Virus record (IMG/VR): IMGVR_UViG_3300038620_000091
Reading direction: 5' to 3' (one strand)
DNA: 64,000 bases
Source of the DNA: a virus
Part shown: positions 1-64,000 of the stretch, piece after piece
Position numbering within the stretch: the first letter of the stretch is position 1
Layout of the letters: every line of letters starts with the position of its first letter
Notes under the pieces: generated by a model
Seen by the model: only the letters and a program-made list of their open reading frames with translations
Database searches by the model: none
What the model was told of the DNA's origin: nothing
Made by a program: the position numbers and the translations under genes

Positions 1-120
1 ATCGTTGACCAAAACATTCTTGTTGGAGATATCTTCATCCAACCAACAAGAACTGCAGAATTTGTTCAAATCGAATTCAACGTTCTTCCAAGTGGGGTTG
101 AATTTGGAGACGAAGGATAA
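1..120 (+). CDS. tail sheath protein, C-terminal fragment (partial)
   Basis: Frame 1 reads ...NILVGDIFIQPTRTAEFVQIEFNVLPSGVEFGDEG*, the typical C-terminus of T4 gp18-like sheaths; the tube gene follows. Confidence 0.9.
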   Translation: MVDQNILVGDIFIQPTRTAEFVQIEFNVLPSGVEFGDEG

Positions 121-189
121 CCTTTTACAATCAATTAACAAATAAAAACAGTTACGTGAAGAAAATCAAATATAAAGTTTGAAAATCAA

Positions 190-684
190 ATGAAACTAGA
201 AGATGCTCTACGAAAAATTGTTCAAGAAGAAACTCAAAAACTACTCTCTGAGGTAGACCACAGTAGAAACATCGAAGTCCAAGAAAACATTACGGTACGA
301 GACATGAAGACAGGTGATATGCTTCGTATGCCGTTTAAAGGCGATTATCGCCTCTTCTTTATCGTTTGGCCGGGAGACGGGGAGTATTTTCACGCCCTTG
401 ACCTTGAAAAAATGACTGAAAGAGAGATTGCTTCTTTTTTTGCACACGTATACGACAGGCTTTCACCTATGGCCCGAAGAATGATGGAGAAGACGTTCCC
501 GCGTCGTTTGACACTTGGGCCAATCAAAAAAGACGAGAATTTTTATCACGATATTATCAAAAGCCTTGATTTCGTGAAAGATAATTACAGAACTCCGAAA
601 ATTTCAAACATCGGGGACGACTTAATCCAGCGCGTTGTGTATAAACCTTCTCTTTCCGGAGAGATTTCCGACTATCTTATGTAG
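190..684 (+). CDS. leader-bearing putative virion protein; cargo paralogous to 44703..45146
   Basis: N-terminal MKLEDALRKIVQEETQKLLSE leader; cargo shares GD..F, H(A/G)(L/I)D, FY and YRT motifs with the 44703 ORF. Confidence 0.6.
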   Translation: MKLEDALRKIVQEETQKLLSEVDHSRNIEVQENITVRDMKTGDMLRMPFKGDYRLFFIVWPGDGEYFHALDLEKMTEREIASFFAHVYDRLSPMARRMMEKTFPRRLTLGPIKKDENFYHDIIKSLDFVKDNYRTPKISNIGDDLIQRVVYKPSLSGEISDYLM

Positions 685-695
685 ACATGAAGAAA

Positions 696-780
696 TACCT
701 TACGCCGTAGGACCGTTATAGTTAGTTTCCTAAAGGCGAAGGACGTGGGGGGCTCAAAATATCCGAGGGTCCCCCACATT
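696..780 (+). ncRNA. candidate structured RNA element
   Basis: Nested stems CCTT(A)CGCC/GGCGAAGG (698-742) and TAGGA/TCCTA, then a GC-rich hairpin GTGGGGG...CCCCCAC (745-777), in an otherwise AT-rich spacer. Confidence 0.4.
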
Positions 781-806
781 TATGAAGGTAAGACTAAGTA
801 AATACT

Positions 807-1136
807 GTGAAACTTACTGAAGACAAACTTCGACGTATCATTCGCGAAGAAATCCACCGCCTTAGCGAAGGCTCAAACAGCACCCGAATTGTGCAGGCGC
901 TGTATGAGCTTATGGAGCGTAATGGCCTCAACCCGCGCATCAAGCAGCAAAATGTGGTTGAGTTTGGTGATGGCTACGATTACGTGCGCGTACACCAACA
1001 CGACCAACACTTTTTTGACGTTAAAATTAGCGTTCCCGGAATGACAAAAACGCATCGAATTAATGTTCGAGACTCCGAAACGGCCCGTGACGCCGCAATT
1101 GAAATTTATGATAAGCTTGATAGATACGGAGTTTAA
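807..1136 (+). CDS. leader-bearing small protein (cassette array member)
   Basis: MKLTEDKLRRIIREEIHRLSE leader followed by a unique cargo. Confidence 0.75.
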   Translation: MKLTEDKLRRIIREEIHRLSEGSNSTRIVQALYELMERNGLNPRIKQQNVVEFGDGYDYVRVHQHDQHFFDVKISVPGMTKTHRINVRDSETARDAAIEIYDKLDRYGV

Positions 1137-1162
1137 TCAAAAACCCTTATAACAAAACTATT

Positions 1163-1399
1163 ATGTCTCAATACAACGATGGAAAACATGCCAGATACAA
1201 GCTTCGTGAGATCATGAAGTTTGCGAAAATGCTTCATGACCACATCGAGCCGGGAGACGAGCTTCCCGAATGGATTATGGACAAATTCACAATATCTGCA
1301 AATGACTTAAACGAGTCTTACCAGTATCTTGAAAACAAGTCCATTGAAAAGAAAATCCGTATGTACGTCCGGGAAGAAATCCAAAACCAATCTCGGTAA
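1163..1399 (+). CDS. conserved phage hypothetical protein with C-terminal leader-like motif
   Basis: ARYKL...AKML...ELPEWIMDKFT...YQYLE helical domain; ends KIRMYVREEIQN. Confidence 0.65.
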   Translation: MSQYNDGKHARYKLREIMKFAKMLHDHIEPGDELPEWIMDKFTISANDLNESYQYLENKSIEKKIRMYVREEIQNQSR

Positions 1400-1413
1400 C
1401 TTTTAAATAAGTC

Positions 1414-1422
1414 CTATATATA
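1414..1422 (+). promoter_or_regulatory. putative late promoter (CTATATATA-type)
   Basis: Same or similar motif upstream of the tube (1414), chaperone (7272), endolysin (61267) and fibre (63643) genes; T4-like TATAAATA at 6777. Confidence 0.5.
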
Positions 1423-1479
1423 GACAGAATACGTAACATGTTACAATATTATAACCAAAAAATCAAATGGTAAAATCAA

Positions 1480-1977
1480 ATGGCATTTGAACAACTAGAA
1501 GACAACGAACTATTTTTCACGGAGTTTGAACCGAAAATGCAAAATCGGTTCTACTTCAAGCTTGCGGACTTAAACGTTCCGGCGTACCTTATTAAGTCTG
1601 CTTCAAGACCAGAAATCAATTTTAACACCGTTGAGCTTCCGCACATCAATATAACGCGGAAAGTCAAGGGGAAGGTGTCTTACGGAGACGTTTCACTTAC
1701 TCTTTACGACCCGATTTCCCCTTCTGGTTCACAAGCCGTTATGGAGTGGGTCCTCCAACACCACGAGCCAACCACCGGACGTGACGGATATGCTGACGGG
1801 TATAAAAGAGACGTTGTGTATAACACCCTTGACCCGTCTGGAACTCGAATTGAAGAGTGGAAGCTTAAAGGAGCGTTTGTAACGTCTGCTTCATTCAACG
1901 AGGCAGGATTTGAAAATGATGCTCCGTTCGAGATTAACCTAACGCTTGCCTACGATTATCCTGTGCAGAATTACTAA
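1480..1977 (+). CDS. tail tube protein (T4 gp19-like)
   Basis: FEPKMQNRF, SASRP, LTLYDPI, EEWKLKGAF and LTLAYDY tube motifs; lies downstream of the sheath. Confidence 0.9.
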   Translation: MAFEQLEDNELFFTEFEPKMQNRFYFKLADLNVPAYLIKSASRPEINFNTVELPHINITRKVKGKVSYGDVSLTLYDPISPSGSQAVMEWVLQHHEPTTGRDGYADGYKRDVVYNTLDPSGTRIEEWKLKGAFVTSASFNEAGFENDAPFEINLTLAYDYPVQNY

Positions 1978-2038
1978 TTTTCAATCAATTCCCACAGTTA
2001 ATCGTTTGGTTCAGTTTTTGTTAAAATTGCCAAATACA

Positions 2039-2320
2039 ATGAAACTGTCTGAACGCAAACTTAGGAAAATAATCAAAAGAGAGTTTAAAGAGATTTTTCC
2101 GGGATTTGAACGTACTGGAAACGACGAAATTACTAGGAAACTTGCTGACTTCAAAGAGCAGCTTCCAAAGTTTAACTCCAGAGATTTAGTTAACTTGGAA
2201 ATTCGGAACCCTAAACTCCGTAAAGACATGAAACGCTTACGCAAAAAGCTGAAGGGTGTTGAAGATTTTGTTGAAGAAATGATCGAAAAATCTAATAGAA
2301 ATAAATACAACAATAATTAA
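2039..2320 (+). CDS. leader-bearing small protein (cassette array member)
   Basis: Likely start is ATG 2039: MKLSERKLRKIIKREFKE. Confidence 0.7.
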   Translation: MKLSERKLRKIIKREFKEIFPGFERTGNDEITRKLADFKEQLPKFNSRDLVNLEIRNPKLRKDMKRLRKKLKGVEDFVEEMIEKSNRNKYNNN

Positions 2321-2325
2321 TTACT

Positions 2326-2901
2326 ATGGACGTTTTTCAAGAAATGAAAAGTTACTTAGAAAAAGCTGGAACTTCAAAATCTGATGGATACTCTTATAAA
2401 GGGTACTTCATCACTTTAGACCGAATGGGGGGTATGACCACCTTTGTAAATGTCCGAAGGGACGTTTACGATGAAGACGTGGTTGCTTCTGCAACGATTG
2501 AAGACGGTCGCGTTGAGCTTAAAAAAGATTCCGGTGGCATGACCCCAACGATGAATAAAATGAGATACCGAGGACCCGAATCGGTTCTTGACGCTCTTTT
2601 ATCAATGAACGAATCAAAAAACAAATCAAGAAAAAACACTATGAAACTATCTGAACGCAAACTTAAACGCATAATTCGTGAAGAAACAAAAAAAGCTATG
2701 AATGAAAGGAGCAAAGATGCTATGGAGATTGGTTCTTTCGCTGCGTCTGATGGAGACTATTCTGTAGAAGTAGTGACAAACCAATTGGGTAAATCCAACG
2801 TTCGTATTTCTTCTTACCGGGGAGAAACTGTACTATATCTCTCTCCTAGAACTGCAAAAAGACTTTCGGATCTTCTTCGTGAAGCTTCAATGAGTTCTTA
2901 A
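2326..2901 (+). CDS. two-cargo protein with internal leader (from 2641)
   Basis: Domain 1 ...SMNE, then MKLSERKLKRIIREETKKAMNE and domain 2. Confidence 0.7.
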   Translation: MDVFQEMKSYLEKAGTSKSDGYSYKGYFITLDRMGGMTTFVNVRRDVYDEDVVASATIEDGRVELKKDSGGMTPTMNKMRYRGPESVLDALLSMNESKNKSRKNTMKLSERKLKRIIREETKKAMNERSKDAMEIGSFAASDGDYSVEVVTNQLGKSNVRISSYRGETVLYLSPRTAKRLSDLLREASMSS

Positions 2902-2958
2902 CAATATGACTATGAATTAAACTCACAAGACTATTTTAATAAAAATTGAATAAAAATT

Positions 2959-3186
2959 ATGAGACTGTCCGAACGCAAACTTAAACGCATAGTCCGTGAA
3001 GAAACAAAAAAAGTTATGAATGAAGTAGACCTTTCCAGAGAATTTAAAACAATTGGAAAATTCATGGAAGATGTTTCCATGTCTTATGGTTCTGTTCGTC
3101 CAATTGGTGAAAAAACAGAACGTGGTGAAAAAGTTTACGAGTTTGAAATCAATGGTGCTATTTTTCAGATCAAACCTTTGACCTAA
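2959..3186 (+). CDS. leader-bearing small protein
   Basis: MRLSERKLKRIVREETKKVMNE leader. Confidence 0.75.
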   Translation: MRLSERKLKRIVREETKKVMNEVDLSREFKTIGKFMEDVSMSYGSVRPIGEKTERGEKVYEFEINGAIFQIKPLT

Positions 3187-3215
3187 CTAACAAACTAACC
3201 TAAAATTGAAGTAAA

Positions 3216-3554
3216 ATGAAACTATCAAGGCGCAAACTTAAACGCATAATTCGTGAAGAAACTCAAAACGTTTTGCAAGAGGCTTCTTACAGCCAAAGAA
3301 GCCGTACTGTTCGCATCGGTCGTGAAGAGTACGTAGTGGGTATTCGAGTTGAAGACGACCGTGTTGCATTAATCGCAGAGCCAAATGATCCACAAGCTAC
3401 TATGAATCGACGTGGTGATGAGTTTGACTTTATGAACGCTGTGTCAAAAGAGCTTGGTATTGATATTTACCATTTTGACGATCCAAGCATTTCTGACAGG
3501 GCAATGGCATTTCGCGTTCCCCCACAAGAAATTCTTGACCTAATTGTTCGATAA
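3216..3554 (+). CDS. leader-bearing small protein
   Basis: MKLSRRKLKRIIREETQNVLQE leader. Confidence 0.75.
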   Translation: MKLSRRKLKRIIREETQNVLQEASYSQRSRTVRIGREEYVVGIRVEDDRVALIAEPNDPQATMNRRGDEFDFMNAVSKELGIDIYHFDDPSISDRAMAFRVPPQEILDLIVR

Positions 3555-3573
3555 AACTAAACTTTAAAATACA

Positions 3574-3972
3574 ATGAAACTATCAAGACGTAAACTTAAA
3601 CGTATAATCCGTGAAGAGGTCCGTAACGTGATTCAAGAGTCTCCGATCCGGGGACAAGCATCCGACATGGACCGCGACGAGCTTATTATGCAGGGAAAAC
3701 AACTTGCACGTAGGTTAAGCAAAACAAGGCTTAGACAGCGCGTTCTTGGGCGTCTTGGTTTTGAAACCGCAGCGGACCTTTTGGGATACATGGATAGGAT
3801 GCAAGGCTTTAACATGGAAGTTCCACAACGCAGGTTCAACAGAGACGCGGTTCGTGACCAGCTTGTAAACGTTATCGAGACGATGATCGAGCTTATGGGC
3901 AAAGAAGACTTCTTTGCCGAGCTTCTAATGGCTGCTTCAACACAAGACATTCGAAATCTTCTTTCAAGATAA
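3574..3972 (+). CDS. leader-bearing small protein
   Basis: MKLSRRKLKRIIREEVRNVIQE leader. Confidence 0.75.
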   Translation: MKLSRRKLKRIIREEVRNVIQESPIRGQASDMDRDELIMQGKQLARRLSKTRLRQRVLGRLGFETAADLLGYMDRMQGFNMEVPQRRFNRDAVRDQLVNVIETMIELMGKEDFFAELLMAASTQDIRNLLSR

Positions 3973-3986
3973 AAAGTTAAACTAAT

Positions 3987-4646
3987 ATGTCTGCAAATAA
4001 AAAAGAACTGTCTCAATTGTTTGTAAGTCAAGCAAAGACAGAGTTGGGGCTGAAAAAGACTCGACCCATTACGGGGTTTGACGCTTCTTTTGAGGGTAGT
4101 TATGGAAAATTTGACGTTACGTTGTCCGTAGAAGAGTACATGGACCGGAACGACCCGTCCACAGTTGTTCAAATGACTTGGAAAGCGGGAAGTCAAGGAA
4201 TTTCTTTTGAAGATGATTTTCTTGATCACCGGGAAAGGGCGTTAAGGTTCTCTGCTTACCGCTTGACTTTTGATCCCTCTGGCATGTACCAAGAGGACCG
4301 GACAGCGTTGGGATCTAGAGTTGTGTACGACGGAAATTTTCAAAATACCGTTAAAAAAATGCATCGGTTAGTTACTAGAGAATTGAACTTAAATGAAAAT
4401 ACAATGAAACTATCAAGGCGCAAACTTAAACGCATAATCCGTGAAGAAACGAAGAAAGCTGTAAACGAAATGCAGCAAAGACGTATCCTGAACGGCAGGT
4501 CTTTTAGAAAATATCTTAAAGGCAAAAAAATTAAAGACACGGCTGTTACTCGAAGGGGCCTCAATCAATGGGAAATTCACTTTCCGAATAACGAAAGGCT
4601 TCTGATTAAAAACCCAGATGAAGTTTTGTTTAACGACCAAAGTTAG
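3987..4646 (+). CDS. two-cargo protein with internal leader (from 4404)
   Basis: Domain 1 ...LNLNE, then MKLSRRKLKRIIREETKKAVNE and domain 2. Confidence 0.7.
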   Translation: MSANKKELSQLFVSQAKTELGLKKTRPITGFDASFEGSYGKFDVTLSVEEYMDRNDPSTVVQMTWKAGSQGISFEDDFLDHRERALRFSAYRLTFDPSGMYQEDRTALGSRVVYDGNFQNTVKKMHRLVTRELNLNENTMKLSRRKLKRIIREETKKAVNEMQQRRILNGRSFRKYLKGKKIKDTAVTRRGLNQWEIHFPNNERLLIKNPDEVLFNDQS

Positions 4647-4702
4647 ATGTGACTAAAAAAGTTTATTGCCTCTTATTCACAACCAAATCAAAAAGCGTAA
4701 AA

Positions 4703-4995
4703 ATGTTGTTTAGAAGAATAAGAAGAATTGTTAAAGAAGAATTGTTAAAGAAGAAGTAACAAAGGTCCTTTCCAGCCGTGGACTTACAATAAGGGGAATG
4801 CCAAACAGCTTTTGTGTGGTTTTTGAATCCCTTACCGGGTCTGAGGTCATTAGAGACATTGTTTCCGAAGTGGATTACCTAACTCTTTGGAAAATGGGCA
4901 AGGGAACCACAGGAAAGGGACCCCGACCCGTTGGTATTTACGGCCCAAATAACAAGCAAGAAGCTATAAATCATGCAAATAGGTCACTGTATTAG
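4703..4995 (+). pseudogene. frameshifted cassette member
   Basis: Tandem 14-bp duplication agaagaattgttaa (4721-4734/4735-4748); removing one copy gives MLFRRIRRIVKEEVTKVLSS... in frame with ORF 4798..4995. Confidence 0.65.
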
Positions 4996-5062
4996 ATCGA
5001 CTGTTTAGAATAAAAAGGTTAGAATAAAAAGGTTACACTATTCATAAATTAACGAAAATACA

Positions 5063-5485
5063 ATGAAGCTATCAAAACGTAAACTGCAACGTATAATTCG
5101 TGAAGAAACCCGGAAAGTTCTAAGTGAGGATTCTACGGGGGTTGACATGGGAAGAGTTCTCCAGCTTATAAAAGAAGAAGGTGAAAGATTTCTTCGTATA
5201 GAAGACTTGCGAGGCCGAGTGACCGTTAGCCAAAGACACAATGTTGTTGATGTTGAAGATTCGAACTTAGAATATCCTATTACTATAACTGCGGAAGAGT
5301 CCAGAAGAGGTGGAGTCCTTGTAGAAGTTGGCTCTGAAATTTCTGTTAATTACGGACGTGGAAGTGGACTTGAAAAGATTTCGTATAGAGACCCGGAAGA
5401 TATTGTCAATAGCCGCAAGCTTCTAGATGCTATTACGGATCATCATATTATCATTGATGAATTTGAAGAATCAAGAAGATACTAG
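5063..5485 (+). CDS. leader-bearing small protein
   Basis: MKLSKRKLQRIIREETRKVLSE leader. Confidence 0.75.
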   Translation: MKLSKRKLQRIIREETRKVLSEDSTGVDMGRVLQLIKEEGERFLRIEDLRGRVTVSQRHNVVDVEDSNLEYPITITAEESRRGGVLVEVGSEISVNYGRGSGLEKISYRDPEDIVNSRKLLDAITDHHIIIDEFEESRRY

Positions 5486-5517
5486 TAACGGCATTAATCT
5501 ACACACGTTAAATTAGA

Positions 5518-5856
5518 ATGAGACTTTCAAGACGTAAATTACAACGAATAATTCGTGAAGAGATCCGAAAGACCTTAAATGAAAGGGTTATCCGGGAAAA
5601 GTACACAGTTGATGAGCTTGAACGAACCGTAAAAGACCAGTTTCCGATGGCCCGTGTCATTCGCACTCCAGACGGAGTACACAGAGGAATCCCATTCAGC
5701 GATTATGGTGGGGTTTTAGTTGATATGGGCGGTCGCCAAGAAATGTACTTTGTTCGTGTAGATGGAGAAGTTAAACGTTATAGCCCGGAATCTGGAAGTC
5801 TATTTATGGGCCGTTCTGAGGATGCTAAACTCTTGAAACAACTTTTTAACCTTTAA
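5518..5856 (+). CDS. leader-bearing small protein
   Basis: MRLSRRKLQRIIREEIRKTLNE leader. Confidence 0.75.
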   Translation: MRLSRRKLQRIIREEIRKTLNERVIREKYTVDELERTVKDQFPMARVIRTPDGVHRGIPFSDYGGVLVDMGGRQEMYFVRVDGEVKRYSPESGSLFMGRSEDAKLLKQLFNL

Positions 5857-5860
5857 CACT

Positions 5861-6268
5861 ATGAAATTATCAAGAAGAAAATTGCAAAGAATAATTCGTG
5901 AAGAGGTCCGAAAGACCTTAAACGAACGAGTTACCGAAGATGAACACGAGAGGTTTGTTCGTGGAATCGAAGAAGCGGTAAGCGACGTTCTTGGATTTTA
6001 CGATCTTCGAATGAACCCAAGAAGCGATAAAGGACCCGGTTCTCAAATCGAGTATCAAGACAGAGACGACACCAGAGGGTTCTTTGTTGACCTTGAAGAA
6101 ACCGGGCGTGGATATGAGATAACCGTCACCGGAAGAGGAAGGTCAATGGAAGAAGGAACCACGTTTCGCGTAAACAGCTTAGGTGACGAGTTTGTTACCG
6201 AGCTTGCTTACGTAATTGAAGAAGAGCCGCTTGAAGCAAGACCGGAACCGCGTTCATCTTTCCGGTAA
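5861..6268 (+). CDS. leader-bearing small protein
   Basis: MKLSRRKLQRIIREEVRKTLNE leader. Confidence 0.75.
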   Translation: MKLSRRKLQRIIREEVRKTLNERVTEDEHERFVRGIEEAVSDVLGFYDLRMNPRSDKGPGSQIEYQDRDDTRGFFVDLEETGRGYEITVTGRGRSMEEGTTFRVNSLGDEFVTELAYVIEEEPLEARPEPRSSFR

Positions 6269-6302
6269 CGACAAAGAATCAAAAATCAACCAGTAAAAAA
6301 TT

Positions 6303-6737
6303 ATGAGACTAAACAGAAGAAATCTTAGAAGACTTATCGAATCCGAAGTTGAAGAACAAGTTGGGGAAGAAGACGAAGAACACGAAGATGAAGAAAAGAC
6401 CGAGCGTGTTCGAGTTAAAAACAACGAGTCTGGAAACAGCTACAAGGTTCGACAGGACTTTGCGTTTTCAAATCCACAACGCTACTCTAGCATCCGAAAA
6501 ATGGTTCGAGAAGAGGTTCGTTCGATGATCGGAGAACAGTCCGGAGCCCAAGCTGCAGAAAAAACGATTGAAATCCGTTCGGATATGCAGCAAATGAACC
6601 GAAAGTTCCGAGACTTGATGCAGATGGTTAGAGACGTTGACCGTGATATGGTTGATTGGACAGAAGAAATTCATGAAGATTTCCGTGATCTAATGGATGA
6701 TCTTTACGACCTTGGAAACGAACTTTCTATGAAGTAG
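6303..6737 (+). CDS. protein with two leader-like motifs
   Basis: MRLNRRNLRRLIESEV at the N-terminus and SIRKMVREEVRSMIGE internally. Confidence 0.7.
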   Translation: MRLNRRNLRRLIESEVEEQVGEEDEEHEDEEKTERVRVKNNESGNSYKVRQDFAFSNPQRYSSIRKMVREEVRSMIGEQSGAQAAEKTIEIRSDMQQMNRKFRDLMQMVRDVDRDMVDWTEEIHEDFRDLMDDLYDLGNELSMK

Positions 6738-6806
6738 TTAAATTTAGAAGTAACACTTTTATAATTAGTTATCTAGTATAAATACACAAACACGAAATTT
6801 TGCCAA

Positions 6807-7247
6807 ATGCGACTTTCAAGGCGTAATTTAAGAAGAATTATCAAAGAAGAGACAAACAAGCTTCTTTCCGAGCAAACTCTTCCAAGAGACTTTACCGTTG
6901 ATATTCATCTTGGAAAGTACGGAAAAAGGTGTGCCGAGTATGTTATGGATGATCTTCAAGATAGGCTTCCGCGAAAGGCCGACATGTACGTTGATTACGG
7001 GCCGAAGCACCTTCGCGGGTCCGGTGGATTTGGATTTGTAGCCTACAGTAGAAGTGATCTTGAATATGAAGTTCAACTGACCGTGATGCTTGCCGCCAAA
7101 AACGAGAACATCATTCAAGTTAGAATACAAGGCCCGGATAGGGGAACAGAAAAAGAAGAGTGGACTTTTGGCATGAACGAAAATCCACAGGACCAGTTAG
7201 ATAATGCTGCTTCATATATTATTCGTATGCTTGGGTACCGCACATAA
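6807..7247 (+). CDS. leader-bearing small protein
   Basis: MRLSRRNLRRIIKEETNKLLSE leader; TATAAATA at 6777 upstream. Confidence 0.75.
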   Translation: MRLSRRNLRRIIKEETNKLLSEQTLPRDFTVDIHLGKYGKRCAEYVMDDLQDRLPRKADMYVDYGPKHLRGSGGFGFVAYSRSDLEYEVQLTVMLAAKNENIIQVRIQGPDRGTEKEEWTFGMNENPQDQLDNAASYIIRMLGYRT

Positions 7248-7330
7248 ACTTCCGGGATCGTTGAGCTATCCCTATCTATAAACAGAGTTTAACGTCGAAT
7301 AAACAAAAATCATTTACAAACGAAACCGTT

Positions 7331-8101
7331 ATGGCAAACTTTGAACCAGAAATTCAATCAAAATCCTTTGAGCTTCCAAGCAAAGGGTATTTTTACGATA
7401 AAGACAACCCTTTGGCAAATGGCACGCTTGAAATCCGGGCCATGACTGCAAAAGATGAAGACATTTTAACAGATCAAAACCTTGCAAAGAAAGGCAAGAC
7501 GCTTGACCGTCTTTTAGACAATGTGATTGTTACTCCAATTGATATGGACACAATGCTTTTAGGGGACAAGGCGGCAGCAATTGTGGCTACTCGAATTATC
7601 GGATACGGGCAACATTACCAGTTCACCTACAAAGACCCGTCCAGCGGAGAAAAACGAAAAGCAAGCGTTGACCTTGTTAACGATTTAAAAGATAAAGAGA
7701 TTCCGTTTGAAGAGTTTGACAGACACCAGAAAGAGTTTGACTTTCAACTCCCACAAACCGGATATAACGTGAAATTTAAGCTTCTTCGCCATAAAGACAA
7801 TGTGGACATGCGTTTTGAAAGAAAGAAGCTTCAAAGAGACGATGGAACCGAAGGAAACATTACGCTTCGTTTGAAGCACCAAATCGTAGAAATTGAAGGA
7901 GACAGAGACGGGTCAACGATTGCAGAGTTCATTGACGAGTTCATGCTTGCAAGAGATAGTAGGGCGCTTCGTGAAGAGGTAGACCGAGTAACCCCCGATA
8001 TTGATCTTACCATTGACGTGTCCACAGACGACGGTGAAGTTGAAGAGGTTCCGATTCAAATCGAACCGGAGTTTTTTTTTCCTTCCCGGACGGATACATA
8101 A
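7331..8101 (+). CDS. tail/baseplate-hub assembly chaperone (T4 gp26-like)
   Basis: ELPSKG, IRAMTAKDEDIL and EFFFP motifs; located before the tape measure. Confidence 0.8.
   Translation: MANFEPEIQSKSFELPSKGYFYDKDNPLANGTLEIRAMTAKDEDILTDQNLAKKGKTLDRLLDNVIVTPIDMDTMLLGDKAAAIVATRIIGYGQHYQFTYKDPSSGEKRKASVDLVNDLKDKEIPFEEFDRHQKEFDFQLPQTGYNVKFKLLRHKDNVDMRFERKKLQRDDGTEGNITLRLKHQIVEIEGDRDGSTIAEFIDEFMLARDSRALREEVDRVTPDIDLTIDVSTDDGEVEEVPIQIEPEFFFPSRTDT
8071..8080 (+). other. putative -1 programmed ribosomal frameshift site
   Basis: G followed by nine T near the end of the chaperone; the -1 frame is open and continues into 8131..8472 (SFPDGYIKEVHKEIFQLVYNG...). Confidence 0.7.
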
Positions 8102-8472
8102 AAGAAGTTCACAAGGAAATATTTCAACTTGTGTACAACGGAAACTTCTCTTGGCACGAAGTTTACTACGAAATGCCAAGAAAATACCGGAGAATGTATG
8201 TAAAGCTTCTTGTCGATCAAAAAAAGAAAGAGAAAGAGCAGATCGAAAAATCCGGGAAAGAAAGTCAAGGAACCGGGCCGGGGCCATACAGACCCGAAGG
8301 CGTTCCGGAGTCTTCATCCCCACCAAAGCCAAGCCCTTCTCCGAAACCTTCCCCGTCAGGTTCAAAACCAGATGTTCCACAACCTTCAAACCAACAGGCG
8401 TCTTCGCCGCTTTCATCCGAAGACGCCAAGAAGTTTCGTAGAAAACTCAAACAAATGAAAGAAGAAACATGA
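8080..8472 (+). CDS. frameshift extension of the tail chaperone (T4 gp51-like)
   Basis: HKEIFQLVY.GNFSWHEVY.EMP..YR..Y motif, then a Pro/Ser-rich tail; the conserved-looking region starts upstream of the GTG at 8131. Confidence 0.7.
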   Translation, partial: SFPDGYIKEVHKEIFQLVYNGNFSWHEVYYEMPRKYRRMYVKLLVDQKKKEKEQIEKSGKESQGTGPGPYRPEGVPESSSPPKPSPSPKPSPSGSKPDVPQPSNQQASSPLSSEDAKKFRRKLKQMKEET

Positions 8473-8699
8473 AAAAAGGTAAGCTAACAGAGGGCATTAT
8501 CTCCGATTTTGTAGACAAGTTCATGGACAAATTTTTCCGTGGGACCGGGGGGAGAGATCGAGACGAAAAGGTAGAAAAGATCATTCAAAACGACCCAAAA
8601 CTTCGGCGCAAAGCCCGTGAACTTGAACAAAACGCACAGGAGATGGAACAGGCCCTTGAAGATAAGTTGAAGAAAGCAAAAGAAGATCCTCTCTTTTAA
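8469..8699 (+). CDS. hypothetical protein
   Basis: Overlaps the previous stop; starts MKKGKLTE. Confidence 0.6.
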   Translation: MKKGKLTEGIISDFVDKFMDKFFRGTGGRDRDEKVEKIIQNDPKLRRKARELEQNAQEMEQALEDKLKKAKEDPLF

Positions 8700-8740
8700 A
8701 AAGCATGTTACAAAAAGGCGATGAAAAAAGACGTAGCTAA

Positions 8741-11700
8741 ATGGCAACATCATTTGAAAAACTTGAATCCTCCCTTGAAGGATATACCCAAAAGCAGGAG
8801 GGCACATCCCAAGCCATAACCGAGCTTCAAACAGTCATTGACGGGTTTGAAGACGTAGAGCAAGAACGTCTTGAATCCGCTAGTCGCCTCTTAGAAAGCT
8901 TAGAGAGAAACAACGAACTTCTCTCCCAATCCATCGATCAAACCGTTCCTAACGCCTTAGCGCGGCTTGAAGATATAAGTGGAACCCCTGCCGGGACTGC
9001 AGCCGCAAGTGTCATTGGGGCGCTTCCGGAAACCGAAAACTTAGAAGAGCTTTCATCTGTCACCGAAGAAGTGGTCGGGTTTATTGACAAATCCACCGAA
9101 ATTCAAAAGCAATTCAACGAAGGGGCGCTAACTCGAATCGAGCTTGAAGAAGAGCTTCAAAGCCTTCAAGAGCAAACAACTGAAAATCTAGAAAGACAGA
9201 AAAACGTCCAGTCCTCAACTGTTGAAGGAATAAGCGAGGACGTATCCCAAGCATCTGAACAGTACGGGGAGCTTTCCGGGCAAGTCCAAACGGCAGAAGA
9301 GTTTCAAGATGCTTTGAATACCCGTCTTGGGGATTTTGCCGAGCCTTTAACTGTGGCCTTAGAGAACTTACGTAGCGTAAAAGCTACACTTCTTGGTATT
9401 GTAACTTCTCCTTTGGCCGCACTTGTGGCATTGGTAGGTGGAGCCGTGACCGGGTTTGTGTCTTTGAGTAACCAAACTCAAGATTTTGTTGAAGAAACCG
9501 GGCTTGCCGTTGACCAAGCAAGAAACCTAACGACACAAATCAACCAAAGCCGAAGCCAAATCGCAAGGTTTGGCACGGAAGTTGAAGAGGTTCAAGCTGG
9601 CCTATCTACTCTTATTACAAACTTCGGCACCTTAAACAGCGCGGCAGAGTTCCTTGGAACAACATCCGAAGGCGTTCAAAGTGAAATTACGAAGGTGGCA
9701 GGTCGTCTTCGAATTGGTGGGGAAGAGGCCGCACAGCTTCTTACAAACTTCGAGGAGCTTGCGGGGCTTACAGGAACAACCCGCCAAAACCTACTGGAGT
9801 CGGCAGAATCCGCTTCAAGAATCACGGACGTTCCACTTCGAACAGTCACGCAAGACCTTTCCGAAAACGCAGAAGAGCTTGCAACCTTTTCAAATTCTTC
9901 AAGCGAAGAACTTGCAGCCGCTGCAGCACGGGCTAGAGAACTTGGCACAAACATCGGTGAAGTTGTTGACGCTCAAAAGAAATTCCTAAATGACCTTCCC
10001 GGCCAGCTTCAAGCCGTGGGTGAAGCTTCGGCTTTAACTGGAATTCAATTTGACCAAGCCGAGCTTGCACAGTCGGCCAACGAAGGAACGGCGGCGTTTC
10101 AAGACGCTTTGGTAAGCCAGTTTGAAGACGTTGATCTTCAAAACCTTCTCCCCTTCCAGAAGCAACAGATTCAAGAGGCTTTTGGGTTTTCAATTTCCCA
10201 AATCCAAAGAATTAAAGAGACGACCGAGGCGACCCAAGGTTCCGCAGAAGATTTAGCGGATTCGATTCGGGAAGGAAAAGTTGGATTTGACCGGGCATTT
10301 TCAGAGACAGAAGCGTTTACCGCCCTTCAAGCTCTTCAAAACGAGCTTTCTGCAGCCGCGTTTACACTTGTTGAAGAGTTTACCCCACTTTTTAAAAATT
10401 CAAGTTCGGTTGTTCAAAACTTAACTGAAGCCGTAAAAGCGTCTATTCCTATATTCCGGCTTTTAGGTGACGGTCTTCGAATCGTCGGTGAAGTTGTTGC
10501 ATTTGCACTTGACCGGATTGCAGACTTTATCAATATATCCGAGACGTTCATTAATTCCCTTGCAAGTGCAGCCGAAACGATGGAGGCTACCGAAAACAGA
10601 ACCGCAAGTTTAGCCTCTGTGTTTTTCGGGCTTGTGGACGCTACTGTTTTTCTTGCCAATAAAACGTCTGAATTTTATAACGAGTTTGTTAGTTTTCTTG
10701 GAATTGAAGAGGAATTTGAGTCGTTTGTTTCAACGGTCGTTGGTGGTTTTGAAACTTTTGCAAGCTACCTTACCGGGGGCGTTCTTCTTGGCGCTCTTAC
10801 GTTCTTTACCGGACGCGCAATTAAACGGTTCTTTACGTTCGGGGACGCGGTAGAAGAAGTGGCAGAAGAAACAGCAGAGTCAGTTGGAAATTCTTCAAAA
10901 AGCATCTTCGAGGGGCTTTCTAAGTCCATTACAAGCTTTGTGGACGGTCTTTCCGACGTTATTAACTCTGTCATTGACCTTGTAACTTCTGGCCTTAAAA
11001 CGCTTCTCTCTGGCCTTGGACAAGCAATAAGCGCGTTTGGAAAGGCTCTTACCCCACTCGTTAACCCGGCAGTTGCAGGGGGAATCGCTGTGCTTACAGG
11101 TGCATTGATCGGTATCGGTGGAGCAGCTCGTCTTGCAGCCCCTGCCATTGATACCCTTGGTGAAGTTTTGATTAGCCTGTTTGATAGCTTACAACCTGTT
11201 CTTGAAACACTAGCCGGGGGAGTTGCGGATCTGTTCCGGGACTTCGGAGAGGCGCTTGTAACCTTAGCTGAACAGGCGGTGCCTCTTGCGGATACTTTCA
11301 TTGACGGTTTCCTTCGTGTTATCGACCAAATTGGAGATAGCGTAGCGGGAGTTCTTGACACAATCTTCTCAGGAATTGTAAGCGTTGCAAATGCAGGTCC
11401 ACAAATTGCGGTGGCTGCAGGAGGGATCACTCAACTTGCAGCCGCGTTTACGACCCTTACCGCAAGTGGAATCATTCAAGGCTTAACAGATTTTGTTGGG
11501 CTTGGATTTGTCGGTCAACTTGAACAGATCGCTTCGTTTGCAGAACCTTTGAACATCGTTGGAGTCGCAATTGACCGGGTAGCTTCCGGGTTTGAAAAAC
11601 TTTCCGAAATTGACGTTGCATCGGTTGGAAGCGAACTCGCCCAATCGGTTGAAGATATTTCCGGGAATGAAGCCGTTGTTGAAGCCATTGGAGCGGCAGC

Positions 11701-11932
11701 GCCACAAACCACAACCGAAACCCCGACAACTGCAGGAGCAGAAGCTGGCGGTGGTGGTGAAGGAGGAACGGACATGTCCGATACAAATGGGCTTCTTCAA
11801 CGCCTTGTCCAGCAAAATCAAACGCTTATTCAAGTTATTGCCGAGCAAACCGATATTAATCTTGATTCGGAGAAAGTTTCAAAGACGCTTCGAAATTCAA
11901 ACAGCGCGAATACTTTGAAAAGCAATATTTAA
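8741..11932 (+). CDS. tape measure protein
   Basis: 1063 aa, helical, Ala/Gly/Leu-rich with hydrophobic stretches; follows the chaperone pair. Confidence 0.88.
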   Translation: MATSFEKLESSLEGYTQKQEGTSQAITELQTVIDGFEDVEQERLESASRLLESLERNNELLSQSIDQTVPNALARLEDISGTPAGTAAASVIGALPETENLEELSSVTEEVVGFIDKSTEIQKQFNEGALTRIELEEELQSLQEQTTENLERQKNVQSSTVEGISEDVSQASEQYGELSGQVQTAEEFQDALNTRLGDFAEPLTVALENLRSVKATLLGIVTSPLAALVALVGGAVTGFVSLSNQTQDFVEETGLAVDQARNLTTQINQSRSQIARFGTEVEEVQAGLSTLITNFGTLNSAAEFLGTTSEGVQSEITKVAGRLRIGGEEAAQLLTNFEELAGLTGTTRQNLLESAESASRITDVPLRTVTQDLSENAEELATFSNSSSEELAAAAARARELGTNIGEVVDAQKKFLNDLPGQLQAVGEASALTGIQFDQAELAQSANEGTAAFQDALVSQFEDVDLQNLLPFQKQQIQEAFGFSISQIQRIKETTEATQGSAEDLADSIREGKVGFDRAFSETEAFTALQALQNELSAAAFTLVEEFTPLFKNSSSVVQNLTEAVKASIPIFRLLGDGLRIVGEVVAFALDRIADFINISETFINSLASAAETMEATENRTASLASVFFGLVDATVFLANKTSEFYNEFVSFLGIEEEFESFVSTVVGGFETFASYLTGGVLLGALTFFTGRAIKRFFTFGDAVEEVAEETAESVGNSSKSIFEGLSKSITSFVDGLSDVINSVIDLVTSGLKTLLSGLGQAISAFGKALTPLVNPAVAGGIAVLTGALIGIGGAARLAAPAIDTLGEVLISLFDSLQPVLETLAGGVADLFRDFGEALVTLAEQAVPLADTFIDGFLRVIDQIGDSVAGVLDTIFSGIVSVANAGPQIAVAAGGITQLAAAFTTLTASGIIQGLTDFVGLGFVGQLEQIASFAEPLNIVGVAIDRVASGFEKLSEIDVASVGSELAQSVEDISGNEAVVEAIGAAAPQTTTETPTTAGAEAGGGGEGGTDMSDTNGLLQRLVQQNQTLIQVIAEQTDINLDSEKVSKTLRNSNSANTLKSNI

Positions 11933-11976
11933 AAGTAAACAAGATTTTCACATAAAAAACCCTCTTTACTAGTAGC

Positions 11977-14900
11977 ATGGCTCTTTTTGATAATTTAGAT
12001 GAAAATTCAGAGGTTCCGGGAACGCCAGAGAAAACACAGGTTCCGGAAACAGACCCGGATGTGCGTCTATCGAAAGAAACGTCCCCGAAGCGACAGGACC
12101 CGCGTGTTAACAGACCAAAGAGTGAAGGACCGAAGCTAAAAGATCCAAGAGTGAGTAAAGCTTCACAAACCGGGGTAGACCGAAGCGATTTTTCTAACCG
12201 AAACGCTCCGGATACCGAAGGGCCAAAAGAAAAAGATCCTTCCATTCCAAGACAAAATCAAGAGCAGGTCCAAAGAAAAGAAAGGTATAACATCGGGCAA
12301 ATCAACCAAACTCCAATTGAGCCAAAAACCTATTCGTTTGAAAGCTTAAATCAAAGAGGCGTCGAGCCTCAAGAGCAAAATTTAGATGAAGCAAGACAAA
12401 CAGGTGTTCAAGAAAAAGAAAACCTTGGCGTTGAAGAAACGCAAAACGAAGGCGTTTTATTTCAAAATGTAGTAGAAGGGGTTGAAGTCCCCGATTTTCA
12501 AGGGCCGCAAGAACTTGACCCGAATGTAGAAGATGTAGATGAAAATAGACAAACTGTTCCAAGCCGAGAAATTGACGTAACAGAGTCTTCAAACTTCGGG
12601 GTGGAGAGAAACGTAGATATCGGCGTCAATTCAAACGTTGACCAGTCTCCACCTAAAAACGAAAGGCAAGACTCCGGGCTTGTCGAGTCCCAAACAAGAG
12701 TTGAAAATGTTCAACCTGACGTTTCCCTGTCTTCGAATCTTGGGGTAAACGAAAACCAAGACACCGTTTCTTTATCTTCAAATCTTGGAGTGGTCGAGTT
12801 TGACGTTGAACTTTTTCGTTTGGATCAAACACCGATCCGGCCCCCAAATGTTCGTTTTGAACTTCAAGATCAAACAAAAATTGATCCACGTTTGATTGAC
12901 TCGATTGATTCTTCTCCGTCGAATACGGGAGTTGAAGCCCCAAGTGATCTTGGAGTTCCCGTGGCAGAAAATACGGGGGTAGAGATTCCCGAACCAGACG
13001 CGGCGTTTCCAAATGAGGTGGATGTTGGGGAAGCAAACATTGTTCCACTTTCAGATCCTCTTGATCTTCAAATTCCAAGTCAAGAGCTTATTGATCCAAC
13101 TGTAGAGCGAGATTTCCCCCAAGAAGTTTCAATTGAGCCTGTAGAAAATACAGAAGTTGACCTTGCAGAAGACGTTGGCGTTGAAGAACAGGCAGTTTCA
13201 ATTCCTCTTCAAAATCAAAACCAAGTTGAAGACCTTCGGCCACAAATCGAAGAAGCGGAGGAAACTCAACTTCAAAACGTGGAAATCGAAGGCATTTCTC
13301 CGGTAGAAAACTCTGGAAACATCCCACTTGAAGAGCTTGAAATTGAAGAGGTAAACGTAGAATATGACCAGTCTGGAGAGGTGCCTACTTTTCCGGAAGA
13401 AATTTTACTAGACCGATCCGAGCTTCCGGGGCTTCCAACTCCACAAAGCCTTCAAGAAAGAAACGAGCGGTCAAGAGATCGTGAGTTTGAGCAGTTTAGC
13501 CTTTCAAATGGGTTTTTGGATCAACCGTGGATCACCACACGGCCAGACGACCCAAGAACAAATCTGTATGAAGGAAGCAGGGTAGTTCCGGGGAGAGAAC
13601 ATGCAGAAGACCAAGTTCGTCTTTCAAAGTTTCTTGCATCCCCGCGTGGAATTTTGTTTAATGCAAAGCAGTCTACCCTTCAAACACAAAATACAAGAAG
13701 GCTTACAAGAATTTACGACCCCGCTGCACTTCGAAATTCGGCACTTTCTTATCTTGTTTCCGATACCCGCCACGTATCGGCAGGAGAAGGGCTTTTAGGA
13801 AGCCTTGTGAGCCGCTTAGACGGGCTTACAAGTTTTGTTAGTGGCCTTAGTGACCTTCCAAAAGACAGCACGAGAGAAGAAGAAATAAGGGCCTTAACAG
13901 ATGGTCAAGGATATCTTCGAAACCAAACCCCAAGGTTTGAAGGAGAAGGGCTAACGGGGGCTCAATATAGAGAACGAGCACGCCAAGCGTTAGCGGATCA
14001 AGTTGAAGACCTTCGCCCGGATTTTTACACGCTTCAGCCTAGAGGTCCCCGCAGGCTTCAACGCGATAGGCAAGAAATTCTTGAAGGGTCAAGAGACTCC
14101 TTCATCGGAATGAAACCTATAACAAGCACCGAAAAGGTTGGTGAAGGCCCACTTGGAACGCCAATCACAAGAGAAACCGAGACGTTTGATACATATAACC
14201 CGCTTCGGACAAGAGAAGATTTTCTTGAAAACTTCGAAGACGGTGAAAGTCCAATTACCGAAAAAACGGTCGAAGACGAGTCGGATCTTTCCAAAGAACA
14301 GTTTAACCCGTATCCAGACGTTGTTCGGGGCGAAGAGCCGGGACCAGATGAAGGCGTTCCGAAAGATGAAAACTTTGAGCCAGAAGACGGCTACTTCATT
14401 CTTTACAGAAGAGAAGGAGACGCTTCGTATGGGTACCCGAACTACTCTAGCGAAGAAAAGTTTGAAGACCTTGTAAATTCAAAACCAATTGAAGAGTATC
14501 AAACGACAAACGGAGAAATTGACGATTCCGAGGTACTTACCGGACCAAACGGTGAAGAGTTTAAAGACGTGGTCCCGTTTCGCATTTACGATCTAATTAA
14601 TAGAAGGCGTCTTATTTTTCGCTCGTATCTTCAAGGAATCTCTATATCTAACGAAACGAACTGGAGTTCCAACCAGTATGCCGGAAGACCGGAAAAGTAT
14701 CACATCTACGGTGGAAATAGCAGGTCCCTTTCGTTTAGCTTTTCTACGTTTGCACAAAGCGAAAAAGAGTTTGAAAACCTTTGGGACAAAATCAACTACT
14801 TAAATGGCCTTGTTTATCCGTCAAACATTCAAACGCTTCGAGGTGGTGGAGCTTATATGCTTGCCCCGTTTTTGAAAATTACGTTAGGAGACCTTTTAAA

Positions 14901-15093
14901 CAAATGGCCGGGGTTCTTTCAAAGCTTAGATATTAGTTTTCCAGACGAAAGCCCTTGGGAGACTAGAAGTGGAAGAAGACTTCCAAAGCAAGCGGACATA
15001 AGTTGCACATACACCCTTATCGAAAGAGAGTTTCCAAACACCGGAGACAGACTTTTTGACGGTTCGTTTATTCAAGATTTTGATAATGCATAA
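11977..15093 (+). CDS. baseplate/tail-tube initiator-like protein with long acidic N-terminal extension
   Basis: C-terminal FRSYL.GIS...W....Y.GRPE..HIY....RSLSFSF...PFLKITLGD tube-initiator-like domain; position after the tape measure. Confidence 0.7.
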   Translation: MALFDNLDENSEVPGTPEKTQVPETDPDVRLSKETSPKRQDPRVNRPKSEGPKLKDPRVSKASQTGVDRSDFSNRNAPDTEGPKEKDPSIPRQNQEQVQRKERYNIGQINQTPIEPKTYSFESLNQRGVEPQEQNLDEARQTGVQEKENLGVEETQNEGVLFQNVVEGVEVPDFQGPQELDPNVEDVDENRQTVPSREIDVTESSNFGVERNVDIGVNSNVDQSPPKNERQDSGLVESQTRVENVQPDVSLSSNLGVNENQDTVSLSSNLGVVEFDVELFRLDQTPIRPPNVRFELQDQTKIDPRLIDSIDSSPSNTGVEAPSDLGVPVAENTGVEIPEPDAAFPNEVDVGEANIVPLSDPLDLQIPSQELIDPTVERDFPQEVSIEPVENTEVDLAEDVGVEEQAVSIPLQNQNQVEDLRPQIEEAEETQLQNVEIEGISPVENSGNIPLEELEIEEVNVEYDQSGEVPTFPEEILLDRSELPGLPTPQSLQERNERSRDREFEQFSLSNGFLDQPWITTRPDDPRTNLYEGSRVVPGREHAEDQVRLSKFLASPRGILFNAKQSTLQTQNTRRLTRIYDPAALRNSALSYLVSDTRHVSAGEGLLGSLVSRLDGLTSFVSGLSDLPKDSTREEEIRALTDGQGYLRNQTPRFEGEGLTGAQYRERARQALADQVEDLRPDFYTLQPRGPRRLQRDRQEILEGSRDSFIGMKPITSTEKVGEGPLGTPITRETETFDTYNPLRTREDFLENFEDGESPITEKTVEDESDLSKEQFNPYPDVVRGEEPGPDEGVPKDENFEPEDGYFILYRREGDASYGYPNYSSEEKFEDLVNSKPIEEYQTTNGEIDDSEVLTGPNGEEFKDVVPFRIYDLINRRRLIFRSYLQGISISNETNWSSNQYAGRPEKYHIYGGNSRSLSFSFSTFAQSEKEFENLWDKINYLNGLVYPSNIQTLRGGGAYMLAPFLKITLGDLLNKWPGFFQSLDISFPDESPWETRSGRRLPKQADISCTYTLIEREFPNTGDRLFDGSFIQDFDNA

Positions 15094-15108
15094 GAACATA
15101 CTACCATT

Positions 15109-15411
15109 ATGGCTAGGTACGAAAATCAAGAAGTCCGAAGTGACAATAGGCGAGGCAGAGTATACACTACAACAATCACTCCAAAGCCTCAAGACGTGAT
15201 TGGAACGATCCGAGTAGAAACAGAGCCGGGGGACCGTCTTGACACGTTAGCGAACAGGTACTACGACGATTCTACTCTTTGGTGGGTAATAGCTAGAGCT
15301 AACGGTTTAGGAAAGGGGGATTTTTCAGTTCCAAATGGAGAAGTACTGGAAATACCGAATCCGAGAGAGATTAACACCTACCTTCGAAGGCTTGATGAAA
15401 TTAACGATTAA
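15109..15411 (+). CDS. LysM-domain baseplate protein
   Basis: GDRLDTLANRYYDDSTLWWVIARAN...LEIP. Confidence 0.85.
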   Translation: MARYENQEVRSDNRRGRVYTTTITPKPQDVIGTIRVETEPGDRLDTLANRYYDDSTLWWVIARANGLGKGDFSVPNGEVLEIPNPREINTYLRRLDEIND

Positions 15412-15427
15412 CTGACAAAAAAGCGTT

Positions 15428-17464
15428 ATGGACGTACTTTACCCGATACCCGATCACATTCGAGAAGAGTTTAACGCCCGGAAGAACGACCCACAGGCTC
15501 TTCAACGCCCGAAAACTCCGTGGTTTCGTTTTATTTCTAACGCCCAACCTACGTCGGATGGAGAGCAAAAAGAAGCGGTAAAGATTCTTTCCGGTGGAAC
15601 GTTCGATAAAGGGGAAGAGTCCCTTCGAGGTGGGCTTGGAGGACAGTACAGCTTCGAGCGTGGAGACGCGGCACGCCCGGAACCGGGTGCCGAGTCTGTT
15701 TCAATTGAGGTGAAAGGGTCAAGAATTCAAATCACGGTAAACTGGAAGTGTTGGACGCCGAAACAGCTTGAAGAGCTTGCACCATACTTTTTGGTTCCGG
15801 GAATGAGTTGTATCATTGATTTTGGTTGGTCAACAGCGCCGGGTAGAAGCGTTCTTGACGTTGCCGACAGAAGCAAGCGGCAAGAGCTTTTCCAATCGGG
15901 ACCTTCCGAGGGCCAACCTTACCGGATCAATCCGGGATCTGTGGAAAATGAAAACCTTCTTCACCCTTTTGTTCGCTACGAGAGAAGGGGGGACTCTAGA
16001 TATGGTATATACGTGGGCACAATTAACAATTTCGACGTGTCCTATAACGAACAAGGCGGGTTTGACGTTTCAACGAAGCTTCTTCACCACAATGAAGGAA
16101 TGCTTCAACTTCGAATGAGAGACCAGTATAGAAGAAGAGAAGGGGTAAAGAAGGGGGACAAGAAGAAGCCTACCTTCTATGAACACGTTGTAAAAGACGG
16201 GACGTTGGACAAGCAAATTAACGAAGACTTAGATCAAGGATCTACCGGAGGCCACCTTGTCCAGTTTGGTGAAGAGACGTTTATGAGTTGGCACTACTTT
16301 GAGAAAAAAGTTTTGAACCCGTACGTAGAAAGCGTAAACAGAGAAAATCCCAAAATCAAGTTTTACCATTTTGATAGCCGAGACTCGTTTGCAAGTTGGT
16401 ATCCAAATATGCTTTCCACAAACGAGAAAAAATGCATAACAAGTGGGGACAACGGAAGTGGAAACGGACTTAAAGTTCGGGGATTCAAACAAAAGCCTTC
16501 AAAAGACCCCACATCTACAGCTACAGACGAAACGGTTCCTTCAATTCCCGGAGGCAATAAGCGGCTTGGCTACGTGTATAACATGTATATAAATGTTGGG
16601 TTCTTAAAAGACACAGCCGAGCAAAAAGAGAACATCATGGATACCGTCGAGACCATTCTCCGGGGATGCAGCGATGCGTGTTTTAACATATGGGACTTTT
16701 CAATCGAAATTGAAGGAAACAACTTGGTTGTTGTGGACATGAACGCAAGCCCTGACGACGTAGATACCGCCATTTCGAAGGCATATGAATTTTTTCCATT
16801 CACGACCGATACGGTTGTCCAGTCGTTTTCATTTGACTTTGATCTTCCAAAAGGGCTTATGAGCCAGATGTATATTGGAAGCCAAACCCGTGAAACCGGA
16901 AGCGAAAAAGATGGGATCTATAACAACGCCAAGGGAACCCTTCAAAAACTTTTTGGTGTAGACTTTGTTACCGACACAGTTCGTGACTTAAAAAGAGCCG
17001 CGCCAAGAGAAGAAGAACCCGAGTCCGGGGGGAAAGACTCAACCCAAGATCGAAAATCTGTTACCCCTCTTGAAAAAAACTTAAACGAGCAGTTTTCAAA
17101 CGAACAAAGTTTGACGCAACAGCCAGAAGACGGGGTCCTTCGAGGATCTCTTAGAACCGGGCTTGACGGATACGTGTTTAGCGACGTTGGGGCAGAGCTT
17201 TTCAAAGAGCAGCTTCTTAAAGACCAAGATAAAAATAGCCCAAGAAACGGAACGACCCCACTTCCGGTGAACATAAGTTTAGAGTTTGAAGGCATATCCG
17301 GCCTTCGAAGGTTCCAAACAATTACGGTTGCAAACCTTCCCCGACCATTTGTTGACGGGGTGTATATGATTAAAAACGTAAGTCACGAAATATCTTCTGA
17401 CGAGTGGAGAACAAATGTAGAGGCAAACTTTGTTGCCCCAAATCCATTTTCAAACGACAATTAA
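15428..17464 (+). CDS. baseplate hub protein (gp27/gpD-like)
   Basis: Position after LysM; C-terminal GISGL..FQ....NLP....GVYMIKNVSHEI...WRT. Confidence 0.7.
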   Translation: MDVLYPIPDHIREEFNARKNDPQALQRPKTPWFRFISNAQPTSDGEQKEAVKILSGGTFDKGEESLRGGLGGQYSFERGDAARPEPGAESVSIEVKGSRIQITVNWKCWTPKQLEELAPYFLVPGMSCIIDFGWSTAPGRSVLDVADRSKRQELFQSGPSEGQPYRINPGSVENENLLHPFVRYERRGDSRYGIYVGTINNFDVSYNEQGGFDVSTKLLHHNEGMLQLRMRDQYRRREGVKKGDKKKPTFYEHVVKDGTLDKQINEDLDQGSTGGHLVQFGEETFMSWHYFEKKVLNPYVESVNRENPKIKFYHFDSRDSFASWYPNMLSTNEKKCITSGDNGSGNGLKVRGFKQKPSKDPTSTATDETVPSIPGGNKRLGYVYNMYINVGFLKDTAEQKENIMDTVETILRGCSDACFNIWDFSIEIEGNNLVVVDMNASPDDVDTAISKAYEFFPFTTDTVVQSFSFDFDLPKGLMSQMYIGSQTRETGSEKDGIYNNAKGTLQKLFGVDFVTDTVRDLKRAAPREEEPESGGKDSTQDRKSVTPLEKNLNEQFSNEQSLTQQPEDGVLRGSLRTGLDGYVFSDVGAELFKEQLLKDQDKNSPRNGTTPLPVNISLEFEGISGLRRFQTITVANLPRPFVDGVYMIKNVSHEISSDEWRTNVEANFVAPNPFSNDN

Positions 17465-17467
17465 GAA

Positions 17468-17899
17468 ATGAGCTTAAAAGAAAGATACGAAAATTCCAAG
17501 CCAAAAATATTCACCACACAGATCCGGGATTCTACCGAGCCTGTTCCCAAAAAGGTTCAACCGTCTGAGTCTGATTACGAACGGGGGTTTATGGTCCGGT
17601 ATTTTCTAAAACGGAAAAACGTAAAAGAAAGGTTGCCGTTTGAAGTTGATCGACCACAATACAAGCAGTTCCAAAAGAGGGGTTCCGGAATTTCAAGACA
17701 AATATATGAGGGGGCAAAAATCAAGTGGAGGCTTACCGGGCCAAAAGACAAGATTGAAAACAGTCTTGGATATCCGATTGATCGAGGCGTTGAAGAAACA
17801 AACAAGCGGCTTGTCCGTTTATACAACGAACAACTCGAAGGAATAGATCAAGTATTAACAAATCCGTTACAATTTTACCGTGGCAACGAAAATCGTTGA
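17468..17899 (+). CDS. hypothetical (probable baseplate-associated) protein
   Basis: PSESDYERGFMVRYF, IKWRLTGP and NPLQFY motifs; contiguous with baseplate genes. Confidence 0.6.
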   Translation: MSLKERYENSKPKIFTTQIRDSTEPVPKKVQPSESDYERGFMVRYFLKRKNVKERLPFEVDRPQYKQFQKRGSGISRQIYEGAKIKWRLTGPKDKIENSLGYPIDRGVEETNKRLVRLYNEQLEGIDQVLTNPLQFYRGNENR

Positions 17900-19205
17900 A
17901 ACAGAAGAAGAGTTTAACCAAGACTTTTTTCCCTCTTGGGAAAAGGCAGACGAGCGGATTGTTTGTCCAGTCCCAAGAACGACAGAAAAGCATCCCGCAC
18001 AAACAGAATATTCGTTTGTGTATGTTCGTCTTTACCCGACCGGAAATAAGTACGTTCTATCTAAAACTCACCGAGATTGTGGGCGCGTCCCCGAGAAGTA
18101 CGTCTCAAGGCTCTACGAAAGCCCTGTGTACGCTTTTGACTATAAAAGGTGTAGACACCTTTCGGGCTTCAAAAACGTAAGAGACGTAAATCTAAAGCGT
18201 TTCATAGACGGTGAAGACCTTGTTAAAGTCAAGCTAAAGCACAAACGAAAGTTCAACAAGCTTGACTTTCCTCTAGACTTTGTTCCAATTTACAAGTTAA
18301 CGGATCAGCTTGCAAAGTACACGTCAAAAGCTTCAAAGGACGTGGGAAGTGAAACCTTTTCTTCTCTAGTATACCGAAACTATTTAAACACGGTTGTAGA
18401 GAACTTCCGGAAAATCGAGTCAAATGGCTTGTATGTAAATGAAAAGATGTGGAACAAAGAGCACGGAAAGCCACATCTTGTAGACGAAAATGGGCTAGCA
18501 TACAGCAATTACGATATATACACGTCCACCGGAAGACCGTCCAACGCTTTTGGAAACGTAAACTACGCGGCAATTAACAAAGAAGACGGGTCAAGAAAAA
18601 AGTACGAAAGTAGGTTCGAGGATGGAACGCTTGTAAATTTAGACTACGACGCTTTTCACCTTCGGCTTGTTGCCGAGCTTATCGGGTACGAGTTTGAAGA
18701 AAAAAGTGCTCATACGTATCTTGGAAAGAAATATTTTGACACTGAAAACCTAACAGACGAGCAGTATGAAGAAAGCAAGAAGCTAAGTTTCCGGTATCTT
18801 TACGGATCAACAGTTGAAGAGTCTTTAAAGTACGAATTTTTTCATCGATCTGAAAAACTCAAAAAGAAGCTTTGGAAGCTGTATAAGAAACACGGCTTTA
18901 TTGAGACTCCGGTATACAGAAGAAGAATACGGAACATTAAAAATCCATCAAAAAGTAAGGTGTTCAACTACCTTCTTCAGTCTCACGAAACGGAGGTGGC
19001 TTCGAAGTCTCTTCAAAACATGCTTTCTGTTTCCAAGAATAGAAGCGACGTATACATTAGCCTATATACATACGACAGCGTTCTTGTTGACATGAAAGAG
19101 TTTGACCGGGATCTAGTTGACAGACTTCGTTCGAAAATGGAAGTCCACAACCACCGGGCGAAAGTGTATGCTGGAAGTAATTACAACGAAATGAAGAAAA
19201 TATGA
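17880..19205 (+). CDS. short, divergent family A DNA polymerase-like protein
   Basis: TSTGRPSN; motif A LDYDAFHLRL; motif B SKKLSFRYLYG; FNYLLQS; motif C YTYDSV. Confidence 0.8.
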   Translation: MATKIVETEEEFNQDFFPSWEKADERIVCPVPRTTEKHPAQTEYSFVYVRLYPTGNKYVLSKTHRDCGRVPEKYVSRLYESPVYAFDYKRCRHLSGFKNVRDVNLKRFIDGEDLVKVKLKHKRKFNKLDFPLDFVPIYKLTDQLAKYTSKASKDVGSETFSSLVYRNYLNTVVENFRKIESNGLYVNEKMWNKEHGKPHLVDENGLAYSNYDIYTSTGRPSNAFGNVNYAAINKEDGSRKKYESRFEDGTLVNLDYDAFHLRLVAELIGYEFEEKSAHTYLGKKYFDTENLTDEQYEESKKLSFRYLYGSTVEESLKYEFFHRSEKLKKKLWKLYKKHGFIETPVYRRRIRNIKNPSKSKVFNYLLQSHETEVASKSLQNMLSVSKNRSDVYISLYTYDSVLVDMKEFDRDLVDRLRSKMEVHNHRAKVYAGSNYNEMKKI

Positions 19206-19417
19206 TTGTTGTTCTCAACGTTCAGGACCCTTCTGAAATGAAAGCCCGAAAAGAGTTTTACAGAGAAATGGAAGGTGGTCTAGATCCTACGTTTTATGAC
19301 GAGCCGTTTTACTATCATTCTGATACAAGCTACAACTTAGCTTGGGTTTCAAAAACGTATCTTTATCGCAATCAACAACTCGTGGAAAACGACCCGAAGT
19401 TTAAAGACTACATTTAA
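19202..19417 (+). CDS. small hypothetical protein
   Basis: ATGA overlap with the previous stop. Confidence 0.55.
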   Translation: MIVVLNVQDPSEMKARKEFYREMEGGLDPTFYDEPFYYHSDTSYNLAWVSKTYLYRNQQLVENDPKFKDYI

Positions 19418-19492
19418 CTGTGCATATTAAAAAGTTCTTTAGGCTTTGGCTACATATAAACGTATAAATTACATACAAACAAAAACAGTCAA

Positions 19493-19693
19493 ATGAACGA
19501 AACGTTCAAAAAGTTTTTAGGTCAATTAGTAAACGAGTGGTCTTACAGATGTGACAAAGGGTATCCAGACCCCACAAATGAACAAGACCTTTCGGTGCTT
19601 GAATCTGTACTAGAAGACTTCGAAACGCCAAGAGAAGTGCGAGAAGAAGTTATTGAAACTGTTCGAGCGGAAGCGAAGAAAGATAACTCTTAA
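19493..19693 (+). CDS. conserved phage hypothetical protein
   Basis: EWSYR..KGYPD..N...L..L motif; TA-rich promoter-like site upstream. Confidence 0.65.
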   Translation: MNETFKKFLGQLVNEWSYRCDKGYPDPTNEQDLSVLESVLEDFETPREVREEVIETVRAEAKKDNS

Positions 19694-19749
19694 CAAATCG
19701 TTTACCTTAAATACATATAAAGTGAATACACCCCAAACCGAGAAGTCAG

Positions 19750-20169
19750 TTGCAAACTCAGTTGTTACTTACGTTTACAGACATTTCTTCTATTGATGAA
19801 ACGATAGAAGAAATCCAAGATCATTACGAGGTCGCCTTTGATAAGATTTTCATTTTGCAGGATGAAAACAACCCAAAGGACATATACTGCACATATAATA
19901 TAGATACAGAGGCAGATAATGACCGGATGCACAAAACGATCTCCGTTCACCGGAAAAAAGAAACGAACACGATTTATACGATCAATGCGCTAAACAGCCT
20001 CATTGTTCGTCTAAACGATGGTGAACTTGACAAAGAGTATTCGGTTCCTTGGGAAAACTATCAAAACTGCATCCTGCTTAACGTTGGCGGGGAGCTTCGA
20101 GAGGTTCCTACCAACCTTTTTGATATCGAGCACACGTCTGTAAAAGAAGACGGCCCATACGATTTTTAA
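19750..20169 (+). CDS. conserved phage hypothetical protein
   Basis: LLLTFT, CTYNI, HRKKETNTIYTINALN and WENYQN motifs; TTG start. Confidence 0.7.
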   Translation: MQTQLLLTFTDISSIDETIEEIQDHYEVAFDKIFILQDENNPKDIYCTYNIDTEADNDRMHKTISVHRKKETNTIYTINALNSLIVRLNDGELDKEYSVPWENYQNCILLNVGGELREVPTNLFDIEHTSVKEDGPYDF

Positions 20170-20570
20170 GCTATTGCGTTTCTTCTTTTGATTTCTCTGT
20201 GTAGGGCGTCTATGTTGTTTCTTGAAAGCTCTAAAATACCATCCGGAGTTTCCCAAACAAGTCTTAAAACCTCATCTGCTATCACTTCTATGGGGTTCAT
20301 GTGCATTTGGTATTTCCGAAATGACCATCCAAACCGCCCTATGTCTTTTTTAGTGTACTCTGGCGGGGCATAAGTTTTCTTTCCCATCATAACCATTGAA
20401 GCAAAAATCGCTGGTAAGGTGATAAAGGGCATGAATGTAAACGTCGTGAGAAAGCCCAAGTCATTAAATTTAAGTTTGGGGAAGTCGTAATAGTGCTCAT
20501 GAACTATCATCCCCGGCACTACAATAACTTGAAAAATGTAGTAGACCACAAAAAAGCTTATTACACTCAT
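20166..20570 (-). CDS. putative membrane protein
   Basis: Two hydrophobic segments; own promoter-like motif at 20610-20637 (-). Confidence 0.6.
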   Translation of the reverse strand: MSVISFFVVYYIFQVIVVPGMIVHEHYYDFPKLKFNDLGFLTTFTFMPFITLPAIFASMVMMGKKTYAPPEYTKKDIGRFGWSFRKYQMHMNPIEVIADEVLRLVWETPDGILELSRNNIDALHREIKRRNAIA

Positions 20571-20597
20571 CTTTACTTCTTGGTTTTAGGTTAAATT

Positions 20598-20632
20598 AGC
20601 TTGCCTTCCTTAAACGAAGGCGAGCTTTTTTT
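20598..20632 (+). terminator. intrinsic terminator-like hairpin
   Basis: agcttgccttc...gaaggcgagct followed by a T run. Confidence 0.55.
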
Positions 20633-20645
20633 GTTTCACGCCGAT

Positions 20646-20684
20646 CTTCACAAACGCTTCATACAACCTTAATACTGTCTTCAC
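20646..20684 (+). promoter_or_regulatory. four 11-bp-spaced direct repeats CTT(C/A)A(C/T)
   Basis: CTTCAC 20646, CTTCAT 20657, CTTAAT 20668, CTTCAC 20679. Confidence 0.6.
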
Positions 20685-20774
20685 GAAGCTTTTCGCGTGT
20701 GCTCTATTTATAATTGCACATAAAGGGGAAACGGGAAACAAGATCACCGTTAGGTCTGATCCCAAAACCCTTTC

Positions 20775-20814
20775 GTTAACCCGTTAACACATTAACACGT
20801 TAACCCATTAACCT
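20775..20814 (+). repeat. five tandem 8-bp repeats RTTAACMC in the SSB leader
   Basis: gttaaccc gttaacac attaacac gttaaccc attaacct. Confidence 0.85.
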
Positions 20815-20835
20815 TTAAACTTTTACATCATATCT

Positions 20836-21696
20836 ATGAGTAGTTTCGATCTAGATACAAGTCGTATCAAAAGCACACTCAATCGCCTTCAAAACCGCAA
20901 GCAGCGTTCCAGCAACTTGTGGAAGCCAAGCGAAGGCGAACAGAAAATTCGGATCGTACCGAATAAGTACCAGAAAAACTTTCCGTTTGTGGAGCTAAAG
21001 TTTCACTATAATCTTCCGGGCAAGAATTACGTAAGTCCAGCGTCAGAGCCAATCGGTAAAAAGGACCCAATCGTTGAGTTCTGCAAAGAACTTCGTCGCG
21101 TCGGTGGCAAAGAGAAGTACGAAATTGCCAACGACATTGAGCCGAAGCCACGGACATTTGCACCCGTGCTCGTTCGCGGAGAAGAGTCCGAAGGCGTCCG
21201 GTATTGGGGATTTGGTAAGACGATTTACCGGGAGCTTCTAACGTATCTTGACGACCCGGATTATGGAAACTTCATTGACCCAACTGAAGGCATGGACATT
21301 AAGGTGAAGTACACCCCACGTGACCAAAGCCCAACGAAGTTTCCGCAAACGGACATTATGATTCTACCGAACCGAAGCCCGATCACCAACGACCCAGACA
21401 AGGTAGATGAGCTGATTGAAAATCAAGTTCACATTACCGACGTTTTCGACGTTCCAGAGTATGACGAGCTAAAGCGTATTCTGGAGGATTATCGTGACGC
21501 CGGGTTTGACAAGGAGAAGTACCAAAGTCAAGCCGTTGACTTTCCCGGAAGTGACAGCAGTTCTTCCGATGAAAACACTTCTTCCGAAGATTCCTCCGAA
21601 GACTCTTCCGACGAAGAAAGCGGTTCGGTCATGAGCGAAGAGTCGTCCGATATTGACGAGCTTGAAGAAGAGTTCGATTCGATGTTTGGCGAGTAA
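20836..21696 (+). CDS. single-stranded DNA-binding protein (T4 gp32-like)
   Basis: WKP..G...IRIVP, FHY, DPIVEF, VRYWGFGKTIY and G.DI motifs; acidic Ser-rich C-terminal tail. Confidence 0.88.
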   Translation: MSSFDLDTSRIKSTLNRLQNRKQRSSNLWKPSEGEQKIRIVPNKYQKNFPFVELKFHYNLPGKNYVSPASEPIGKKDPIVEFCKELRRVGGKEKYEIANDIEPKPRTFAPVLVRGEESEGVRYWGFGKTIYRELLTYLDDPDYGNFIDPTEGMDIKVKYTPRDQSPTKFPQTDIMILPNRSPITNDPDKVDELIENQVHITDVFDVPEYDELKRILEDYRDAGFDKEKYQSQAVDFPGSDSSSSDENTSSEDSSEDSSDEESGSVMSEESSDIDELEEEFDSMFGE

Positions 21697-21732
21697 CACG
21701 CTTTTTAAACGGCCTTTGAAAGCCAAAGTTTT

Positions 21733-21767
21733 CGCCCGTAGGCAGAAAAACCTACGGGCGTTTTATT
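21733..21767 (+). terminator. intrinsic terminator
   Basis: cgcccgtagg/cctacgggcg perfect stem followed by ttttatt. Confidence 0.75.
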
Positions 21768-21792
21768 CAAATCATCAAATCTTCAAACCTAT

Positions 21793-22971
21793 ATGTCAAC
21801 AGAAGATCAACTAGCAAGCACAATAAAAAGTAGCTTAAACAGAAGTAGCTCTTCTGGACAAAAAACAGCTTATTTTTTAAACGACGAAGATAACCCTTCA
21901 AACGTTCAAGAGTGGATTTCAACAGGTTCTACAGTCCTTGACATGCTTATTTCAAATAAAGAGGACGGTGGGCTTCCGGTTGGGAAGATTGTTGAGTTTC
22001 ACGGTTCGCCCGGTTCGGGAAAGAGCCTTATTGCAAGTCACGTTTTGGCCCATACCCAACGGAAAGACGGAATTGCGGTGTATATTGACACGGAAAATGC
22101 CGTTGACCCGCAGTTTCTAAGAACTATTGGGATTAAGCCAGACGAAGGTTTTGTTCTAGTTTCCGAACACCGGGTAGAAAAGGTGTTCGAGCACCTTGAA
22201 ACAATCGTGAAAAAAATCCGGGAAAAAGATAGCGACCGTATTGTTACGGTTGTTATTGACTCGATTGCCGGAATGACAACTGAATCCGAAGATACCGGAG
22301 ATTTTGACAAAGAAGGATTTGCGACAGACAAAGCCATTGTAATGAGCCGTGCTATGCGGAAAATTACCCGGCTTATGGGAGAGGAAAAAGTTCTTCTTCT
22401 CTTTACAAACCAAATCCGAGACAACGTAGGCACAATGTACGGAAAGCAGTACGTGGTGCCGGGAGGAAAAGCAGTTCCGTTTCACGCCTCTGTTCGCGTT
22501 GAGCTTCGAAAGTCAAAATCTATCACCGGAACAATCAATGGGCGTAAGCAACCTGTTGGGGCTACGATTCGCCCAAGGATTCGAAAAAACCGTCTTGCGC
22601 CACCGGGAAAGAGTTGCGAGTTTGAGCTTTACTTCAACTCCGGAATCGACGATGTTGGAAGCTGGTGGCCGATCTTGAAAGACAACAACTGGATTCAACA
22701 CAGTTCCAGAGGTTGGTATTACGTCGCAGACGAGCTTGACGATGATGGTAATATTGTCAAGTATTATCATCCAGACGGTCCAACAGAAGATAAAGACGAC
22801 GCAAAGAAGTTTCAAGAAGCTACGTTTAAAGACGAAGTGATTGAAAACGAAGAGTTCAAAGAATTTGTCTTTGAGCGCCTGAAAGAAAGTGTGTTGTTCT
22901 CCTACGACCAAGATTGGACCCGAAAAGACGTTGAGTACGTCATTGACGACGAATCCGAACCGGAAGAGTAG
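21793..22971 (+). CDS. recA: RecA/UvsX recombinase
   Basis: ISTGS..LD, GGLPVGKIVE, Walker A GSPGSGKS, YIDTENA, VVIDSIAG, NQIR, GGKAVPFHASVR. Confidence 0.95.
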   Translation: MSTEDQLASTIKSSLNRSSSSGQKTAYFLNDEDNPSNVQEWISTGSTVLDMLISNKEDGGLPVGKIVEFHGSPGSGKSLIASHVLAHTQRKDGIAVYIDTENAVDPQFLRTIGIKPDEGFVLVSEHRVEKVFEHLETIVKKIREKDSDRIVTVVIDSIAGMTTESEDTGDFDKEGFATDKAIVMSRAMRKITRLMGEEKVLLLFTNQIRDNVGTMYGKQYVVPGGKAVPFHASVRVELRKSKSITGTINGRKQPVGATIRPRIRKNRLAPPGKSCEFELYFNSGIDDVGSWWPILKDNNWIQHSSRGWYYVADELDDDGNIVKYYHPDGPTEDKDDAKKFQEATFKDEVIENEEFKEFVFERLKESVLFSYDQDWTRKDVEYVIDDESEPEE

Positions 22972-23067
22972 TAATTGTCTTATCGGTGCAACCTGAAAAA
23001 TCATTGGGGTTGTGTGTTTGCGATTGAAAGCGAGCATACAACCCCAAATTTATCCTACAAATGTCTT

Positions 23068-24138
23068 ATGAAAGATTCAACGTTTGACAAAATACTTCAA
23101 AAGATAGACAAAAAGAAAGAGCTTGAAGATTCTCAACATAAAAATAGCAGGATCTTAGTATGTGACGGGATGAACACGTTTCTTCGGGGCTTTCACGTCT
23201 CGACAACTACAAACAACGACGGTCTTCATATTGGTGGGATTACAAGTTTTCTTCAAAGCCTTGGGTATGCAATTAAGAAGTTTGAGCCTACCCGGTGTAT
23301 TGTCGTTTTTGACGGAAAAGGTGGAAGCCAAAAAAGAAGAAAGATTTATGAAGACTACAAAAAGGGAAGAAAGTCCGGATCTACGTCCAATCGGTTTTAC
23401 GATTTTCAAGGAAGTGAAGAGCAGATCAAAAAAGATAAGCGTAGAGAGGCGACAAGAATTGCCCGGTACATGAAGGCCCTTCCCGTCACGTTTATCATGA
23501 TTGATTCGATTGAGGCAGACGACGTGATTGCATACATCAAGACTGGAGTGTATAACACCGATGATAACGAAATTGTTATCATGTCAACAGATAAAGACTT
23601 CCTTCAGCTTGTAGACCGGAGAACGACCGTTTGGAGCCCGTCTAAGAAAAATGTATACGGCCCAACGGACGTTTATGACGAGTACGGAGTTCCCCCCCAC
23701 CAATTTATGCTTTACCGTACAATCGAAGGTGATACGTCTGATAACATTCCGGGAGTCCCGTATGTCGGTGAAAAGAGGATCAAAGATAAGTTCTCTGAGC
23801 TTATCAAAAAAGAAGATCGTGTGAATATCGACGAAGTTGTAGAATACGCCAAAGAGAGAACCGACGAGTCAACTACATATGAGCGCGTAGTTAACAACGA
23901 GAAGCTTCTAAAGAGAAATTGGAAGTTAATGCAGCTTCACGATGTAGATATCAGTTTATCGAAATCTAAACAAATCCGTGAAGCGTGCGAAAACGACAAA
24001 TCTACTCTTGACCGGATGCAGTTTCGGTCCCTCTATCAACAAGACCAGCTATGGAACGCCATTGATAACCCGAACCAATGGGTATATGATAGGTTTTCGA
24101 AGCTGGATCGGTTTGCAAAGCAAGAAGATAAAGAGTAG
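23068..24138 (+). CDS. 5'-3' exonuclease / RNase H (T4 rnh-like flap endonuclease)
   Basis: DGMN, VFDGKGGS..R...Y..YK.GR, EADDVI, STDKDFLQL, GDTSDNIPGV; likely start is ATG 23068. Confidence 0.92.
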   Translation: MKDSTFDKILQKIDKKKELEDSQHKNSRILVCDGMNTFLRGFHVSTTTNNDGLHIGGITSFLQSLGYAIKKFEPTRCIVVFDGKGGSQKRRKIYEDYKKGRKSGSTSNRFYDFQGSEEQIKKDKRREATRIARYMKALPVTFIMIDSIEADDVIAYIKTGVYNTDDNEIVIMSTDKDFLQLVDRRTTVWSPSKKNVYGPTDVYDEYGVPPHQFMLYRTIEGDTSDNIPGVPYVGEKRIKDKFSELIKKEDRVNIDEVVEYAKERTDESTTYERVVNNEKLLKRNWKLMQLHDVDISLSKSKQIREACENDKSTLDRMQFRSLYQQDQLWNAIDNPNQWVYDRFSKLDRFAKQEDKE

Positions 24139-24185
24139 AAGAAGAGCATTACCAGCAGACGAACCTTTCAACTCAAAACATAGAA

Positions 24186-25601
24186 ATGATTGAAGAAAAA
24201 GACAACCTTTCGAAGTTTGGAACAAGTTTTCAAACGAAGACGCTTGCTTCCTTGATATCAGACAAGCGGTTTATGGAACGAATGGTCGATATCTTAGACC
24301 CGGATTACTACGATAGCAATGCAAACCAGTGGATTTGCCAAAAACTTAAAGAGTATTGGGCAGAGTACAGAGATACCGCAAGTCTAGATTACTTTAAAAC
24401 CGAGCTTTCCAAACAAGACGACAAAGAGTTTCAAAGCGTTGTCATTCAAAGTCTTCGCAAAATCTACAAAAACCTTGACGCTAACGACCTTCAATACGTT
24501 AAAGACGAGTTTCTTGAATTTGCAAAAAATCAAGCGATGAAGGTCGCAATTGTTGAAAGTGTAGACTTGATGAAAGTTGGAGATTACGACCAAATCCGGT
24601 CCCGTGTAGACGATGCTTTAAACGCCGGGATGGATAAAAATGTAGGTCATATTTACACAAGAGACTTTGAAGAAAGAATCAAAAAAAGCGCAAGAGACAC
24701 CGTTCCTACGCCTTGGGAAATCATTAATGAAGTGATGGACGGGGGTCTTGGAAACGGAGAGCTTGGAAGTTTTGTTGGCGCTTCGGGAGCAGGAAAAACT
24801 TGGCTTCTTTGCGCTTTAGGTATGGCCGCTTTGAAGGAAGGAAAGATGGTTGCCCACTACACACTGGAGCTTTCCGAAGACCAAACCGGACTTCGATACG
24901 ATAGCATTCTTGGAGGAATAAACCCTACAGACGTTAGGCACAACAAAGACAAAATTAAGCCTTTAGTGAAAGAGCTAAAAGAGGGTGGGGGCGAGCTTGC
25001 TATTCAAGAGTGGCCTGCCCGGTCTGTAAGTACGTCAAGTCTTCGGGGCCATGTTGGACGCATGGAAACCCTTCACCGAAAGCCGGATCTTATCTTAGTT
25101 GACTATGCAGACCTTTTGAAAGCCGCAAGCGGGAAAAGCTACGATGGAAACAGCTACCAACGTGCAGGACAAATATACATCGAGCTTCGGGCACTTGCAA
25201 GCGAGCTTGAAGTCCCGATTTGGACAGTATCACAGGCAAACCGAGAAGGAAATTCTGCAGATGTGATTGGAGCAGAAATGATTGCCGATTCTTATCAAAA
25301 GGTTATGCACTCTGACTTTATTGCAAGCCTATCTAGAACTTCAGACGACAAAGAGCAAAATACGGCCCGGATTCACCTTATGAAAAATCGGTTTGGCCCT
25401 GATGGAATGACATATCCGGCTCACATTGATACCGAGCACGGTAAAATTGAAGTTTTCGAAAAGAACACCGATAAAGCCAACGAAATGATCCGGGACATGC
25501 AGAGACAAAGACAAAAGAACAAAAACGAAAAGATTTCAAGGCTTGCAGACGAGTTTCTTGAAAGCGGCAAGCTGACCGAGCAAAAAGAAATGGACTGGTA
25601 A
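24186..25601 (+). CDS. dnaB: replicative DnaB-like helicase (T4 gp41-like)
   Basis: GASGAGKT Walker A, YTLELS, ILVDYADLL, WTVSQANR, KNRFGPDG. Confidence 0.93.
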   Translation: MIEEKDNLSKFGTSFQTKTLASLISDKRFMERMVDILDPDYYDSNANQWICQKLKEYWAEYRDTASLDYFKTELSKQDDKEFQSVVIQSLRKIYKNLDANDLQYVKDEFLEFAKNQAMKVAIVESVDLMKVGDYDQIRSRVDDALNAGMDKNVGHIYTRDFEERIKKSARDTVPTPWEIINEVMDGGLGNGELGSFVGASGAGKTWLLCALGMAALKEGKMVAHYTLELSEDQTGLRYDSILGGINPTDVRHNKDKIKPLVKELKEGGGELAIQEWPARSVSTSSLRGHVGRMETLHRKPDLILVDYADLLKAASGKSYDGNSYQRAGQIYIELRALASELEVPIWTVSQANREGNSADVIGAEMIADSYQKVMHSDFIASLSRTSDDKEQNTARIHLMKNRFGPDGMTYPAHIDTEHGKIEVFEKNTDKANEMIRDMQRQRQKNKNEKISRLADEFLESGKLTEQKEMDW

Positions 25602-25668
25602 TTTTTACTATATACATACACGTACAATTTAAAAACAAATTATTAACAGAAGAAACGTCAAAAACAAG

Positions 25669-28233
25669 ATGGATAAAGAAGAGAACAACTTGAACAGAGA
25701 ACCAATTAGTTACGGTGAGGCCATGAATCAAAGTATGGATTACTTTGATGGTGGTTCGATGGAAGCTTCAAACTTTCTTAACAAGTATGCACTTCGGGAG
25801 GGGGAAGAGAAAGTGTATGAATACACACCCGACCACATGCACAAAAGATTGGCGGGGGAGTTTCACCGAGTAGAAAAAAAATACCCAAACGAAACAAGCG
25901 AAGAAAAGCTTTATGAGCTTATGAAAGACTTTGAAGGTCCGGTCCCGCAGGGTTCGGTTATGAGCGCATGTGGGAACCCGTTTCAAGTTATGAGTCTTTC
26001 AAATTGTTTTGTGGTCCGGGAAACGGATGCAGATTCTTACGGAAATATCTTAAAAACTGACCAAGAACTTGCCCAAATCATGAAGCGTCGTGGTGGGGTT
26101 GGAACTGACCTTTCTCACCTTCGACCACGGGGAACAAAAGTCCAAAATGCAGCCCGAACGTCAACAGGTGCCGCTAGTTTTGCTCACAGGTATTCAGACA
26201 CGACCAGAGAAGTAGCACAAAACAACCGAAGGGGAGCGTTGATGCTTACCATTGACTGCAGGCACCCCGACGTTGAAGAGTTTGTGAATTTGAAAGCTCA
26301 AGACGAAACGGCTGTTACGGGAGCTAATATTTCCGTGAAGGTCCGCGATGAGTTTATGGAAGCAGTAGAAGCAGAAGAAGAGTATACGCTTCGTTGGCCT
26401 GTAGAGTGCGACCCGGAAGAAGCCGATGTAACAAAGAAAATTGACGCGAAAGAACTTTTTCAAAACATCGTCAAAAACAACTACGGTCCCGGAGACATTC
26501 CGGGTGGAGAACCGGGAACGATTTGGATTGACCAAATTCACCGGGAAAGTCCCGCAAACCAGTATCCGGGAATGAAAGAAATTTCAACCAACCCGTGTGG
26601 AGAGGTTCCCCTTCCAGATGGAGACGCTTGCAGGCTTCTTGCAATCAACTTGTTTGCCTACGTAGAAAATCCGTTTGAAGAAGACGCATACTTTGATTTT
26701 GAGCGGTTTGCAGAAGAGGTCCGGTACTCTCAACGAATGATGGACGATATTGTAGACCTTGAAATCGAGGCCGTTGACCGGATTCTTCAAAAAGTAAAAG
26801 ATGATCCTGAAGAAGAAGTTGTAAAGGGCATAGAGAAGCACCTTTGGAAAAGAATCAAAGAGCAGGCGATCAACTGGCGTAGAACCGGGCTTGGAACAAC
26901 CGCACTAGGAGATACGCTTGCAGCACTTGGATACAGGTATGCAAGCGACGAAAGCTTCGAGGTTGTAGACGAAATTTACAGGACACTCAAGCTTTCAGCG
27001 TACCGTGAGAGCGTAGAACTTGCAAAAGAAAGGGGAGCGTTCCCAAGTTGGGACGAGTCCGTTGAAAGCGAAGAGAACCCGTTCTTATGGAGGATTAAGC
27101 AAGAAGATCCCGAGCTTTTCGAAGATATGATGAAACATGGGCGTCGAAATGTTGCGATTCTAACAAACGCCCCAACTGGAACAGTATCTACGCTTTGCCA
27201 AACCACGTCTGGCATTGAAAACATGTATGCCCCGTCTTTCTTTAGAAAGAGAAAAATCAATCACGACGAAGACGTTGAGCCGGATTACGTAGACGAAACC
27301 GGAGACGAGTGGATTGAATTTCCCGTCTTCAAAGAGAAGTTTAAGCTTTGGATGGAGAAAAACGGCTACGATACTGATAACGTCGAGCAGTACAGCCCCG
27401 AAGATGTAGACCGGATGAAAAAAGAAAGTCCATACGACGGTGCGACGGTCGAAGACGTGGATTGGAGAAAAAAGGTTGAGCTTCAAGGCGTAATTCAACG
27501 CCACATTGACCACTCCATTTCCGTCACAACCAATCTTCCAGAAGACGTTCCGATGGACGTTGTAGAAGATGTTTACATGCGAAGTTGGAAGTCCGGGTGC
27601 AAAGGCTGCACAATCTTCCGGGACGGTAGTAGAGATTCGGTACTTTCAAACGAGTCCGTAAAAGATCAAGACGGGAAAATTAGCCACACCGACGCCCCTG
27701 AGCGCCCGGAAGTTCTTGATTGCAAGATTCACCAAATCCGCTACAGAGGCGACAACTGGAAAATTCTTGTTGGCTTCTTAGAGGAAGATCCATACGAGGT
27801 GTTTGCAATTAAAACAGGTGGAGATACAGGCGTAAATATCCGCTTTGTCAACTCCGAAAACGAAGGATTCGAGCAAGGCAAAATCCGCAAGCACGGTGGC
27901 GGTGTTTACGACCTTGAAGCTAAAGACGGAAAGGTCGTGATCGAAGACATTAACAGCTACGCCCCTGACGACGAAGTGCGGGGAATGACAAGAATGCTTA
28001 GTCTTTCCCTTCGTCACGGAACACCGATCCGGTACGTAATCGAGCAGCTTGAAAAGGCAGACGGTTCAATCGTTTCCTTTACACGCTCTGTTCTTCAAGC
28101 TCTACGGCAGTACATGCCGGATGGTGAAGAAGCCACAAATGGCGAAACATGCATCGAGTGTGGATCTGAAAACGTCATTTACGTCGAAGGCTGTCTTAAA
28201 TGCCAAGATTGCGGAAGTGGAAAATGTGGCTGA
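25669..28233 (+). CDS. nrdJ: adenosylcobalamin-dependent (class II) ribonucleotide reductase
   Basis: SLSNCF, RRGALM, TNPCGE, APTGT, KGCTIFRDGSR; C-terminal LRHG domain and CxxC..C..C..C zinc ribbon; no beta subunit nearby. Confidence 0.9.
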   Translation: MDKEENNLNREPISYGEAMNQSMDYFDGGSMEASNFLNKYALREGEEKVYEYTPDHMHKRLAGEFHRVEKKYPNETSEEKLYELMKDFEGPVPQGSVMSACGNPFQVMSLSNCFVVRETDADSYGNILKTDQELAQIMKRRGGVGTDLSHLRPRGTKVQNAARTSTGAASFAHRYSDTTREVAQNNRRGALMLTIDCRHPDVEEFVNLKAQDETAVTGANISVKVRDEFMEAVEAEEEYTLRWPVECDPEEADVTKKIDAKELFQNIVKNNYGPGDIPGGEPGTIWIDQIHRESPANQYPGMKEISTNPCGEVPLPDGDACRLLAINLFAYVENPFEEDAYFDFERFAEEVRYSQRMMDDIVDLEIEAVDRILQKVKDDPEEEVVKGIEKHLWKRIKEQAINWRRTGLGTTALGDTLAALGYRYASDESFEVVDEIYRTLKLSAYRESVELAKERGAFPSWDESVESEENPFLWRIKQEDPELFEDMMKHGRRNVAILTNAPTGTVSTLCQTTSGIENMYAPSFFRKRKINHDEDVEPDYVDETGDEWIEFPVFKEKFKLWMEKNGYDTDNVEQYSPEDVDRMKKESPYDGATVEDVDWRKKVELQGVIQRHIDHSISVTTNLPEDVPMDVVEDVYMRSWKSGCKGCTIFRDGSRDSVLSNESVKDQDGKISHTDAPERPEVLDCKIHQIRYRGDNWKILVGFLEEDPYEVFAIKTGGDTGVNIRFVNSENEGFEQGKIRKHGGGVYDLEAKDGKVVIEDINSYAPDDEVRGMTRMLSLSLRHGTPIRYVIEQLEKADGSIVSFTRSVLQALRQYMPDGEEATNGETCIECGSENVIYVEGCLKCQDCGSGKCG

Positions 28234-28276
28234 AGCTTCATTGAATCTTCAAACTAATTAGCAAAACGAAAAGAGC

Positions 28277-28327
28277 GCCGGGGATATTTATCTTACGAGG
28301 ACGTGGGAAAAATCCCCGGCTCTTTTT
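28277..28327 (+). terminator. terminator-like hairpin
   Basis: gccggggat...atccccggc followed by tcttttt. Confidence 0.6.
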
Positions 28328-28360
28328 GTATCATTCACTCTACAAAACGTAAACCAAGTT

Positions 28361-28906
28361 ATGATTGACAGCAGATTTAATTTAGACTTTACAGACAGAA
28401 GTAAAACCAGAGAATCAGTTACTATCGACATTAATTATGAAGACCTTGACGATTCCGGGGGGGTTCGCCTCATTTCCATCAATCAAAGCACAGAAGAGTC
28501 GTCTAAAGAAAGCGAGGCGGGTTCTTCTACAATGTCTGGCCAGCAAAAACTTCTCCTTCCGGATGATACGATAGCAAATGACCTTGAAGAAGCAGGGCGG
28601 TGGATCGCTGAAAATACCGAGTATGATGGTGGGAGAAACATTTTTGACCAGATGTTTTCCGAGCCAGAAAATAAAGAGCGCATGAAAAAACGTGCTGGAA
28701 TCAAGGGCGAACAGAGAGAAACTTCTTCTGGTAAAAATTACACGGCATTTGCAGATACCGAGTCTTTGAAAGAACTTCTTACCGAGTATATGGACGAAGA
28801 AGAAGCGGAAAGCGTTATCGAAAACGGGATCAAACCAACGATTTCGCTTGCCGATGAAGAACCTGAAGAGGGGGGGATGAATATGAAACCACAAAGTAAA
28901 AACTAA
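28361..28906 (+). CDS. hypothetical protein
   Basis: Acidic ORF with an AT-rich start context. Confidence 0.6.
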   Translation: MIDSRFNLDFTDRSKTRESVTIDINYEDLDDSGGVRLISINQSTEESSKESEAGSSTMSGQQKLLLPDDTIANDLEEAGRWIAENTEYDGGRNIFDQMFSEPENKERMKKRAGIKGEQRETSSGKNYTAFADTESLKELLTEYMDEEEAESVIENGIKPTISLADEEPEEGGMNMKPQSKN

Positions 28907-28907
28907 A

Positions 28908-29144
28908 ATGATTGGATCAATTGCATTTTGCCAGCACGACCATTTAGGTTATATCGAGCGTCAAACCGACGATGGGATTTGGAAAGGGTTTCACCTTTCC
29001 GAAGAAAAGTACGGCCAACCGTGGCAGTCAAAACGCCCAAGAATTGTAGCGAGGCCCGAAAATGTCGAAGATTATATCAAGAACTTTACGGATTACAACC
29101 ACATTCACCTAAAAGATTTAACGGTAAATTCAAATGAGCAGTAA
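28908..29144 (+). CDS. hypothetical protein
   Basis: Tightly packed ORF. Confidence 0.55.
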   Translation: MIGSIAFCQHDHLGYIERQTDDGIWKGFHLSEEKYGQPWQSKRPRIVARPENVEDYIKNFTDYNHIHLKDLTVNSNEQ

Positions 29145-29796
29145 AAAGTCAAAATACGAAGAAGTTCATGATTCTCCAGAAAAGTACCCAAAGCGAAACA
29201 AAGACGGAAAAGTTCTTAACCCGTCAACGGAAAATTGGGTCCAGCCAAACTACGCGCAAGGTAGAGGCTTTTTAGAAGAGGCAGAGCGCCTAACTCAACA
29301 GAGGCTTTACGACCGCGACCACCCGGAGCCAGAAGAAACTCAAGATTCTGTTCCGGAAACAACTGGAAGTTTAGAAGACGTGGGTGAAAACTTCGAAAAT
29401 GCCGGAATTGAATCTGAAGAAGAGTTTGATATGGAACCGGAGTACATCGATGAAGACGACCCGCTAAACCAGCTTCTTGACGACGCCGATCAAGAAAGAG
29501 AAACTGGAAAGGCTTCTTTTGAAGACGAAAACCTTGTTTCCGAAGAAGAATTTATGAACCAGTTTCAAGAAGGCGGTGGAAGCGGCCAACAGGCTCAAGG
29601 ACCGGGCCAGAAGTCTTCAGCCGGGGATCACAAAGGAGTTTATACAACAAAAGGCGGCGGCACTTCTTCACAAGGCGCTAGAGTCGAAGACGTTTCAGAA
29701 GACTCTTCCGGAGAAGAAGACGACGGGCCAAAGTACCGATATGAAAGAACGGACACTGGAGGAATGAGAAAGGTCCGCATTGACAAAGACGAGTAA
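29134..29796 (+). CDS. acidic, probably disordered hypothetical protein
   Basis: Very D/E-rich; LNPSTENWV motif. Confidence 0.6.
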   Translation: MSSKKSKYEEVHDSPEKYPKRNKDGKVLNPSTENWVQPNYAQGRGFLEEAERLTQQRLYDRDHPEPEETQDSVPETTGSLEDVGENFENAGIESEEEFDMEPEYIDEDDPLNQLLDDADQERETGKASFEDENLVSEEEFMNQFQEGGGSGQQAQGPGQKSSAGDHKGVYTTKGGGTSSQGARVEDVSEDSSGEEDDGPKYRYERTDTGGMRKVRIDKDE

Positions 29797-29949
29797 TGAG
29801 AATCATATGTATGCCAAGCGAAGAAAACGATATCTATTCGTTTTTATACGAGCAAAGTTTTGGTTTCATTGACATTTCCAAACATACCTATTATCGGGAA
29901 AAAATAGTAAAGGCTTTCTTAGTAATAAAGTAAATCTACAAAAAAAGTT

Positions 29950-31500
29950 ATGAACTCAACTCTTTATCGTGGGGATTGTATCCAAGAACTTAAAAGTCTT
30001 GATAAAGACTCAATTGGGGCTTGCGTTACCGATCCCCCGTACTTTTTAACTGAAGAAAACACGATTGACACGTACGATCTTCTTCAAAGCGGAAGTAAAA
30101 AATCAAGCGGGGGATTCTTAGACCGATCTTGGGATGGTGGAGACGTTGAAGTTGTATACCAAAAAGAAAATCCATTTGCACATCTAAATTCGAAAGAAAA
30201 GTGGATCAAAGTTAACGGATACTTTGTCGAACCCGAAAACATTCGGCAACTTAAAGAGGGGAACCAAAGCGTCCCGGTATATAAAAAAGACCTTAACGTC
30301 TACTATGAATTTTGCAAACTTTGGGCCAAAGAGCTTTTTCGAGTTTTAAAGCCGGGAGCACATCTTTGTTCGTTTAGCGGGACCCGGACATACCATTCCA
30401 TGACTCAAGCTATCGAGGACGTAGGGTTCCGAATCCGTGATAGCATTCATTGGACGTACGGAAACGGGTTTCCAAAGTCAATGAACATTTCAAAAAGAAT
30501 TGACAACCACAAGGGCTTAGAGCAAGAATATCTTGCCGAATCTCCTTGGGGACCGTCCCAAGACGAAAAAACCACGTACGCTCAAAACGGAAGAACCACA
30601 CACCCCCCAATTACGAAGCCAAACTCCGAAGAAGCCCATAAGTACGAGGGATATGGAACGGCCATGAAACCCGCTCACGAACCGATTGTCGTTGCCATGA
30701 AGCCAATAGAAGGCACATATGTAGAAAATCTTCTAAAGCACGGCACGGGGGCAATCAACATCGACCGGGGCCGGGTTGACACAAAGAAAGAGTCGTTTTC
30801 AATTCCACAATCTGACCCCAACAAACGTTCGGGAGGACTTACCGGGGACCTTGGAATTTCAGACAAAGACGTTGAAGACTTTCAAAAGTCTCAAAAAGAG
30901 TCCATTGAACGGCTTAGAGATAAAGGACGTTTTCCCTCAAACGTCATACTTGATAAGTACATGGCAAAAAGAATAGACGAGCAAGCCGGGGAAAGACCAA
31001 GCACAGGGGATAACCCCTCAGATGCAAAATCAACTTCACTTTATCGCCCAAATCGAGAAGACGTAATGCCACAAGGACCATTATATTCAGATAAAGGTGG
31101 TCCGTCCCGGTACTTTAAACAAATCGAATGGGACATAGAAGAAGACGATACACTTTTTTACTGTTCGAAGCCTTCAAGAAGCGAGCGGTCTTTCGGAGAC
31201 GTAGACAACCCACACCCGACCTTAAAGCCTGTTCGTCTTATGTGGTATTTGATTAAGCTTTTTGTCCCGGAAGACGAGTCTGTGATTGACCCGTTCATGG
31301 GATCTGGAACCACAGGGTGTGCAGCGATGATTGACAAAAAAGATTTCGTTGGAATCGAGAGAGAAGAAGAAAGTTTTCAAACGGCAAAAGAAAGGATTGA
31401 AGTCTTTCGGACCCGAAGAAAAGAGGTTGTTGATAAGTTTGTAAACAAAGAAGACGTAAAACCGCAAAAAGACATGTCTGATGAACACGATTTTTGGTAG
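29950..31500 (+). CDS. DNA N4/N6 methyltransferase (beta class)
   Basis: TDPPY catalytic motif, HPTLKP, DPFMGSGTT SAM motif; no cognate restriction nuclease adjacent. Confidence 0.92.
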   Translation: MNSTLYRGDCIQELKSLDKDSIGACVTDPPYFLTEENTIDTYDLLQSGSKKSSGGFLDRSWDGGDVEVVYQKENPFAHLNSKEKWIKVNGYFVEPENIRQLKEGNQSVPVYKKDLNVYYEFCKLWAKELFRVLKPGAHLCSFSGTRTYHSMTQAIEDVGFRIRDSIHWTYGNGFPKSMNISKRIDNHKGLEQEYLAESPWGPSQDEKTTYAQNGRTTHPPITKPNSEEAHKYEGYGTAMKPAHEPIVVAMKPIEGTYVENLLKHGTGAINIDRGRVDTKKESFSIPQSDPNKRSGGLTGDLGISDKDVEDFQKSQKESIERLRDKGRFPSNVILDKYMAKRIDEQAGERPSTGDNPSDAKSTSLYRPNREDVMPQGPLYSDKGGPSRYFKQIEWDIEEDDTLFYCSKPSRSERSFGDVDNPHPTLKPVRLMWYLIKLFVPEDESVIDPFMGSGTTGCAAMIDKKDFVGIEREEESFQTAKERIEVFRTRRKEVVDKFVNKEDVKPQKDMSDEHDFW

Positions 31501-31568
31501 GCTTTGGAACAATTTTTGCTTTGTGCGATTTTATAATACACAAACGAATAAAAAGGTGACATAAGACA

Positions 31569-33737
31569 TTGTATCAAAATATCTACATAGAAGATAAGTG
31601 GTCTTCACATCCTACAGCGCACGTTTGGGACGATGAACACGGGTATTTTAAAGAGAAGTTCAACAATTACAAGTTTCTCTTAGACCCGAACGGGAAATAT
31701 ACGAGCATGTATGGGGACCCGGTTAAGAAGATGGACGACCTTTCGAAAAAGGATGTGGAAAGAGCAAAGAAGCGGTTTGGAACCGAGGAAGTCACGTTTG
31801 AAAGTGACATTCGCCCGGAGGTCCGCTATCTCACAGAGAGGTATTTAGACGAAGATGAACCAAGCGAGGGCCATACAATTTTGTATTTCGACATTGAGGT
31901 TTCAATGGAAGACGGGGTCCCGAACGTGAAGACCGCGCAAAATAAGATTACGTCCGTTGCATACTACGACGATTCCACCGAAAACAAGTGCGTTTTGATT
32001 TTAGATGAAAATGAAAACATTGGTTCAGACTTTAAGCTTAATGGAACAGAGGTCCGGTCTTTTGAAACAGAAGAGAAGCTTCTTGAAAGCTTTGTGTTTG
32101 CATGGAAGAGCATCGATCCCACCATTGTTGTTGGGTATAACTCCGATAAGTTTGACATACCGTACACATATCGCCGCTTGAAGCGGATTTTTGGAGAGAA
32201 GTTTGCAAAGTCCTTGTCCCCGATTGGAAAGGTAGACCACAACGAGCGCAAAGACAGGTTCTATATAGCAGGGGTTTCAAGTCTTGACTACTATTCTCTT
32301 TACAGAAACTTCACGTTCACGCAACTTGATAGTTACAGCTTAGATAACGTTTCAAACAAAGAGCTTGACGAAGGAAAAATTACATACAAAGGCAGGACAT
32401 ACATAGAGCAAGAAGACGGGTCTTACACGCATAAAGAAGATGCTGACCCGTCTAAAGAAAACGTCCGGGAAGTAAATGACCTTGACGACCTTTTTGAATG
32501 TGATATAGAGAGGTTTGTCGAGTATAACTTAGAAGACGTTATGCTTCTTGTGAAAATGGAAGAAAAAAATGATTACATCGAGCTTGCCCGGAAGCTTTGT
32601 CACTTAGGCCACGTGCCGTATGAAGACGTTTATATGTCTTCAAGATATATTGATGGAGCAATTTTAACTTATCTTCACCGGAAAGGAAAAATTGCCCCGG
32701 ATAAGAAAGATTTCAATCTTGATTTGAAAAAAGATCATTCGAAGGGATCGAAAGTTCTTGAATTTCAAGATAAAATCCCTAAACATATTCCAGAACGCGG
32801 AACTCTTGGCATTCAAAAAACGACCGCGACGAAAAAAACGTTTGATTACAAAGACAAGCGAGAAAACAAGATATTTCTTGAAGACCGTGTAGACTTTAAG
32901 GTTTTTGAAAACATGAACGTAAATCTAGAGTTTCCGGGTGCTTATGTAAAGTCCCCGGAGCCGGGAAGATACGAATGGGTATATGACCTTGACCTGACTT
33001 CGATGTACCCGTCAATTATTATGACAATAAACATCTCGCCGGAAACGAAAGTTGGGACTGTTTACGACTGGAACATCGAAGACGCAATTCGAGAGGATAA
33101 TCCCGATAAAATTTACGAGGTTCACCTGTTTTCCCGTTCGAAGACGGTGAAGATGAAAAAGAAAAATTTACTAGACAAGCTTCAAAGCAATAGTCTTGCC
33201 ATAGCGAGCAACGGGACGTTTTACCGGACAGATAAAACCGGGGTAATTCCCGATATACTAGAAAAGTGGTTTACGCTTCGTCAAGATTATAAATCCACAA
33301 GAAACAAGTGGAGAGAAAAAGCAACCGCATTGACAGACGAAGAAGACAATCTAAAAGACGAGTCAAAAAGAGAAGAATATGAAGAATACGAGTATAATGC
33401 CGAATATTACGACAAGCTTCAACATGCCCACAAGATTTTGATTAACTCTGTATACGGTGTTCTTGGGCTTTCAACGTTTCGCTACTACGACGTAGACAAC
33501 GCCCAAGCGGTGACAGACACCGGACGTACACTTATTAAGTTCACGTCTGAAATGGGCAACAAGTATTACAACAGGCTCTTAGGCACCGGAGACGCCGAAG
33601 GCTACCGGGTTTCTCTTGACAACGGAGAAACGGTGACAATACATCCAAGAGAAACCGTTAGGGTAAAAAGAGAAGGCGTCAAAACGAAAGTCTACGGATG
33701 CAACATTAAAGAAGGAGATGAAATTATCGAGGCGTAG
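31569..33737 (+). CDS. family B DNA polymerase, N-terminal part (exonuclease, motifs A and B)
   Basis: FDIE, GYNSDKFD, YNLED, DLDLTSMYPS, KILINSVYG; lacks YxDTDS; ends in an intein-like tail. Confidence 0.93.
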   Translation: MYQNIYIEDKWSSHPTAHVWDDEHGYFKEKFNNYKFLLDPNGKYTSMYGDPVKKMDDLSKKDVERAKKRFGTEEVTFESDIRPEVRYLTERYLDEDEPSEGHTILYFDIEVSMEDGVPNVKTAQNKITSVAYYDDSTENKCVLILDENENIGSDFKLNGTEVRSFETEEKLLESFVFAWKSIDPTIVVGYNSDKFDIPYTYRRLKRIFGEKFAKSLSPIGKVDHNERKDRFYIAGVSSLDYYSLYRNFTFTQLDSYSLDNVSNKELDEGKITYKGRTYIEQEDGSYTHKEDADPSKENVREVNDLDDLFECDIERFVEYNLEDVMLLVKMEEKNDYIELARKLCHLGHVPYEDVYMSSRYIDGAILTYLHRKGKIAPDKKDFNLDLKKDHSKGSKVLEFQDKIPKHIPERGTLGIQKTTATKKTFDYKDKRENKIFLEDRVDFKVFENMNVNLEFPGAYVKSPEPGRYEWVYDLDLTSMYPSIIMTINISPETKVGTVYDWNIEDAIREDNPDKIYEVHLFSRSKTVKMKKKNLLDKLQSNSLAIASNGTFYRTDKTGVIPDILEKWFTLRQDYKSTRNKWREKATALTDEEDNLKDESKREEYEEYEYNAEYYDKLQHAHKILINSVYGVLGLSTFRYYDVDNAQAVTDTGRTLIKFTSEMGNKYYNRLLGTGDAEGYRVSLDNGETVTIHPRETVRVKREGVKTKVYGCNIKEGDEIIEA

Positions 33738-33760
33738 CAAACTTGATGCCAAAAAACCCT

Positions 33761-33805
33761 CTTCAAAAAAGCTTCACGGAACGAATCTTGCTTAAGGTTA
33801 TTTAT
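33761..33805 (+). promoter_or_regulatory. repeat plus GGAAC-N16-TATTTAT promoter
   Basis: CTTCAA 33761 and CTTCAC 33772 (11 bp apart); GGAAC 33778; TATTTAT 33799. Confidence 0.55.
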
Positions 33806-33865
33806 ATAAGCGAGTTGACAAAGAAACAGATCATTACTTTTTAACTAAACTAACACATAACAGTT

Positions 33866-34060
33866 ATGGGTACGACACGAAGAAAGCGAATCAAAATCAT
33901 CGAAGGTCCACATTCTGGAAAGACGATGAAGGCAGACCGGGAAATCAATTTTCATTGGAAGGAATCAGAACTTCCACGGGGACAAAAAAGGCGATATGTT
34001 TATGTTGTAGAAGACCCCGATATTCAATTTATTTCCGGCTCGAAGGTTGAAGAGATTTAA
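33866..34060 (+). CDS. small KOW/SH3-like protein between the polymerase halves
   Basis: RIKIIEGPHSGKT resembles a KOW motif; has its own promoter-like site and terminator. Confidence 0.55.
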   Translation: MGTTRRKRIKIIEGPHSGKTMKADREINFHWKESELPRGQKRRYVYVVEDPDIQFISGSKVEEI

Positions 34061-34084
34061 CGAATAGCGTATTGTTTTTATGTG

Positions 34085-34114
34085 GAGGCCGGGGGAAACC
34101 CCGGCCTCTTTATT
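34085..34114 (+). terminator. intrinsic terminator
   Basis: gaggccgggg-gaaa-ccccggcctc followed by tttatt. Confidence 0.8.
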
Positions 34115-34137
34115 GACATTTCAAAAAAGCAAATAAT

Positions 34138-35052
34138 ATGCCAAAAGTTGAAAACGTCGAAAAGATAAGCTCTGGTGGAGAAAATGACACCGACTGGTGT
34201 ACCTATACAGACACAGATAGTGTGTTTTACCCGGCTGCACCCGTGGTTCAAAGGAGAACTCCAACAGCCGATCTTGACGACGAAGACTTCATGACCGAAA
34301 AAATTCTTGAAGTGGCTGAAGAAATGGAGGACTACATCAACGCAAGTTACGACCTTTTTTCAAAACACTTTTTAAACGCCGGAACCGAAGACCACTGGCT
34401 TGAAATCAAGCAGGAGCTTATTGCAAGACGTGGGTTTTGGATTCGAAAGAAACGGTACGCCCAATGGATTATATACGACGAGGGCGACCCGGTTCAAGAG
34501 CCGGATTGGAAGGGGCTTGATGTTGTTCGGTCTGACTTTCCGACCGCATTTAGCGACCACATGGAAGAGGTTTTAATTGACCTTCTTCACGACGAATCGA
34601 AAGAAGACATTGACCAAAAAATTCTTGACTTCAAAGACGAGATTCGGGAGTTGGACCTTTCGGAAATTTCAAATCCAACCGGAGTTTCAAAGATGGACAA
34701 GTATTCGACCGGAGAGTTTGGAGTGCGAAAGAAAGGCACGCCTATTCACGTGAAGGCTTCTTTAGCCTATAACGACTTAATTGACCATTTGGACATTGTT
34801 TCAGAGAAAATTAAGAGCGGCACAAAGATCCGTTGGGTTTACCTTTTGGACAACCCTTACGGGTTTACAGAAATCGCTTACAAGGGCAGCGACGACCCTC
34901 AAGAGATCATCGAGTACATCCACGACTACGTAGATTACGATAAGATGTACGAAAAGTCTTTGAAGTCTAAGCTTGAGGGAATTTACGACGCTATGGGGTG
35001 GGAGTTTCCGAAAAAGAAAAGCGAAGCGATGAACTCTTTTTTTGATCTTTAA
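34138..35052 (+). CDS. family B DNA polymerase, C-terminal part (motif C, thumb)
   Basis: YTDTDSVF, KKRYA, KGLDVVRSD, GTPIHVK. Confidence 0.93.
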   Translation: MPKVENVEKISSGGENDTDWCTYTDTDSVFYPAAPVVQRRTPTADLDDEDFMTEKILEVAEEMEDYINASYDLFSKHFLNAGTEDHWLEIKQELIARRGFWIRKKRYAQWIIYDEGDPVQEPDWKGLDVVRSDFPTAFSDHMEEVLIDLLHDESKEDIDQKILDFKDEIRELDLSEISNPTGVSKMDKYSTGEFGVRKKGTPIHVKASLAYNDLIDHLDIVSEKIKSGTKIRWVYLLDNPYGFTEIAYKGSDDPQEIIEYIHDYVDYDKMYEKSLKSKLEGIYDAMGWEFPKKKSEAMNSFFDL

Positions 35053-35155
35053 CAAATCTTCACATAACTCTTAGCTGTTTGCTTCTATCTATTTATAGAA
35101 CGTGAGAAAGAAATCACGGCAGTTATTAATATAAACTACAAGTTACCAAAAAGCT

Positions 35156-35986
35156 ATGGAAACACAAACTATCGAAGAAGAAAACCAAGTCCAAACCGAC
35201 GAAGAAAACACCGCATTTCCGTTTTCGAAGGATCGGTTTCTTGACTTCATTGAACGGTATCACCTTGGGGGAGAAATCGAAAGGGTTCGCCTCAACGTGT
35301 TTGACGACGTGACCGAAGGGGAAGCGGTAAGAACGCTTCAAACTGTTTTCGTTAGTGACGATCACACCGTTCACGGGAACGTTCGACTCCGGGATTTTCA
35401 ATTTGAAGAGTGTGAAGTGGGTATTCTTCAAACCAGCAGGCTCAAAAAGCTTGTGAAGGTTCTTGAAGACGACATTGACATTTCTCTTCAAAGCATGGGC
35501 GGTAGGACAAATGGAATTGTTTTTGAAGATGAATTCAAACAGGTCCGGTTTAGTCTAGCAGAGAAAAAGCTTATTGACGAAGTTCCGGAAGAGCCAAAGC
35601 GTATCCCGGAGTTTAACATCGGTTTTGATCTAACCGAAGAATTTATGGACAGCTTCAAGTCCGGTATTCGCGCTTTGAGTTCAAACCTTTTCCGCGTTGA
35701 CACGACACCGACCGGAGAGTTAAAAATTGTTCTTGGTTGGTCAAACCGAGGATCTTCAAACAACGTTACGTTTTATCCGGAAACGGACATGCTCGACTTT
35801 AACCCAAACGACGGGTCCCCGCTTGTCTTCCGGGGCGACCTATACAACGAAATTCTAAACGCCAATTCCGGTTGCGAGCTTCGGCGTTGTGAAATTTCCG
35901 ACGAGGGTCTTTTGCGTCTTGAATTTGAAGATGAAAACTTCGTGAACACTTACCACGTGGCCGCAGAGAACTTTTCTGGCCGATAG
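35156..35986 (+). CDS. sliding clamp (T4 gp45-like)
   Basis: Size, position between the polymerase and clamp loader, and EILNAN...ISDEGLL.LEF...Y pattern. Confidence 0.75.
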   Translation: METQTIEEENQVQTDEENTAFPFSKDRFLDFIERYHLGGEIERVRLNVFDDVTEGEAVRTLQTVFVSDDHTVHGNVRLRDFQFEECEVGILQTSRLKKLVKVLEDDIDISLQSMGGRTNGIVFEDEFKQVRFSLAEKKLIDEVPEEPKRIPEFNIGFDLTEEFMDSFKSGIRALSSNLFRVDTTPTGELKIVLGWSNRGSSNNVTFYPETDMLDFNPNDGSPLVFRGDLYNEILNANSGCELRRCEISDEGLLRLEFEDENFVNTYHVAAENFSGR

Positions 35987-36049
35987 AGGTTGGGGTTTTC
36001 TTGACAACGTCTTTTGTCTTTTATTCATCTTCAAAACAAAAACGCAAAA

Positions 36050-37018
36050 ATGAACGACTTTTTTGGAAATTCAAAGGACCAAACCCGAAACGAATCCCCG
36101 TCCGTTAGCCTGTGGGTTGAGAAGTACAGGCCGAAAACATTAGATAACTACATTGGAAACGACCACATTGTAAAAAATGTGAGGTCGTATTTCAAGCAGG
36201 GAGAAATTCCTCACCTAATGTTTTCCGGAAAACAAGGAACCGGAAAAACCGCGTTGGCGGGTGTCATTACCGAACAGCTTTCCGACCGGGCAGAAAGCAT
36301 CTACATCAATGCAAGCGACGAAAACTCTGTCGAAAAAGTTCGGACAGACATTAAACAGTTTGCTTCGTCTGTGGGGATGAAGGATATGAAAATCGTTGTG
36401 CTAGACGAGTTTGACTACATGAGTCAAAATGCACAGGCGGCTCTTCGAAATCTTATGGAGACGTTTGTGGACACGACGCGGTTTATCCTCACATGCAACT
36501 ATCCGGAGAAAGTTTTGGACCCGATCAAATCCAGAGTTCAAACGTTCTCTGTAAAGCCTCCGTCAAGAAAAAAGGTTGCTCGCCACCTGTTCAATATCTT
36601 AAAAGAAGAGGGCGTCGAGTTTGACAAGTCAATCCGAACGATCATTGACGAATACTACCCGGATATTCGAAAAATCATCAACGAGGCGCAAAGCATGACT
36701 GTTGACGGGGTGCTTTCCGTCGAAGAGGACAACCTAAAAGGAACAGACTTCAACAAAAGAATTGTTGAAATCTTAAACTCCGGGAAAGGCCAAAAGAAGA
36801 AGTTTCAATCTATTCGCCAGCACGTAGCAAACAATGAAGTTCAAGACTTTACAGACACGTACACTTATCTTTACGATAATGTAGACGAGTTTGCAAGTGG
36901 GGCGATTTCAAAAACAATTCTTCATATTGCCGATGCTCAATACAAGGCAGGAATGGTTGTTGACAAAGAGATCAACTTTATGAGTTGCATCATTCAAATC
37001 ATTGCAGAAATCAGTTAA
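36050..37018 (+). CDS. clamp loader ATPase subunit (RFC/gp44)
   Basis: LWVEKYRP, GKQGTGKT, INASDE, LDEFD, AQAALRN, FILTCNY. Confidence 0.95.
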   Translation: MNDFFGNSKDQTRNESPSVSLWVEKYRPKTLDNYIGNDHIVKNVRSYFKQGEIPHLMFSGKQGTGKTALAGVITEQLSDRAESIYINASDENSVEKVRTDIKQFASSVGMKDMKIVVLDEFDYMSQNAQAALRNLMETFVDTTRFILTCNYPEKVLDPIKSRVQTFSVKPPSRKKVARHLFNILKEEGVEFDKSIRTIIDEYYPDIRKIINEAQSMTVDGVLSVEEDNLKGTDFNKRIVEILNSGKGQKKKFQSIRQHVANNEVQDFTDTYTYLYDNVDEFASGAISKTILHIADAQYKAGMVVDKEINFMSCIIQIIAEIS

Positions 37019-37025
37019 AAACGTC

Positions 37026-37217
37026 ATGAATACCAACACGTACGAAGTGCAAACGATTCACCCAAACAATCCGAATGGAACGTATGATAAGATCGTGGAA
37101 GCTTCAAGTTTTGAAGTGAAAGAGACTTTTGTTCACTTCCTTGAAGATTCGAATCGCAAACTATCCATTCCCGTAAACCGGATTGTGTCTATTGAAAGGG
37201 TAGAAGACTTTAATTAG
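37026..37217 (+). CDS. small hypothetical protein
   Basis: MNTNTYEV... small beta-rich ORF. Confidence 0.5.
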   Translation: MNTNTYEVQTIHPNNPNGTYDKIVEASSFEVKETFVHFLEDSNRKLSIPVNRIVSIERVEDFN

Positions 37218-37270
37218 AGCAATTGTTGACTTTCATTGTATTCACCAACAAAAACCAACATTAAATTTAT

Positions 37271-37585
37271 ATGCAAGGACCAAGTTTAAGAGGACAAGGA
37301 GGGCAGCGCCCAAACCAAATGAACGTAGATATTACAAATCTTCAAGATGTTACCTGCGAGGAGTGTGGAAATAACACGTTCGAGCAAGTTTATATCGTCA
37401 AGAAAATTTCAAAGATTGTTTCGCCAAATGGCGAGGAAGGGCTTGCCCCGGTTGAAGTATTCGAGTGCTCTGAGTGCGGCACGATTCCAGACGAGTTGAA
37501 TCCTCTAAAGGATCTTGAAGAAGAAGACCGAAACCAAAACGGATCTTCACCACAAATCCCGGATAATATCCAACAAGACCTTTAA
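37271..37585 (+). CDS. zinc-ribbon protein
   Basis: CEECG...F.CSECG. Confidence 0.7.
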   Translation: MQGPSLRGQGGQRPNQMNVDITNLQDVTCEECGNNTFEQVYIVKKISKIVSPNGEEGLAPVEVFECSECGTIPDELNPLKDLEEEDRNQNGSSPQIPDNIQQDL

Positions 37586-37601
37586 TCATAAAATAAAATT
37601 T

Positions 37602-37799
37602 ATGCCAAAATACGACTTTATTTGCAAAAAGTGTGGAAAAAAAGAAACCGTTCGGCAAAGCATCAAAGAAGATGTTGAAGCGCCCGTGTGTGAAAAAGAT
37701 GGGTGTGAAATGAAGCGAGACTGGTCGAGCGGAATGCAAGGTCTAATCTTTCGAGGCGAAGGTGGCAACACCGGATTTTACTCGAAGGACTACGATTGA
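37602..37799 (+). CDS. FmdB-like zinc-ribbon regulator
   Basis: MPKYDFICKKCG...C...C...FRG.G.GFY.KDY. Confidence 0.8.
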   Translation: MPKYDFICKKCGKKETVRQSIKEDVEAPVCEKDGCEMKRDWSSGMQGLIFRGEGGNTGFYSKDYD

Positions 37800-37889
37800 A
37801 GATTCTATGAATGTTGGGGGAGTGAGCATAACAGCACGCTCCCCCGACGTATGTATACATGAACCCAAGCAAAAAATACGCCAAAACAC

Positions 37890-38351
37890 ATGGGAAAAGA
37901 TTTTCGAAACCTTTGGGACCATATTACACAGGTCCGATCAAAAAAAGAAGATGGGTATTGGGACTCTCTTTCTGAGTCCGAGAGAAAGCAGTGGAACACG
38001 TACATGGTCAACCGGGGCGTTTCCATGAACCCGGATCTCTGTCCGGTTGTGAACGAAGTACAACACCTTACAATGGAAATGCCAGACGAGGCGGCATACA
38101 AAATGTACAAACATCTTCTTCCTCCTGACGACACGTATTACAAATATGTGAAGAAGGAAGAAGAGGGAAGCGATTTTCCAAAAGACTGGATGATCGAGTA
38201 TTTGGTTGACTTTTACGACTGCTCTGTTTCGGAGGCGAAAGAGTATTTTGAAATCTTCATGAAAGACGAAAAACATAAGTCCCGGTTCAAAGAGGTAATG
38301 AAAAATTACCCACTTGAAGAAGATGAAGTTAAAGACCTCAAACAGATATGA
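37890..38351 (+). CDS. clamp loader small subunit (gp62-like)
   Basis: YMVNRGVSM, YYKYVK and YDCS..EA.EY motifs; near gp44. Confidence 0.75.
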   Translation: MGKDFRNLWDHITQVRSKKEDGYWDSLSESERKQWNTYMVNRGVSMNPDLCPVVNEVQHLTMEMPDEAAYKMYKHLLPPDDTYYKYVKKEEEGSDFPKDWMIEYLVDFYDCSVSEAKEYFEIFMKDEKHKSRFKEVMKNYPLEEDEVKDLKQI

Positions 38352-38551
38352 CATTCGTATTTGACATTTCTAGGGGAGAAAATAAACCAGATAGAGAATT
38401 TTTCAAATCTGTGTGCCAAGAAGGGGATGAAATGAAAACCCGGTACAACAGATCCGGGTCTTACGTTTCCTTAAAATGGCAATCCATTTACACCACCGAC
38501 GATGAAGAGCATCTTGTGAAGACATTTCTAAGGAAAGAAAAAGAGACATGA
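38348..38551 (+). CDS. small hypothetical protein
   Basis: ATGA overlaps on both sides. Confidence 0.5.
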   Translation: MTFVFDISRGENKPDREFFKSVCQEGDEMKTRYNRSGSYVSLKWQSIYTTDDEEHLVKTFLRKEKET

Positions 38552-38916
38552 CAACAAAGAAAAAGTACCAGAAGAGAAAAAACAAGCTTTTAAAGAACGC
38601 AAGAAGAACTGAAGAGAGGAAGAACCCCGCGTATAGTGGGGACGCAAAAGACGTACATAAAAACTTCCGGGTCATTGCGGACTTTCTTGACGTAGACCCG
38701 ATCTTAGTTGCTACAGTCTACTTTATGAAGCATGTGACGAGCCTTATGTCATATGCAAAGAGCGACAACATACATCAAGAAGAAAAGATTGACGGGCGGT
38801 TCGAAGACGCTTTGAACTACCTAAAGATCATGTACAGTCTACATAAAGAACGAACAGAAGGTCAAACGCCTTCTTCTTCCGAAGAAAACGAACCACAAAA
38901 CAACACAAGATATTAA
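38548..38916 (+). CDS. nucleotide-modification-associated / all-alpha pyrophosphatase-like protein
   Basis: K...Y....D...NF ... KH ... E.I..R..D..NY pattern. Confidence 0.6.
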   Translation: MTTKKKYQKRKNKLLKNARRTEERKNPAYSGDAKDVHKNFRVIADFLDVDPILVATVYFMKHVTSLMSYAKSDNIHQEEKIDGRFEDALNYLKIMYSLHKERTEGQTPSSSEENEPQNNTRY

Positions 38917-38922
38917 CAGACT

Positions 38923-39252
38923 ATGAAACAGCGAATCAAAAACTCTCAATTTCCTTCTGAAATTCGTAAGTTTTACGCCAAAAAGAACCAAGAGTTAAAA
39001 GAGGCATATAAGAAGTACAAGCAAATGACCGGAGAGGATCGTCTTGGGTCTATGCGACGGGAGATCGAGCAAAACAATCGGCTTCTTCAAGAGGCGTTTG
39101 AAAAGCTAAAAAAGAACGTCAACGAGATTGAAATCGAGTGGATGGAGCCGAACTTGGTTGAAACACACCCTCCGAAATTTGCCACAAAAAGAGAGCGTAC
39201 CCGATACGATTTTCGGTATGACCATTGGTTTGAAAACGGAGATAACCTTTAA
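38923..39252 (+). CDS. hypothetical coiled-coil protein
   Basis: ORF in operon context. Confidence 0.5.
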   Translation: MKQRIKNSQFPSEIRKFYAKKNQELKEAYKKYKQMTGEDRLGSMRREIEQNNRLLQEAFEKLKKNVNEIEIEWMEPNLVETHPPKFATKRERTRYDFRYDHWFENGDNL

Positions 39253-39284
39253 GAACAAACAAAAGCCATAAGACAAATACAGTT

Positions 39285-39854
39285 ATGAATATTCAACAGT
39301 ACATCGAAAAAACAAAAGAAACGGCAGTTTATCCATCTGAAAAAGCAATTTCTTATGTTGCACTTGGGCTTTCCGATGAAGCTGGAGAGTTTCATGAAAA
39401 GGCTTCTAAATACGCCGGAGCCAGAAACAAAAGGTACGGCCAAAAAGAACGGAAAAGTCTTGCGGGTGAGCTTGGAGACGTTATGTGGTACACTGCTCGT
39501 ATTATTGATGAGCTTGATATAGACACAGAACAGTTTCAAGAAGAGTTAGATCAAGATATTTCCGGAAGCCCACTTGGACCGCAGATTAAACAAATCGGAG
39601 AATACTCCGAACAACTTCTTTTAAGTTCTGTTCGCGTGAATGGAAGAATCAAAAAGATTATTCGCGGTGACGATGGAAAAGAAGAAAAGATTGAAGACAT
39701 TGCTCAAAATTTGAAGACTATATTTAGCACCATGAAACATATATCTCATCATGCCGGATTCTTTAGTTTAGAAACGGTTATGAGCTTAAATGTAAACAAG
39801 CTACTTGACAGAAGCGAAAGAAACGTTCTTCGTGGAGACGGAGATAACCGATAA
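39285..39854 (+). CDS. MazG-like nucleotide pyrophosphohydrolase
   Basis: LGLSDEAGE, ELGDVMWY, N..KL..R..R..L.G.GDNR. Confidence 0.88.
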   Translation: MNIQQYIEKTKETAVYPSEKAISYVALGLSDEAGEFHEKASKYAGARNKRYGQKERKSLAGELGDVMWYTARIIDELDIDTEQFQEELDQDISGSPLGPQIKQIGEYSEQLLLSSVRVNGRIKKIIRGDDGKEEKIEDIAQNLKTIFSTMKHISHHAGFFSLETVMSLNVNKLLDRSERNVLRGDGDNR

Positions 39855-39860
39855 AGATCG

Positions 39861-40079
39861 ATGGTTATCTTTCTTGATCGCACATATTACCAAAGTATTC
39901 CAAACTTTGATAATCCGTTTCTTTCTTTAATCAAGGATGAAAATTTTTCACTCCTTTTCATCCGGAGAGAAAAAAGCAAGCTAGGCATTCGGGCATACGA
40001 CTACCAAAAATTTTCTTCTAGTCTAAGAGTAGAATCTAAACAAGAACTTCATAATAAAATACAGTCTGACTATATATGA
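39861..40079 (+). CDS. small hypothetical protein
   Basis: MVIFLDR-type small ORF. Confidence 0.5.
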   Translation: MVIFLDRTYYQSIPNFDNPFLSLIKDENFSLLFIRREKSKLGIRAYDYQKFSSSLRVESKQELHNKIQSDYI

Positions 40080-40106
40080 AGAAAGAACCAAACAAGGTCT
40101 TTCTTC

Positions 40107-41081
40107 ATGCAAAACTCAAAAAAGTCAGATAGTCACACAATTAGTTACTCGCAAATGAAAAAGTTTGTGAGTTGCCCGAAGTCTTGGGAGTACAGGTACG
40201 TGCAAGGCCATAAACCTCCGACAGATAGCATTCACACAATCGGGGGAACGGCTTTTCACGAAACAATCCAGCATTACCTAAAAGTTCTGTACGAGGAGGG
40301 AAAAGAAAAGGCTAAGGCCATTGACTTGAAGCAAATGTTTAAAGAGAAGCTTCAAGAGGCGTTTAAACAGACGAACGAAAATGAGCCTTGGGCAAGTATC
40401 GAAGATACCCCAACAACGCCTAGAGAGCTTGCTGAATACTTCAAGAAGACCGAAAAGATACTTGACGAGTTCAAAAAGTACCGGGACTATTACTTTGATC
40501 CGAGCTTTACTGAACTTGTTGGTATTGAGGTTCCCATTGAAGAAGAGGTAAAAGACGGAGTTGTGTTTGTGGGCTATCTTGACGTGATCTTAAAAGAAAA
40601 GCACCGCGAGTCTTACAAGATCATTGACATTAAAACGTCAACAAGCGGTTGGAACAAGTGGGACAAACAAGAGCCAGAGCGCGTCAACCAGCTTTTGGCA
40701 TACAGAGACTTTTACGCAAACAAGCTTGGAGTAAAAAAAGAGCAAGTTGACGTTTCGTATTGGATTGCCCAAAGAGAAGTTGACCCGCGTTGGGATTCGG
40801 GCCGAATCAACGAATGGACTCCACCAACGTCAAGTGAGGCCCATGAACAAGTAGACAACTGGCTCAACGAGTTTCTCCGGACAGGCTTTCCGGGTGGAAA
40901 AAAGACGACCGAGCCAATGGAAAAGCGCCCGGAAAAGTTCAAGTGTGCCTTTTGCCCATTTTCAAAGCAGTTTAACGGAGATTCAAAGTACGGAATTTGT
41001 GATCAAGATGGAGAACGTTTCGACTCGTATCCCTCTGGAATGAAAGGATATATTGATGATAAATGGATCGATGAAGACTAG
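40107..41081 (+). CDS. PD-(D/E)xK nuclease (RecB/Cas4-like exonuclease)
   Basis: SYSQ...CP, GTAFHE, GYLD...IIDIKT, QL.AY, C.FCPF...C. Confidence 0.88.
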   Translation: MQNSKKSDSHTISYSQMKKFVSCPKSWEYRYVQGHKPPTDSIHTIGGTAFHETIQHYLKVLYEEGKEKAKAIDLKQMFKEKLQEAFKQTNENEPWASIEDTPTTPRELAEYFKKTEKILDEFKKYRDYYFDPSFTELVGIEVPIEEEVKDGVVFVGYLDVILKEKHRESYKIIDIKTSTSGWNKWDKQEPERVNQLLAYRDFYANKLGVKKEQVDVSYWIAQREVDPRWDSGRINEWTPPTSSEAHEQVDNWLNEFLRTGFPGGKKTTEPMEKRPEKFKCAFCPFSKQFNGDSKYGICDQDGERFDSYPSGMKGYIDDKWIDED

Positions 41082-41358
41082 TAAGAAAATGATGGAACCT
41101 CTTGATATAAACCGACGAATCAAAAGCACGTATAACCTTTTTCGAAACGTACACGATTGGTCTGTTACGTACTCAGATCGATCACCGATTTGCGACTATA
41201 AACGAAAGATATTTTGGGTCCCTTTTGATCCTAGTATCCACCAGCTTTACATATCCAAACACGTCTGCATGTCTTACGAGTCAGGTGCGGAAGCTGGAAA
41301 GTATTATCTTCGGTTTAACGAGAAAACAAATGCGGTCGAAGAGATTCCCCTCAACTAA
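41071..41358 (+). CDS. hypothetical protein
   Basis: ORF overlapping the nuclease stop. Confidence 0.4.
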   Translation: MKTSKKMMEPLDINRRIKSTYNLFRNVHDWSVTYSDRSPICDYKRKIFWVPFDPSIHQLYISKHVCMSYESGAEAGKYYLRFNEKTNAVEEIPLN

Positions 41359-41664
41359 CTACAGGTCTTCGTCAACGACAGACCGAGGGTTTCCTTTTCC
41401 TTCGTGGGGCCGAAGCCAAGCTTTAATTTTATACTTCTTCTGGAATTCTTCATATTGCATATCACCGGAGTCTTCTTCATTAAGATTCATAGCCGCCATA
41501 AACAAGTCCCGGTTGTCAATAGCAACAGGGATTCCACAGCCGTTTGTAACTGCGTGGCTACCGTCAGACTTCTTTCCCCGGACTCTTCCGCACTTGCAAG
41601 AGCGGGTTTCAGTTCTGTCAAGTTTGAACATGTCGTCGCAATGGGGGCAAAAAAGAAGCTTCAT
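41359..41664 (-). CDS. Cys-rich hypothetical protein
   Basis: MKLLFCPHCDD...RSCKCG; divergent promoter-like motif at 41731. Confidence 0.65.
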   Translation of the reverse strand: MKLLFCPHCDDMFKLDRTETRSCKCGRVRGKKSDGSHAVTNGCGIPVAIDNRDLFMAAMNLNEEDSGDMQYEEFQKKYKIKAWLRPHEGKGNPRSVVDEDL

Positions 41665-41709
41665 ATCTAATAAGCTTTGTCATTGGGGCCTTATTTATTT
41701 CTACTCTTT

Positions 41710-41794
41710 GAACAGGCTTTTTAAAAGTGTGTTCCCGGTTTTAAAAATTAAGCGTGTGTGAACCGGGAACAAGCTTTGTCTTTTTTGCGTGTAA
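41710..41794. promoter_or_regulatory. back-to-back GGAAC-type promoters
   Basis: Inverted repeat gttcccggtt (41731) / aaccgggaac (41761); each GGAAC is followed 16-17 nt later by TGTTCAA or CGTGTAA. Confidence 0.5.
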
Positions 41795-41830
41795 ATATCG
41801 AGTTTTGAAGTCAAACCCCCAAAGCCTGTT

Positions 41831-42343
41831 ATGAACGACGTGTCAGAGGTATTTAGCGACGAAGCGGAGTTGTACAACAGAAAAGTTTCGGAGTGTAAAA
41901 AGCGACTTAAAGAGCTTGGGTTTGTTCGGATTGGCTCCGGAATGGGGAGAATAGTTTGGGCTAAAGAAGGAACTGACTATGTTTTGAAGCTTCCCATTGA
42001 TTACCCCGCAAGGCACCAAAACTCTGACGAAAGAGAAAACTACGAAAACCAAACAGAGAACCGGGATAGGCTTGCCGCCTGTAGAACGCTTTCGATGAAC
42101 GGAATTGACGTTCTTATGATGGAGCGGGTGATCCCGTTTTCTGAACCGGACAAAGAAACAGGATTTGAATCAATGGTCCCGGCTTGGGCTGAAAACATCG
42201 ATTGCAGGCAGGTCGGGAAAAGTGTTGTAGACGGAAGAATTTGTGCGTTTGACTATGCTGGAGAACTAAGTGGGGATGTTTTCGGGGAGAAAAGCAAAAT
42301 CGACGAAATGAAACACGACGAAATTGTAGAACAGGCCCTTTAA
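41831..42343 (+). CDS. minimal protein-kinase-like protein
   Basis: IGSGMGRIV Gly loop, VLK, N..E, LMMERV, AFDYAG. Confidence 0.6.
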   Translation: MNDVSEVFSDEAELYNRKVSECKKRLKELGFVRIGSGMGRIVWAKEGTDYVLKLPIDYPARHQNSDERENYENQTENRDRLAACRTLSMNGIDVLMMERVIPFSEPDKETGFESMVPAWAENIDCRQVGKSVVDGRICAFDYAGELSGDVFGEKSKIDEMKHDEIVEQAL

Positions 42344-42358
42344 TTTCAAATTAAAATA

Positions 42359-42841
42359 ATGATTTGGATTTTTCTTTTTTCAATTGCCGTTGGAGGCGTG
42401 GTTGCCTTGTATTTCATAGAGTTGGTTTTGCAGGCACAAATTCTTGGGGGACTTGTTTTTAGTAAGGATGAGCGCCCGGAGGTCGTGGGATACATTGAGA
42501 ATGGCAAAGGCCCCTTAGAGGTATCTGGCAAAAAGGGAGTCCCGGACTATATTGTTGCAGAAGATGCAATATACTTCTACGGGGAGGATAAAGAGGCTCT
42601 TTGTGTAGCTATGCGCCGGGGCTTTTTTCCACCACTTATGTTTTTTCCACACTCTTACGTGATCTTAACAAAAGACTTTGGCAAAAAAAGCGCAGTTGTT
42701 TTTCCGTTTAGCGAACTACACAGGTATTTTTCATCGGTTATTAACGGAACACATAGGCCGAAAAATGGTGAACTTGATACGGAACTCTCGTTTTCAGAAA
42801 TCGTGCGGGAAATCGAGCGAAGGAAAAAAGATAACGTTTAA
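42359..42841 (+). CDS. membrane-anchored hypothetical protein
   Basis: N-terminal hydrophobic helix. Confidence 0.6.
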   Translation: MIWIFLFSIAVGGVVALYFIELVLQAQILGGLVFSKDERPEVVGYIENGKGPLEVSGKKGVPDYIVAEDAIYFYGEDKEALCVAMRRGFFPPLMFFPHSYVILTKDFGKKSAVVFPFSELHRYFSSVINGTHRPKNGELDTELSFSEIVREIERRKKDNV

Positions 42842-42851
42842 GTAAATTTCA

Positions 42852-43331
42852 ATGGATCTGCTTTTAATTTTCGTTGGCAACTTTTTGTTGTTGGCAATTC
42901 TTATTCCCGTTTTTGAAAAAGTTTCTGTCTTACAAGTTTACGGTAAGGCATATTCTAAATGCGATTCTCTTGAAAGAGACCTAAAAAATTATGGGCTGTC
43001 AAGAGATCCGGGTTACGTTTCTTTAGATGGTTACTACGCTGTATGTGCCGAGGAAAAAATGATCCATTTTTATCGCACCGACAATGTAAAGTATGTGGCA
43101 AGGGTAGCTTATCCGGAGTCTTTTGACATTTTTCCACTCTTTATTAGCGATACGTATTATGTTAAACTTAAAGATGGAAGTGTTGTGCGGTTGAAAAGAA
43201 GTTGTGATCTGAGCAAGAAAATAGACAAGATATTTGAAAGAGAAAAGGTGTATGAAAAGAGAGGGCACACTTTCAAAGATTTGCACAGAGAGGTAAAAAA
43301 GAGAATGGTTGGGGGCAAGTTGGAACAGTAA
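42852..43331 (+). CDS. membrane-anchored hypothetical protein (paralog-like of 42359)
   Basis: N-terminal TM helix; shared AE..I.FY and REV/REI motifs. Confidence 0.6.
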   Translation: MDLLLIFVGNFLLLAILIPVFEKVSVLQVYGKAYSKCDSLERDLKNYGLSRDPGYVSLDGYYAVCAEEKMIHFYRTDNVKYVARVAYPESFDIFPLFISDTYYVKLKDGSVVRLKRSCDLSKKIDKIFEREKVYEKRGHTFKDLHREVKKRMVGGKLEQ

Positions 43332-43394
43332 AGAGGGCTACGTTTTTAATATCTATGAGTAGATGAACCACAAACTAACGTAGCAAATATATCA

Positions 43395-43835
43395 ATGACC
43401 CCAAATGAACTTATACAAGCGGTACTAGATCAAAGCACTCTTTCGTTTCAAAACTTAGTTGAGCGGGGGAACTTTGAACTTACAGATTCGGAAAGTAGAG
43501 CCGCAAACAACATAGACTTTATCCATAACCCGGACTATGCGATTATGTGGGTATTGACAAAACGGTACCCTGACAGAGATTTCAAATTCAAAGAGAAAGA
43601 AGACGGATTAAGCTCTATCGATGTGGGAGGATATCGGCTTTCTCTCCCAAGCCGTAAAGAAATTCAAAATATGGTTTGGGACGAAGACGTTGAAAGCCCG
43701 GTTGGAGAATGCGTTGGGGCTTACGAGTGCATTATCTCTCTTTCGGAACAAGACGTTCTTTCGGGCGTTGAATTGGACGAGTTTATACTAAACAGCGAAA
43801 ACAATAGCTCTGAGGACGGTTTCCTTGGAGTTTGA
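43395..43835 (+). CDS. hypothetical protein
   Basis: Acidic ORF. Confidence 0.55.
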   Translation: MTPNELIQAVLDQSTLSFQNLVERGNFELTDSESRAANNIDFIHNPDYAIMWVLTKRYPDRDFKFKEKEDGLSSIDVGGYRLSLPSRKEIQNMVWDEDVESPVGECVGAYECIISLSEQDVLSGVELDEFILNSENNSSEDGFLGV

Positions 43836-43878
43836 AAGAATTAAACGAATCAAAAAACAGTTTACAATTACTACTATT

Positions 43879-44331
43879 ATGAAAAAGATTGGAATTGTTG
43901 GAAGTAGAAGTTGGGACCACGGATGGGACAAGATCCGGACAGTCATTGAAAAAGCCGTTAGCAAGTTCGGTGCTGAAAATCTAGAAATTGTTTCCGGTGG
44001 GAATCCAAAAGGCGTAGACCGTATGGTGAAGTGGCTTCTTCAAAATGAAGAGAAGTTCGAAGACGTAACCTACACAGAGTATGCCCCGGCCCATTACGAA
44101 TATGAAGAATACTTTGCACATGACCCGGAATACTACGGGCAGGAGTACAAGGCCACAAATTACTTCGAGCGAAACGAAGAAATCGCAAAGGTGGTTTCCG
44201 AAGCTGGAGGAATTGTTATTGCCCTTATGCCAGAAGAGGCGCGTGGAGACGATGAAAAGTCCCGTGGAACCAAGAACACCCTAAAGCATTGCGAAACTCA
44301 CGGAACCAAAAGCAAAGTGATTTATGGCTAG
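43879..44331 (+). CDS. SLOG/YspA-like (DprA-fold) nucleotide-binding protein
   Basis: IGIVGSR, IVSGG..GVD, RNEEI, SRGTKNT. Confidence 0.8.
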   Translation: MKKIGIVGSRSWDHGWDKIRTVIEKAVSKFGAENLEIVSGGNPKGVDRMVKWLLQNEEKFEDVTYTEYAPAHYEYEEYFAHDPEYYGQEYKATNYFERNEEIAKVVSEAGGIVIALMPEEARGDDEKSRGTKNTLKHCETHGTKSKVIYG

Positions 44332-44334
44332 GAC

Positions 44335-44508
44335 ATGGTAATCATATTTTCAAGAAAAGATGAAAAGCTCCATGAAGGATTGGTTAACTTTTACTCTTCT
44401 GAATTTGTATATAGCGAAGATCATCTGTTAGACTCCGTAGAAGACGAGGTTATCCTTCCTTCATGGGGCGCTAAAAAAGTGAAGGGTATAATCACAAACA
44501 GTTTTTAA
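44335..44508 (+). CDS. small hypothetical protein (below ORF-track cutoff)
   Basis: 57-aa ORF MVIIFSRKD..., with an N-terminus similar to the next ORF. Confidence 0.45.
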   Translation: MVIIFSRKDEKLHEGLVNFYSSEFVYSEDHLLDSVEDEVILPSWGAKKVKGIITNSF

Positions 44509-44511
44509 AAA

Positions 44512-44706
44512 ATGGTTATCATATTTTTTGACCGCAACAGAGAGTCCAATGAAAAGTATGACAAGTATGCGTCCGATTTAGTAACCGATTCGGTTCGAGC
44601 GGCTCTTCTTAACGTGAAGTCTTGTGAAATAACTAGTCAAGACTCTGTTTTTTCATATCCGGGATGCTTTGAAAAAAAACTTGAAAGGCGTGTTAAAGAG
44701 CTATGA
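44512..44706 (+). CDS. small hypothetical protein
   Basis: MVIIFFDRN... Confidence 0.5.
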   Translation: MVIIFFDRNRESNEKYDKYASDLVTDSVRAALLNVKSCEITSQDSVFSYPGCFEKKLERRVKEL

Positions 44707-45146
44707 GAGAATTTGACCACGAAGATCAAATATCAGATAAATCACCAACGGTTCTTCAAGACGTGGAGTCCGGGGACTTTATTGAGTTTAAGTATTTGAA
44801 ATCCTCTGGAAAAACCGAGACTAGAAAGGTGATTGTGCTTGAAAAAAACGTCGATTCTAAACTTCACGGAATTGATATAAAGTATATTTCAGAGCAAGAG
44901 ATTTTAGATTTGGTCTTGACCGCGTTTGGGTTTTTACCGGACAACGTTTCAGACACGCTTGAAGGTTTTCTTCCGGTTTTGGACCTCTTTATTCCAAACC
45001 CAAGGTCTTTTTACGATAGCGTGATTGTAAGTTTTGGGTTCGAGCAAAATCCGTACCGGACATTTGATCTTCGAAACATGTCCGGTATTCAATCGTTTGT
45101 GTACACAACAAGTCTTACAGATCAAATTGACCGCGTTGTAGAGTAG
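44703..45146 (+). CDS. hypothetical protein, paralog of the 190..684 cargo
   Basis: GDFIEFKY, LHGIDIKY, FYDS, YRTF. Confidence 0.6.
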   Translation: MREFDHEDQISDKSPTVLQDVESGDFIEFKYLKSSGKTETRKVIVLEKNVDSKLHGIDIKYISEQEILDLVLTAFGFLPDNVSDTLEGFLPVLDLFIPNPRSFYDSVIVSFGFEQNPYRTFDLRNMSGIQSFVYTTSLTDQIDRVVE

Positions 45147-45192
45147 CAACGCCAGTCTTTATTCACTTACTAAAATTTAATGTTACACACGT

Positions 45193-45897
45193 ATGTTCCA
45201 CTATATTGTACCTGCAAGAGAGGGATCAAAAGGTTTTCCGAATAAAAATCGGAAGCTTGTCCCGATCATCAAAGAAAAATTTCCACGTAGAGTTTTAAGC
45301 CGAATCATTGTGACAACAGACGACCCGAAAATTCAAGAGTTCGTTCGTGAAAGCCGGATGAAGCTTGTCGAACGCCCCAAAGAACTTGCACAGGATGAAA
45401 CAAGTATAAAGCCTGTAATCGAACACGTCTTTTCAAAGTTTGATTTCTACGACAACGACGACATTGTTCTTTTGTACCCTACCTACCCGGAGCGTGAATA
45501 CAAGCGAGACGTTCGAAGTATCCTTGGCTTTTACAAAAAGAACCAAGCTTCTTCCCTTCTTTGCCTGCAGCCCCCGACCGAAGACACGTATTCACATCTT
45601 ATGATGCGTCTTGATTCAGATACGATGAAGGCGCGTCACGTTTTTCCATCTGAAAGGGGGAAGTTTCGTAGGCAAGAGGCAAAGGGGAAGCTCAAAGACC
45701 TTGACTTTGAAATCCATTCCGGAGAAAACGTCTACGAGTACAGCCATTTTGTATCTGTATTTCGGGTGGACGAACTTGATTCTCTAAATAAAAACCTCTA
45801 TAACAAAGATACTATATATTACCGACTAAACAACAGAGTTATTGACGTAGACACAAAAGAAGATTGGAGGCAATATCAAGAAAAAGTGAATGATTAA
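45193..45897 (+). CDS. neuA: acylneuraminate (CMP-nonulosonate) cytidylyltransferase
   Basis: PAREGSKGFPNKN, VTTDD, RPKELAQD, LLYPTYP.R, IDVDTKED. Confidence 0.9.
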   Translation: MFHYIVPAREGSKGFPNKNRKLVPIIKEKFPRRVLSRIIVTTDDPKIQEFVRESRMKLVERPKELAQDETSIKPVIEHVFSKFDFYDNDDIVLLYPTYPEREYKRDVRSILGFYKKNQASSLLCLQPPTEDTYSHLMMRLDSDTMKARHVFPSERGKFRRQEAKGKLKDLDFEIHSGENVYEYSHFVSVFRVDELDSLNKNLYNKDTIYYRLNNRVIDVDTKEDWRQYQEKVND

Positions 45898-46531
45898 GCG
45901 GCAACCCAAACCCCACCAACGCATATTCAAAGATAAAACAGTTAGCTTCACTGATTGTGCGGTGGTGGGAAATAGCGGAATCCTTTCCGGTTCTGGAAAT
46001 GGAGAAGAAATTGACAGCCATGAATGTGTTGTTCGGATGAACGCCGCAGAAGTGAAAGGACATAAAGAAGACGTTGGATCAAAAACGACGTTTCGGCTTG
46101 TCAACGGGCTTCTTCAGCAGGGAAAAACGCTTAACTACACGTCTACGCCTTCAAACTGGCTTAAAACGCTTAGAAATCAAAATTTGATATTCGTCCCCGT
46201 TAACGAAAGGTCTTTAAACGTTGCTCGAAATTTAACGCATAGTTCAAATACGATTTACGAGCTTACTGAAGAATTTAAAGAATATATTTCAAAAGATGTA
46301 AAACACAAGTTAAATAGACACCCTTCAACCGGAATGTTTGCTTGTCTTACGTTTTCTTGCCTTTGCGAGCATGTTACGCTTTACGGATTTGGGTTTCACC
46401 AAGAAAAAGTTGAAAACCGCCATTATTGGGAACAATGGAGCGACCACCACGACGGTTCTCATACGTGGGATAAAGAAGAAGAAGTTGTGAACAGGTTTTG
46501 CGAGTCTAATCAATTTGATATTGTGAAATAA
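45890..46531 (+). CDS. GT29 sialyltransferase
   Basis: Sialylmotif L CAVVGNSGIL...EIDSHECVVRMN.A..G...DVGSKTT; motif S PSTG...C..V.LYGF; motif III HYW; motif VS H.W..E. Confidence 0.9.
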   Translation: MIKRQPKPHQRIFKDKTVSFTDCAVVGNSGILSGSGNGEEIDSHECVVRMNAAEVKGHKEDVGSKTTFRLVNGLLQQGKTLNYTSTPSNWLKTLRNQNLIFVPVNERSLNVARNLTHSSNTIYELTEEFKEYISKDVKHKLNRHPSTGMFACLTFSCLCEHVTLYGFGFHQEKVENRHYWEQWSDHHDGSHTWDKEEEVVNRFCESNQFDIVK

Positions 46532-46537
46532 ATCAAA

Positions 46538-47194
46538 ATGCCAAAAGGAATTTCAACGTATTTTCAATCTAAGTTCAACTACACGATCCCTTCATCTGTG
46601 GCGATTGTTGGGAACTCCGGCGTTGTGTTAGAAAACACACTTGGAAGCGAAATTGACGACCATGATTGGGTTTTAAGGTTCAACGGTGCAGAGGTAGAGG
46701 GGTACGAAAAGCACGTTGGGTCGAAGACGACGTTTCGGTGTTTAAACTCCGTAATGCATTTAGGACACGGAATTAACGCCTCTGAAACAACTAAAGAGGA
46801 TATGGCCCGAATCACGGACGGAGAACGTCTTATATTCAAACCCTCTGGATCAAAACGCAGAAAACGGGCAGTTGAATTTTATGAAGATGTGGCAAACGAG
46901 CTTTTGTTTTTAAACAATAGAATTTATTCTCTGTCAAAACGTAAGCTTCGAAAGTATAACACTCACGGGCAAGCGAGTCTTGGACTTTTAATGACGATTC
47001 TGTTAAGCGAGTGTTCTGGAAGTGACGTAGAGATTGATCTTTATGGTTTTGGTTTTCACATGAAGTCAGACGTGGAAAAAAGACATTATTTTGAAGAGTT
47101 GGATCAAGACATTTCCGGGCCACACGACTACAGCGCAGAGAAGAAACTTATGAAACGAATGCAACAACAAGATAAAATTCAAATCAAATACTAG
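46538..47194 (+). CDS. GT29 sialyltransferase (second copy)
   Basis: VAIVGNSG...EIDDHDWVLRFN.A...Y...VGSKTT; SLG...LYGF; HYF; HDY..E. Confidence 0.88.
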   Translation: MPKGISTYFQSKFNYTIPSSVAIVGNSGVVLENTLGSEIDDHDWVLRFNGAEVEGYEKHVGSKTTFRCLNSVMHLGHGINASETTKEDMARITDGERLIFKPSGSKRRKRAVEFYEDVANELLFLNNRIYSLSKRKLRKYNTHGQASLGLLMTILLSECSGSDVEIDLYGFGFHMKSDVEKRHYFEELDQDISGPHDYSAEKKLMKRMQQQDKIQIKY

Positions 47195-47244
47195 TGTTAC
47201 ACAGGTTTTGAAGAACAAACTACCAAGATATTATTAAAAGTAAC

Positions 47245-48174
47245 GTGAACACACTTTACACATATGACGACGTAAAAAACCAAACCGACTCTTTTTTAAA
47301 ATCAACAGATAAACGTCAAGTTACGCCGAAAAACGTAACTTCGGTTGGCGAAATCGGAATCAACCACAACGGAGACGTAGACACCGCGAAAAAGTTAATT
47401 GATGTGTCTGAAACGTGTGGGTTTGATTTTGTGAAGTTTCAAAAAAGAACACCGGAAGTTTGCGTCCCCGAATGGAAAAAAAGCCAGCTTCGCCAAACCC
47501 CATTTGAAGAGGACCCTATCCCGTACATTAAGTACAAAGAGTATATCGAGTTTGGCAAGGAAGAGTTTGAAGAACTTTTTCGGTATGTCCGGGACTTGGA
47601 TGTTTCCATTTTCTCTAGCGTATGGGACACCGAAAGTGTTGACTTTATGGCCCAATACACGGACATAGGCAAAATTCCATCTGCACATCTTACAAACAAA
47701 AAGCTTACCGAATACGCAAGAGAAAAGTTTGACTTTCTCATTGTCTCAACGGGAATGTCAACTGAGCGGGAAATTCAAGAAAGCATCTGGAACTGCGACC
47801 CGGACGTTGTTATGCATTCGGTTTCAAGCTACCCGACAAAAGCAGAAAATCTTCAACTTCAATACATCCGACACCTAAAGAGAACACTTCAACAGATGTA
47901 CGGAACGGGTCACGGTAAAGAGCTTGGGTACTCCGGGCATGAAACCGAACTTGAAACCGCAGCAGTAGCCGTTGCCTTGGGATCGAAGTGGATGGAACGC
48001 CACGTGACCTTAGACAGAGATATGTGGGGGAGCGACCAGTTTGCTTCTTTGGAGCCGGATGAAATGTATCGGCTTATTGAAATTCTTGTGAATACAGAAA
48101 AAAGTCTGTCCGGGAACTCGCCAAGAACGCTCCTAGATGAAGAAAAAGAAAAGAGAAAGGATCTTAGAAAATGA
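47245..48174 (+). CDS. neuB: N-acetylneuraminate/nonulosonate(-9-phosphate) synthase
   Basis: EIGINHNGD, VKFQKR, SVWD, KIPSA, STGMST, H..SSYP, GYSGHE, ERHVTLDR..WGSD. Confidence 0.93.
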   Translation: MNTLYTYDDVKNQTDSFLKSTDKRQVTPKNVTSVGEIGINHNGDVDTAKKLIDVSETCGFDFVKFQKRTPEVCVPEWKKSQLRQTPFEEDPIPYIKYKEYIEFGKEEFEELFRYVRDLDVSIFSSVWDTESVDFMAQYTDIGKIPSAHLTNKKLTEYAREKFDFLIVSTGMSTEREIQESIWNCDPDVVMHSVSSYPTKAENLQLQYIRHLKRTLQQMYGTGHGKELGYSGHETELETAAVAVALGSKWMERHVTLDRDMWGSDQFASLEPDEMYRLIEILVNTEKSLSGNSPRTLLDEEKEKRKDLRK

Positions 48175-48542
48175 ACTCACAGCCTAAAGAGAAAAACTAT
48201 CACGTAAGCGAAGGAAACGGTCTTTACTTAGAAATTGACCGTTTTCTTAAAAGCGACGGAACCCCAAAAGACGTGTCCGAGTGGAACTTTTTTGTCCGGA
48301 TAAAAAGAAGAAGATCCGATGAAACTAGCCTCCTTGAATGTAGCATAGAAAACGGCAGACTTTCTTTAGATGAAGATTCTTCAGAAGTCAAGTTCAACCT
48401 TGCTCCGGAAGACGTACAAGTTATATCACCGGGAAAATCGGTTTACGACCTTAGAGTAGACGTTCCTTCCGAAGAAAACTCTCGTTTTCCGGTTGAAGGA
48501 GAAATCATTATACAAGATCGAATTAGCAAAAAAGAAGTATGA
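48171..48542 (+). CDS. BppU-N-like virion structural domain protein
   Basis: G.......DGTP.DVS.W.....IK...YDL.....VEG.I.I pattern typical of phage tail and baseplate adaptor domains. Confidence 0.55.
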   Translation: MNSQPKEKNYHVSEGNGLYLEIDRFLKSDGTPKDVSEWNFFVRIKRRRSDETSLLECSIENGRLSLDEDSSEVKFNLAPEDVQVISPGKSVYDLRVDVPSEENSRFPVEGEIIIQDRISKKEV

Positions 48543-49042
48543 GAATCGAAGAAAGATTGATTTCAGATTGGGAATGTGGGCAAGTTGACAGCCCGAAAAG
48601 CCACCCGTCAAACGGAAAGAAAAAACGAACCTTATGTGAAGACTATACACACGTTTTTCCCCTCTTAAATGGGCAGAAGGCAAAACTTACGGTTCCGGAA
48701 GGTTATGAATATGAAATGAGCATCCCAAGGCCCGTTCAACCTTTGAAGGTACTTCTTTTTGACTATTACGCTTTAGAAGGTTCTGTGGTGGCTCACGACT
48801 GGATTTATAAAAACAAAGGGGAAGTTACCTATCAAGTTAAAGAACCCTCTGTGAACCCGTCTGTTGGATTTGCAGAAACAACTAGCTGGAAGCAAATTAA
48901 GGGTGGGCGTTTGACTCAAAAACAGGCAGACCTTGTATTGGTTTCAGACCCGAAAGATTCAGAATATCTTCGGTGGACCGCGTACAGGCTTGCTAGAGTT
49001 TTTGGAAAGGTTGCTTGGAAAGATATAATTGAGGAGGTTTGA
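48539..49042 (+). CDS. DUF1353-like protein
   Basis: TVPEGY....SIPR, AHDWIY, ADLV, R.FG. Confidence 0.65.
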   Translation: MRIEERLISDWECGQVDSPKSHPSNGKKKRTLCEDYTHVFPLLNGQKAKLTVPEGYEYEMSIPRPVQPLKVLLFDYYALEGSVVAHDWIYKNKGEVTYQVKEPSVNPSVGFAETTSWKQIKGGRLTQKQADLVLVSDPKDSEYLRWTAYRLARVFGKVAWKDIIEEV

Positions 49043-49070
49043 TTAAGCACAAACCAAAGACGAAACGATT

Positions 49071-49694
49071 ATGAAGACTTTGATTGCCGCATCCGGAGAC
49101 ACCTTATTAGATGATAAAAATGGAGACGTGATTGACAGCTTCAATCACGTCATTCGATTTAAGGGGTTTGAAAAAGGAATTTTTGAAAATGAAGACCGTG
49201 TTGGCTCGAAGGTAGATTCGATATCTTTTAACACGAATATATATACCCTTCGAGACATGAAAAAGAAGTTCGACCAAAACTACTTTAAAGAGAAGTTTGG
49301 AAGTGTTTACTTTTTAATGACGTGGACTCACAAATCCAGTCTTCGTAGGGGTCTTCACATGCTTAAAAGAAAAATGGGAGATCAGTTTGAAACGATCAAT
49401 TACAATAGAGTAAAAAAACACGTTTATCGGTGCAACCGAAAAAACAATCTGGGGATGCATAAACGAAAAGATTTTTCATCTGGTCTTATCATTGTGTCTC
49501 ACTGCATAATGGACGACAGATATCAAAACGTGTACGTCACCGGATTTGATAGCTTGACCGAAACTGGAGACACGGGTGTTCACTACTACGACGATAGCGC
49601 CTCCGAAAATACATTGGACCGGATTCATGACCTAGAAAACGAAGCAAAAGTTATTCAGCATTGGATTGATGAAGGAACGATAAACCACTTGTGA
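49071..49694 (+). CDS. divergent GT29-like glycosyltransferase (third copy)
   Basis: G..IDSFNHVIRF, VGSK.D, SSGL, V.GFD, HYY, HDL..E. Confidence 0.75.
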   Translation: MKTLIAASGDTLLDDKNGDVIDSFNHVIRFKGFEKGIFENEDRVGSKVDSISFNTNIYTLRDMKKKFDQNYFKEKFGSVYFLMTWTHKSSLRRGLHMLKRKMGDQFETINYNRVKKHVYRCNRKNNLGMHKRKDFSSGLIIVSHCIMDDRYQNVYVTGFDSLTETGDTGVHYYDDSASENTLDRIHDLENEAKVIQHWIDEGTINHL

Positions 49695-49695
49695 C

Positions 49696-50475
49696 ATGAA
49701 ACTTGCACTTTCTTATTCTGCATTTGATGGAATTGAGCTTTTAAAGTATTCGATTCTTTCTGTCCAAAACCACGTAGATTATATTAACGTTGTATATCAA
49801 ACCGAATCTTACTATGGGCAAGGCATCCGAGAAGTAGATAAAAAACGGTTGAAAACTCTAAGAAAAGAGGGGTTTGTTGATAAGTTGATTAAGATGAACC
49901 CAAAAGACACCGGAACTGTGGACATAGCCAAGGGTCATGAAAAAAAGAAACGAATGGCCGGAATTGAAGACTGCCTAGAAAACGGCTGTACGCATTTTGT
50001 GTCTATGGATGTAGACGAATTTTACAGGACCCGCGAGTTTGAATGGGCAAAGAGGCAAGTAAAAAACCGGACGCTGCCTCTTACCGCCTGTAAAATCAAA
50101 AACTACTGGAATCTTCCCATTTATCAAAAGGAAGGGTACTCTGAAGGTGGGCGTTTTCATGTTCCATTCATTTGCGAAATTAATCAAAATACCAAAATAG
50201 CAAACGATTTCTTTTGTAAGGTGGACCCTACTAGAAAAATTAAAAATACCGAAGACAACGTAGGACATCTTTTTCATCCTGAAGATGTTCATATGCATCA
50301 CATGAAGAACGTTCGAGAAAACCTTCTCTGGAAGTATAAAAACACGTCAAGAAGAAGACTAGACCGCTCGAATCTTGTTGGAAAGGTCCGAAACATCAAA
50401 AATTGGAAGCCCTCTCCCGGAGACGGTCAAGTTGTGGACAACTACTTTAATATTCCATTGGACATGTTTCAATAA
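49696..50475 (+). CDS. GT-A fold glycosyltransferase
   Basis: YSAFDG.ELL..SI, KR..G, MDVDEFY (DxD), MHHM..VR. Confidence 0.75.
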   Translation: MKLALSYSAFDGIELLKYSILSVQNHVDYINVVYQTESYYGQGIREVDKKRLKTLRKEGFVDKLIKMNPKDTGTVDIAKGHEKKKRMAGIEDCLENGCTHFVSMDVDEFYRTREFEWAKRQVKNRTLPLTACKIKNYWNLPIYQKEGYSEGGRFHVPFICEINQNTKIANDFFCKVDPTRKIKNTEDNVGHLFHPEDVHMHHMKNVRENLLWKYKNTSRRRLDRSNLVGKVRNIKNWKPSPGDGQVVDNYFNIPLDMFQ

Positions 50476-50712
50476 ATGACTAATCGGTTATCACTTCACA
50501 CCCGATGCTTTCCGAACTTTTCAACGGATCTTTCAAAACTTGAAGCGATTAGTAGGTATTGGGACATGTATTACGAGCGTGTTGAAAAGCTCGGCTATGC
50601 CGATTAGATTCGAACCGAAGACTTGAATGACCCGGATCGAATGAAGAAAGCTTTGAAATCTCTTGGTTTTGAAGACCCCACCGTCAACGAGCATCATAAA
50701 AACCAGTATTAA
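50476..50712 (+). pseudogene. short ORF interrupted by an in-frame TAG (50605)
   Basis: Reads ...CFPNF...EAISRYWDMYYERVEKLGYAD*IRTEDLND...LKSLGF...; fills the gap between two glycosyltransferase genes exactly. Confidence 0.45.
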
Positions 50713-50715
50713 AGA

Positions 50716-51366
50716 ATGTTCAAAACATTTTGTATTGCGAGTGATAAAGATTTCAGGCTTCAACAAAAAAAGTTTCCGTTTGATCTTTTGCAGTGGGAAC
50801 CCGTAGACGTGGTTGAAAACCCCGAAGACGTTCGGGTGCAAACGGCGCTGTCGAAAGTCAAAAATCCCAATTATGAAGATTCAAAGAAAGGTAGAGCAGG
50901 GGCGGCGATTGCCCACCTTTCTCTTTGGATGCATGTTCAAAGTATGGAAGTACCAGTTTTGGTCTTAGAAGACGATGCGGTTCCGCTTGTTAAAGGGCTT
51001 GAAGACAAGATTGAAAGCATTTTAACCCGGCTTCCAGACGGGGATTTTTACAACCTGTTTGCCCGAAGACCGAATCCAAACCACGATTTGCTTGAAGACG
51101 ACCCTAAGAAAATAAAGCCTGCGTACTCTAGTCCATCAAGTTATTCAAAGAAGCCAAACGTAGGTTTCGTGGCTTACGTGATTCGCCCGTCCGGGGCAAA
51201 AAAGCTTATCGAAAGGTTGCGTACACTGGATTTAAACCAGCACATCGATTGGTGGTGCTCGGAACAAACGGACGAACATATTCGTATGTATGTGCAGAAG
51301 CTAAAAACGATGTTCGGACATGATGGTTCTGTAGAAAGCATGAGAAAGCGTTTAAACGGATTTTAG
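50716..51366 (+). CDS. GT25-family glycosyltransferase
   Basis: G...AHL.LW, VLVLEDDA, AYVI...GAKKL, IDW. Confidence 0.8.
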   Translation: MFKTFCIASDKDFRLQQKKFPFDLLQWEPVDVVENPEDVRVQTALSKVKNPNYEDSKKGRAGAAIAHLSLWMHVQSMEVPVLVLEDDAVPLVKGLEDKIESILTRLPDGDFYNLFARRPNPNHDLLEDDPKKIKPAYSSPSSYSKKPNVGFVAYVIRPSGAKKLIERLRTLDLNQHIDWWCSEQTDEHIRMYVQKLKTMFGHDGSVESMRKRLNGF

Positions 51367-51368
51367 AT

Positions 51369-51704
51369 ATGGACGTATATGTAGACATTGATAACGTAAT
51401 TTGTGAAGGTAGAGGCCAAACAGAAGGCCCTGAAGACTATTCATACGAAAGCGCGGTTCCAATCGAGGAAAACATCAAAAAGATCAACCAAATCTACGAA
51501 GACGGTCATACCGTTGTTTATTGGACCGCAAGAGGAACAAAGACCGGGAAAAACTGGAGGCCCCTTACAGAACGCCAACTTCAAAGGTGGGGGTGTAAAT
51601 ACGACGAGTTAAAAATGGGCAAACCCGCTTTTGACGTATTTGTTGACGACAAGGCGTTTAACGCCGAAAGATTTGATGAATTTATAAACTACACACGGCA
51701 GTAG
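51369..51704 (+). CDS. HAD-superfamily phosphatase (capless)
   Basis: VDIDNVIC, YWTARG, MGKP..D.FVDDKA. Confidence 0.88.
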   Translation: MDVYVDIDNVICEGRGQTEGPEDYSYESAVPIEENIKKINQIYEDGHTVVYWTARGTKTGKNWRPLTERQLQRWGCKYDELKMGKPAFDVFVDDKAFNAERFDEFINYTRQ

Positions 51705-51705
51705 C

Positions 51706-52299
51706 ATGAAAACCCCGAAACAAAAGCTTAAAGAAGCGTTTCCTTTCTCTTTCCTTTTTTGGGCGAAAGATAAAATCGCTCATTTGTATGAAAATGTCAA
51801 GACCTCTTCTGTGTTTAAAACTCTGTTCTCTAGCGAGCGGTTTGTGAACTCAGAGCGAAGAAAACCAATCAAACGAGTAAAAGACAAATACAACGTTGAA
51901 GTCCGGCCTTCTCCGGAAGAGGACGGGCAGATGATTGTTATGCTTGAACCGAAAGAGGGGGACCGGATCATGGAAGAATACGACAGTATGAAAACAAAAA
52001 ACCCAAATAGAGACTTTTATCAAAACAAAGCCAAATCAAACAAAATGACGTATTACATCGAACTTGAGGGTGAAATTGTTGAAGAAAGTCAAGACCTGTT
52101 TCAAAACCGATACGAGCTTTGCGAGGAAGCGTTCGGAACGGTGTACATGAAACAGGGGATGCAGATCCTTCACACGATTATCGAAAAGCATGAAGAAGAG
52201 TACAAAGACAAGGTTAAAATCATGAACGACCAAGCAGAGCGGGTAAGTTTTGACGACTTTTCAAAAATGCTTGAAAACTCGAATGTCAGGCAAAACTAA
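51706..52299 (+). CDS. hypothetical protein
   Basis: ORF in operon context. Confidence 0.55.
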   Translation: MKTPKQKLKEAFPFSFLFWAKDKIAHLYENVKTSSVFKTLFSSERFVNSERRKPIKRVKDKYNVEVRPSPEEDGQMIVMLEPKEGDRIMEEYDSMKTKNPNRDFYQNKAKSNKMTYYIELEGEIVEESQDLFQNRYELCEEAFGTVYMKQGMQILHTIIEKHEEEYKDKVKIMNDQAERVSFDDFSKMLENSNVRQN

Positions 52300-52347
52300 G
52301 ATATATATGTTATGCATGAATGTCGTATAAATTAGTAACAAAAACAG

Positions 52348-53136
52348 ATGAAAAGAAGACGTTTAACAGAAGATACAGATAACAGGCCAAAAGATGAAGA
52401 CCTCTGGCAAGACGTGCTTGCCGTAACCAAGGGCGAAAAAAACTCCGTGTCCCGAACTGTGGACGGGGAGGAAGTAACCGTCGAGGCCCCAAACGACGGG
52501 GATGGATTTGACGTTTACCCTTGCGTCCCCCTTGACAGTCAAGCCTTGACTCGCGAAGGTTGGAAAGCCCATGACCGAATTGAAATTGGCGATGAAATTT
52601 TGGCTTATGATATAGATGAAAATGTGCTTTCATGGAGCAAAGTTGAAGATAAACATAGATTCGAAGATGCTCCGATAAAGCGCATGTCAAAAGACAGGGT
52701 AAGTTTTGATGTTCGCTGCACTCCGGGGCACAAGTGGGTTGCCTTTCGAAAAAACAAGTTTGAAGACCGAAGGCTCATTGAAACGTCTGAGCTTCCAACG
52801 AGCTACAACCTTTTAACATCTGCGAAGCTTTCGGAAAGTGTTGAAGGAGAAGCCCTTGAAGAATTATCAAGTTTTGACGTAGAGCGCCGCCACCGAGGTT
52901 TACAAAACATGCACATTGAAGACGACGGAAGAGAAGATGTTTGGTGCCCACAGACTGAACACGGAACGTGGGTTATGCGTCAAGGGTCAACAGTAACAAT
53001 TACCGGAAATTCCGCTTACGCTAATGGTTGGGCTGTTCAAAGGTACGAAGAACTTGGGGGCGAGTGGGAAACCGTTGAAGAACAAATGCTTCGGAAGGTG
53101 GTCCGTGAAGAAATCAAAAGGCAAATCGGCAAGTAG
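52348..53136 (+). CDS. intein-containing conserved phage protein with leader-like C-terminus
   Basis: Exteins join as FDVYP|SAYANGWAVQRYEELGGEW; ends EEQMLRKVVREEIKRQI. Confidence 0.8.
   Translation: MKRRRLTEDTDNRPKDEDLWQDVLAVTKGEKNSVSRTVDGEEVTVEAPNDGDGFDVYPCVPLDSQALTREGWKAHDRIEIGDEILAYDIDENVLSWSKVEDKHRFEDAPIKRMSKDRVSFDVRCTPGHKWVAFRKNKFEDRRLIETSELPTSYNLLTSAKLSESVEGEALEELSSFDVERRHRGLQNMHIEDDGREDVWCPQTEHGTWVMRQGSTVTITGNSAYANGWAVQRYEELGGEWETVEEQMLRKVVREEIKRQIGK
52522..53010 (+). mobile_element. mini-intein (163 aa, no endonuclease)
   Basis: Block A CVPLDSQALT; block B CTPGHKW; block F VWCPQT; block G TITGN followed by Ser+1. Confidence 0.9.
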
Positions 53137-53141
53137 CAGTT

Positions 53142-53867
53142 ATGGGAATCTTAGGCGAAAAAGACGGTCTTGACACGTGGTTTGACTCTAGCAAAGGGGG
53201 TGGAACGTGGGTTGATATATCCCGGACAAACGACGACGGTTCTCACCCTGAATGTGGAGAGAACACAGAAAAGAAAGGTTATCCAAAATGCGTTCCGAAA
53301 AAGAAAGCGGATCAAATGACAAAAAAAGAAAAAGAGCGTTTGGTTCGCCGGAAAAGACGTAAAAACAACGACAACAAGCAAGATCCAGACATGGTAAGTT
53401 CAGATCCAAGCGACCAAAGAAAATCCGAGTCCGTTATTCGCACTTTCATTCGAAATCAAATTCGAGAAGACGTTGACACGTTCAAGTCTGTTTCTCGAAT
53501 GTTAAACGAAGATGAAGATTTGGATAACTGGTTCGATGAGGAAAATTGGGTAGATATTTCAAGAACCGTTGACGGAGAGCACCCGCCGTGTGGAGCGTCA
53601 AGCGACGACGAAGATAGAGAAGACAATCCGGAACACGAGTACCCAAAATGCGTTCCAAAATCAAAGGCAGAAAAACTTTCTGACGAAGAAAAAGAAGAGC
53701 TTGTTAGAAAGAAACGTCAATCTGTAAAATCCGACGACGCGGATCAAAGCTCCGAAGACGGGGATTCCGACGAACCAACATACACGTCAAGTGACCCGGA
53801 CGAAGACGAAAAAAACGAATCGCTTCGAACATTCATTCGTAAAGAAATTCATAAAGCCTTAAACTAA
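53142..53867 (+). CDS. tandem-domain conserved phage protein
   Basis: Two copies of LD.WFD...WVDISRT.DG.HP.CG...YPKCVPK.KA...LVR.KR, each followed by ES.(I/L)RTFIR. Confidence 0.75.
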   Translation: MGILGEKDGLDTWFDSSKGGGTWVDISRTNDDGSHPECGENTEKKGYPKCVPKKKADQMTKKEKERLVRRKRRKNNDNKQDPDMVSSDPSDQRKSESVIRTFIRNQIREDVDTFKSVSRMLNEDEDLDNWFDEENWVDISRTVDGEHPPCGASSDDEDREDNPEHEYPKCVPKSKAEKLSDEEKEELVRKKRQSVKSDDADQSSEDGDSDEPTYTSSDPDEDEKNESLRTFIRKEIHKALN

Positions 53868-53878
53868 TAAAAACTTAT

Positions 53879-54295
53879 ATGTTTGAACCACACGAAACCG
53901 ACGATTCCCCGTTTATCGAGTGCAAATGCTGCGGCTGCAAGTCCGTAGTTCCGCAAATCCAAGAGGGGCCAGCAAACGGGGAGTTTATGGATATTCGAGA
54001 TCAAGATGTATATGACACAAGCGAGGAAAATGCGTTTTTTACGTGCATCGTTTGTGGGGACAACTGGACAAGCCGGAAGGAAAAAGACGGAGACGTTGAA
54101 ATTTCTTTTGTCCACCAAATCGATATGGTCCCGGCCCTTCGAAGAAAGACGGTTGTTCCAGACGAGGCGTATATTCAACAGGTAGATGAAGAAGATTGGG
54201 AGTATTACCTTGGAACTAACGAAATTCGAAAGGAAGAGTGGTTTGAAATCTTAGAAGACCGTAGAGAAGAAATCAAATCCGCACTTGTGAATTAA
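53879..54295 (+). CDS. zinc-finger hypothetical protein
   Basis: CKCCGC...CIVCGDNW. Confidence 0.65.
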   Translation: MFEPHETDDSPFIECKCCGCKSVVPQIQEGPANGEFMDIRDQDVYDTSEENAFFTCIVCGDNWTSRKEKDGDVEISFVHQIDMVPALRRKTVVPDEAYIQQVDEEDWEYYLGTNEIRKEEWFEILEDRREEIKSALVN

Positions 54296-54304
54296 CAAAA
54301 AACG

Positions 54305-54625
54305 ATGAACTCTTCAAAAGAGAAAGTTATCGAAAAACATTTGCAAGAGGTCTACGACCAGTTTGACATTTCCTTTACAATTGACTATTCAAAGTCCGGG
54401 GACCTTATAGACCTTGAAATCGAGGTTGACCGGAACGCAATCCCTTTGTACAAGTATAAAAGGGACAAGAAGCGTATCCAAAAGGTTATGGAGTCCATTT
54501 CTCTTTGCATTTATAAACAGATCAATTCGTTTGCCGAGCAGTCAGGTTCCACGCTTGTTCTGTGTGGAATCCGACTCAAAAGGTTAGATTCAGACACATT
54601 CAAAATTTTTGCAGAATTGACATGA
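54305..54625 (+). CDS. hypothetical protein
   Basis: ORF in operon context. Confidence 0.5.
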   Translation: MNSSKEKVIEKHLQEVYDQFDISFTIDYSKSGDLIDLEIEVDRNAIPLYKYKRDKKRIQKVMESISLCIYKQINSFAEQSGSTLVLCGIRLKRLDSDTFKIFAELT

Positions 54626-55203
54626 AATTTCATATTCCAAAAGACAAGACGTGGGTTCGCCCGTTTTGGAAACGAGCGGTTTACAACTGCTTTGTGGGCT
54701 TTACCTTCCAAAGCCGGGAAGTTTGGAAGCTTCGAGTTGACTTTGGCGAAAACGTAAAAGACGGGGAATCCATCAAACTCGTTGGTTTTAGCGAAGTGAG
54801 GCCGTTTAGCTACCAAAGAGTCAAAAACGGTGGTTGGGGACAGCTTTTTAGCCCAACCCACGAAGACAGCGACCGGATTGTTGCGGTTAAAAACGGAGAC
54901 AAAATCTCTGTTCATGCTTATGTTTACAGAAACGGACTTGGCCCTTCCACCGCAAGCCGACAAGAGCTTCAAAACAGAGATTTTATGAAGAAGCTTGGGA
55001 CTGTAGAAAACGGGGAGCCGTTCTTTGTTGAAATTGACGTGACCGAAGACAAAACGATCTTCGAGTACATGAAAGAAAATAGGTACGTCTCTTTTCCAAG
55101 ACAAAGCAAAAGCCTTGCCCGTTGGTGGACCATGCCACACTCTGCCGGGGCACACGGGAGAACTCTAAGCGGTAAGGTAGATATTGATATTCAAAGGCTC
55201 TAG
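54622..55203 (+). CDS. hypothetical protein
   Basis: Likely start MKFHIPK, overlapping the previous stop. Confidence 0.55.
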   Translation: MKFHIPKDKTWVRPFWKRAVYNCFVGFTFQSREVWKLRVDFGENVKDGESIKLVGFSEVRPFSYQRVKNGGWGQLFSPTHEDSDRIVAVKNGDKISVHAYVYRNGLGPSTASRQELQNRDFMKKLGTVENGEPFFVEIDVTEDKTIFEYMKENRYVSFPRQSKSLARWWTMPHSAGAHGRTLSGKVDIDIQRL

Positions 55204-55561
55204 CAAACAAGCGTTAGACGTTGGTGATTTTAACTCGAAATTCAGAAAACCTTCGAATATGGAGCGTCATTGAGAAGAATAGCTTCTCCATCGATTGCAT
55301 CCACTCCGTTGACTATTTCCGAAGCGAAAAGAAAAGGCGAAGAATCAAGTCATTCGTTAAGGAAAAGATGTGACGTGATTATTTTGTTTGAACGTGCGCT
55401 TACATTTGAGCTTTTCAAAGAGCCAGCTTCTACTTCAGATAAGGTATACCCGGTAAACTACAAGAACAAATACCGTTCATTTCCGGAGTTTAAATACGGA
55501 AAAACAAAAATCGAAGATAAGTTAAACATAAGAAACAAAGTTATCAAACACATATCAAAAC

Positions 55562-56476
55562 ATGAACATTGTTGATAAGCAGTATACAGACCTAATTCAA
55601 AAAATTATCCAAACGGGAACAGACAAAGAAGACCGAACAGGAACAGGAACCCGTTCGGTTTTCGGCCACCAAATGAGGTTCCCGGTTTCAACAGACAACT
55701 TTCCAATTGTTACAGTTAAAGAAACAAAGTTTCGAAGCTTAGTTCACGAGCTTATATGGTTTCTTCGGGGGGAAGAATCCATCAAGTACCTTGTTGAAAA
55801 CGAAGTTGGAATTTGGGACGAGTGGGCAGACGAAGATGGAAATGTTGGCCCGTTGTACGGCGTTCAATGGAGAAAGTGGGAAGACAAGGACGGAAACCGC
55901 ATTGACCAGCTTCAAAACGTTATTGACAATATCAACTCCAACCCGGACAGTAGAAGACACGTCGTTTCCGCTTGGAACGCAGGGAAGCTCGAAGACATGA
56001 ACCTATTTCCTTGCCACATCATGTTTCAATTCTACAGCCGAACGCTTTCTTTTCAAGAGCGGGTAACGGCACTTGAAGAAGAGGTTTTAGGTGGCCCGTG
56101 CAGCAAACCCGTTAACGAGTCTGTTCTTCAAACATACGACGTTCCAAAAAGGGCGCTGGACTGCCAGATTTACATTCGGTCCAACGACACGTTTTTGGGC
56201 CTTCCATTTAACATTTCCTCCTATTCTCTTCTTACAATCATGGTTTCGCGGCTTACCGGACACGTTCCCGGCGAACTTGTCTATACAATTGGGGACGCGC
56301 ATTTGTATAAAAATCACTTCGAGCCTGCCGTTGAAATGATGAACCGAAAAAGCTATTCCCTCCCCTCTCTTGAAGTTTCCGAAGGTCAAACGTCGATTGA
56401 CGACTTTGAGTTTGAAGATTTTAATCTAAAAGGGTACGAAAGCGGAAGTTGGATCAAGGCCCCGATTGCGGTATGA
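55562..56476 (+). CDS. thyA: thymidylate synthase
   Basis: DRTGTGT, ELIWFL, GPLYGVQWR, PDSRR, PCH, RSND.FLGLPFN, GDAHLY.NH. Confidence 0.96.
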   Translation: MNIVDKQYTDLIQKIIQTGTDKEDRTGTGTRSVFGHQMRFPVSTDNFPIVTVKETKFRSLVHELIWFLRGEESIKYLVENEVGIWDEWADEDGNVGPLYGVQWRKWEDKDGNRIDQLQNVIDNINSNPDSRRHVVSAWNAGKLEDMNLFPCHIMFQFYSRTLSFQERVTALEEEVLGGPCSKPVNESVLQTYDVPKRALDCQIYIRSNDTFLGLPFNISSYSLLTIMVSRLTGHVPGELVYTIGDAHLYKNHFEPAVEMMNRKSYSLPSLEVSEGQTSIDDFEFEDFNLKGYESGSWIKAPIAV

Positions 56477-56645
56477 CTGTTGTAAAGAGAACAGATCAAA
56501 GATTGATTGAAGACGACTTTTTGAGAGACGGAGACAAGATTTATATTCTAAAAGGAACAAAAGCAAACATCTTCTGTTTAAAAGAACACGCAATTTTCGG
56601 AAAAACTAGAATGATTATTGAATTTCAAATTTCAACACGCAGGCT

Positions 56646-56894
56646 ATGCTGATTATTCTTAACAGACAAGACCCCCCGGCATATATGCCGGATGCCGAAG
56701 ACAACCCCGAGTTCAAAGAAAAAGACCTGCTCTTTCGAGAAACCAAAAAAGAGAAGTTTTTCACGTTATATAAGTGGGAACAAAACGTTGCGTCTTTTGT
56801 ATCTTTAGTGATATATAACTGGCTAACTCAAGATTCTACTTCGGGGAGCAGAGCAAGACGAAGAACCCGGAAGGAAATAAAAGACCACATTTGA
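56646..56894 (+). CDS. small hypothetical protein
   Basis: MLIILNRQ... Confidence 0.5.
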   Translation: MLIILNRQDPPAYMPDAEDNPEFKEKDLLFRETKKEKFFTLYKWEQNVASFVSLVIYNWLTQDSTSGSRARRRTRKEIKDHI

Positions 56895-56907
56895 ACGGGC
56901 AAGTATC

Positions 56908-57150
56908 ATGATCGTTATAACGAAAGAAGCTTTCCGAAACCCATATTCTGTTTCGGTCGTGAAGAAAGACCTTATTATATTTGATACCCAAGCGTTTCCT
57001 TCTTTTAGATTTAAATATTATACAAAAGAGGGGTCAGAAGAAGGAAAATGGACGGAAAATTTTCAAAACGATATCGAACTTATATTGTATTTGAAGAAAT
57101 TGTTACAAAATGAAAAGAGACGTGGTGAAAAGAAAAAGAAATCAGCTTGA
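56908..57150 (+). CDS. small hypothetical protein
   Basis: MIVITKE... Confidence 0.45.
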   Translation: MIVITKEAFRNPYSVSVVKKDLIIFDTQAFPSFRFKYYTKEGSEEGKWTENFQNDIELILYLKKLLQNEKRRGEKKKKSA

Positions 57151-57496
57151 TCAGAAACTTCGGTCCAGAAAAGATTTTCTTTACGTTAGCGAAACCGGAG
57201 ACTTCTTAGCGGTTTACGAAACAGACACTTATGAATATCACTCCCTTTTTCTTCACCAAAAAAGAAAGTATGTTTTCCAGTCTACGTCGCCAAAATACTT
57301 CTGGTACGCCAAAAAGAAGTACAACGTGTCTGGAAGAAAAGAAGCAAAAGACCTTTACGACGGGATCTGTTCTGTACGTGGAGACGTGAAGTGGAAGGAA
57401 AAGACTGTTGACGTTAAAGAAGAGCACTTTACCGGATGGAACCGCGTTTCACACAATCTTTTGAAACCTGTCCGGTGGATACGGCGTGTAATGTAG
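57110..57496 (+). CDS. hypothetical protein
   Basis: ORF. Confidence 0.5.
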   Translation: MKRDVVKRKRNQLDQKLRSRKDFLYVSETGDFLAVYETDTYEYHSLFLHQKRKYVFQSTSPKYFWYAKKKYNVSGRKEAKDLYDGICSVRGDVKWKEKTVDVKEEHFTGWNRVSHNLLKPVRWIRRVM

Positions 57497-57631
57497 TGAA
57501 GTTAAGACAGGAAACCCTTCACCAAAGGCAAAAAGCCTGCTATGGTTATTGAAAGCGAGATTGAAGTCCCCCACCGCTTTTTTTAAGATGTGCGACGTTA
57601 AAGCTAAATTCCATAAAAACAGGCAGTAGCT

Positions 57632-57877
57632 ATGAATAGTAAAAAGCCGGGAACGAAAGTTTACGAAGCGTGGTGGTGGACAAACCCACCTCAAGACAGA
57701 GACGATGATCTTGCGTCAGCTAAAAAGACGTGTGCTAAAGAGCGCAGTAGCTTTAAAGAGTCCAAACAGGATATTCTTAACGAGGACCCGGAACACGGGG
57801 CGTTTATTGACGTTTACGAAATTGACGAGTTTGGAAACTACGAGTGGATCGATTGCATCGATGATCCGCGCTGCTAG
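57632..57877 (+). CDS. hypothetical protein
   Basis: ORF. Confidence 0.55.
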   Translation: MNSKKPGTKVYEAWWWTNPPQDRDDDLASAKKTCAKERSSFKESKQDILNEDPEHGAFIDVYEIDEFGNYEWIDCIDDPRC

Positions 57878-57911
57878 CCAAACAACCTTCAAATAAAACA
57901 AAAACAAAGAA

Positions 57912-58070
57912 ATGCTTTATCCACGTGGAACCACATACCTTTTTGTCGTTACTCTTTACCCGTGGGAAGATGAACGCGGAAACTTGAGGGAACTTGAGTT
58001 TACCGTTAACCCACTTGAATCGTTTGCGGTTCTTATCACGCTTGGGATTTTGCTTATGTTTCTTTTCTAA
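57912..58070 (+). CDS. small membrane protein (below ORF-track cutoff)
   Basis: 52 aa ending FAVLITLGILLMFLF; A-rich leader. Confidence 0.45.
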   Translation: MLYPRGTTYLFVVTLYPWEDERGNLRELEFTVNPLESFAVLITLGILLMFLF

Positions 58071-58073
58071 TCT

Positions 58074-58128
58074 GTTCACACAACCTTCACAGAAAGGCCG
58101 GGAACCAACCCCGGCTTTTCTTATTTGA
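58074..58128 (+). promoter_or_regulatory. repeat plus GGAAC-N16-TATTTGA promoter
   Basis: GTTCAC 58074 and CTTCAC 58085; GGAAC 58101; overlapping hairpin. Confidence 0.55.
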
Positions 58129-58178
58129 TGTAGTGCTTTGGCAAGGAAGACTTTTTCACCAAACACTTTGAGGCCGAT

Positions 58179-58523
58179 ATGAAAGGCTTGACTTCTTCCC
58201 CGAAAGACTACCTCCCGCAAGAAGGAGATTACATTCTTCCCGATTCGTGGGAAGAGCAGCACGGGCCGGGTGCAGGCGGCTTGATTTCCGATTGCACCAA
58301 TTGGAAAGAAGCTGAGTTTCGGCTCGACACCGGAAGGAAACACCCGCAGTACAATGACGGGCGAAACCTTAAAGTGGCCGTGAACGTCGAAGTTACGGGT
58401 CGCACGTGGCGTCGTAAAGGCTCTGAGTATGGCTATTGCCGAGTGAAAGTCACCTTCGTTCGGGACGGAAAGGAAAACACGTCCGTTCGGGGATGGATGT
58501 ATCCGCACAATCTTCTTAGCTAA
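58179..58523 (+). CDS. hypothetical early protein
   Basis: Downstream of a conserved promoter motif; visibly higher GC. Confidence 0.6.
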   Translation: MKGLTSSPKDYLPQEGDYILPDSWEEQHGPGAGGLISDCTNWKEAEFRLDTGRKHPQYNDGRNLKVAVNVEVTGRTWRRKGSEYGYCRVKVTFVRDGKENTSVRGWMYPHNLLS

Positions 58524-58536
58524 ATATTTCCAAGTC

Positions 58537-58737
58537 ATGCACGTTCTTTTAACCTACGAAGAACTTTCCGATCACGAAAAAGAGCTTGAAGATTTGTATA
58601 GGAACGTTGAAGGCACTACATTTTTGGTTTGGGAGCGGGGAATTGGCGAAAAAGACAGAACACACGTCACAAAGATAAGCCCCCCATTTCACCGTTTTGA
58701 AAATTTTCCGTTCCCTCTTGAACACTTCGTCTCTTAA
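58537..58737 (+). CDS. small hypothetical protein
   Basis: ORF. Confidence 0.5.
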   Translation: MHVLLTYEELSDHEKELEDLYRNVEGTTFLVWERGIGEKDRTHVTKISPPFHRFENFPFPLEHFVS

Positions 58738-58786
58738 CAAACGCTTCACGTCCGGTTGGAAACTAGCTTGGCTGTTTTCCATTTAA
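58733..58786 (+). promoter_or_regulatory. repeat plus GAAAC-N16-CATTTAA promoter
   Basis: CTTAAC 58733 and CTTCAC 58744; GAAAC 58759. Confidence 0.55.
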
Positions 58787-58824
58787 CTTGTTGCGTTATC
58801 AAAGGAACTGACCCAACAGAGAAA

Positions 58825-59067
58825 ATGAAAAGCAAGTTTATCGACCACCACGTTAGTCACCACTTAACCCCACAAAAAAGCGGAGAGCCAAGATCGTTTG
58901 TGCGTCGGGAATTTGATCACGGCGTTGTTTGGTTTTTTAGCCCCCCGTTTGAAAACTCCGAGCTTGACCGCGTTTCGGACCTTAGTTTTGCGGAAAATCT
59001 TGAAACGGAATTTGCAAACGAGTTTGGCGTTGAAGAAAAGAAGGTCTTGACTCCACAAAACTTCTAA
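58825..59067 (+). CDS. hypothetical protein
   Basis: Likely start MKSKFID. Confidence 0.5.
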   Translation: MKSKFIDHHVSHHLTPQKSGEPRSFVRREFDHGVVWFFSPPFENSELDRVSDLSFAENLETEFANEFGVEEKKVLTPQNF

Positions 59068-59112
59068 TCTAATAACTCTCTAAACCAACGAAACCAAAAC
59101 AAAAAATCTACT

Positions 59113-59418
59113 ATGAACATCACAAGCGTTAAAGGAAATTGGGTACGAGGCACCGTGACAATCGATAGTGTACCGTTTGCCTTTTCTGCGAAGGTGTACC
59201 CGGAGCCAAGTGAAGACTTTGCAATCACCGATCTTGGCGCAGAAGGCCACGTTAGCAAACTTGACGTGACCAACGAGCGAGAAGAAAGGATTGTTATGCG
59301 ATACGATAGGGGGTGGAGTTTTAACCTCATTCCCCACACCGGACGTGAGATTCTGTCTCAAATTGAAAGTGAAGAAGTCATTTCAGCAGTTTCAAAAAAT
59401 CTTCAAACGGATCGTTGA
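59113..59418 (+). CDS. conserved mobile-element hypothetical protein
   Basis: W..G...F.AKVY.EPS..F.I...VSKL...YDRGW motif. Confidence 0.65.
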   Translation: MNITSVKGNWVRGTVTIDSVPFAFSAKVYPEPSEDFAITDLGAEGHVSKLDVTNEREERIVMRYDRGWSFNLIPHTGREILSQIESEEVISAVSKNLQTDR

Positions 59419-59490
59419 AACAAACGTGCCTAACGGACATTAAAGCTACTGCATTAAGGAAAGAGACCTTTTACCAACAAAGAAAGCGTC

Positions 59491-59964
59491 ATGCCTGCTA
59501 CTGCCGACACTTCCCCGGAAAAGACCTATTGGAACCGGGAAGCGGATCTGTTCGACCTTTACTCGAAGTATTACGACGCCTTGGTTCCGTCTACCGGACC
59601 TGCAAGCACAGAGGAAGGCGAGCTTCTTCGGTCGATTTCGAATCTTACATACGACCACTACAACAACGGTTCGTGCAACGCCCGGACGGACATGGCAAGT
59701 GAGCTTGTTCGCCTTAGCGAAGATCATCTTTCCGAAAAGGCCACTGACCTTGCGGAAATGATGTACTACAATCTCCGGGCGGTCGAGCGAAAGGATTATG
59801 TTTCCTACTTCGAAGATGAACACAACTCGAAGCAACAGGCGCGGTTTGAACGAGCCTTGGTGAAAATTGCCGACGAGATTGTAGGTATGGTGTTTACCCG
59901 GCTCCAGATGGGCGCTCTAAGCCCGAAGGAAGGGCTTGAAGAAGGCGTTTTCACTTCTAAGTAG
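59491..59964 (+). CDS. conserved phage hypothetical protein
   Basis: TYWN...LVP..G...T.EGELLR....L.YD.YNNG. Confidence 0.65.
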   Translation: MPATADTSPEKTYWNREADLFDLYSKYYDALVPSTGPASTEEGELLRSISNLTYDHYNNGSCNARTDMASELVRLSEDHLSEKATDLAEMMYYNLRAVERKDYVSYFEDEHNSKQQARFERALVKIADEIVGMVFTRLQMGALSPKEGLEEGVFTSK

Positions 59965-60003
59965 CATCACCTTTCTTTCTAATCAAAACCGCTTAAAACC
60001 GCT

Positions 60004-60246
60004 ATGGATAACGTCAAAAAGCAGTACCGCGTTTACAAGCTTCGGGAACGGCGCGTGGACGGGGAATGCCATTCGGTACTTAACGTTCGCCAAATCGGTA
60101 CGTACGGGCGAAAGAGGCAAACGTACGATGATTTCGACACCGAAGAAGAAGCGGTAAAGTTCGGTGCCGAAAAGTACGGGTATTCGCGGTTTACCGTTCT
60201 TCCCGTCTATCACGAAATGGACGAATGGGAACGTGAAGAAGAGTAA
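60004..60246 (+). CDS. hypothetical protein
   Basis: FDTEEEA motif. Confidence 0.55.
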   Translation: MDNVKKQYRVYKLRERRVDGECHSVLNVRQIGTYGRKRQTYDDFDTEEEAVKFGAEKYGYSRFTVLPVYHEMDEWEREEE

Positions 60247-60253
60247 CTAGCTT

Positions 60254-60308
60254 CTTAACAAACGCTTCAAACAAAGGGCCGGAACCAACCCGGCCCTTTG
60301 TCATTTAA
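60254..60308 (+). promoter_or_regulatory. repeat plus GGAAC-N16-CATTTAA promoter / hairpin
   Basis: CTTAAC 60254 and CTTCAA 60265; GGAAC 60281 inside an aaagggccgg/ccggcccttt stem. Confidence 0.55.
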
Positions 60309-60358
60309 CGTAGTGGATTAAGAAGGGAAGTTCCTTGAACAAAAAACGCCAAAGACCG

Positions 60359-60517
60359 ATGGATGATTTTCTGTCTACCGAAAGCCTTGAAGCCGCTGAC
60401 CGCTTCCGTTACGGATTCTTCGAAGACCTTGAAGAAGAGATCGAAGAAGAATCGTTCCCGGAAGAGGACGAAGCGGAAAACCGCAAGCACAAATCCTTTC
60501 TTGCAAACTACTACTAA
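60359..60517 (+). CDS. small highly acidic protein
   Basis: MDDFLSTE...EDLEEEIEEE; directly after a promoter motif. Confidence 0.5.
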   Translation: MDDFLSTESLEAADRFRYGFFEDLEEEIEEESFPEEDEAENRKHKSFLANYY

Positions 60518-60528
60518 GAGGCAAACCA

Positions 60529-60771
60529 ATGGAATACTCCCAAGTAGTAGAAAAGTACGGCGAAGTTGAACTTGAATTTTCATCTTACTACAAGTATTCG
60601 TTCACCTACGTTGGGGAAACCGAAGAAGGTGAAAAGGTAAAGGCCGTTGCAGGTGGAAATAAAAATTCCATCTACAGGCAAGAGTTTAACGCCGAAGAAA
60701 CGGTTCAGTCTTTGCCTTTTACCCGGTTTGAAGTGAATGGAGAAGAAGTGTACCGGGAAGTCCGGTGGTAA
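60529..60771 (+). CDS. hypothetical protein
   Basis: FSSYYKYSFTY.G motif. Confidence 0.6.
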   Translation: MEYSQVVEKYGEVELEFSSYYKYSFTYVGETEEGEKVKAVAGGNKNSIYRQEFNAEETVQSLPFTRFEVNGEEVYREVRW

Positions 60772-60793
60772 AAAATCAAATTAAGAAGAAATC

Positions 60794-61108
60794 ATGAAAT
60801 ACTGCCAATCTTGTAAGCATTGGAACCCAACAGATACGTTAATCACACATGGCACGTGTGATCGGCTTGGAAATCAAGTCATGTCGGAAAAAGATATCGT
60901 GTCTGTTGGGGATTTTCGGAAAAAGGACATGGATTTTGAAGGAGAAGACCGACTTCTTTCCCAAGTGGGCTTTCGCCTAACCGAAGATAACCTCAACGAT
61001 CCGATTTACGCTTCTATTATGGTACGCACACCGTTTTCTGTAACCAACGATAGCGTCGGGCCGTTTGACGTTGTTGACGTTGGAGCTTTTGTTGGCGTGA
61101 GCTTCTAA
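60794..61108 (+). CDS. hypothetical Cys-containing protein
   Basis: CQSCKHW...GTC. Confidence 0.5.
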   Translation: MKYCQSCKHWNPTDTLITHGTCDRLGNQVMSEKDIVSVGDFRKKDMDFEGEDRLLSQVGFRLTEDNLNDPIYASIMVRTPFSVTNDSVGPFDVVDVGAFVGVSF

Positions 61109-61128
61109 TTAGTCAAAACAGATTGGCT

Positions 61129-61201
61129 ACCCATGTAGCTCAACCGGAAGAGCGTCGGATTCCTAATCCGAAGGTTGCAGGTTCGAGTCCTGCCTTGGGT
61201 A
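61129..61201 (+). tRNA. tRNA-Arg (anticodon CCT)
   Basis: Acceptor ACCCATG/CTTGGGT with one mismatch; D-arm GCTC/GAGC; anticodon stem TCGGA/TCCGA with loop TTCCTAA; T-arm GCAGG-TTCGAGT-CCTGC; no encoded CCA. Confidence 0.93.
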
Positions 61202-61293
61202 CTCACTTACTTTTTTAAGAACGAAGGGAAGACTTGAAAACAGGTCTTCCCTTTTTTATTTTTGCCCTATATATACACAAAAAGATGTGTAAT

Positions 61294-61971
61294 ATGAAGA
61301 ACATTTTTAAAAAGGCAGCTTCGTTTTTCAAATCTGAAAATCAAGATAAACCGTCACCTTCCTTTGAGCCTTCCGTTGTGGAGCCTCCAGAGGTTAAGGT
61401 AGGCGTAAAAGAAGAAGACCCGACAGACGTAGAATATGAGCCTCAAGAAAAGCGTTGGGTCCGTCCAAAGCCCCAAGACCATCTTACAAGGCACTTTCGG
61501 TATCGAGAAATGATTCACTCCAATACCGCAAAGCGTCTTGGGATTGACAATACCCCACCAAAGAAGCACGTGGACAACTTTCGAAAGCTTCTTCAAAACG
61601 TTATGGAGCCTGTTCGAACTCACTTCGGTAAACCCGTTATCGTGACAAGCGGGTATCGCTCATTGAAACTTAACCGGGCTATTGGTTCCCATGACAATTC
61701 ACAACACACCACAGGCCAAGCAATCGACTTTCAAGTTTCAAATGAAAGTTTGTCTACCGTTTACGAATGGATTGTTGTAGAGAGTGGTCTTCCGTATGAC
61801 CAAATCATTTACGAGTTTGGGGAGTCCGGGTGGATTCACGTGTCTCACGTTCAAGACAGGCAGAACCGAAACGAAAACTTGTCTGCATACAAAAACCGAA
61901 ACGGACAAACCGAATACGCGGCTTGGAGCAAAACCCAAGTCCAAAATCAAGAATACTTAAAACATTACTAG
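61294..61971 (+). CDS. endolysin, peptidase M15 family
   Basis: SGYRS..LN..IG....SQH..GQAID...WIHVS zinc-peptidase motifs; late promoter-like motif upstream. Confidence 0.85.
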   Translation: MKNIFKKAASFFKSENQDKPSPSFEPSVVEPPEVKVGVKEEDPTDVEYEPQEKRWVRPKPQDHLTRHFRYREMIHSNTAKRLGIDNTPPKKHVDNFRKLLQNVMEPVRTHFGKPVIVTSGYRSLKLNRAIGSHDNSQHTTGQAIDFQVSNESLSTVYEWIVVESGLPYDQIIYEFGESGWIHVSHVQDRQNRNENLSAYKNRNGQTEYAAWSKTQVQNQEYLKHY

Positions 61972-61978
61972 CGGCCAA

Positions 61979-62419
61979 GTGATAAAGCTGAACGACTTAC
62001 TTACGGAAATTTTTGATGAACAATATGAATGGAAATATAACACTAAGAATATAAACAGACGTGGAGATACTGTACAGGTAGACGTAAAGGCTAGCTTCGA
62101 AACAAATGAAAACAATTATTTCGTTGTATTTGATAACAATGGAAGAGAGTATGTTGACATAAACTTTGCAGTTCGTGGTGGAAGCTGGCTTGAACTTACA
62201 GGTGAAGATAAAGCAACAAAGGTGGTTTCAACTGTTTTTGATATAGCGCAGGACCTTTGGAAGACCGAGCTTTCAGATTATCCGTATCTTAAAGGATACG
62301 CCTACGATGGGTCTACAGCAAAAAGAGAAAGAATATACAGAAAAGCTATTCGTTCAAAGTTTCAAAACGTGAGTTTTGGAAAAGACGATGCGGGATTTGT
62401 TACTGTTGAATTTAAATAA
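61979..62419 (+). CDS. putative virion protein with short leader
   Basis: Starts MIKLNDLLTE; contains a KR.RIY motif. Confidence 0.6.
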   Translation: MIKLNDLLTEIFDEQYEWKYNTKNINRRGDTVQVDVKASFETNENNYFVVFDNNGREYVDINFAVRGGSWLELTGEDKATKVVSTVFDIAQDLWKTELSDYPYLKGYAYDGSTAKRERIYRKAIRSKFQNVSFGKDDAGFVTVEFK

Positions 62420-62440
62420 ACACTAAATCCTATATAAACT

Positions 62441-62929
62441 ATGGTTACACAAATTGTTGCATTTGACGAAGACCGGGGCATTGGAAAAACCGGACACGGG
62501 ATTCCGTGGAGCTACCCGAAAGACCTATCTTGGTTTCGGTTTCACACGACTGGGGGCAGGTGCGCTGTTGGCAGAAAAACATTTGAAAACATGGGTGCTC
62601 TTCCGAATCGCTCGTTTTTCGTTTTAACTCGAAATCCAAGGTCAAAGTCCAATAAAAACGAAAACGTTCGTTACCTCACTTTAGAGCAGCTAAGGTCTCT
62701 CTCCGACCGATATCACAATCTTTACATCTGCGGTGGATCATCTATTTATAGACAGACGGTAGACCGTCTCACGGATCAAATCATCGTTACACGAATTCCC
62801 GGAACGCACGGCTGCGACGTTTTCTACCCGGAGATCCCCGGTAGATTTCAAAAGCAGGCGACGTTTGAAACGCAAGCGCAAGACGGAACCGGAACATTAA
62901 CCTTTGAAAAGTGGATTGACAAAACGTAA
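62441..62929 (+). CDS. folA: dihydrofolate reductase
   Basis: IVA....GIG...IPW..P.DL.WF...T, GRKTFE...LPNR, GG..IY, D.FYP. Confidence 0.93.
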   Translation: MVTQIVAFDEDRGIGKTGHGIPWSYPKDLSWFRFHTTGGRCAVGRKTFENMGALPNRSFFVLTRNPRSKSNKNENVRYLTLEQLRSLSDRYHNLYICGGSSIYRQTVDRLTDQIIVTRIPGTHGCDVFYPEIPGRFQKQATFETQAQDGTGTLTFEKWIDKT

Positions 62930-63639
62930 TGGCAATTGTATCTAGAGTATCGCGGTCACAACCAAATGAAGACTTGGAAGGGTTTGAACTTCTTCCGTCT
63001 GATTTTGGGCAGATCAAAGATATTATTGACGTTGACACCGATCCGGGAAACAACAACGAATACCAAGTAACTGTTCAGCCCGGAAATTATAGCGGTATTA
63101 CCGGAATCAACGTCCCAAGTTATGTTAACGTTGTTGTTCTTCCGGGAGCAGAGTTTGACGACGGAGCGTTTACCGGATCTACCGAAAACGTGGTGGATCT
63201 AAACAAACTTGCAGGCTCGAACTTCTCTCTTCCAGACGATCTAACAGTTAACGGAAATTTAACCGTTCAAAACAACACATCGAGTAACGAATCCACTTTT
63301 GAAAAAAATCTTCGGGTAAAAGAGACGTTAACTGTTGACGACAACATCACATGTAATTCTCTTACCGAACTTTCAAGAAGAGACTTAAAGAAAGATATAA
63401 GTCCGCTTAACGGAGAACTTAAAAAGATTCGAAATTTAAACCCGGTAAATTTTACATGGAAAGAAAATGGGGAGAAAAGTAAAGGTCTTATTGCCGAAGA
63501 AGTCAACGACGTGTACCCGGAATTTGTGACCAAAGATGAAGATGGAAACCCCCTAGGCGTCCAGTACTCAAAACTTACATCCGTTCTTATAGAGGCGGTT
63601 CAAGAGCTAGATAAAAAGTTGCAACAGGTTACTTCATAG
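62929..63639 (+). CDS. short fibre-like protein with C-terminal intramolecular chaperone (peptidase S74)
   Basis: S...LKKDI...L.PV.F.WK...GLIAEEV..VYPE.V...V.Y..L...LIEAVQEL. Confidence 0.8.
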   Translation: MAIVSRVSRSQPNEDLEGFELLPSDFGQIKDIIDVDTDPGNNNEYQVTVQPGNYSGITGINVPSYVNVVVLPGAEFDDGAFTGSTENVVDLNKLAGSNFSLPDDLTVNGNLTVQNNTSSNESTFEKNLRVKETLTVDDNITCNSLTELSRRDLKKDISPLNGELKKIRNLNPVNFTWKENGEKSKGLIAEEVNDVYPEFVTKDEDGNPLGVQYSKLTSVLIEAVQELDKKLQQVTS

Positions 63640-63705
63640 TTTCTATATATAATCAGAAGTCAAGCAAAGTCTACACTAAGAATACCACACATAAAGAAAA
63701 GATAA

Positions 63706-64000
63706 ATGGCAAGACTTAATTCAAGTGTAATTTCCAACGATCCGGATAACGAACCAGAAGTTGGTCAACCCGGTCGCGTGGATGAAAACAACGAAAATAT
63801 TGCTCTTCTTTTAAAACAAGACATTTCTTCGGGTCAAATTGAAGTTATGAGAACAACGTCTGACTCCGGAGCTTTTCCGGGATCAAGTGATGGTTCTGTT
63901 CTTATTGGAAATGGATCAAACTTCCCTTCAGGTACGCCCGGAACCCCAAGAGAAAAAGTTGACGTTGAAGGCGCGGTTCGAGCGTTTGACTTCGTTTTAG
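63706..64000 (+). CDS. probable tail-fibre/structural protein (partial, runs off the window)
   Basis: Open frame from ATG 63706 (MARLNSS...IG...P.EKVDVEGAVRA); late promoter-like motif at 63643. Confidence 0.55.
   Translation, partial: MARLNSSVISNDPDNEPEVGQPGRVDENNENIALLLKQDISSGQIEVMRTTSDSGAFPGSSDGSVLIGNGSNFPSGTPGTPREKVDVEGAVRAFDFVL

What the first reader, a model, noticed from the sequence alone, without database searches (positions are those of the whole stretch)
190..7247. Leader-plus-cargo cassette array: candidate capsid-loading system for injected effectors
Seen: about 14 ORFs around the tube gene carry the same ~21-aa basic/amphipathic leader (M-K/R-L-S-x-R-K-L-x-R-I-I-R-E-E-x-x-x-x-h-x-E), each followed by a different 50-140-aa cargo. 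The leader almost always ends h-x-E (LLSE, RLSE, AMNE, VMNE, VLQE, VIQE, AVNE, VLSE, TLNE). Known: T4 internal proteins IPI-III are packaged through a short N-terminal capsid-targeting sequence that prohead protease gp21 removes after (L/I)-x-E; IPI* is an injected anti-restriction protein at a hypervariable locus. Inference: this is a larger, modular version, a sorting tag that loads a diverse set of proteins into the head for cleavage and injection, probably for anti-defence or host takeover. The tag could also be an engineering handle for protein delivery.
Basis: partly seen in the sequence, partly recalled or inferred. Interest (0 to 1): 0.88.

Follow-up and report, generated by a model that had tools for sequence, protein, structure and literature searches.

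The report
Shared capsid-loading leader on phage proteins
An uncultured marine T4-type phage puts the same 22-residue basic helix, ending in the cutting motif of the T4-type head protease, in front of about 14 unrelated small proteins. These are most likely loaded into the capsid and trimmed there, as T4 does with its three internal proteins, but neither packaging nor cutting has been measured.

Summary
Between 190 and 7247 there are 13 intact leader units, two of them internal to longer ORFs. There is also one frameshifted copy and two degenerate internal or C-terminal copies. The intact leader form occurs nowhere else in the 64 kb.

The leader is kept at the protein level: pS is 0.64 and pN is 0.22 in the core, and the upstream DNA is unrelated. 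The cargos (53-143 aa) share no detectable similarity and match no Pfam, PHROG or PDB entry.

The leader defines a large undescribed family, with 957 cluster representatives. Two uncultured giant phages carry 25 and 28 copies. In 185 of 209 units the leader ends in [LIVMF]-x-E, usually with E at position 22 and L at P3. This is the L/I-x-E rule of T4 gp21.

All four complete phage records found through the tube protein encode an S77 head protease. In two lineages (L011/L012 and LR756508) leader genes sit between portal, protease, scaffold and capsid genes. About a third of family members are two-unit fusions, and cargos are exchanged exactly at the leader.

Packaging, cleavage, injection and any anti-defence role remain untested. 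I rate it a new variant of a known kind (T4 capsid-targeting sequence and internal proteins). The scan has noted comparable leaders on other T4-like phage DNA.

The parts
190..684 (+). Leader gene (diverged leader, one residue shorter) plus 143-aa cargo, directly after the sheath gene
   Evidence: HMM 39.5 bits. Orthologues in L001 (7785-8279) and, moved to the other side of the tube gene, in L002 (2044-2583). AF2 gives helix 2-20, a break, then a beta-rich core.
807..1136 (+). Leader gene (GTG start) plus 88-aa cargo
   Evidence: The same cargo occurs in P0016 and P0009 behind an internal leader without Met, after N-terminal extensions.
1163..1399 (+). 78-aa ORF ending in a degenerate leader-like helix; the cargo behind it is missing
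   Evidence: The L001 orthologue (9380-9895, 171 aa) continues past the helix, which there ends in L-N-E, into a further about 85 aa.
1480..1977 (+). Tail tube protein (context, not a family member)
   Evidence: phrog_4542, E 3.5e-28.
2039..2320 (+). Leader gene plus about 70-aa basic cargo; the leader lacks E at position 22
2326..2901 (+). Two-module ORF: 105-aa N-module, internal leader starting at 2641, 64-aa cargo
   Evidence: In L001 and P0010 the same leader and cargo stand alone directly after the tube gene.
2959..3186 (+). Leader gene plus 53-aa cargo
   Evidence: HMM 49.5 bits.
3216..3554 (+). Leader gene plus 90-aa cargo
   Evidence: HMM 52.7 bits.
3574..3972 (+). Leader gene plus 110-aa helical cargo
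   Evidence: In P0011 the same cargo is the second unit of a 270-aa fusion behind a different first cargo.
3987..4646 (+). Two-module ORF: 139-aa N-module, internal leader starting at 4404, 58-aa basic cargo
4703..4995 (+). Frameshifted 14th leader gene (shorter leader variant); a 14-nt tandem duplication at 4719-4746 breaks the frame
   Evidence: Three-frame translation. Repeat family D4 with spacing 14.
5063..5485 (+). Leader gene plus 118-aa acidic cargo
   Evidence: Two paralogues or orthologues in L001 (8416-8823, 8886-9317). AF2 pLDDT 58, with the leader as helix 5-22.
5518..5856 (+). Leader gene plus 90-aa cargo
5861..6268 (+). Leader gene plus 113-aa acidic cargo
   Evidence: P0021 is a relative.
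6303..6737 (+). Leader gene with acidic tract; second degenerate leader-like helix at 6492-6536 before the C-terminal part
   Evidence: P0022 keeps the first part but carries a different second unit with a full leader.
6807..7247 (+). Leader gene plus 124-aa cargo, the last gene before the hub
   Evidence: An apparent orthologue (by eye) is in the same position in L002 (3790-4284).
7331..8101 (+). Baseplate hub protein (context)
   Evidence: phrog_150, E 1.9e-13. Tape measure gene at 8741-11932.

Best explanation
The 22-residue basic amphipathic helix is a transferable address-and-release tag. I infer the following steps. The genes are made late, together with the structural genes. The helix docks each protein to the assembling prohead core, perhaps electrostatically to the very acidic scaffold. 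The gp21-type (S77) head protease then cuts after the Glu of the terminal L/I/V/M-x-E. The free cargo stays in the head with the DNA and probably leaves with it at infection. The tag also works inside a chain, so two cargos can be strung into one ORF and separated by the same cut. New cargos are acquired or swapped by recombination at the leader. What is shown here is the family, its protein-level conservation, the end motif, the gene contexts and the fusion architecture. Docking, cutting, packaging and delivery are inferred.
For: 1) End motif: 185 of 209 units have [LIVMF]-x-E with E at positions 17-24 (140 at position 22), against 36 +/- 5 (maximum 56) in shuffles. P3 is L in 77%, I in 9% and V in 9%. 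After the Glu, conservation collapses and P/G/S/D/A residues dominate. The published gp21 rule is L/I-x-E, and the T4 CTS is a removable N-terminal propeptide (PMC9026906).
2) Protease: S77 (PF03420) is present in L011/L012, in G001 and in all four complete phage records found through the tube protein.
3) Context in L012: portal, then two leader-like small genes (4253-4429, 4448-4747; HMM 18 and 25 bits), S77 protease, four further leader genes, acidic scaffold-like gene, MCP.
4) Context in LR756508: five leader genes before and four after the protease gene.
5) In 609 kb around 80 other S77 genes, the only 4 weak leader hits all lie 0.1-2 kb downstream of the protease on its strand.
6) The MCPs of L012 and G001 carry V-N-E|A-N and L-R-E|A-N close to where the T4 gp23 cut aligns.
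7) 52 of 163 fetched members hold two units in one ORF. Cargos recur behind different upstream modules with the joint at the leader end.
8) The family is accessory: it is absent from three cultured relatives that do have the protease. This matches T4's non-essential internal proteins.
9) AF2 models show the leader as a separate helix followed by a low-confidence break.
Against: There is no direct evidence of packaging or cleavage, and no cultured phage carries the family. In the window, L001, L002 and part of LR756508 the arrays lie beside the tail tube and hub genes, not the head genes. In G001 the arrays lie more than 100 kb from the protease. The leader is twice as long as the T4 CTS and shows no resemblance to it by eye. 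Two of the 13 window leaders lack E at position 21/22. Most internal units keep their Met and a purine-rich codon run upstream, so they may simply be translated separately. Glu-rich helical sequence makes x-x-E common, although the shuffle control speaks against that.
Confidence: 0.6

Rival explanations
1. The proteins are targeted to the prohead and cleaved as above, but they are structural or DNA-organising head-core components, comparable to T4 gp67/gp68 or the inner-body proteins of phiKZ-like phages. They would not be injected effectors.
For: In L012 and G001, small leader-like proteins sit exactly where T4 has its core genes, beside the protease. Several cargos are conserved across relatives (190, 807, 3574, 5063, 6303, 6807). 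No cargo resembles a known anti-defence protein.
Against: The family is absent from three related cultured phages that share the head genes and the protease. Copy number runs from 0 to 28. Close relatives differ in cargo at the same position: L011 against L012, and the window against L001. This is accessory behaviour rather than core behaviour.
Confidence: 0.15
2. The helix addresses proteins to the tail (tube lumen, tape-measure complex or baseplate), as N-terminal signals do for the payloads of contractile injection systems. It would not address them to the head.
For: In the window, L001, L002/L003 and LR756508 (219-221 kb) the arrays lie directly beside the tube gene, between sheath/tube and hub/tape measure.
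Against: The same family lies around the head protease, between portal and MCP, in L011/L012 and LR756508. The conserved end motif is that of the head protease. A tube lumen that already holds a tape measure leaves little room for over a dozen cargos (inference).
Confidence: 0.08
3. The helix is a functional part of the mature proteins and is not removed. It could be an oligomerisation helix, a nucleic-acid-binding arginine-rich helix, or a docking site for some other common partner such as a modifying enzyme, as in RiPP-type leader systems.
For: The helix is very basic and amphipathic (net +4 to +6 in the first 14 residues).
Against: No common non-structural neighbour gene is seen across the window, L001, L002, L012, L013, L024, L025 and L026. 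The near-invariant Glu at the leader-cargo boundary followed by a flexible linker is not explained. The helix occurs N-terminally, internally and C-terminally, next to unrelated domains.
Confidence: 0.12
4. The repeat is a DNA-level element (a mobile regulatory or recombination cassette, or recent tandem duplication), and the shared peptide is a by-product.
For: Leader DNA copies share stretches of 20 nt and more that could support recombination. Cargos are clearly shuffled between relatives.
Against: Synonymous sites are close to saturation while the peptide is kept: pS 0.64 against pN 0.22. The upstream 45 nt are at random identity. The peptide is conserved in 957 clusters from many metagenomes with different codons.
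Confidence: 0.03

Closest known systems
Phage T4 capsid targeting sequence (CTS) and internal proteins IPI/IPII/IPIII, Alt, and the larger Ip family of T-even phages
   Same: A short conserved N-terminal tag sits on otherwise unrelated small accessory proteins. The tag ends in the head-protease motif (L/I-x-E in T4). A gp21-type S77 protease is present in the lineage. The genes lie in variable loci, and cargo differs between close relatives (PMC9026906, PMC3012670, PMC12373910).
   Different: The tag is 22 residues, strongly basic and helical, against 10 residues in T4, with no resemblance to it by eye. A genome carries 13-28 copies, against 3 in T4 and about 10 known across the T-evens. The tag is often internal or C-terminal, giving two-unit polyprotein-like ORFs. 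In this phage the arrays sit beside the tail tube gene. Packaging, cleavage and targets are untested.
Propeptides and ejection or inner-body proteins of giant phages (phiKZ, 201phi2-1, SPN3US) processed by diverged gp21 homologues
   Same: Many head proteins are cleaved after Glu following a very short motif. Paralogous families of packaged proteins exist, and cleavage occurs at several sites within one chain (PMC9026906, PMC5694885, PMC10052503).
   Different: Those propeptides are not one shared, transferable 22-residue sequence. Their motif is of the small-residue-x-E type (from my own knowledge). Their virion location is proven by proteomics, which is lacking here.
Cargo-loading peptides of encapsulins
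   Same: A short transferable peptide directs diverse cargo into an HK97-fold shell during assembly (from my own knowledge).
   Different: Encapsulin peptides are usually C-terminal, are not removed by a protease, and bind the shell protein directly. There is no DNA and no delivery.
N-terminal packing signals of payloads of extracellular contractile injection systems (PVC, AFP)
   Same: Diverse payload genes are clustered next to contractile-tail structural genes and share an N-terminal signal (from my own knowledge).
   Different: Those signals load the tube lumen of a DNA-free particle and are not linked to a head protease. Here the family also lies inside head modules and ends in the head-protease motif.

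Membership tests
T-even internal protein (Ip) family with the T4 CTS | N-terminal tag homologous to the 10-residue T4 CTS | tested here: not met
   The leader is 22 residues with a different, basic consensus. No Pfam or PHROG family, including phage internal-protein families, matches any of the ten family ORFs scanned. The comparison with the T4 CTS itself is by eye, from my own knowledge of its sequence.
T-even internal protein (Ip) family with the T4 CTS | Tag ends in the gp21 cleavage motif L/I-x-E | tested here: met
   11 of 13 window units. 185 of 209 family units against 36 +/- 5 in shuffles, with P3 = L/I/V in 95%. The rule is taken from PMC9026906.
T-even internal protein (Ip) family with the T4 CTS | The genome encodes a gp21-type (Peptidase_S77) prohead protease | tested here: inconclusive
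It is present in every leader-bearing record long enough to judge (G001, G002, G004, LR756508) and in the three cultured relatives.
T-even internal protein (Ip) family with the T4 CTS | Protein present in the mature head with the tag removed, and ejected with the DNA | not testable with these tools
   This needs virion proteomics or N-terminal sequencing. No cultured phage in the 'phages' collection carries the family.
Leader-plus-core precursors served by one modifying enzyme (RiPP-like, radical-SAM-linked tags) | A particular maturase gene regularly encoded next to the tagged genes | tested here: not met
   The neighbours differ between loci: sheath/tube/hub in the window, L001 and L002; portal/protease/scaffold/MCP in L012 and L024; Hsp70-like and polyprotein ORFs in L013; TnpB-like and aaRS-like genes in L025. 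Only a limited set of loci was inspected.
Contractile-injection-system payload signals (tube-lumen loading) | Payload genes confined to the tail or structural operon end, with a signal independent of head maturation | tested here: inconclusive
   The arrays are tube-adjacent in four records. The same family lies within head modules in two lineages and carries the head-protease motif.
DNA-level mobile regulatory cassettes or recent tandem duplicates | Conservation at nucleotide level extending into the non-coding upstream region, with no excess of synonymous change | tested here: not met
   Upstream identity is 0.34 (random). Core pS is 0.64 against pN 0.22.

The most novel reading that the evidence does not exclude
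A position-independent, protease-removable address helix lets a clade of marine T4-related and giant phages load dozens of exchangeable small proteins, singly or as cut-apart polyproteins, into the capsid for delivery with the DNA. This would be the largest and most modular repertoire of injected phage proteins known, with about a thousand uncharacterised cargo families that are candidates for early host takeover or counter-defence.
Probability: 0.45. Interest if true: 0.78.

Novelty: new variant of a known kind. Interest (0 to 1): 0.6.

Why it matters
T4's three internal proteins are all injected inhibitors of type IV restriction enzymes (PMC12373910), and their 10-residue tag has been used to package foreign proteins into T4 heads. 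If this reading holds, it gives a simple sequence rule for picking out the virion-delivered proteins of abundant uncultured marine phages: a 22-residue leader ending in L-x-E. It also provides about a thousand cargo families to screen. It would show that capsid targeting is a general, lineage-specific and modular device of the T4 superfamily, one that tolerates internal placement and polyproteins. The long basic leader next to a highly acidic scaffold suggests a docking mechanism that can be tested.

Tried and rejected
- Megablast of 1-8000 against 50,697 phage records: no match.
- Pfam and PHROGs on ten family ORFs (nine leader genes and two-module ORFs, plus 190-684), and Pfam on ten long family members: nothing above threshold.
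- ESM Atlas look-up for the 190-684 protein: no usable hit.
- Word-index search for homologues of the 190 cargo: only two near-identical proteins.
- Word-index search for long (442-2000 aa) leader-bearing proteins: none. The tool itself calls this weak evidence.
- AF2 of two cargos with shallow alignments gave pLDDT 58 and 67. Foldseek of the better model against the PDB gave no match at E <= 0.001. Cargo function therefore stays unknown. I ran no further fold searches on models of this quality.
- T4 late-promoter consensus TATAAATA: one copy in the array (6777), 5 in the window against 1.2 expected. The sigma-70 and terminator scans were at background. No expression class can be assigned.
- The leader motif was not found in any searchable paper.
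- The idea that the cargos are one diverged paralogous fold was considered after the first alignment. It is not supported by pairwise comparison.
Full report
**Observation**

The region 190-7247 carries, all on the + strand, 13 intact copies of a roughly 22-residue leader. The window consensus begins M-K-L-S-R-R-K-L-K-R-I-I-R-E-E and mostly ends h-x-E. The copies start at 190, 807, 2039, 2641, 2959, 3216, 3574, 4404, 5063, 5518, 5861, 6303 and 6807. None of the 13 intact units lies outside this region in the 64-kb window.

- Two units are internal to longer ORFs. In 2326-2901 the leader follows a 105-aa N-module. In 3987-4646 it follows a 139-aa N-module.
- A 14th copy (4703-4995) is broken by a 14-nt tandem duplication.
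- Degenerate copies close ORF 1163-1399 and lie inside ORF 6303-6737.
- Cargos are 53-143 aa with mixed charge.
- Without the leader, no cargo pair is similar (best E 0.012 in a 17-sequence database).

The repeat is kept at the protein level:

- In codons 2-15, pS is 0.64 and pN is 0.22.
- pN/pS returns to about 1 directly after the leader.
- The 45 nt upstream are only 34% identical, which is the random level.

**Genome context**

The array surrounds the tail tube gene (1480-1977, phrog_4542). It is followed by a baseplate hub gene (7331-8101, phrog_150) and the tape measure gene (8741-11932). Further on come UvsX-like, gp41-like helicase and ribonucleotide reductase genes. This is a distant T4-type myovirus on a contig of 171,766 bp.

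The nearest records by tube protein are:

| Record | Tube identity |
|---|---|
| Uncultured 484-kb phage LR756508 | 63% |
| Microcystis phage Mel-JY01 | 52% |
| Flavobacterium phage immuto | 42% |
| Rhodothermus phage RM378 | 42% |

In Mel-JY01 and immuto the tube and hub genes are adjacent. The array is therefore an insertion hot spot in a conserved late operon.

**The family elsewhere**

A profile of the first 31 residues finds 957 cluster representatives at E <= 0.001 among 1.84 billion proteins. The commonest form begins M-K-I-T-K-R-Q-L-R-R-I-I-K-E-E.

| Record | Leader matches | Source |
|---|---|---|
| G001, complete 293-kb phage with terminal repeats | 28 | |
| LR756508, 484 kb | 25 | |
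| immuto, RM378 | none | |
| Mel-JY01 | one weak match (E 0.02) | |

No paper in the searchable library holds the motif. None of the ten family ORFs scanned, and none of ten long family members, matches a Pfam or PHROG family.

**The end of the leader**

Among 209 units from 163 proteins, 185 have [LIVMF]-x-E with the Glu at positions 17-24. In 140 of these the Glu is at position 22. Shuffling residues 16-32 gives 36 +/- 5.

- P3 is Leu in 77%, Ile in 9% and Val in 9%.
- P1' is most often Ala, Gln, Ser or Gly.
- After the Glu, conservation stops and Pro/Gly/Ser/Asp/Ala dominate.

This is the rule reported for T4 gp21, which cuts C-terminal to Glu after L/I-x-E. The T4 internal proteins carry a 10-residue N-terminal capsid targeting sequence that gp21 removes (PMC9026906; PMC3012670).

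**Link to the head**

The S77 protease family (PF03420) is present in:

- G001, G002 (L012) and G004 (L011);
- LR756508, where the gene carries an intein;
- Mel-JY01, immuto and RM378.

All four complete phage records found through the tube protein therefore have it. The window's own copy could not be reached.

In L012 the gene order is as follows:

1. Portal (phrog_213).
2. Several small genes, two of them leader-like (4253-4429 and 4448-4747; HMM 18 and 25 bits).
3. S77 protease (4778-5476).
4. Four further leader genes (6815-7210 with an internal leader, 8862-9152, 9197-9757, 10001-10330).
5. A very acidic scaffold-like gene (10529-11944).
6. MCP (phrog_138).

In LR756508, five leader genes precede the protease gene and four follow it, upstream of the MCP. 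In G001, two small proteins after the protease begin with leader-like helices ending I-L-A-E and M-V-E.

The MCPs of L012 and G001 read V-N-E|A-N and L-R-E|A-N. These sites lie within about ten residues of the position that aligns with the mature N-terminus of T4 gp23.

In 609 kb around 80 further metagenomic S77 genes the long leader is rare. The only four weak hits all lie 0.1-2 kb downstream of the protease on its strand. So the long leader belongs to particular lineages, and where it occurs near a protease it lies beside it.

**Modularity**

- 52 of 163 fetched members hold two leader units in one ORF.
- The 807 cargo recurs behind an internal, Met-less leader after unrelated N-terminal extensions (P0016, P0009).
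- The 3574 cargo is the second unit of a fusion (P0011).
- The first part of 6303 is followed by a different second unit in P0022.
- The 2641 unit stands alone in L001.
- One cargo module occurs behind the long leader in P0017/P0020, and behind a shorter helix ending L-L-A-E in L012 5884-6855.
- Close relatives differ in cargo at the same place: the window against L001 with a 99% identical tube protein, and L011 against L012.

The joints are always at the leader. This tolerance of fusion is what one expects if the units are cut apart after the Glu.

Most internal units keep their Met and a purine-rich upstream codon run. Separate translation is therefore also possible, and the two readings are not exclusive.

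**Structure and function of cargos**

AF2 with shallow alignments gives pLDDT 58 for the 5063 protein and 67 for the 190 protein. In both models the leader is a separate helix followed by a low-confidence break. Foldseek of the better model against the PDB finds nothing at E <= 0.001. The Atlas look-up was also empty. Cargo function is unknown, and the anti-defence idea rests only on the T4 precedent (Ip1-3 inhibit GmrSD enzymes, PMC12373910).

**Verdict**

The best reading (0.6) is an analogue of the T4 CTS and internal-protein system: an address helix that brings accessory proteins into the prohead and is removed by the S77 protease. It is not a member of the T-even Ip family, because the tag shows no resemblance by eye to the T4 CTS and no internal-protein family matches.

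The rivals, with my estimated probabilities, are:

| Rival | Probability |
|---|---|
| Targeted and cleaved, but structural head-core proteins rather than effectors | 0.15 |
| Helix is a functional, uncleaved part of the mature protein or binds another partner | 0.12 |
| Tail-directed loading, suggested by the tube-adjacent position | 0.08 |
| DNA-level repeat | 0.03, disfavoured |

This scan has already noted comparable but different leaders in several other T4-like phages. Those are unverified notes and not independent evidence. They do suggest that lineage-specific capsid tags are common in the T4 superfamily.

Noticed in passing
window 4703-4995: A 14-nt tandem duplication (4719-4732 and 4733-4746) frameshifts a 14th leader gene that has a shorter leader variant. 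It could be a pseudogene, a population variant or an assembly slip.
   Followed up: partly
window 1163-1399 and L001 9380-9895: The 78-aa ORF before the tube gene ends right after a degenerate leader-like helix. Its orthologue in a near-identical phage continues for about 85 more residues. A cargo has been lost or gained exactly at the helix.
   Followed up: partly
window 52348-53136 and 53142-53867: A 262-aa ORF looks as if it holds a Hint/intein-like insert (a Cys-Val-Pro start and a Gly-Asn|Ser end, judged by eye). It ends in a leader-like helix directly before its stop. The next ORF has two repeats of a Cys-containing module, each closed by a similar short helix (I/L-R-T-F-I-R type), one of which ends I-R-E. 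These may be further members of the same joint-helix system, far from the array.
   Followed up: no
L013 11521-14292 and 14219-16768 (293-kb phage G001): A 923-aa ORF strings DUF192, a CCA-adding/poly(A)-polymerase head domain and a PAP2 phosphatase domain. Leader-like helices ending L-x-E lie at the joints. Neighbouring large ORFs start with, or contain, the same short helix type (L-R-x-Y-I-R-x-L-L-x-E).
   Followed up: partly
L024 6481-8205 (LR756508 156.5-158.1 kb): The S77 prohead protease gene of the 484-kb phage is interrupted by an intein with a LAGLIDADG domain (Pfam hits in one 574-aa ORF).
   Followed up: no
L025 1937-3229 (LR756508): A TnpB/Cas12f-like gene (OrfB_IS605 plus a TNB domain) sits inside one of the leader-gene clusters. 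It is a possible agent of the local gene turnover.
   Followed up: no
window, 10 nt upstream of the leader starts: There is no Shine-Dalgarno sequence. Many starts share the context A-A-A-T-A-C-A before ATG, and one gene (807) starts with GTG. This hints at a host or phage with SD-independent initiation.
   Followed up: no
window 5003-5040: A direct repeat of about 15 nt (G-G-T-T-A-G-A-A-T-A-A-A-A-A type, two copies) lies just upstream of the 5063 gene.
   Followed up: no

Follow-up and report, generated by a model that had tools for sequence, protein, structure and literature searches.

A phage family-B DNA polymerase encoded in two halves, with a tail homologous to split N-inteins and a putative C-intein remnant at the facing ends

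The window analyzed here is a stretch of 64,000 nucleotides of viral DNA (IMG/VR record IMGVR_UViG_3300038620_000091), in which the family-B DNA polymerase (PolB) of a large phage is encoded as two ORFs with a gap of 400 nt, the break falling between motif B and motif C (Table 1). Pfam matches to DNA_pol_B_exo1 (1e-23) and DNA_pol_B (3.5e-20) were obtained for the N-half, whose protein is identical to record P0001. The C-half matches DNA_pol_B (3.1e-6) and is 60% and 68% identical to the C-exteins of the related loci L002 and L004, respectively. The exonuclease domain, motifs A, B, and C, and the KKRY region are all present in the Pfam matches and translations, spread over both ORFs; motif B reads KILINSVYG in the N-half, and motif C reads YTDTDS in the C-half. 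The N-half ends in a 45-residue tail that has no counterpart in unsplit PolB, and the C-half starts with MPKVENVEKISS (the head), followed by a short linker and then motif C. The original prediction for this DNA had placed the split between motifs B and C and had described the N-half tail as non-polymerase sequence; the Pfam matches in both ORFs and the comparison with unsplit PolB bear out these two points.

Table 1. Polymerase genes in the window and the features at and between their facing ends.
Feature	Position	Strand	Basis
PolB N-half gene (722 aa; exonuclease domain, motifs A and B, intein-derived tail)	31569..33737	+	ORF list; Pfam
PolB C-half gene (304 aa; head, linker, motif C, KKRY region, thumb)	34138..35052	+	ORF list; Pfam
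Tail, 45 residues, homologue of the distal (post-block-B, "N2") N-intein	33600..33734	+	HMM, hhalign, AF2
Head, 12 residues, putative remnant of the first C-intein strand	34138..34173	+	C-intein HMM alignment
Linker and motif C strand (ends DTD)	34174..34218	+	Comparison with P0005, P0007, P0177, and unsplit PolBs
64-aa ORF between the PolB halves	33866..34060	+	Homologues in relatives
Terminator-like 11-bp GC-rich hairpin and T-rich run, between the 64-aa ORF and the C-half	34084..34114	+	Folding energy

A search for relatives with an intact split intein at this site, proposed earlier as a check, found three loci with serine-type split inteins in the same place and the same gene order: L002 (P0005 and P0010), L009 (P0177 and P0178), and L003 (P0007 and P0011). 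The intein family of these relatives matches PDB entry 9hth, the Aes123 PolB1 split intein (E 1.2e-14). Aes123 PolB1 is a cysteine-less intein that occurs naturally split in T4-like Aeromonas phages and trans-splices from pieces of 120 and 39 residues (PMC11923092). It shares both the host gene, a phage PolB, and the intein family with the intact relatives of the window. However, whereas Aes123 has Ser1, block B, and blocks F and G, the window retains ∼45 and 12 residues and no catalytic residues.

The homology of the tail to split N-inteins was assessed with a profile HMM, for which 127 genuine N-inteins but none of the tails were used. The window tail scores 11.8 bits against this profile at HMM positions 72–115 of 121, whereas none of 5004 composition-matched shuffles scored above 8.4 bits; five of the six tails score 9.6 to 20.8 bits. 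In a profile–profile comparison (hhalign), the tail matches the N-intein profile with 94.2% probability (E 1.1e-7, 46 columns), aligning along its full length to the distal third of the N-intein, at about positions 74–120. The Pfam family Intein_splicing, when matched to P0005 and P0007, covers exactly the part that aligns with the tail. A Pfam search with the tail alone returns noise matches and none to a Hint family. By these statistics, the likeness of the tail to N-inteins is above chance. A MAFFT alignment suggested instead that the tail opens with a degenerate strand of motif C and continues into block A; it was rejected, because the HMM, hhalign, and structural comparisons each place the tail, without a break, on the distal N-intein. 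A further N-intein HMM match in the window, at 19614–19796, is spurious and stems from an out-of-frame, Lys-rich translation over real ORFs.

In the AF2 model, the tail is predicted to form a compact, five-stranded unit (pLDDT 84.2). Inteins or hedgehog Hint domains make up 18 of the 22 structural matches listed, and almost all of them align the whole tail model to residues ∼70–126, with the best superposition at ∼72–119. The best match is 5bkh (Z 5.2, rmsd 2.4 Å over 48 residues). The intein matches that lead the list range from Z 5.2 to 4.3, and over all intein matches Z ranges from 5.2 to 2.2; 9hth (Aes123) is matched at residues 70–116 with Z 2.9. Foldseek E-values for the model lie above 0.3 because the query is short, and the match covers a sub-part of the Hint horseshoe only. 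From these predictions, we infer that the tail keeps a Hint-subdomain fold.

Alignment with the intact relatives indicates which parts of the intein are gone. Relative to P0005 and P0007, the first ∼75–80 N-intein residues are absent, including Ser1, the block A Cys/Ser1 nucleophile. The TxxH of block B is likewise absent, with the T-E-D-H of the relatives facing H-P-R-E of the window in the hhalign alignment. On the other side of the break, blocks F and G and the terminal (H/S)N are absent in comparison with P0010, P0011, and P0178, and the head runs directly into the linker and motif C. With blocks A, B, F, and G missing, splicing is therefore excluded, and the predicted loss of the splicing machinery (no Ser/Cys1, TxxH, block F, or terminal Asn) is confirmed. 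Motif C itself, which lies in the N-half of the intact-intein relatives, lies in the C-half of the window. The relocation of this strand results in a composite active site, with motif A on one chain and motif C on the other.

The resemblance is weaker for the head. It aligns to positions 9–17 of a C-intein HMM (46 sequences), with 5 of 2000 shuffles scoring equally, and it resembles the first C-intein strand in L002 and L009; its hhalign match to the C-intein profile is not significant (E 0.078, 6 columns). These comparisons are suggestive of a remnant of the first C-intein strand. The earlier view of both facing ends as catalytically stripped split-intein remnants is strongly supported for the tail, by virtue of the intact sister loci, the profile statistics, and the fold match, and weakly for the head. 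The remaining C-intein portion of ∼12 residues falls far below the partner surface of a real split intein.

The tail architecture is also present in P0002, P0003, P0004, P0006, L011, and LR756508, at polymerase identities down to 47–48%; scans of IMG/VR found no further tail-type loci. The tails have derived residues in common, namely V-x-R mid-tail, D-E near the end, and the replacement of the block B His by Glu or Asp (six of six tails), and tail and head together have been kept in at least six diverged lineages. The PolB halves lie ∼4 kb apart in LR756508 and ∼2.6 kb apart in L004, with unrelated genes between them, and hence must act as separate products.

In working split inteins, the N2 segment and the first C-intein strand make the first mutual capture. 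In the mechanism proposed for the window, the two polymerase chains would be synthesized separately and stay unjoined. Their facing ends would derive from a split intein of serine type, a member of the Aes123 PolB1 family that sat at the DTD^S site in motif C. This intein would have lost its first ∼75–80 residues with block A, the Thr and His of block B, and blocks F and G. The survivors would be the N2 segment on the N-half and, probably, the first C-intein strand on the C-half. The tail, as a Hint subdomain, would take up the head as an extra strand, so that the halves could meet and hold without splicing. We regard such a two-chain polymerase, with non-splicing, intein-derived ends and a tail that pairs with the head, as a fairly probable account of the locus. 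A more far-reaching proposition, which we put forward tentatively and at somewhat less than even chances, is that a dead split intein has been domesticated, its capture elements now serving as the heterodimerization module required for the composite active site of a two-subunit phage replicase. A non-covalent clasp function, comprising both tail–head contact and importance for activity, is what we infer from the models and from analogous systems.

The tail–head contact was modeled with a tail of 53 aa and a head of 30 aa. The predicted complex reached an ipSAE of 0.37, compared with 0.01 for the best control, and was graded as "weak support"; 0.37 falls in a score range in which passes are more often wrong than right. 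Overall, 58 of 80 solved complexes and 2 of 110 mismatched pairs reach the mark, and passing scores of 0.60 or below were obtained for 7 of the 80 solved complexes and for both of the passing mismatches. Contact agreement among the runs was at least 85%, with a partner pLDDT of at least 55. The 30-residue head chain included the motif C hairpin, which the model could have paired with the tail.

Among the alternatives, the strongest holds that the intein-derived tail has been selected for another job, such as stabilizing the truncated palm of the N-half, or binding the 64-aa protein, another part of the C-half, DNA, or the clamp. Because the tail folds confidently on its own in the model, it may be an autonomous small domain with such a role. 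The weak homology of the head is consistent with this alternative, as is the precedent of the Aeh1 NrdA tails, which act at a step other than heterodimerization (PMC3045599). The 64-aa protein would be a candidate partner: its ORF always accompanies the split and is more constrained than the polymerase, with 2 nonsynonymous and 27 synonymous differences between the window and L005. Homologues occupy the position between the halves in L002, L004, L005, L009, L010, and L011, and L012 is known with the N-side gene only; in IMG/VR scans, the ORF was found on the L002 contig only. Its predicted structure is an all-beta small barrel (AF2, pLDDT 74.7), with weak KOW/SH3-like or unnamed matches only in Atlas and Foldseek and a marginal PHROG match (E 0.047) to a family of unknown function. 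It is the only ORF in the spacer and has no Pfam match, nuclease signature, or nuclease-like fold match. Against this alternative, the ORF also accompanies the intact inteins of L002 and L009 and so is no peculiarity of the degenerate loci. The conserved pattern of the head, the purifying selection acting on it, and the contrast between the tail–head pair and its controls in complex prediction also argue against a role apart from the head, and we consider it unlikely that another job accounts for the tail. Separately, a Y-V-Y likeness had raised the possibility that the 64-aa ORF is a displaced piece of the C-intein; this was rejected, as shuffled sequences score just as well against both the C- and the N-intein HMM.

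The tail and head could also be harmless, functionless debris of a decayed intein. Every catalytic residue has been lost, and the tail has evolved faster than the polymerase core (dN 0.137 versus 0.085 and 0.059), two points in favor of debris. However, between the window and L005, substitution at synonymous sites has reached saturation (pS about 0.7), and yet the tail has retained its reading frame, its length, and 78–79% of its residues; across its 45 codons, only 13 differences are nonsynonymous (omega about 0.07). For the head, omega is about 0.15. By these codon comparisons, purifying selection acts on tail and head, and the intein remnant seems to be maintained by it instead of decaying. 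Together with the confident fold of the tail model and the persistence of the architecture among highly diverged polymerases, this makes debris an improbable explanation. The original prediction had spoken of an intermediate or domesticated state; the state is no simple intermediate, since motif C has changed sides.

More improbable still is that the tail was acquired independently, as a small beta domain of the Tudor, SH3, or KOW-like kind that is unrelated to inteins and resembles them by convergence. Besides the silence of Pfam on a Hint family in the tail, what speaks for such a domain is a PDB sequence search with the tail profile, in which Tudor domains of JMJD2 demethylases were the sole matches (E about 2e-3). 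The shared Y-x-V-x-F-D-D-G hairpin was judged a generic motif and the match dismissed, because the profile–profile and fold comparisons favor Hint: hhalign covers the whole tail, and inteins lead the structural matches over one contiguous range. Moreover, the tail sits where the N-inteins of the sister loci sit, with the same 64-aa ORF after it.

Group I introns and translational bypassing are known in T4-like phages, and in L004 a 5-nt insertion in motif C is flanked by a take-off/landing codon pair. Rejoining of the halves by RNA splicing, translational bypass, or non-canonical protein splicing is nevertheless the least probable alternative, given that the intein blocks A, F, and G are missing, that the tail is conserved as protein, that the halves lie kilobases apart in LR756508 and L004, that the spacer encodes a strongly conserved protein and a terminator-like hairpin, and that no intron or ribozyme family of Rfam matches positions 33000–35000 even at E 10, where two chance-level sRNA/snoRNA matches were returned. 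The stretch that holds the hairpin (34058–34140, 83 nt) has a folding energy of -30.6 kcal/mol (z -5.0), with none of 200 shuffles equally stable. A simple pattern scan for sigma-70 promoters and terminators did not list the hairpin at 34084–34114; L005 has an analogous hairpin and T-run of different sequence in the same place.

The preferred reading, a two-chain polymerase with intein-derived ends, touches on several known systems. In fractured genes (Dassa et al. 2009, PMC2677866), a split intein is combined with a free-standing homing endonuclease that lies between the two gene parts. The window resembles them in its adjacent genes for one enzyme, its intein pieces, its inserted ORF, and a hairpin upstream of the C-part. 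It differs from them in that the intein cannot splice, the inserted ORF encodes 64 aa without a nuclease signature, and the motif C strand has switched sides. The fractured-gene pattern fits L003, where a 411-aa ORF with a Vsr-like motif, recognized by eye, lies between the halves. In Aeh1 NrdA-a/NrdA-b, short C- and N-terminal tails of foreign origin are needed for activity without splicing (Crona et al. 2011, PMC3045599); they are dispensable for heterodimer formation and are required in a later assembly step, and the authors speculated that such tails may be what is left of a degenerate split intein. As in the window, an essential enzyme has been fragmented by a mobile element and carries non-splicing tails. 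In contrast to Aeh1, where an intein origin is speculation, the window tail is homologous to a specific split-intein family, its clasp function being putative.

A two-subunit, non-covalent family-B polymerase is found in Aeromonas phage 44RR (gp43A/gp43B). The original prediction had named intein-free, two-subunit gp43A/B as a known arrangement; its split site is a different one: 44RR gp43B starts upstream of motif B, whereas the window polymerase is split between motifs B and C, and by eye the ends of gp43A/gp43B bear no likeness to the window tail or head. For the two-subunit PolB1/PolB2 of Methanobacteriales, erratic intein excision has been proposed as the origin (PMC4104785, citing Kelman 1999). 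Split inteins as such are known, as are fractured genes and split polymerases free of inteins; the state linking them had been put forward only as speculation (PMC3045599, PMC4104785). The window would represent that state, with chemistry-free intein fragments under selection at the ends of both subunits, as indicated by intein-family homology, intact sister loci, and a fold match. If the clasp is real, an essential gene broken by a mobile element can escape its dependence on splicing, and the unexplained "tails" of fragmented phage genes would, as a class, have an explanation; the clasp would also supply a compact interaction pair, cysteine-free and non-reactive, that comes from the family of the engineered Aes123 intein. 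Domestication, if true, would constitute a natural route from a selfish protein-splicing element to a structural adaptor and would directly support the idea, put forward for Aeh1 NrdA, that intein remnants can be the source of tails on fragmented phage genes.

In the N-extein tree, one intact-intein lineage is nested inside the degenerate clade, so that the intein may have been lost twice or re-gained. Neither history is favored, given this nesting and given that, in a search for a close donor of the L002 intein, the best match is 39–44% identical. The sister loci offer a ready comparative system, with intact (L002, L009, and L003), degenerate (the window, L004, L005, L011, and LR756508), and re-invaded (L005, L011, and LR756508) states represented.

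All genes in the window lie on the + strand and are phage-like in appearance, and those next to the split polymerase include an RFC-like clamp loader, a clamp-like protein and a DNA methyltransferase. Alignment with unsplit relatives shows that polymerase sequence in the N-half breaks off about 10 residues ahead of the motif C strand, and the C-half passes from 12 foreign residues (the head) through a short linker into the complete motif C strand. No Rfam intron was detected in the 400-nt spacer between the halves. The original prediction therefore described the split PolB correctly.

Coordinates of the split polymerase and associated features (window unless a relative's locus, L, is named; P, relatives' proteins)
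Feature	Location	Strand	Description
PolB N-half	31569..33737	+	722 aa; exonuclease domain, motifs A and B
PolB C-half	34138..35052	+	304 aa; motif C, KKRY region, thumb
Tail	33600-33734	+	45 foreign residues ending the N-half, versus unsplit relatives
Small ORF	33866-34060	+	64 aa; between the PolB halves
Small-ORF homologues	L002:9600-9779, L004:4998-5192, L005:2965-3159, L009:2899-3090, L011:472-666		
Hairpin	34084-34114		11-bp, GC-rich, with T-rich run; between small ORF and C-half
C-halves with YTD^TDS intein	L005:3249-5159 (P0013), L007:3123-4988 (LR756508), L011:735-1721		

Relatives were collected by a search with the last 163 N-half residues and by contig look-ups, and their loci are of three types: intact split intein, window type, and unsplit and intein-free. 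At the intact loci (L002, L009 and L003), the N-half continues past motif C to D-T-D; the N-intein has 120-126 residues, with Ser first and T-E-D-H as block B, and the C-intein comprises the 43-49 residues that open the C-half, ending in (H/S)-N, then Ser. Pfam Intein_splicing is assigned to these inteins, and as a family they match the Aes123 PolB1 split intein, whose structure is solved, at E 1.2e-14. An exhaustive profile search (E up to 0.001) recovered 1040 proteins with this N-intein. Among 127 full-length domains from the best 150 of these, 82 form the protein C-terminus, and the C-terminal carriers examined are mostly PolB N-halves ending in D-T-D. The window type recurs in P0002, P0003/L005, P0004/L004, P0006, L011 and the 484-kb phage LR756508; all have a short tail, and those with a known C-half also have a short head and carry motif C within the C-half. 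Unsplit, intein-free genes include P0008, P0009 and some fragments, such that the site exists among relatives in both states, intact and unsplit, for which the original prediction had proposed looking.

The proposed likeness of the tail to the distal part of split N-inteins was borne out. Against a profile HMM built from 127 genuine N-inteins only, tails align to positions 72-115 of 121, the segment from after block B to the natural split point. Five of six tails score above the best of 5004 composition-matched shuffles (8.4 bits), with 11.8 bits for the window and 12.5, 9.6, 20.8 and 11.2 bits for the others; the P0004 tail, at 1.8 bits, is no better than shuffles. In profile–profile comparison, a six-tail profile matches the 127 N-inteins with 94.2% probability (E 1.1e-7, 46 columns) and the single L002 N-intein at E 4e-4. 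The block B Thr and His align with His and Glu in the window tail, the His position being Glu or Asp in all tails, and derived residues common to the tails of all lineages are absent from true N-inteins.

Modeled alone with AlphaFold2, a 49-residue tail forms five strands (mean pLDDT 84.2). With this model, the first six PDB matches in Foldseek are inteins, although the query is so short that E-values are weak. In VIA-align, inteins or hedgehog Hint domains make up 18 of the 22 listed entries, nearly all of them aligning the whole model to an unbroken segment inside the ~70-126 residue range. The top match, 5bkh (Z 5.2, rmsd 2.4 Å, 48 residues), is accompanied by PI-PfuI at Z 5.0 and Aes123 PolB1 at Z 2.9 (residues 70-116). 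These modest Z values accord with the sequence findings without proving them independently.

Window and L005 proteins share about 92% identity, whereas synonymous sites have reached saturation (pS about 0.7). The 45 tail codons carry 13 nonsynonymous versus 22 synonymous differences (dN 0.137, omega about 0.07), the 12 head codons give an omega of about 0.15, and the flanking polymerase parts, or exteins, have dN values of 0.085 and 0.059. Judging from this comparison, neutral drift would not preserve the tail frame and 78-79% identity at such a distance.

The claimed resemblance of the head to the first C-intein strand held in part. The head aligns to that strand of a 46-sequence C-intein profile, a match equaled by only 5 of 2000 shuffles in the case of the window and by 3 of 2000 in that of L005; with hhalign, the match to the profile was not significant, the stretch being too short. 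Its position and its resemblance to the L002/L009 first strand are the main grounds and are suggestive of homology. Predicted complexes of the tail (53 aa, 5-row alignment) with the first 30 C-half residues (4-row alignment) gave ipSAE values of 0.37, 0.38 and 0.37 against 0.01 for the best control, with at least 85% of contacts agreeing between runs and a partner pLDDT of 55-57. This is graded 'weak support', a mark reached by 58 of 80 solved complexes and 2 of 110 mismatched pairs; passes at 0.60 or under comprise 7 of the solved complexes and both mismatches. The envisaged contact between the two ends is thus weakly favored, and the score does not tell which residues of the 30-residue chain, head or motif C hairpin, touch the tail.

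By modeling and analogy, the gene pair most likely encodes a two-subunit polymerase docked by non-reactive split-intein capture elements. The subunit ends would retain both 'capture' elements of what was once a split intein, acting as a docking module, and the active site would be a composite of both subunits. For the Npu DnaE split intein it is established that N2 and the C-intein start touch first (capture and collapse, cited in PMC11923092). The nearest known systems are the Aes123 PolB1 split intein, an active member of the same family; fractured genes (PMC2677866); the tails of Aeh1 NrdA, without which the enzyme is inactive and for which an origin as intein remnants was put forward as speculation (PMC3045599); and the Methanobacteriales split PolB, for which an origin by erratic intein excision was proposed (PMC4104785). 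The intein-free gp43A/B precedent invoked earlier is real, but in genes 43/43B of Aeromonas phage 44RR2.8t (L015:497-3218) the break is at another site, within the fingers and upstream of motif B, and the protein ends bear no likeness by eye to the window tail or head. In the open-access literature on degenerate, inactive or domesticated inteins, we found no description of a naturally occurring split-intein remnant that is retained to mediate an interaction.

At degenerate (window-type) and intact loci alike, the small ORF lies between the halves. No other gene here is as constrained, the polymerase included, with 2 nonsynonymous versus 27 synonymous differences (omega about 0.009). It is modeled as a small all-beta barrel (pLDDT 74.7) with weak KOW/SH3-like fold matches only, and searches assigned it to no family or function. 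The hairpin that follows lies in an 83-nt stretch folding at -30.6 kcal/mol (z -5.0); L005 has a hairpin and T-run of other sequence but the same form and place (~3188-3218), and a conserved hairpin was reported at fractured-gene loci by Dassa et al. (PMC2677866). The hairpin and T-run after the small ORF suggest that the C-half is set apart through transcription or mRNA processing. At the intact locus L003, a 411-aa ORF (L003:2490-3725, P0012) lies between the halves; it has no Pfam match, matches phrog_22677 (annotated unknown function) at 1.8e-51, and its motif E-F-N-G-D-Y-W-H recalls Vsr-like homing endonucleases.

An N-extein tree (48 rows, quick IQ-TREE) groups six sequences with 100% support: (P0006, LR756508) with (P0004, P0005, (window, P0003)). 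The intact-intein lineage P0005/L002 is thus nested among degenerate ones, and two changes are needed to account for the degenerate label. C-extein identities (window to L002, 60%; to L004, 68%; to LR756508, 49.5%) and those of the small ORF accord with this tree. Because the rearrangement is complex and derived residues are shared, we favor, from few independent lineages, a single origin, after which the L002/L009 cassette would have been exchanged through gap repair from an intact donor; a search for a close donor of the L002 intein found none. Alternatively, the degenerate state may reflect two losses that occurred independently, or may have spread through recombination.

The split site is still a target of mobile elements. 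A second, contiguous intein occupies YTD^TDS, two residues upstream of DTD^S, where the split intein sits, in the C-halves of L005, L011 and LR756508; LAGLIDADG matches were obtained in Pfam for the L005 copy. Both inteins occur in tandem, with only Thr-Asp between them, in several metagenomic PolBs (e.g., P0025, P0032). Motif B (KILIN^C...) holds another large intein in LR756508 (L001:~5830-6940) and P0005 (residues 611-980; L002), which ends in Gly-Gln before Ser rather than the usual His-Asn. This intein, located at the pol-b site, is thus Gln-terminated. In L004, a 5-nt insertion, TAACT, between the motif C Thr and Asp codons (L004:7484-7498) creates a stop and frameshift, and the preceding codon, ACT, repeats 5 nt on, right where the reading frame resumes; a pseudogene, an assembly error and a short translational hop are possible explanations. 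The same locus has three extra genes between the halves, including an Eco57I-like methyltransferase.

What the first reader, a model, noticed from the sequence alone, without database searches (positions are those of the whole stretch)
45193..51704. Phage-encoded sialylation pathway with three GT29-like sialyltransferases
Seen: a NeuB synthase, a HAD phosphatase, a NeuA CMP-transferase, two GT29 enzymes with clear L/S/III/VS sialylmotifs plus a divergent third, and GT-A and GT25 enzymes in one cluster. Known: GT29 is mainly a eukaryotic family, while bacterial sialyltransferases are usually GT38/42/52/80. No NeuC epimerase is in the window; synthase plus phosphatase plus CMP-transferase matches the KDN route from mannose-6-phosphate described in Bacteroides. 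Inference: the phage builds a nonulosonate-capped glycan on its virion (charge shielding in brine, or protection), on the host surface (receptor masking), or on DNA. The GT29 proteins lack membrane anchors, which favours a cytoplasmic acceptor such as virion proteins.
Basis: partly seen in the sequence, partly recalled or inferred. Interest (0 to 1): 0.82.

Follow-up and report, generated by a model that had tools for sequence, protein, structure and literature searches.

The report
Phage sialic-acid-type sugar island, three GT29s
An uncultured T4-like phage carries a tight gene cluster that should make, activate and attach a sialic-acid-like nine-carbon sugar, using three small soluble relatives of animal sialyltransferases. 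Such enzymes are not described in phages in the papers I could search, and what the sugar is attached to is still unknown.

Summary
Between 45193 and 51704, all on the + strand and tightly packed, lie these genes:
- a CMP-nonulosonate synthetase;
- two clear GT29 genes and one divergent GT29 gene;
- a NeuB-family synthase without a SAF domain;
- a GT-A fold transferase;
- a GT25 transferase;
- a 111-aa capless HAD phosphatase.

The window is a T4-like phage (gp32, UvsX, gp41, gp43, gp44/62, tape measure).

The module is not a one-off. About 497 IMG/VR viral contigs encode this short NeuB. In the best 80 loci, the HAD occurs in 66, the CMP-transferase in 66 and a GT29 in 22. The HAD often abuts NeuB, and in one contig it is fused to the CMP-transferase.

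That coupling supports a 9-phosphate route. With no NeuC or aminotransferase in the window, KDN made from mannose-6-phosphate is the leading guess but is unproven.

The three GT29s belong to three old, separately conserved clades. They have no membrane anchor, and two of them lack the "essential" disulfide.

The acceptor is unresolved. I lean towards a host envelope glycan over virion proteins; DNA is unlikely.

Bacterial GT29s (2018) and phage neuA/neuB (2013, 2019) are already published. I found no paper on phage GT29. This scan has already reported the same module in at least 13 other genomes.

The parts
44703..45146 (+). Conserved 147-aa ORF of unknown function, directly upstream of the cluster. 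Flank; membership of the cluster is uncertain.
   Evidence: Orthologues lie at the same position in L002 (95% identity) and L004 (34%). It is a weak paralogue of window 190-684 in the tail region. No Pfam hit.
45193..45897 (+). CMP-nonulosonate synthetase (NeuA/CTP_transf_3 family).
   Evidence: Pfam PF02348 at 32.2 bits, above the 22.6 cut-off. PseF model 48 bits, below its equivalog cut-off. Full-length alignment to CMP-Neu5Ac synthetase 6ifd, E 3e-9, with the N-terminal AR.GSKG..NKN motif.
45890..46531 (+). GT29a: minimal (213 aa) soluble protein of the sialyltransferase family. It has all four sialylmotifs and both motif cysteines.
   Evidence: PF00777 E 4e-38. Pig ST3Gal-I 2wnb E 4e-18. 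Motif residues; Cys23 and Cys159 kept. No transmembrane segment.
46538..47194 (+). GT29b: second paralogue (218 aa, 32% identical to GT29a). Motifs are intact, but both disulfide cysteines are lost.
   Evidence: PF00777 E 4e-29. Separate clade with L002 and P0018, support 100. Cysteine columns read V and S.
47245..48174 (+). NeuB-family nonulosonate synthase (309 aa from a GTG start) with no SAF domain. Probably a 9-phosphate synthase.
   Evidence: PF03102 E 2e-53. TIGR03569 171 bits and PseI 134 bits, both far below their equivalog cut-offs. Best PDB match is the SAF-less Leptospira NeuB 6ncs. 7951 homologues; the top 120 are all 268-309 aa.
48171..48542 (+). Small LtfC-like beta-sandwich protein (phrog_1084), embedded in the cluster.
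   Evidence: phrog_1084 E 2e-10. Atlas structural neighbours at TM 0.72-0.78 are phage proteins, some LtfC-like. An orthologue lies between NeuB and GT29c in L004.
48539..49042 (+). DUF1353-like protein matching a family labelled 'tail assembly chaperone'. Specific to this window, and possibly an insertion.
   Evidence: phrog_1158 E 2e-9. DUF1353 E 0.004, below the cut-off. No orthologue in L004.
49071..49694 (+). GT29c: divergent third paralogue (207 aa). Motifs S, III and VS are kept; motif L is altered (GNSG reads ASGD, RxN reads RFK).
   Evidence: PF00777 29.8 bits, above the 23 cut-off. Clade with L004 and P0343, support 100. H178, Y179, H191 and E196 kept; N28S and N51K changed.
49696..50475 (+). 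GT-A fold glycosyltransferase (259 aa) of a phage and bacterial family with no Pfam model.
   Evidence: AlphaFold pLDDT 93.6. Foldseek matches SunS/ThuS, SpsA and ColGalT1, E 1e-6 to 3e-5. D105, D107 and E108 are invariant in 30 homologues. 176 homologues, some beside NeuB in a T4-like phage and some in a bacterial polysaccharide locus.
50716..51366 (+). GT25-family glycosyltransferase (216 aa).
   Evidence: PF01755 28.7 bits, above the 24 cut-off. phrog_854 'glucosyltransferase' E 7e-7.
51369..51704 (+). Capless 111-aa HAD phosphatase, the constant partner of this NeuB type. Proposed nonulosonate-9-phosphate phosphatase.
   Evidence: Motifs I-IV invariant. Model pLDDT 86. Best PDB matches are 1xpj and phage HY126 AfhF, a sugar terminal-phosphate phosphatase, TM 0.75-0.78. 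Found in 66 of 80 viral NeuB loci, abutting NeuB in about 26.
51706..52299 (+). Conserved 197-aa ORF of unknown function that follows the HAD gene.
   Evidence: Orthologues follow the HAD gene in L004 (33% identity) and partly in L001. No family hit.

Best explanation
The cluster is a self-contained, cytoplasmic pathway that the phage runs in the infected cell.

Proposed steps:
1. The SAF-less NeuB-type synthase condenses PEP with a 6-phosphorylated hexose taken from host metabolism. Mannose-6-phosphate, giving KDN-9-P, is the most likely substrate (about 45%); ManNAc-6-P, giving Neu5Ac-9-P, is next.
2. The small HAD phosphatase removes the terminal phosphate.
3. The CTP_transf_3 enzyme makes the CMP-sugar.
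4. Three anciently diverged, soluble, minimal GT29 enzymes transfer it. They presumably act at different positions or with different linkages, onto a glycan whose underlying residues are added by the GT-A and GT25 enzymes.

What is shown: the gene identities, intact catalytic motifs, operon-like packing, and recurrence of the NeuB-HAD-CMP-transferase(-GT29) set in hundreds of viral contigs.

What is inferred: the 9-phosphate route, the identity of the sugar, and the order of transfers.

The acceptor is not shown. I favour a host envelope glycoconjugate assembled on the cytoplasmic face, such as an LPS/LOS core, capsule or S-layer glycan precursor (about 45%). This would change the infected cell's surface. 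Glycosylation of the phage's own virion proteins comes second (about 30-35%).
For: Gene identities and motifs.

Packing: overlaps of 8, 4 and 4 nt, and gaps of 1-50 nt apart from one of 240 nt.

Synteny with four other phage contigs, including the 484-kb LR756508.

Marine phage contigs with NeuB-CTP_transf_3-GT29 next to the clamp loader and PD-(D/E)XK nuclease.

Census: 497 IMG/VR contigs carry this NeuB. Of the best 80 loci, 66 have the HAD, 66 the CMP-transferase, 59 both, and 22 a GT29. The HAD lies within -3 to +12 nt of NeuB in about 26 loci. A CTP_transf_3-HAD fusion protein is encoded at L072:2724-3725.

The nearest characterised relative of the HAD, AfhF, removes the terminal C5 phosphate of a sugar bisphosphate in a phage sugar-nucleotide pathway (PMC13326640).

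The precedent for synthase + phosphatase + CMP-synthetase is the KDN route in B. thetaiotaomicron and Prymnesium, where bacteria using unphosphorylated ManNAc need no phosphatase (PMC6200933).

No NeuC, DegT or GMD homologue is in the 64-kb window. None of NeuC or DegT is found anywhere in the 484-kb relative LR756508.

For a host-envelope acceptor: the cluster lies in the replication module between the clamp loader/MazG/nuclease and ThyA/DHFR. GT25 is an LPS/LOS family. Host surface modification is the reading given in the literature for such phage genes (PMC7029224; bioRxiv 10.1101/655167).
Against: - No enzyme of this version has been assayed.
- NeuB scores far below the NeuB/LegI and PseI equivalog cut-offs, so its substrate cannot be read from known families.
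- The HAD is not a KdsC/BT1713-type KDN-9-P phosphatase: YrbI 1k1e is only rank 24, TM 0.40.
- The same NeuB-HAD pair occurs beside NeuC-like epimerases in 13 of 14 such loci, and beside DegT/GMD genes in a 96%-complete T4-like phage. So the pair does not by itself imply KDN.
- About 160 kb of this phage's genome cannot be seen.
- The cluster has no flippase, polymerase, lipid-carrier transferase or exporter, so a host-surface product would depend wholly on host machinery.
- An LtfC-like protein and a gene of a family labelled 'tail assembly chaperone' sit inside the cluster, which points towards the virion instead.
Confidence: 0.55

Rival explanations
1. The same pathway is used, but the glycan is put on the phage's own virion proteins (capsid, tail fibre or decoration proteins) in the cytoplasm before lysis. 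This happens in some mycobacteriophages and giant viruses.
For: - All enzymes are soluble, and the cluster has no export or lipid-carrier genes.
- An LtfC-like beta-sandwich gene (conserved at the same place in L004) and a DUF1353 gene of a family labelled 'tail assembly chaperone' lie between NeuB and GT29c.
- The best fold matches of the GT-A enzyme are the peptide glycosyltransferases SunS/ThuS, though only at TM 0.5.
- Related islands carry sulfo-, fucosyl-, methyl- and pyruvyl-transferases, a variety reminiscent of giant-virus capsid glycans (my own knowledge).
Against: - The cluster lies in the replication/nucleotide module, not next to structural genes.
- No acceptor protein has been identified.
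- The tail-related genes may be unrelated insertions; the DUF1353 gene is absent from L004.
- The SunS match is weak and reflects the general GT-A fold.
Confidence: 0.3
2. The sugar is not KDN. It is Neu5Ac or another nonulosonate made from a precursor that the host, or unseen phage genes, supply. The HAD then acts on Neu5Ac-9-P or on a precursor sugar phosphate.
For: - NeuB scores higher on the NeuB/LegI model than on PseI, but matches neither at equivalog level.
- 13 loci pair this NeuB-HAD with a NeuC-like epimerase.
- A Lake Biwa phage is annotated with neuA, neuB and neuC.
- Only 64 kb of about 223 kb is visible.
Against: - No NeuC, DegT or GMD homologue is in the window.
- The 484-kb relative has no NeuC or DegT anywhere.
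- 22 of the 80 loci have NeuB-HAD-CMP-transferase with none of these genes within 10 kb.
- Mannose-6-phosphate is available in any host, whereas ManNAc-6-P is not (established biochemistry).
Confidence: 0.35
3. The glycan is attached to phage DNA as a base hypermodification. This would be like glucosyl-hmC in T4, or arabinosyl-5-hydroxycytosine in RB69 and HY126.
For: - The cluster sits among nucleotide-metabolism genes (MazG, PD-(D/E)XK nuclease, ThyA, DHFR).
- The HAD's closest characterised relative works in a DNA arabinosylation pathway (PMC13326640).
Against: - ThyA is canonical: NF002497 scores 364 bits, above the 327 cut-off. No hydroxymethylase or hydroxylase homologue was seen in the window.
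- Known DNA glycosyltransferases use UDP-sugars (PMC13326640). None is GT29 or GT25 (my own knowledge).
- Related islands carry sulfotransferases, GT10 and pyruvyl transferases, which suggests a complex surface-type glycan.
Confidence: 0.06
4. Some or all of the three GT29s do not transfer the NeuB product. They would transfer another CMP-activated ulosonic acid such as Kdo, as is proposed for plant GT29 proteins. GT29c might be non-catalytic.
For: - GT29c has lost the Asn of GNSG and the Asn of RxN in motif L. From memory of the ST3Gal-I structure, these residues contact the CMP ribose.
- Plant GT29 proteins occur without sialic acid (PMC10225777 states that plants lack Sia).
- L003 has three or four GT29s but no NeuB within 20 kb.
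Against: - GT29 genes abut the CMP-transferase and NeuB here and in L002, L004, L005 and L008.
- 21 of the 22 GT29-bearing viral loci also have the HAD and the CMP-transferase.
- The catalytic His and Glu of motif VS and the His-Tyr of motif III are kept in all three.
- No KdsA or KdsB was seen.
Confidence: 0.1

Closest known systems
Bacterial GT29 sialyltransferase-like proteins (Petit et al. 2018, Sci Rep 8:2946, PMC5811610)
   Same: Both are prokaryote-side GT29 proteins with the four sialylmotifs, found mostly in marine organisms. The authors argue they sit near the root of the eukaryotic family.
   Different: Those are 23 sequences from proteobacterial genomes, and the paper makes no mention of phages. 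Here the genes are on T4-like phage contigs, are about 200-220 aa long, and occur in three paralogous clades in one operon with their own donor pathway. I could not compare sequences directly. One pattern scan of 185,579 bacterial and archaeal genomes found no close relative.
Animal Golgi GT29 sialyltransferases (e.g. pig ST3Gal-I, PDB 2wnb)
   Same: Same Pfam family. Motifs L, S, III and VS are shared, including the catalytic His of VS (PMC10225777).
   Different: The phage proteins have no N-terminal membrane anchor or stem. They contain only the core of about 200 residues. The L-S disulfide, described as essential in the animal enzymes, is kept in only 8 of 121 short forms and in one of the three here. 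They are presumably cytoplasmic.
CMP-KDN pathway of Bacteroides thetaiotaomicron and Prymnesium parvum (KDN-9-P synthase, KDN-9-P phosphatase, CMP-KDN synthetase; PMC6200933)
   Same: The same three-enzyme logic, with no NeuC. The synthase is paired with a HAD phosphatase.
   Different: The phosphatase belongs to a different HAD subgroup (1xpj/AfhF-like, 111 aa, capless), not the KdsC type. Substrates are untested. The synthase lacks a SAF domain.
Phage neuA/neuB(/neuC) genes listed as auxiliary metabolic genes (Roux 2013, PMC3877843; Okazaki 2019, bioRxiv 10.1101/655167)
   Same: Nonulosonate synthase and CMP-transferase genes on phage contigs, read in those papers as host surface modification.
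   Different: Those reports are annotation lists. They mention no GT29 transferase, no HAD coupling and no minimal-enzyme family.
Phage HY126 AfhF and RB69 gp51 (D-arabinose-1,5-bisphosphate 5-phosphatase of the arabinosyl-5-hydroxycytosine pathway; PDB 9iqw, PMC13326640)
   Same: The same small capless HAD fold (TM 0.78, 29% identity). Both are phage-encoded and remove a terminal phosphate inside a sugar-nucleotide pathway.
   Different: The pathway and product differ (UDP-arabinose for DNA). Here the partner is NeuB, and no DNA-base-modifying enzyme was seen.

Membership tests
GT29 (Pfam PF00777 / CAZy GT29) | Score above the Pfam gathering cut-off (23 bits) | tested here: met
   131.7, 102.3 and 29.8 bits for 45890, 46538 and 49071.
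GT29 (Pfam PF00777 / CAZy GT29) | Sialylmotifs S, III (His-Tyr) and VS (catalytic His, Glu) | tested here: met
   S146/G148, H178/Y179 and H191/E196 are kept in all three proteins and in 118-121 of 121 short homologues.
GT29 (Pfam PF00777 / CAZy GT29) | Sialylmotif L (GNSG ... ID.HD.V.R.N) | tested here: met
   Met for GT29a and GT29b. GT29c keeps I41, D42 and R49 but reads ASGD for GNSG and K for N51, so for that protein the feature is only partly met.
GT29 (Pfam PF00777 / CAZy GT29) | Conserved Cys pair of motifs L and S (disulfide essential in animal enzymes) | tested here: not met
   Kept in GT29a only. GT29b and GT29c lack both cysteines. 8 of 121 short forms keep both. This feature defines the animal enzymes, not the Pfam family.
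GT29 (Pfam PF00777 / CAZy GT29) | Type II membrane topology (N-terminal anchor plus stem) | tested here: not met
   The proteins start 10-20 residues before motif L. The highest 19-residue hydropathy is 1.29 or less.
GT29 (Pfam PF00777 / CAZy GT29) | Transfers from a CMP-activated nonulosonate | not testable with these tools
   Needs an enzyme assay.
NeuB family (PF03102); classical NeuB/LegI (TIGR03569) or PseI (TIGR03586) | Pfam cut-off; equivalog cut-offs | tested here: inconclusive
   Pfam 181.7 bits, above the 22.1 cut-off. TIGR03569 171 bits against 399.65, and TIGR03586 134 bits against 340.25. It is a family member but not an equivalog of either.
NeuB family (PF03102); classical NeuB/LegI (TIGR03569) or PseI (TIGR03586) | C-terminal SAF (antifreeze-like) domain | tested here: not met
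   The protein ends about 20 residues after the barrel. All 120 best homologues are 268-309 aa. SAF-less NeuBs are known in environmental bacteria (PMC8208679).
CMP-nonulosonate synthetase (PF02348) | Pfam cut-off and full-length alignment to a solved CMP-sialic acid synthetase | tested here: met
   32.2 bits, above the 22.6 cut-off. 6ifd residues 25-243 align to residues 5-231.
HAD phosphatase superfamily | Motifs I (DxDx[TV]), II (T/S), III (K), IV (D/DD) and a Rossmannoid fold | tested here: met
   D6, D8, T53, K85 and D94 are invariant. The fold matches 1xpj, AfhF, T4 Pnkp phosphatase and GmhB.
KdsC-type KDN-9-P / Kdo-8-P phosphatases (BT1713, YrbI) | Closest structural or sequence relatives are KdsC/YrbI | tested here: not met
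   YrbI 1k1e is rank 24, E 0.086, TM 0.40. No KdsC model hit in NCBIfam.
B. thetaiotaomicron-type KDN pathway | Synthase uses Man-6-P; phosphatase uses KDN-9-P; no NeuC | not testable with these tools
   Only the gene content fits. The rest of the genome cannot be seen.
GT25 (PF01755) | Pfam cut-off | tested here: met
   28.7 bits, above the 24 cut-off, over profile positions 65-192 of 199.

The most novel reading that the evidence does not exclude
The minimal, soluble, disulfide-free GT29 enzymes of phages form a large, deep radiation. The few animal and plant representatives I could include nest inside it rather than outside. If so, phages could be a reservoir and vehicle for the sialyltransferase fold between bacteria, algae and early eukaryotes. 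In this phage the three paralogues would then build a KDN-capped, eukaryote-like glycan on the virion itself.
Probability: 0.15. Interest if true: 0.85.

Novelty: new variant of a known kind. Interest (0 to 1): 0.62.

Why it matters
1. Enzyme supply. GT29 sialyltransferases are the enzymes that sialylate animal glycans, and they are notoriously hard to produce because they are disulfide-bonded Golgi membrane proteins (PMC10225777). A natural family of 200-residue, anchor-free, mostly cysteine-independent GT29s that work in a bacterial cytoplasm would be an attractive source of biocatalysts and a minimal model of the fold.

2. Evolution. The family is diverse: 153 clusters at 50% identity score E<=1e-30 against the profile, and most of the best 150 listed are short forms, many on T4-like phage contigs. 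This bears on the debated bacterial origin of eukaryotic sialyltransferases.

3. Ecology. A NeuB-HAD-CMP-transferase module on about 500 IMG/VR contigs means that many aquatic phages make an acidic nine-carbon sugar during infection. Neither the target nor the benefit is known.

Tried and rejected
- Megablast of the cluster against 50,697 phage records: no match.
- PHROGs has no family for the GT29s, NeuB or the CMP-transferase.
- Literature searches for phage GT29 found nothing relevant. The pelagimyophage paper does not mention sialic acid. Sample accessions gave no paper, so the habitat and host remain unknown.
- The search for related loci with the wide GT29 alignment failed for lack of a conserved stretch. 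With the single protein or the narrow alignment it found only 1-2 IMG/VR loci, and nothing in bacterial genomes. That scan used one short pattern, so it says little.
- No whole genome is held for the window. The 223-kb parent contig could not be fetched; one search returned only short or partial copies.
- The promoter and terminator scan of the cluster gave no more sites than shuffled sequence.
- I could not obtain reference sequences of characterised KDN-9-P synthase, NANS, LegI or NeuB, so no substrate-typing tree of NeuB was made. B. thetaiotaomicron only 'rings' as a control without a locus.
It says that GYSGHE / ERHxTLD / GSD resemble the animal 9-phosphate synthases. I could confirm only that the classical enzymes in the PDB read SDH / EKH at these places. 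The NANS side rests on memory.
- The GT29 tree is a quick one with only four eukaryotic rows, two of them fragmentary. I draw no rooted conclusion from it.

Full report
**What the window is.** The 64-kb window is part of a large tailed phage with a T4-type replication apparatus. It encodes a tape measure protein, a UvsX-like recombinase, a gp46/47-like exonuclease, a DnaB/gp41-like helicase, a ribonucleotide reductase, a DNA methyltransferase and a family-B polymerase in two pieces. It also encodes gp32, the clamp loader gp44/gp62, MazG, a PD-(D/E)XK nuclease, ThyA and DHFR. No whole genome is held. One cluster protein is recorded on a contig of 223,357 bp, so roughly 160 kb of this phage cannot be seen. 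The nearest public record is the unannotated 484-kb 'uncultured phage' LR756508.1 (PolB 48% identical). That record has a Gp23-type capsid gene.

**Checking the observation.** From 45193 to 51704 there are ten + strand genes. They have overlaps of 8, 4 and 4 nt and gaps of 1-50 nt, apart from one 240-nt gap before the GT25 gene. Pfam places them as follows:
- CTP_transf_3 (45193);
- GT29 (45890, E 4e-38; 46538, E 4e-29; 49071, E 5e-7, still above the curated cut-off);
- NeuB (47245, E 2e-53);
- GT25 (50716).

The CMP-transferase aligns end to end with Vibrio CMP-Neu5Ac synthetase.

The 259-aa protein at 49696 has no Pfam hit. It folds with pLDDT 93.6 into a GT-A glycosyltransferase. Its best matches are SunS/ThuS, SpsA and ColGalT1, and it has an invariant D-x-D-E.

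The 111-aa protein at 51369 has the four HAD motifs, invariant across 32 homologues. Its model resembles the Vibrio protein 1xpj and phage HY126 AfhF at TM 0.75-0.78.

Two small genes in the middle were not in that list. One is 48171, an LtfC-like beta-sandwich. The other is 48539, a DUF1353 protein of the family phrog_1158, which is labelled 'tail assembly chaperone'.

**The three GT29 proteins.** They are 207-218 residues long and start only 10-20 residues before sialylmotif L. They have no hydrophobic segment, so the anchor and stem of the animal enzymes are absent.

In an alignment of 121 short homologues, these residues are kept in 118-121 rows and in all three window proteins:
- the Arg of motif L;
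- the Gly of motif S;
- the His-Tyr of motif III;
- the His and Glu of motif VS.

The VS histidine is the catalytic base of the family (PMC10225777). The same review describes the Cys pair of motifs L and S as forming a disulfide that holds the animal enzymes in their folded conformation. Only 8 of the 121 short forms keep both cysteines. GT29a does; GT29b and GT29c do not. That fits enzymes working in a reducing cytoplasm.

GT29c also reads ASGD for GNSG and Lys for the Asn of R-x-N. From my memory of the ST3Gal-I structure, these Asn residues touch the CMP ribose. GT29c may therefore bind its donor differently.

In a quick maximum-likelihood tree the three proteins fall into three separate clades, each with orthologues in other contigs (supports 100, 100 and 87-90). 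They are therefore old paralogues kept side by side, which argues for three different specificities.

**How common this is.** A word-based search with GT29a found only 19 relatives. An exhaustive profile search gave 12,319 hits at E<=1e-3 and 153 representatives (50% identity clusters) at E<=1e-30. Most of the best 150 listed are 195-265 residues long.

Context was read for several of them:
- L002 and L004 are syntenic with the window.
- LR756508 carries NeuB, the HAD and four to five GT29s.
- L003 (a 179-kb contig) has three to four GT29s with GT25, GT10, three sulfotransferases, two GDP-mannose-dehydratase-like genes and a methyltransferase.
- L005-L008 are marine contigs with clamp loader, PD-(D/E)XK, GT4, GT2, methyltransferase, NeuB, CTP_transf_3 and GT29.

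The NeuB has 7951 relatives at E<=1e-10. The top 120 are all SAF-less (268-309 aa) and many come from Tara samples.

About 497 IMG/VR contigs encode it. In the 80 best loci (within 10 kb each side) my own profiles found:
- the HAD in 66;
- the CMP-transferase in 66;
- both in 59;
- a GT29 in 22;
- all of these together in 21.

The HAD gene lies within -3 to +12 nt of NeuB in about 26 loci. One contig encodes a CTP_transf_3-HAD fusion protein.

**Which sugar.** Bacteria that make Neu5Ac from unphosphorylated ManNAc need no phosphatase. B. thetaiotaomicron, Prymnesium and animals use a 6-phosphosugar and then remove the 9-phosphate (PMC6200933). The near-constant, often translationally coupled pairing of this NeuB type with a small HAD, and the fusion to the CMP-transferase, are the best evidence for a 9-phosphate route.

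The closest characterised relative of the HAD, AfhF, removes the terminal phosphate of arabinose-1,5-bisphosphate in another phage sugar-nucleotide pathway (PMC13326640). That is the same chemistry on a different sugar.

The window has no homologue of a NeuC-like epimerase, a DegT aminotransferase or a GDP-mannose dehydratase. The 484-kb relative has no NeuC or DegT at all. Mannose-6-phosphate, present in any host, would make the three enzymes self-sufficient, so KDN is my leading guess at about 45%.

It is only a guess, for four reasons:
- NeuB is far below the equivalog cut-offs of NeuB/LegI and PseI.
- The HAD is not of the KdsC/BT1713 type.
- 13 of 14 loci with a NeuC-like gene also keep the HAD.
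- Most of this genome is unseen.

I could confirm only that the classical enzymes in the PDB differ at these places.

**Which acceptor.** Nothing I ran settles this.

For a host envelope glycan:
- The cluster sits in the replication module between the clamp loader and ThyA.
- GT25 is an LPS/LOS family.
- The published reading of phage LPS-type genes is surface alteration of the infected cell.

For virion proteins:
- The cluster has no lipid-carrier, flippase or export gene.
- All enzymes are soluble.
- The LtfC-like gene is conserved inside the cluster in L004.

DNA glycosylation is unlikely. ThyA is canonical, and no base hydroxylase or hydroxymethylase was seen. The accessory enzymes of related islands (sulfo-, fucosyl- and pyruvyl-transferases) suggest a complex surface-type glycan.

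**Comparison with what is known.**
- Bacterial GT29 sequences were reported in 2018: 23 sequences, mostly marine alpha-proteobacteria, with no mention of phages (PMC5811610).
- Phage neuA/neuB(/neuC) appear in lists of auxiliary metabolic genes (PMC3877843; bioRxiv 10.1101/655167).
- I found no paper on GT29 genes in phages.

The find is therefore a new variant of known kinds: a phage-borne, minimal, mostly disulfide-free GT29 branch, here in three paralogues, wired to a NeuB-HAD-CMP-transferase donor pathway. This scan has already reported the same kind of module in at least 13 other genomes. The present window adds three things: the three-paralogue arrangement, the census of HAD coupling, and the AfhF link.

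**Verdict.** Interest is moderate to high for glycobiology (enzyme source, origin of sialyltransferases) and for phage ecology. The sugar's identity and the acceptor still need experiments.

Noticed in passing
L072:2724-3725: A 333-aa protein on an IMG/VR contig fuses CTP_transf_3 (residues 4-134) to the small HAD phosphatase. This fusion links the phosphatase to the CMP-nonulosonate synthetase.
   Followed up: partly
L003:3666-20654: A related 179-kb phage contig carries a much larger island. It has three to four GT29s (one of 436 aa), GT25, GT10 (fucosyltransferase family), three sulfotransferases, two GDP-mannose-dehydratase-like genes and a methyltransferase. No NeuB lies within 20 kb.
   Followed up: no
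window 62929-63639: A 236-aa protein ends in a Peptidase_S74 'chaperone of endosialidase' domain (E 5e-12). This is the self-cleaving C-terminal chaperone of tail fibres and spikes. The name is suggestive, but the domain is not specific to sialic acid.
   Followed up: no
window 48171-49042: An LtfC-like beta-sandwich gene and a DUF1353 gene (phrog_1158, labelled 'tail assembly chaperone') sit inside the sugar cluster. The first is conserved at the same place in L004.
   Followed up: partly
window 31569-35052: The family-B DNA polymerase is in two ORFs. 31569-33737 carries most of it, and 34138-35052 still hits DNA_pol_B (E 3e-6). This agrees with another first-stage note on this window.
   Followed up: no
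window 44703-45146 and 190-684: The conserved 147-aa ORF just upstream of the cluster is a weak paralogue (23% identity, E 1e-7) of an ORF in the tail region.
   Followed up: no
window 55562-56476: ThyA is 304 aa with an internal insertion relative to the 264-aa models. It still scores above the thymidylate synthase equivalog cut-off.
   Followed up: partly
L011:3966-11513: A T4-like phage contig (Gp23, prohead protease) has CTP_transf_3, GT8, two pyruvyl transferases, a homologue of the window's GT-A protein, NeuB and the HAD, but no GT29. A different, unidentified transferase may therefore attach the sugar in many phages.
   Followed up: no
window 45170-53142 (gene starts): None of the cluster's genes has a recognisable Shine-Dalgarno sequence in the 20 nt upstream. 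These stretches are A-rich instead. This may hint at the host group.
   Followed up: no
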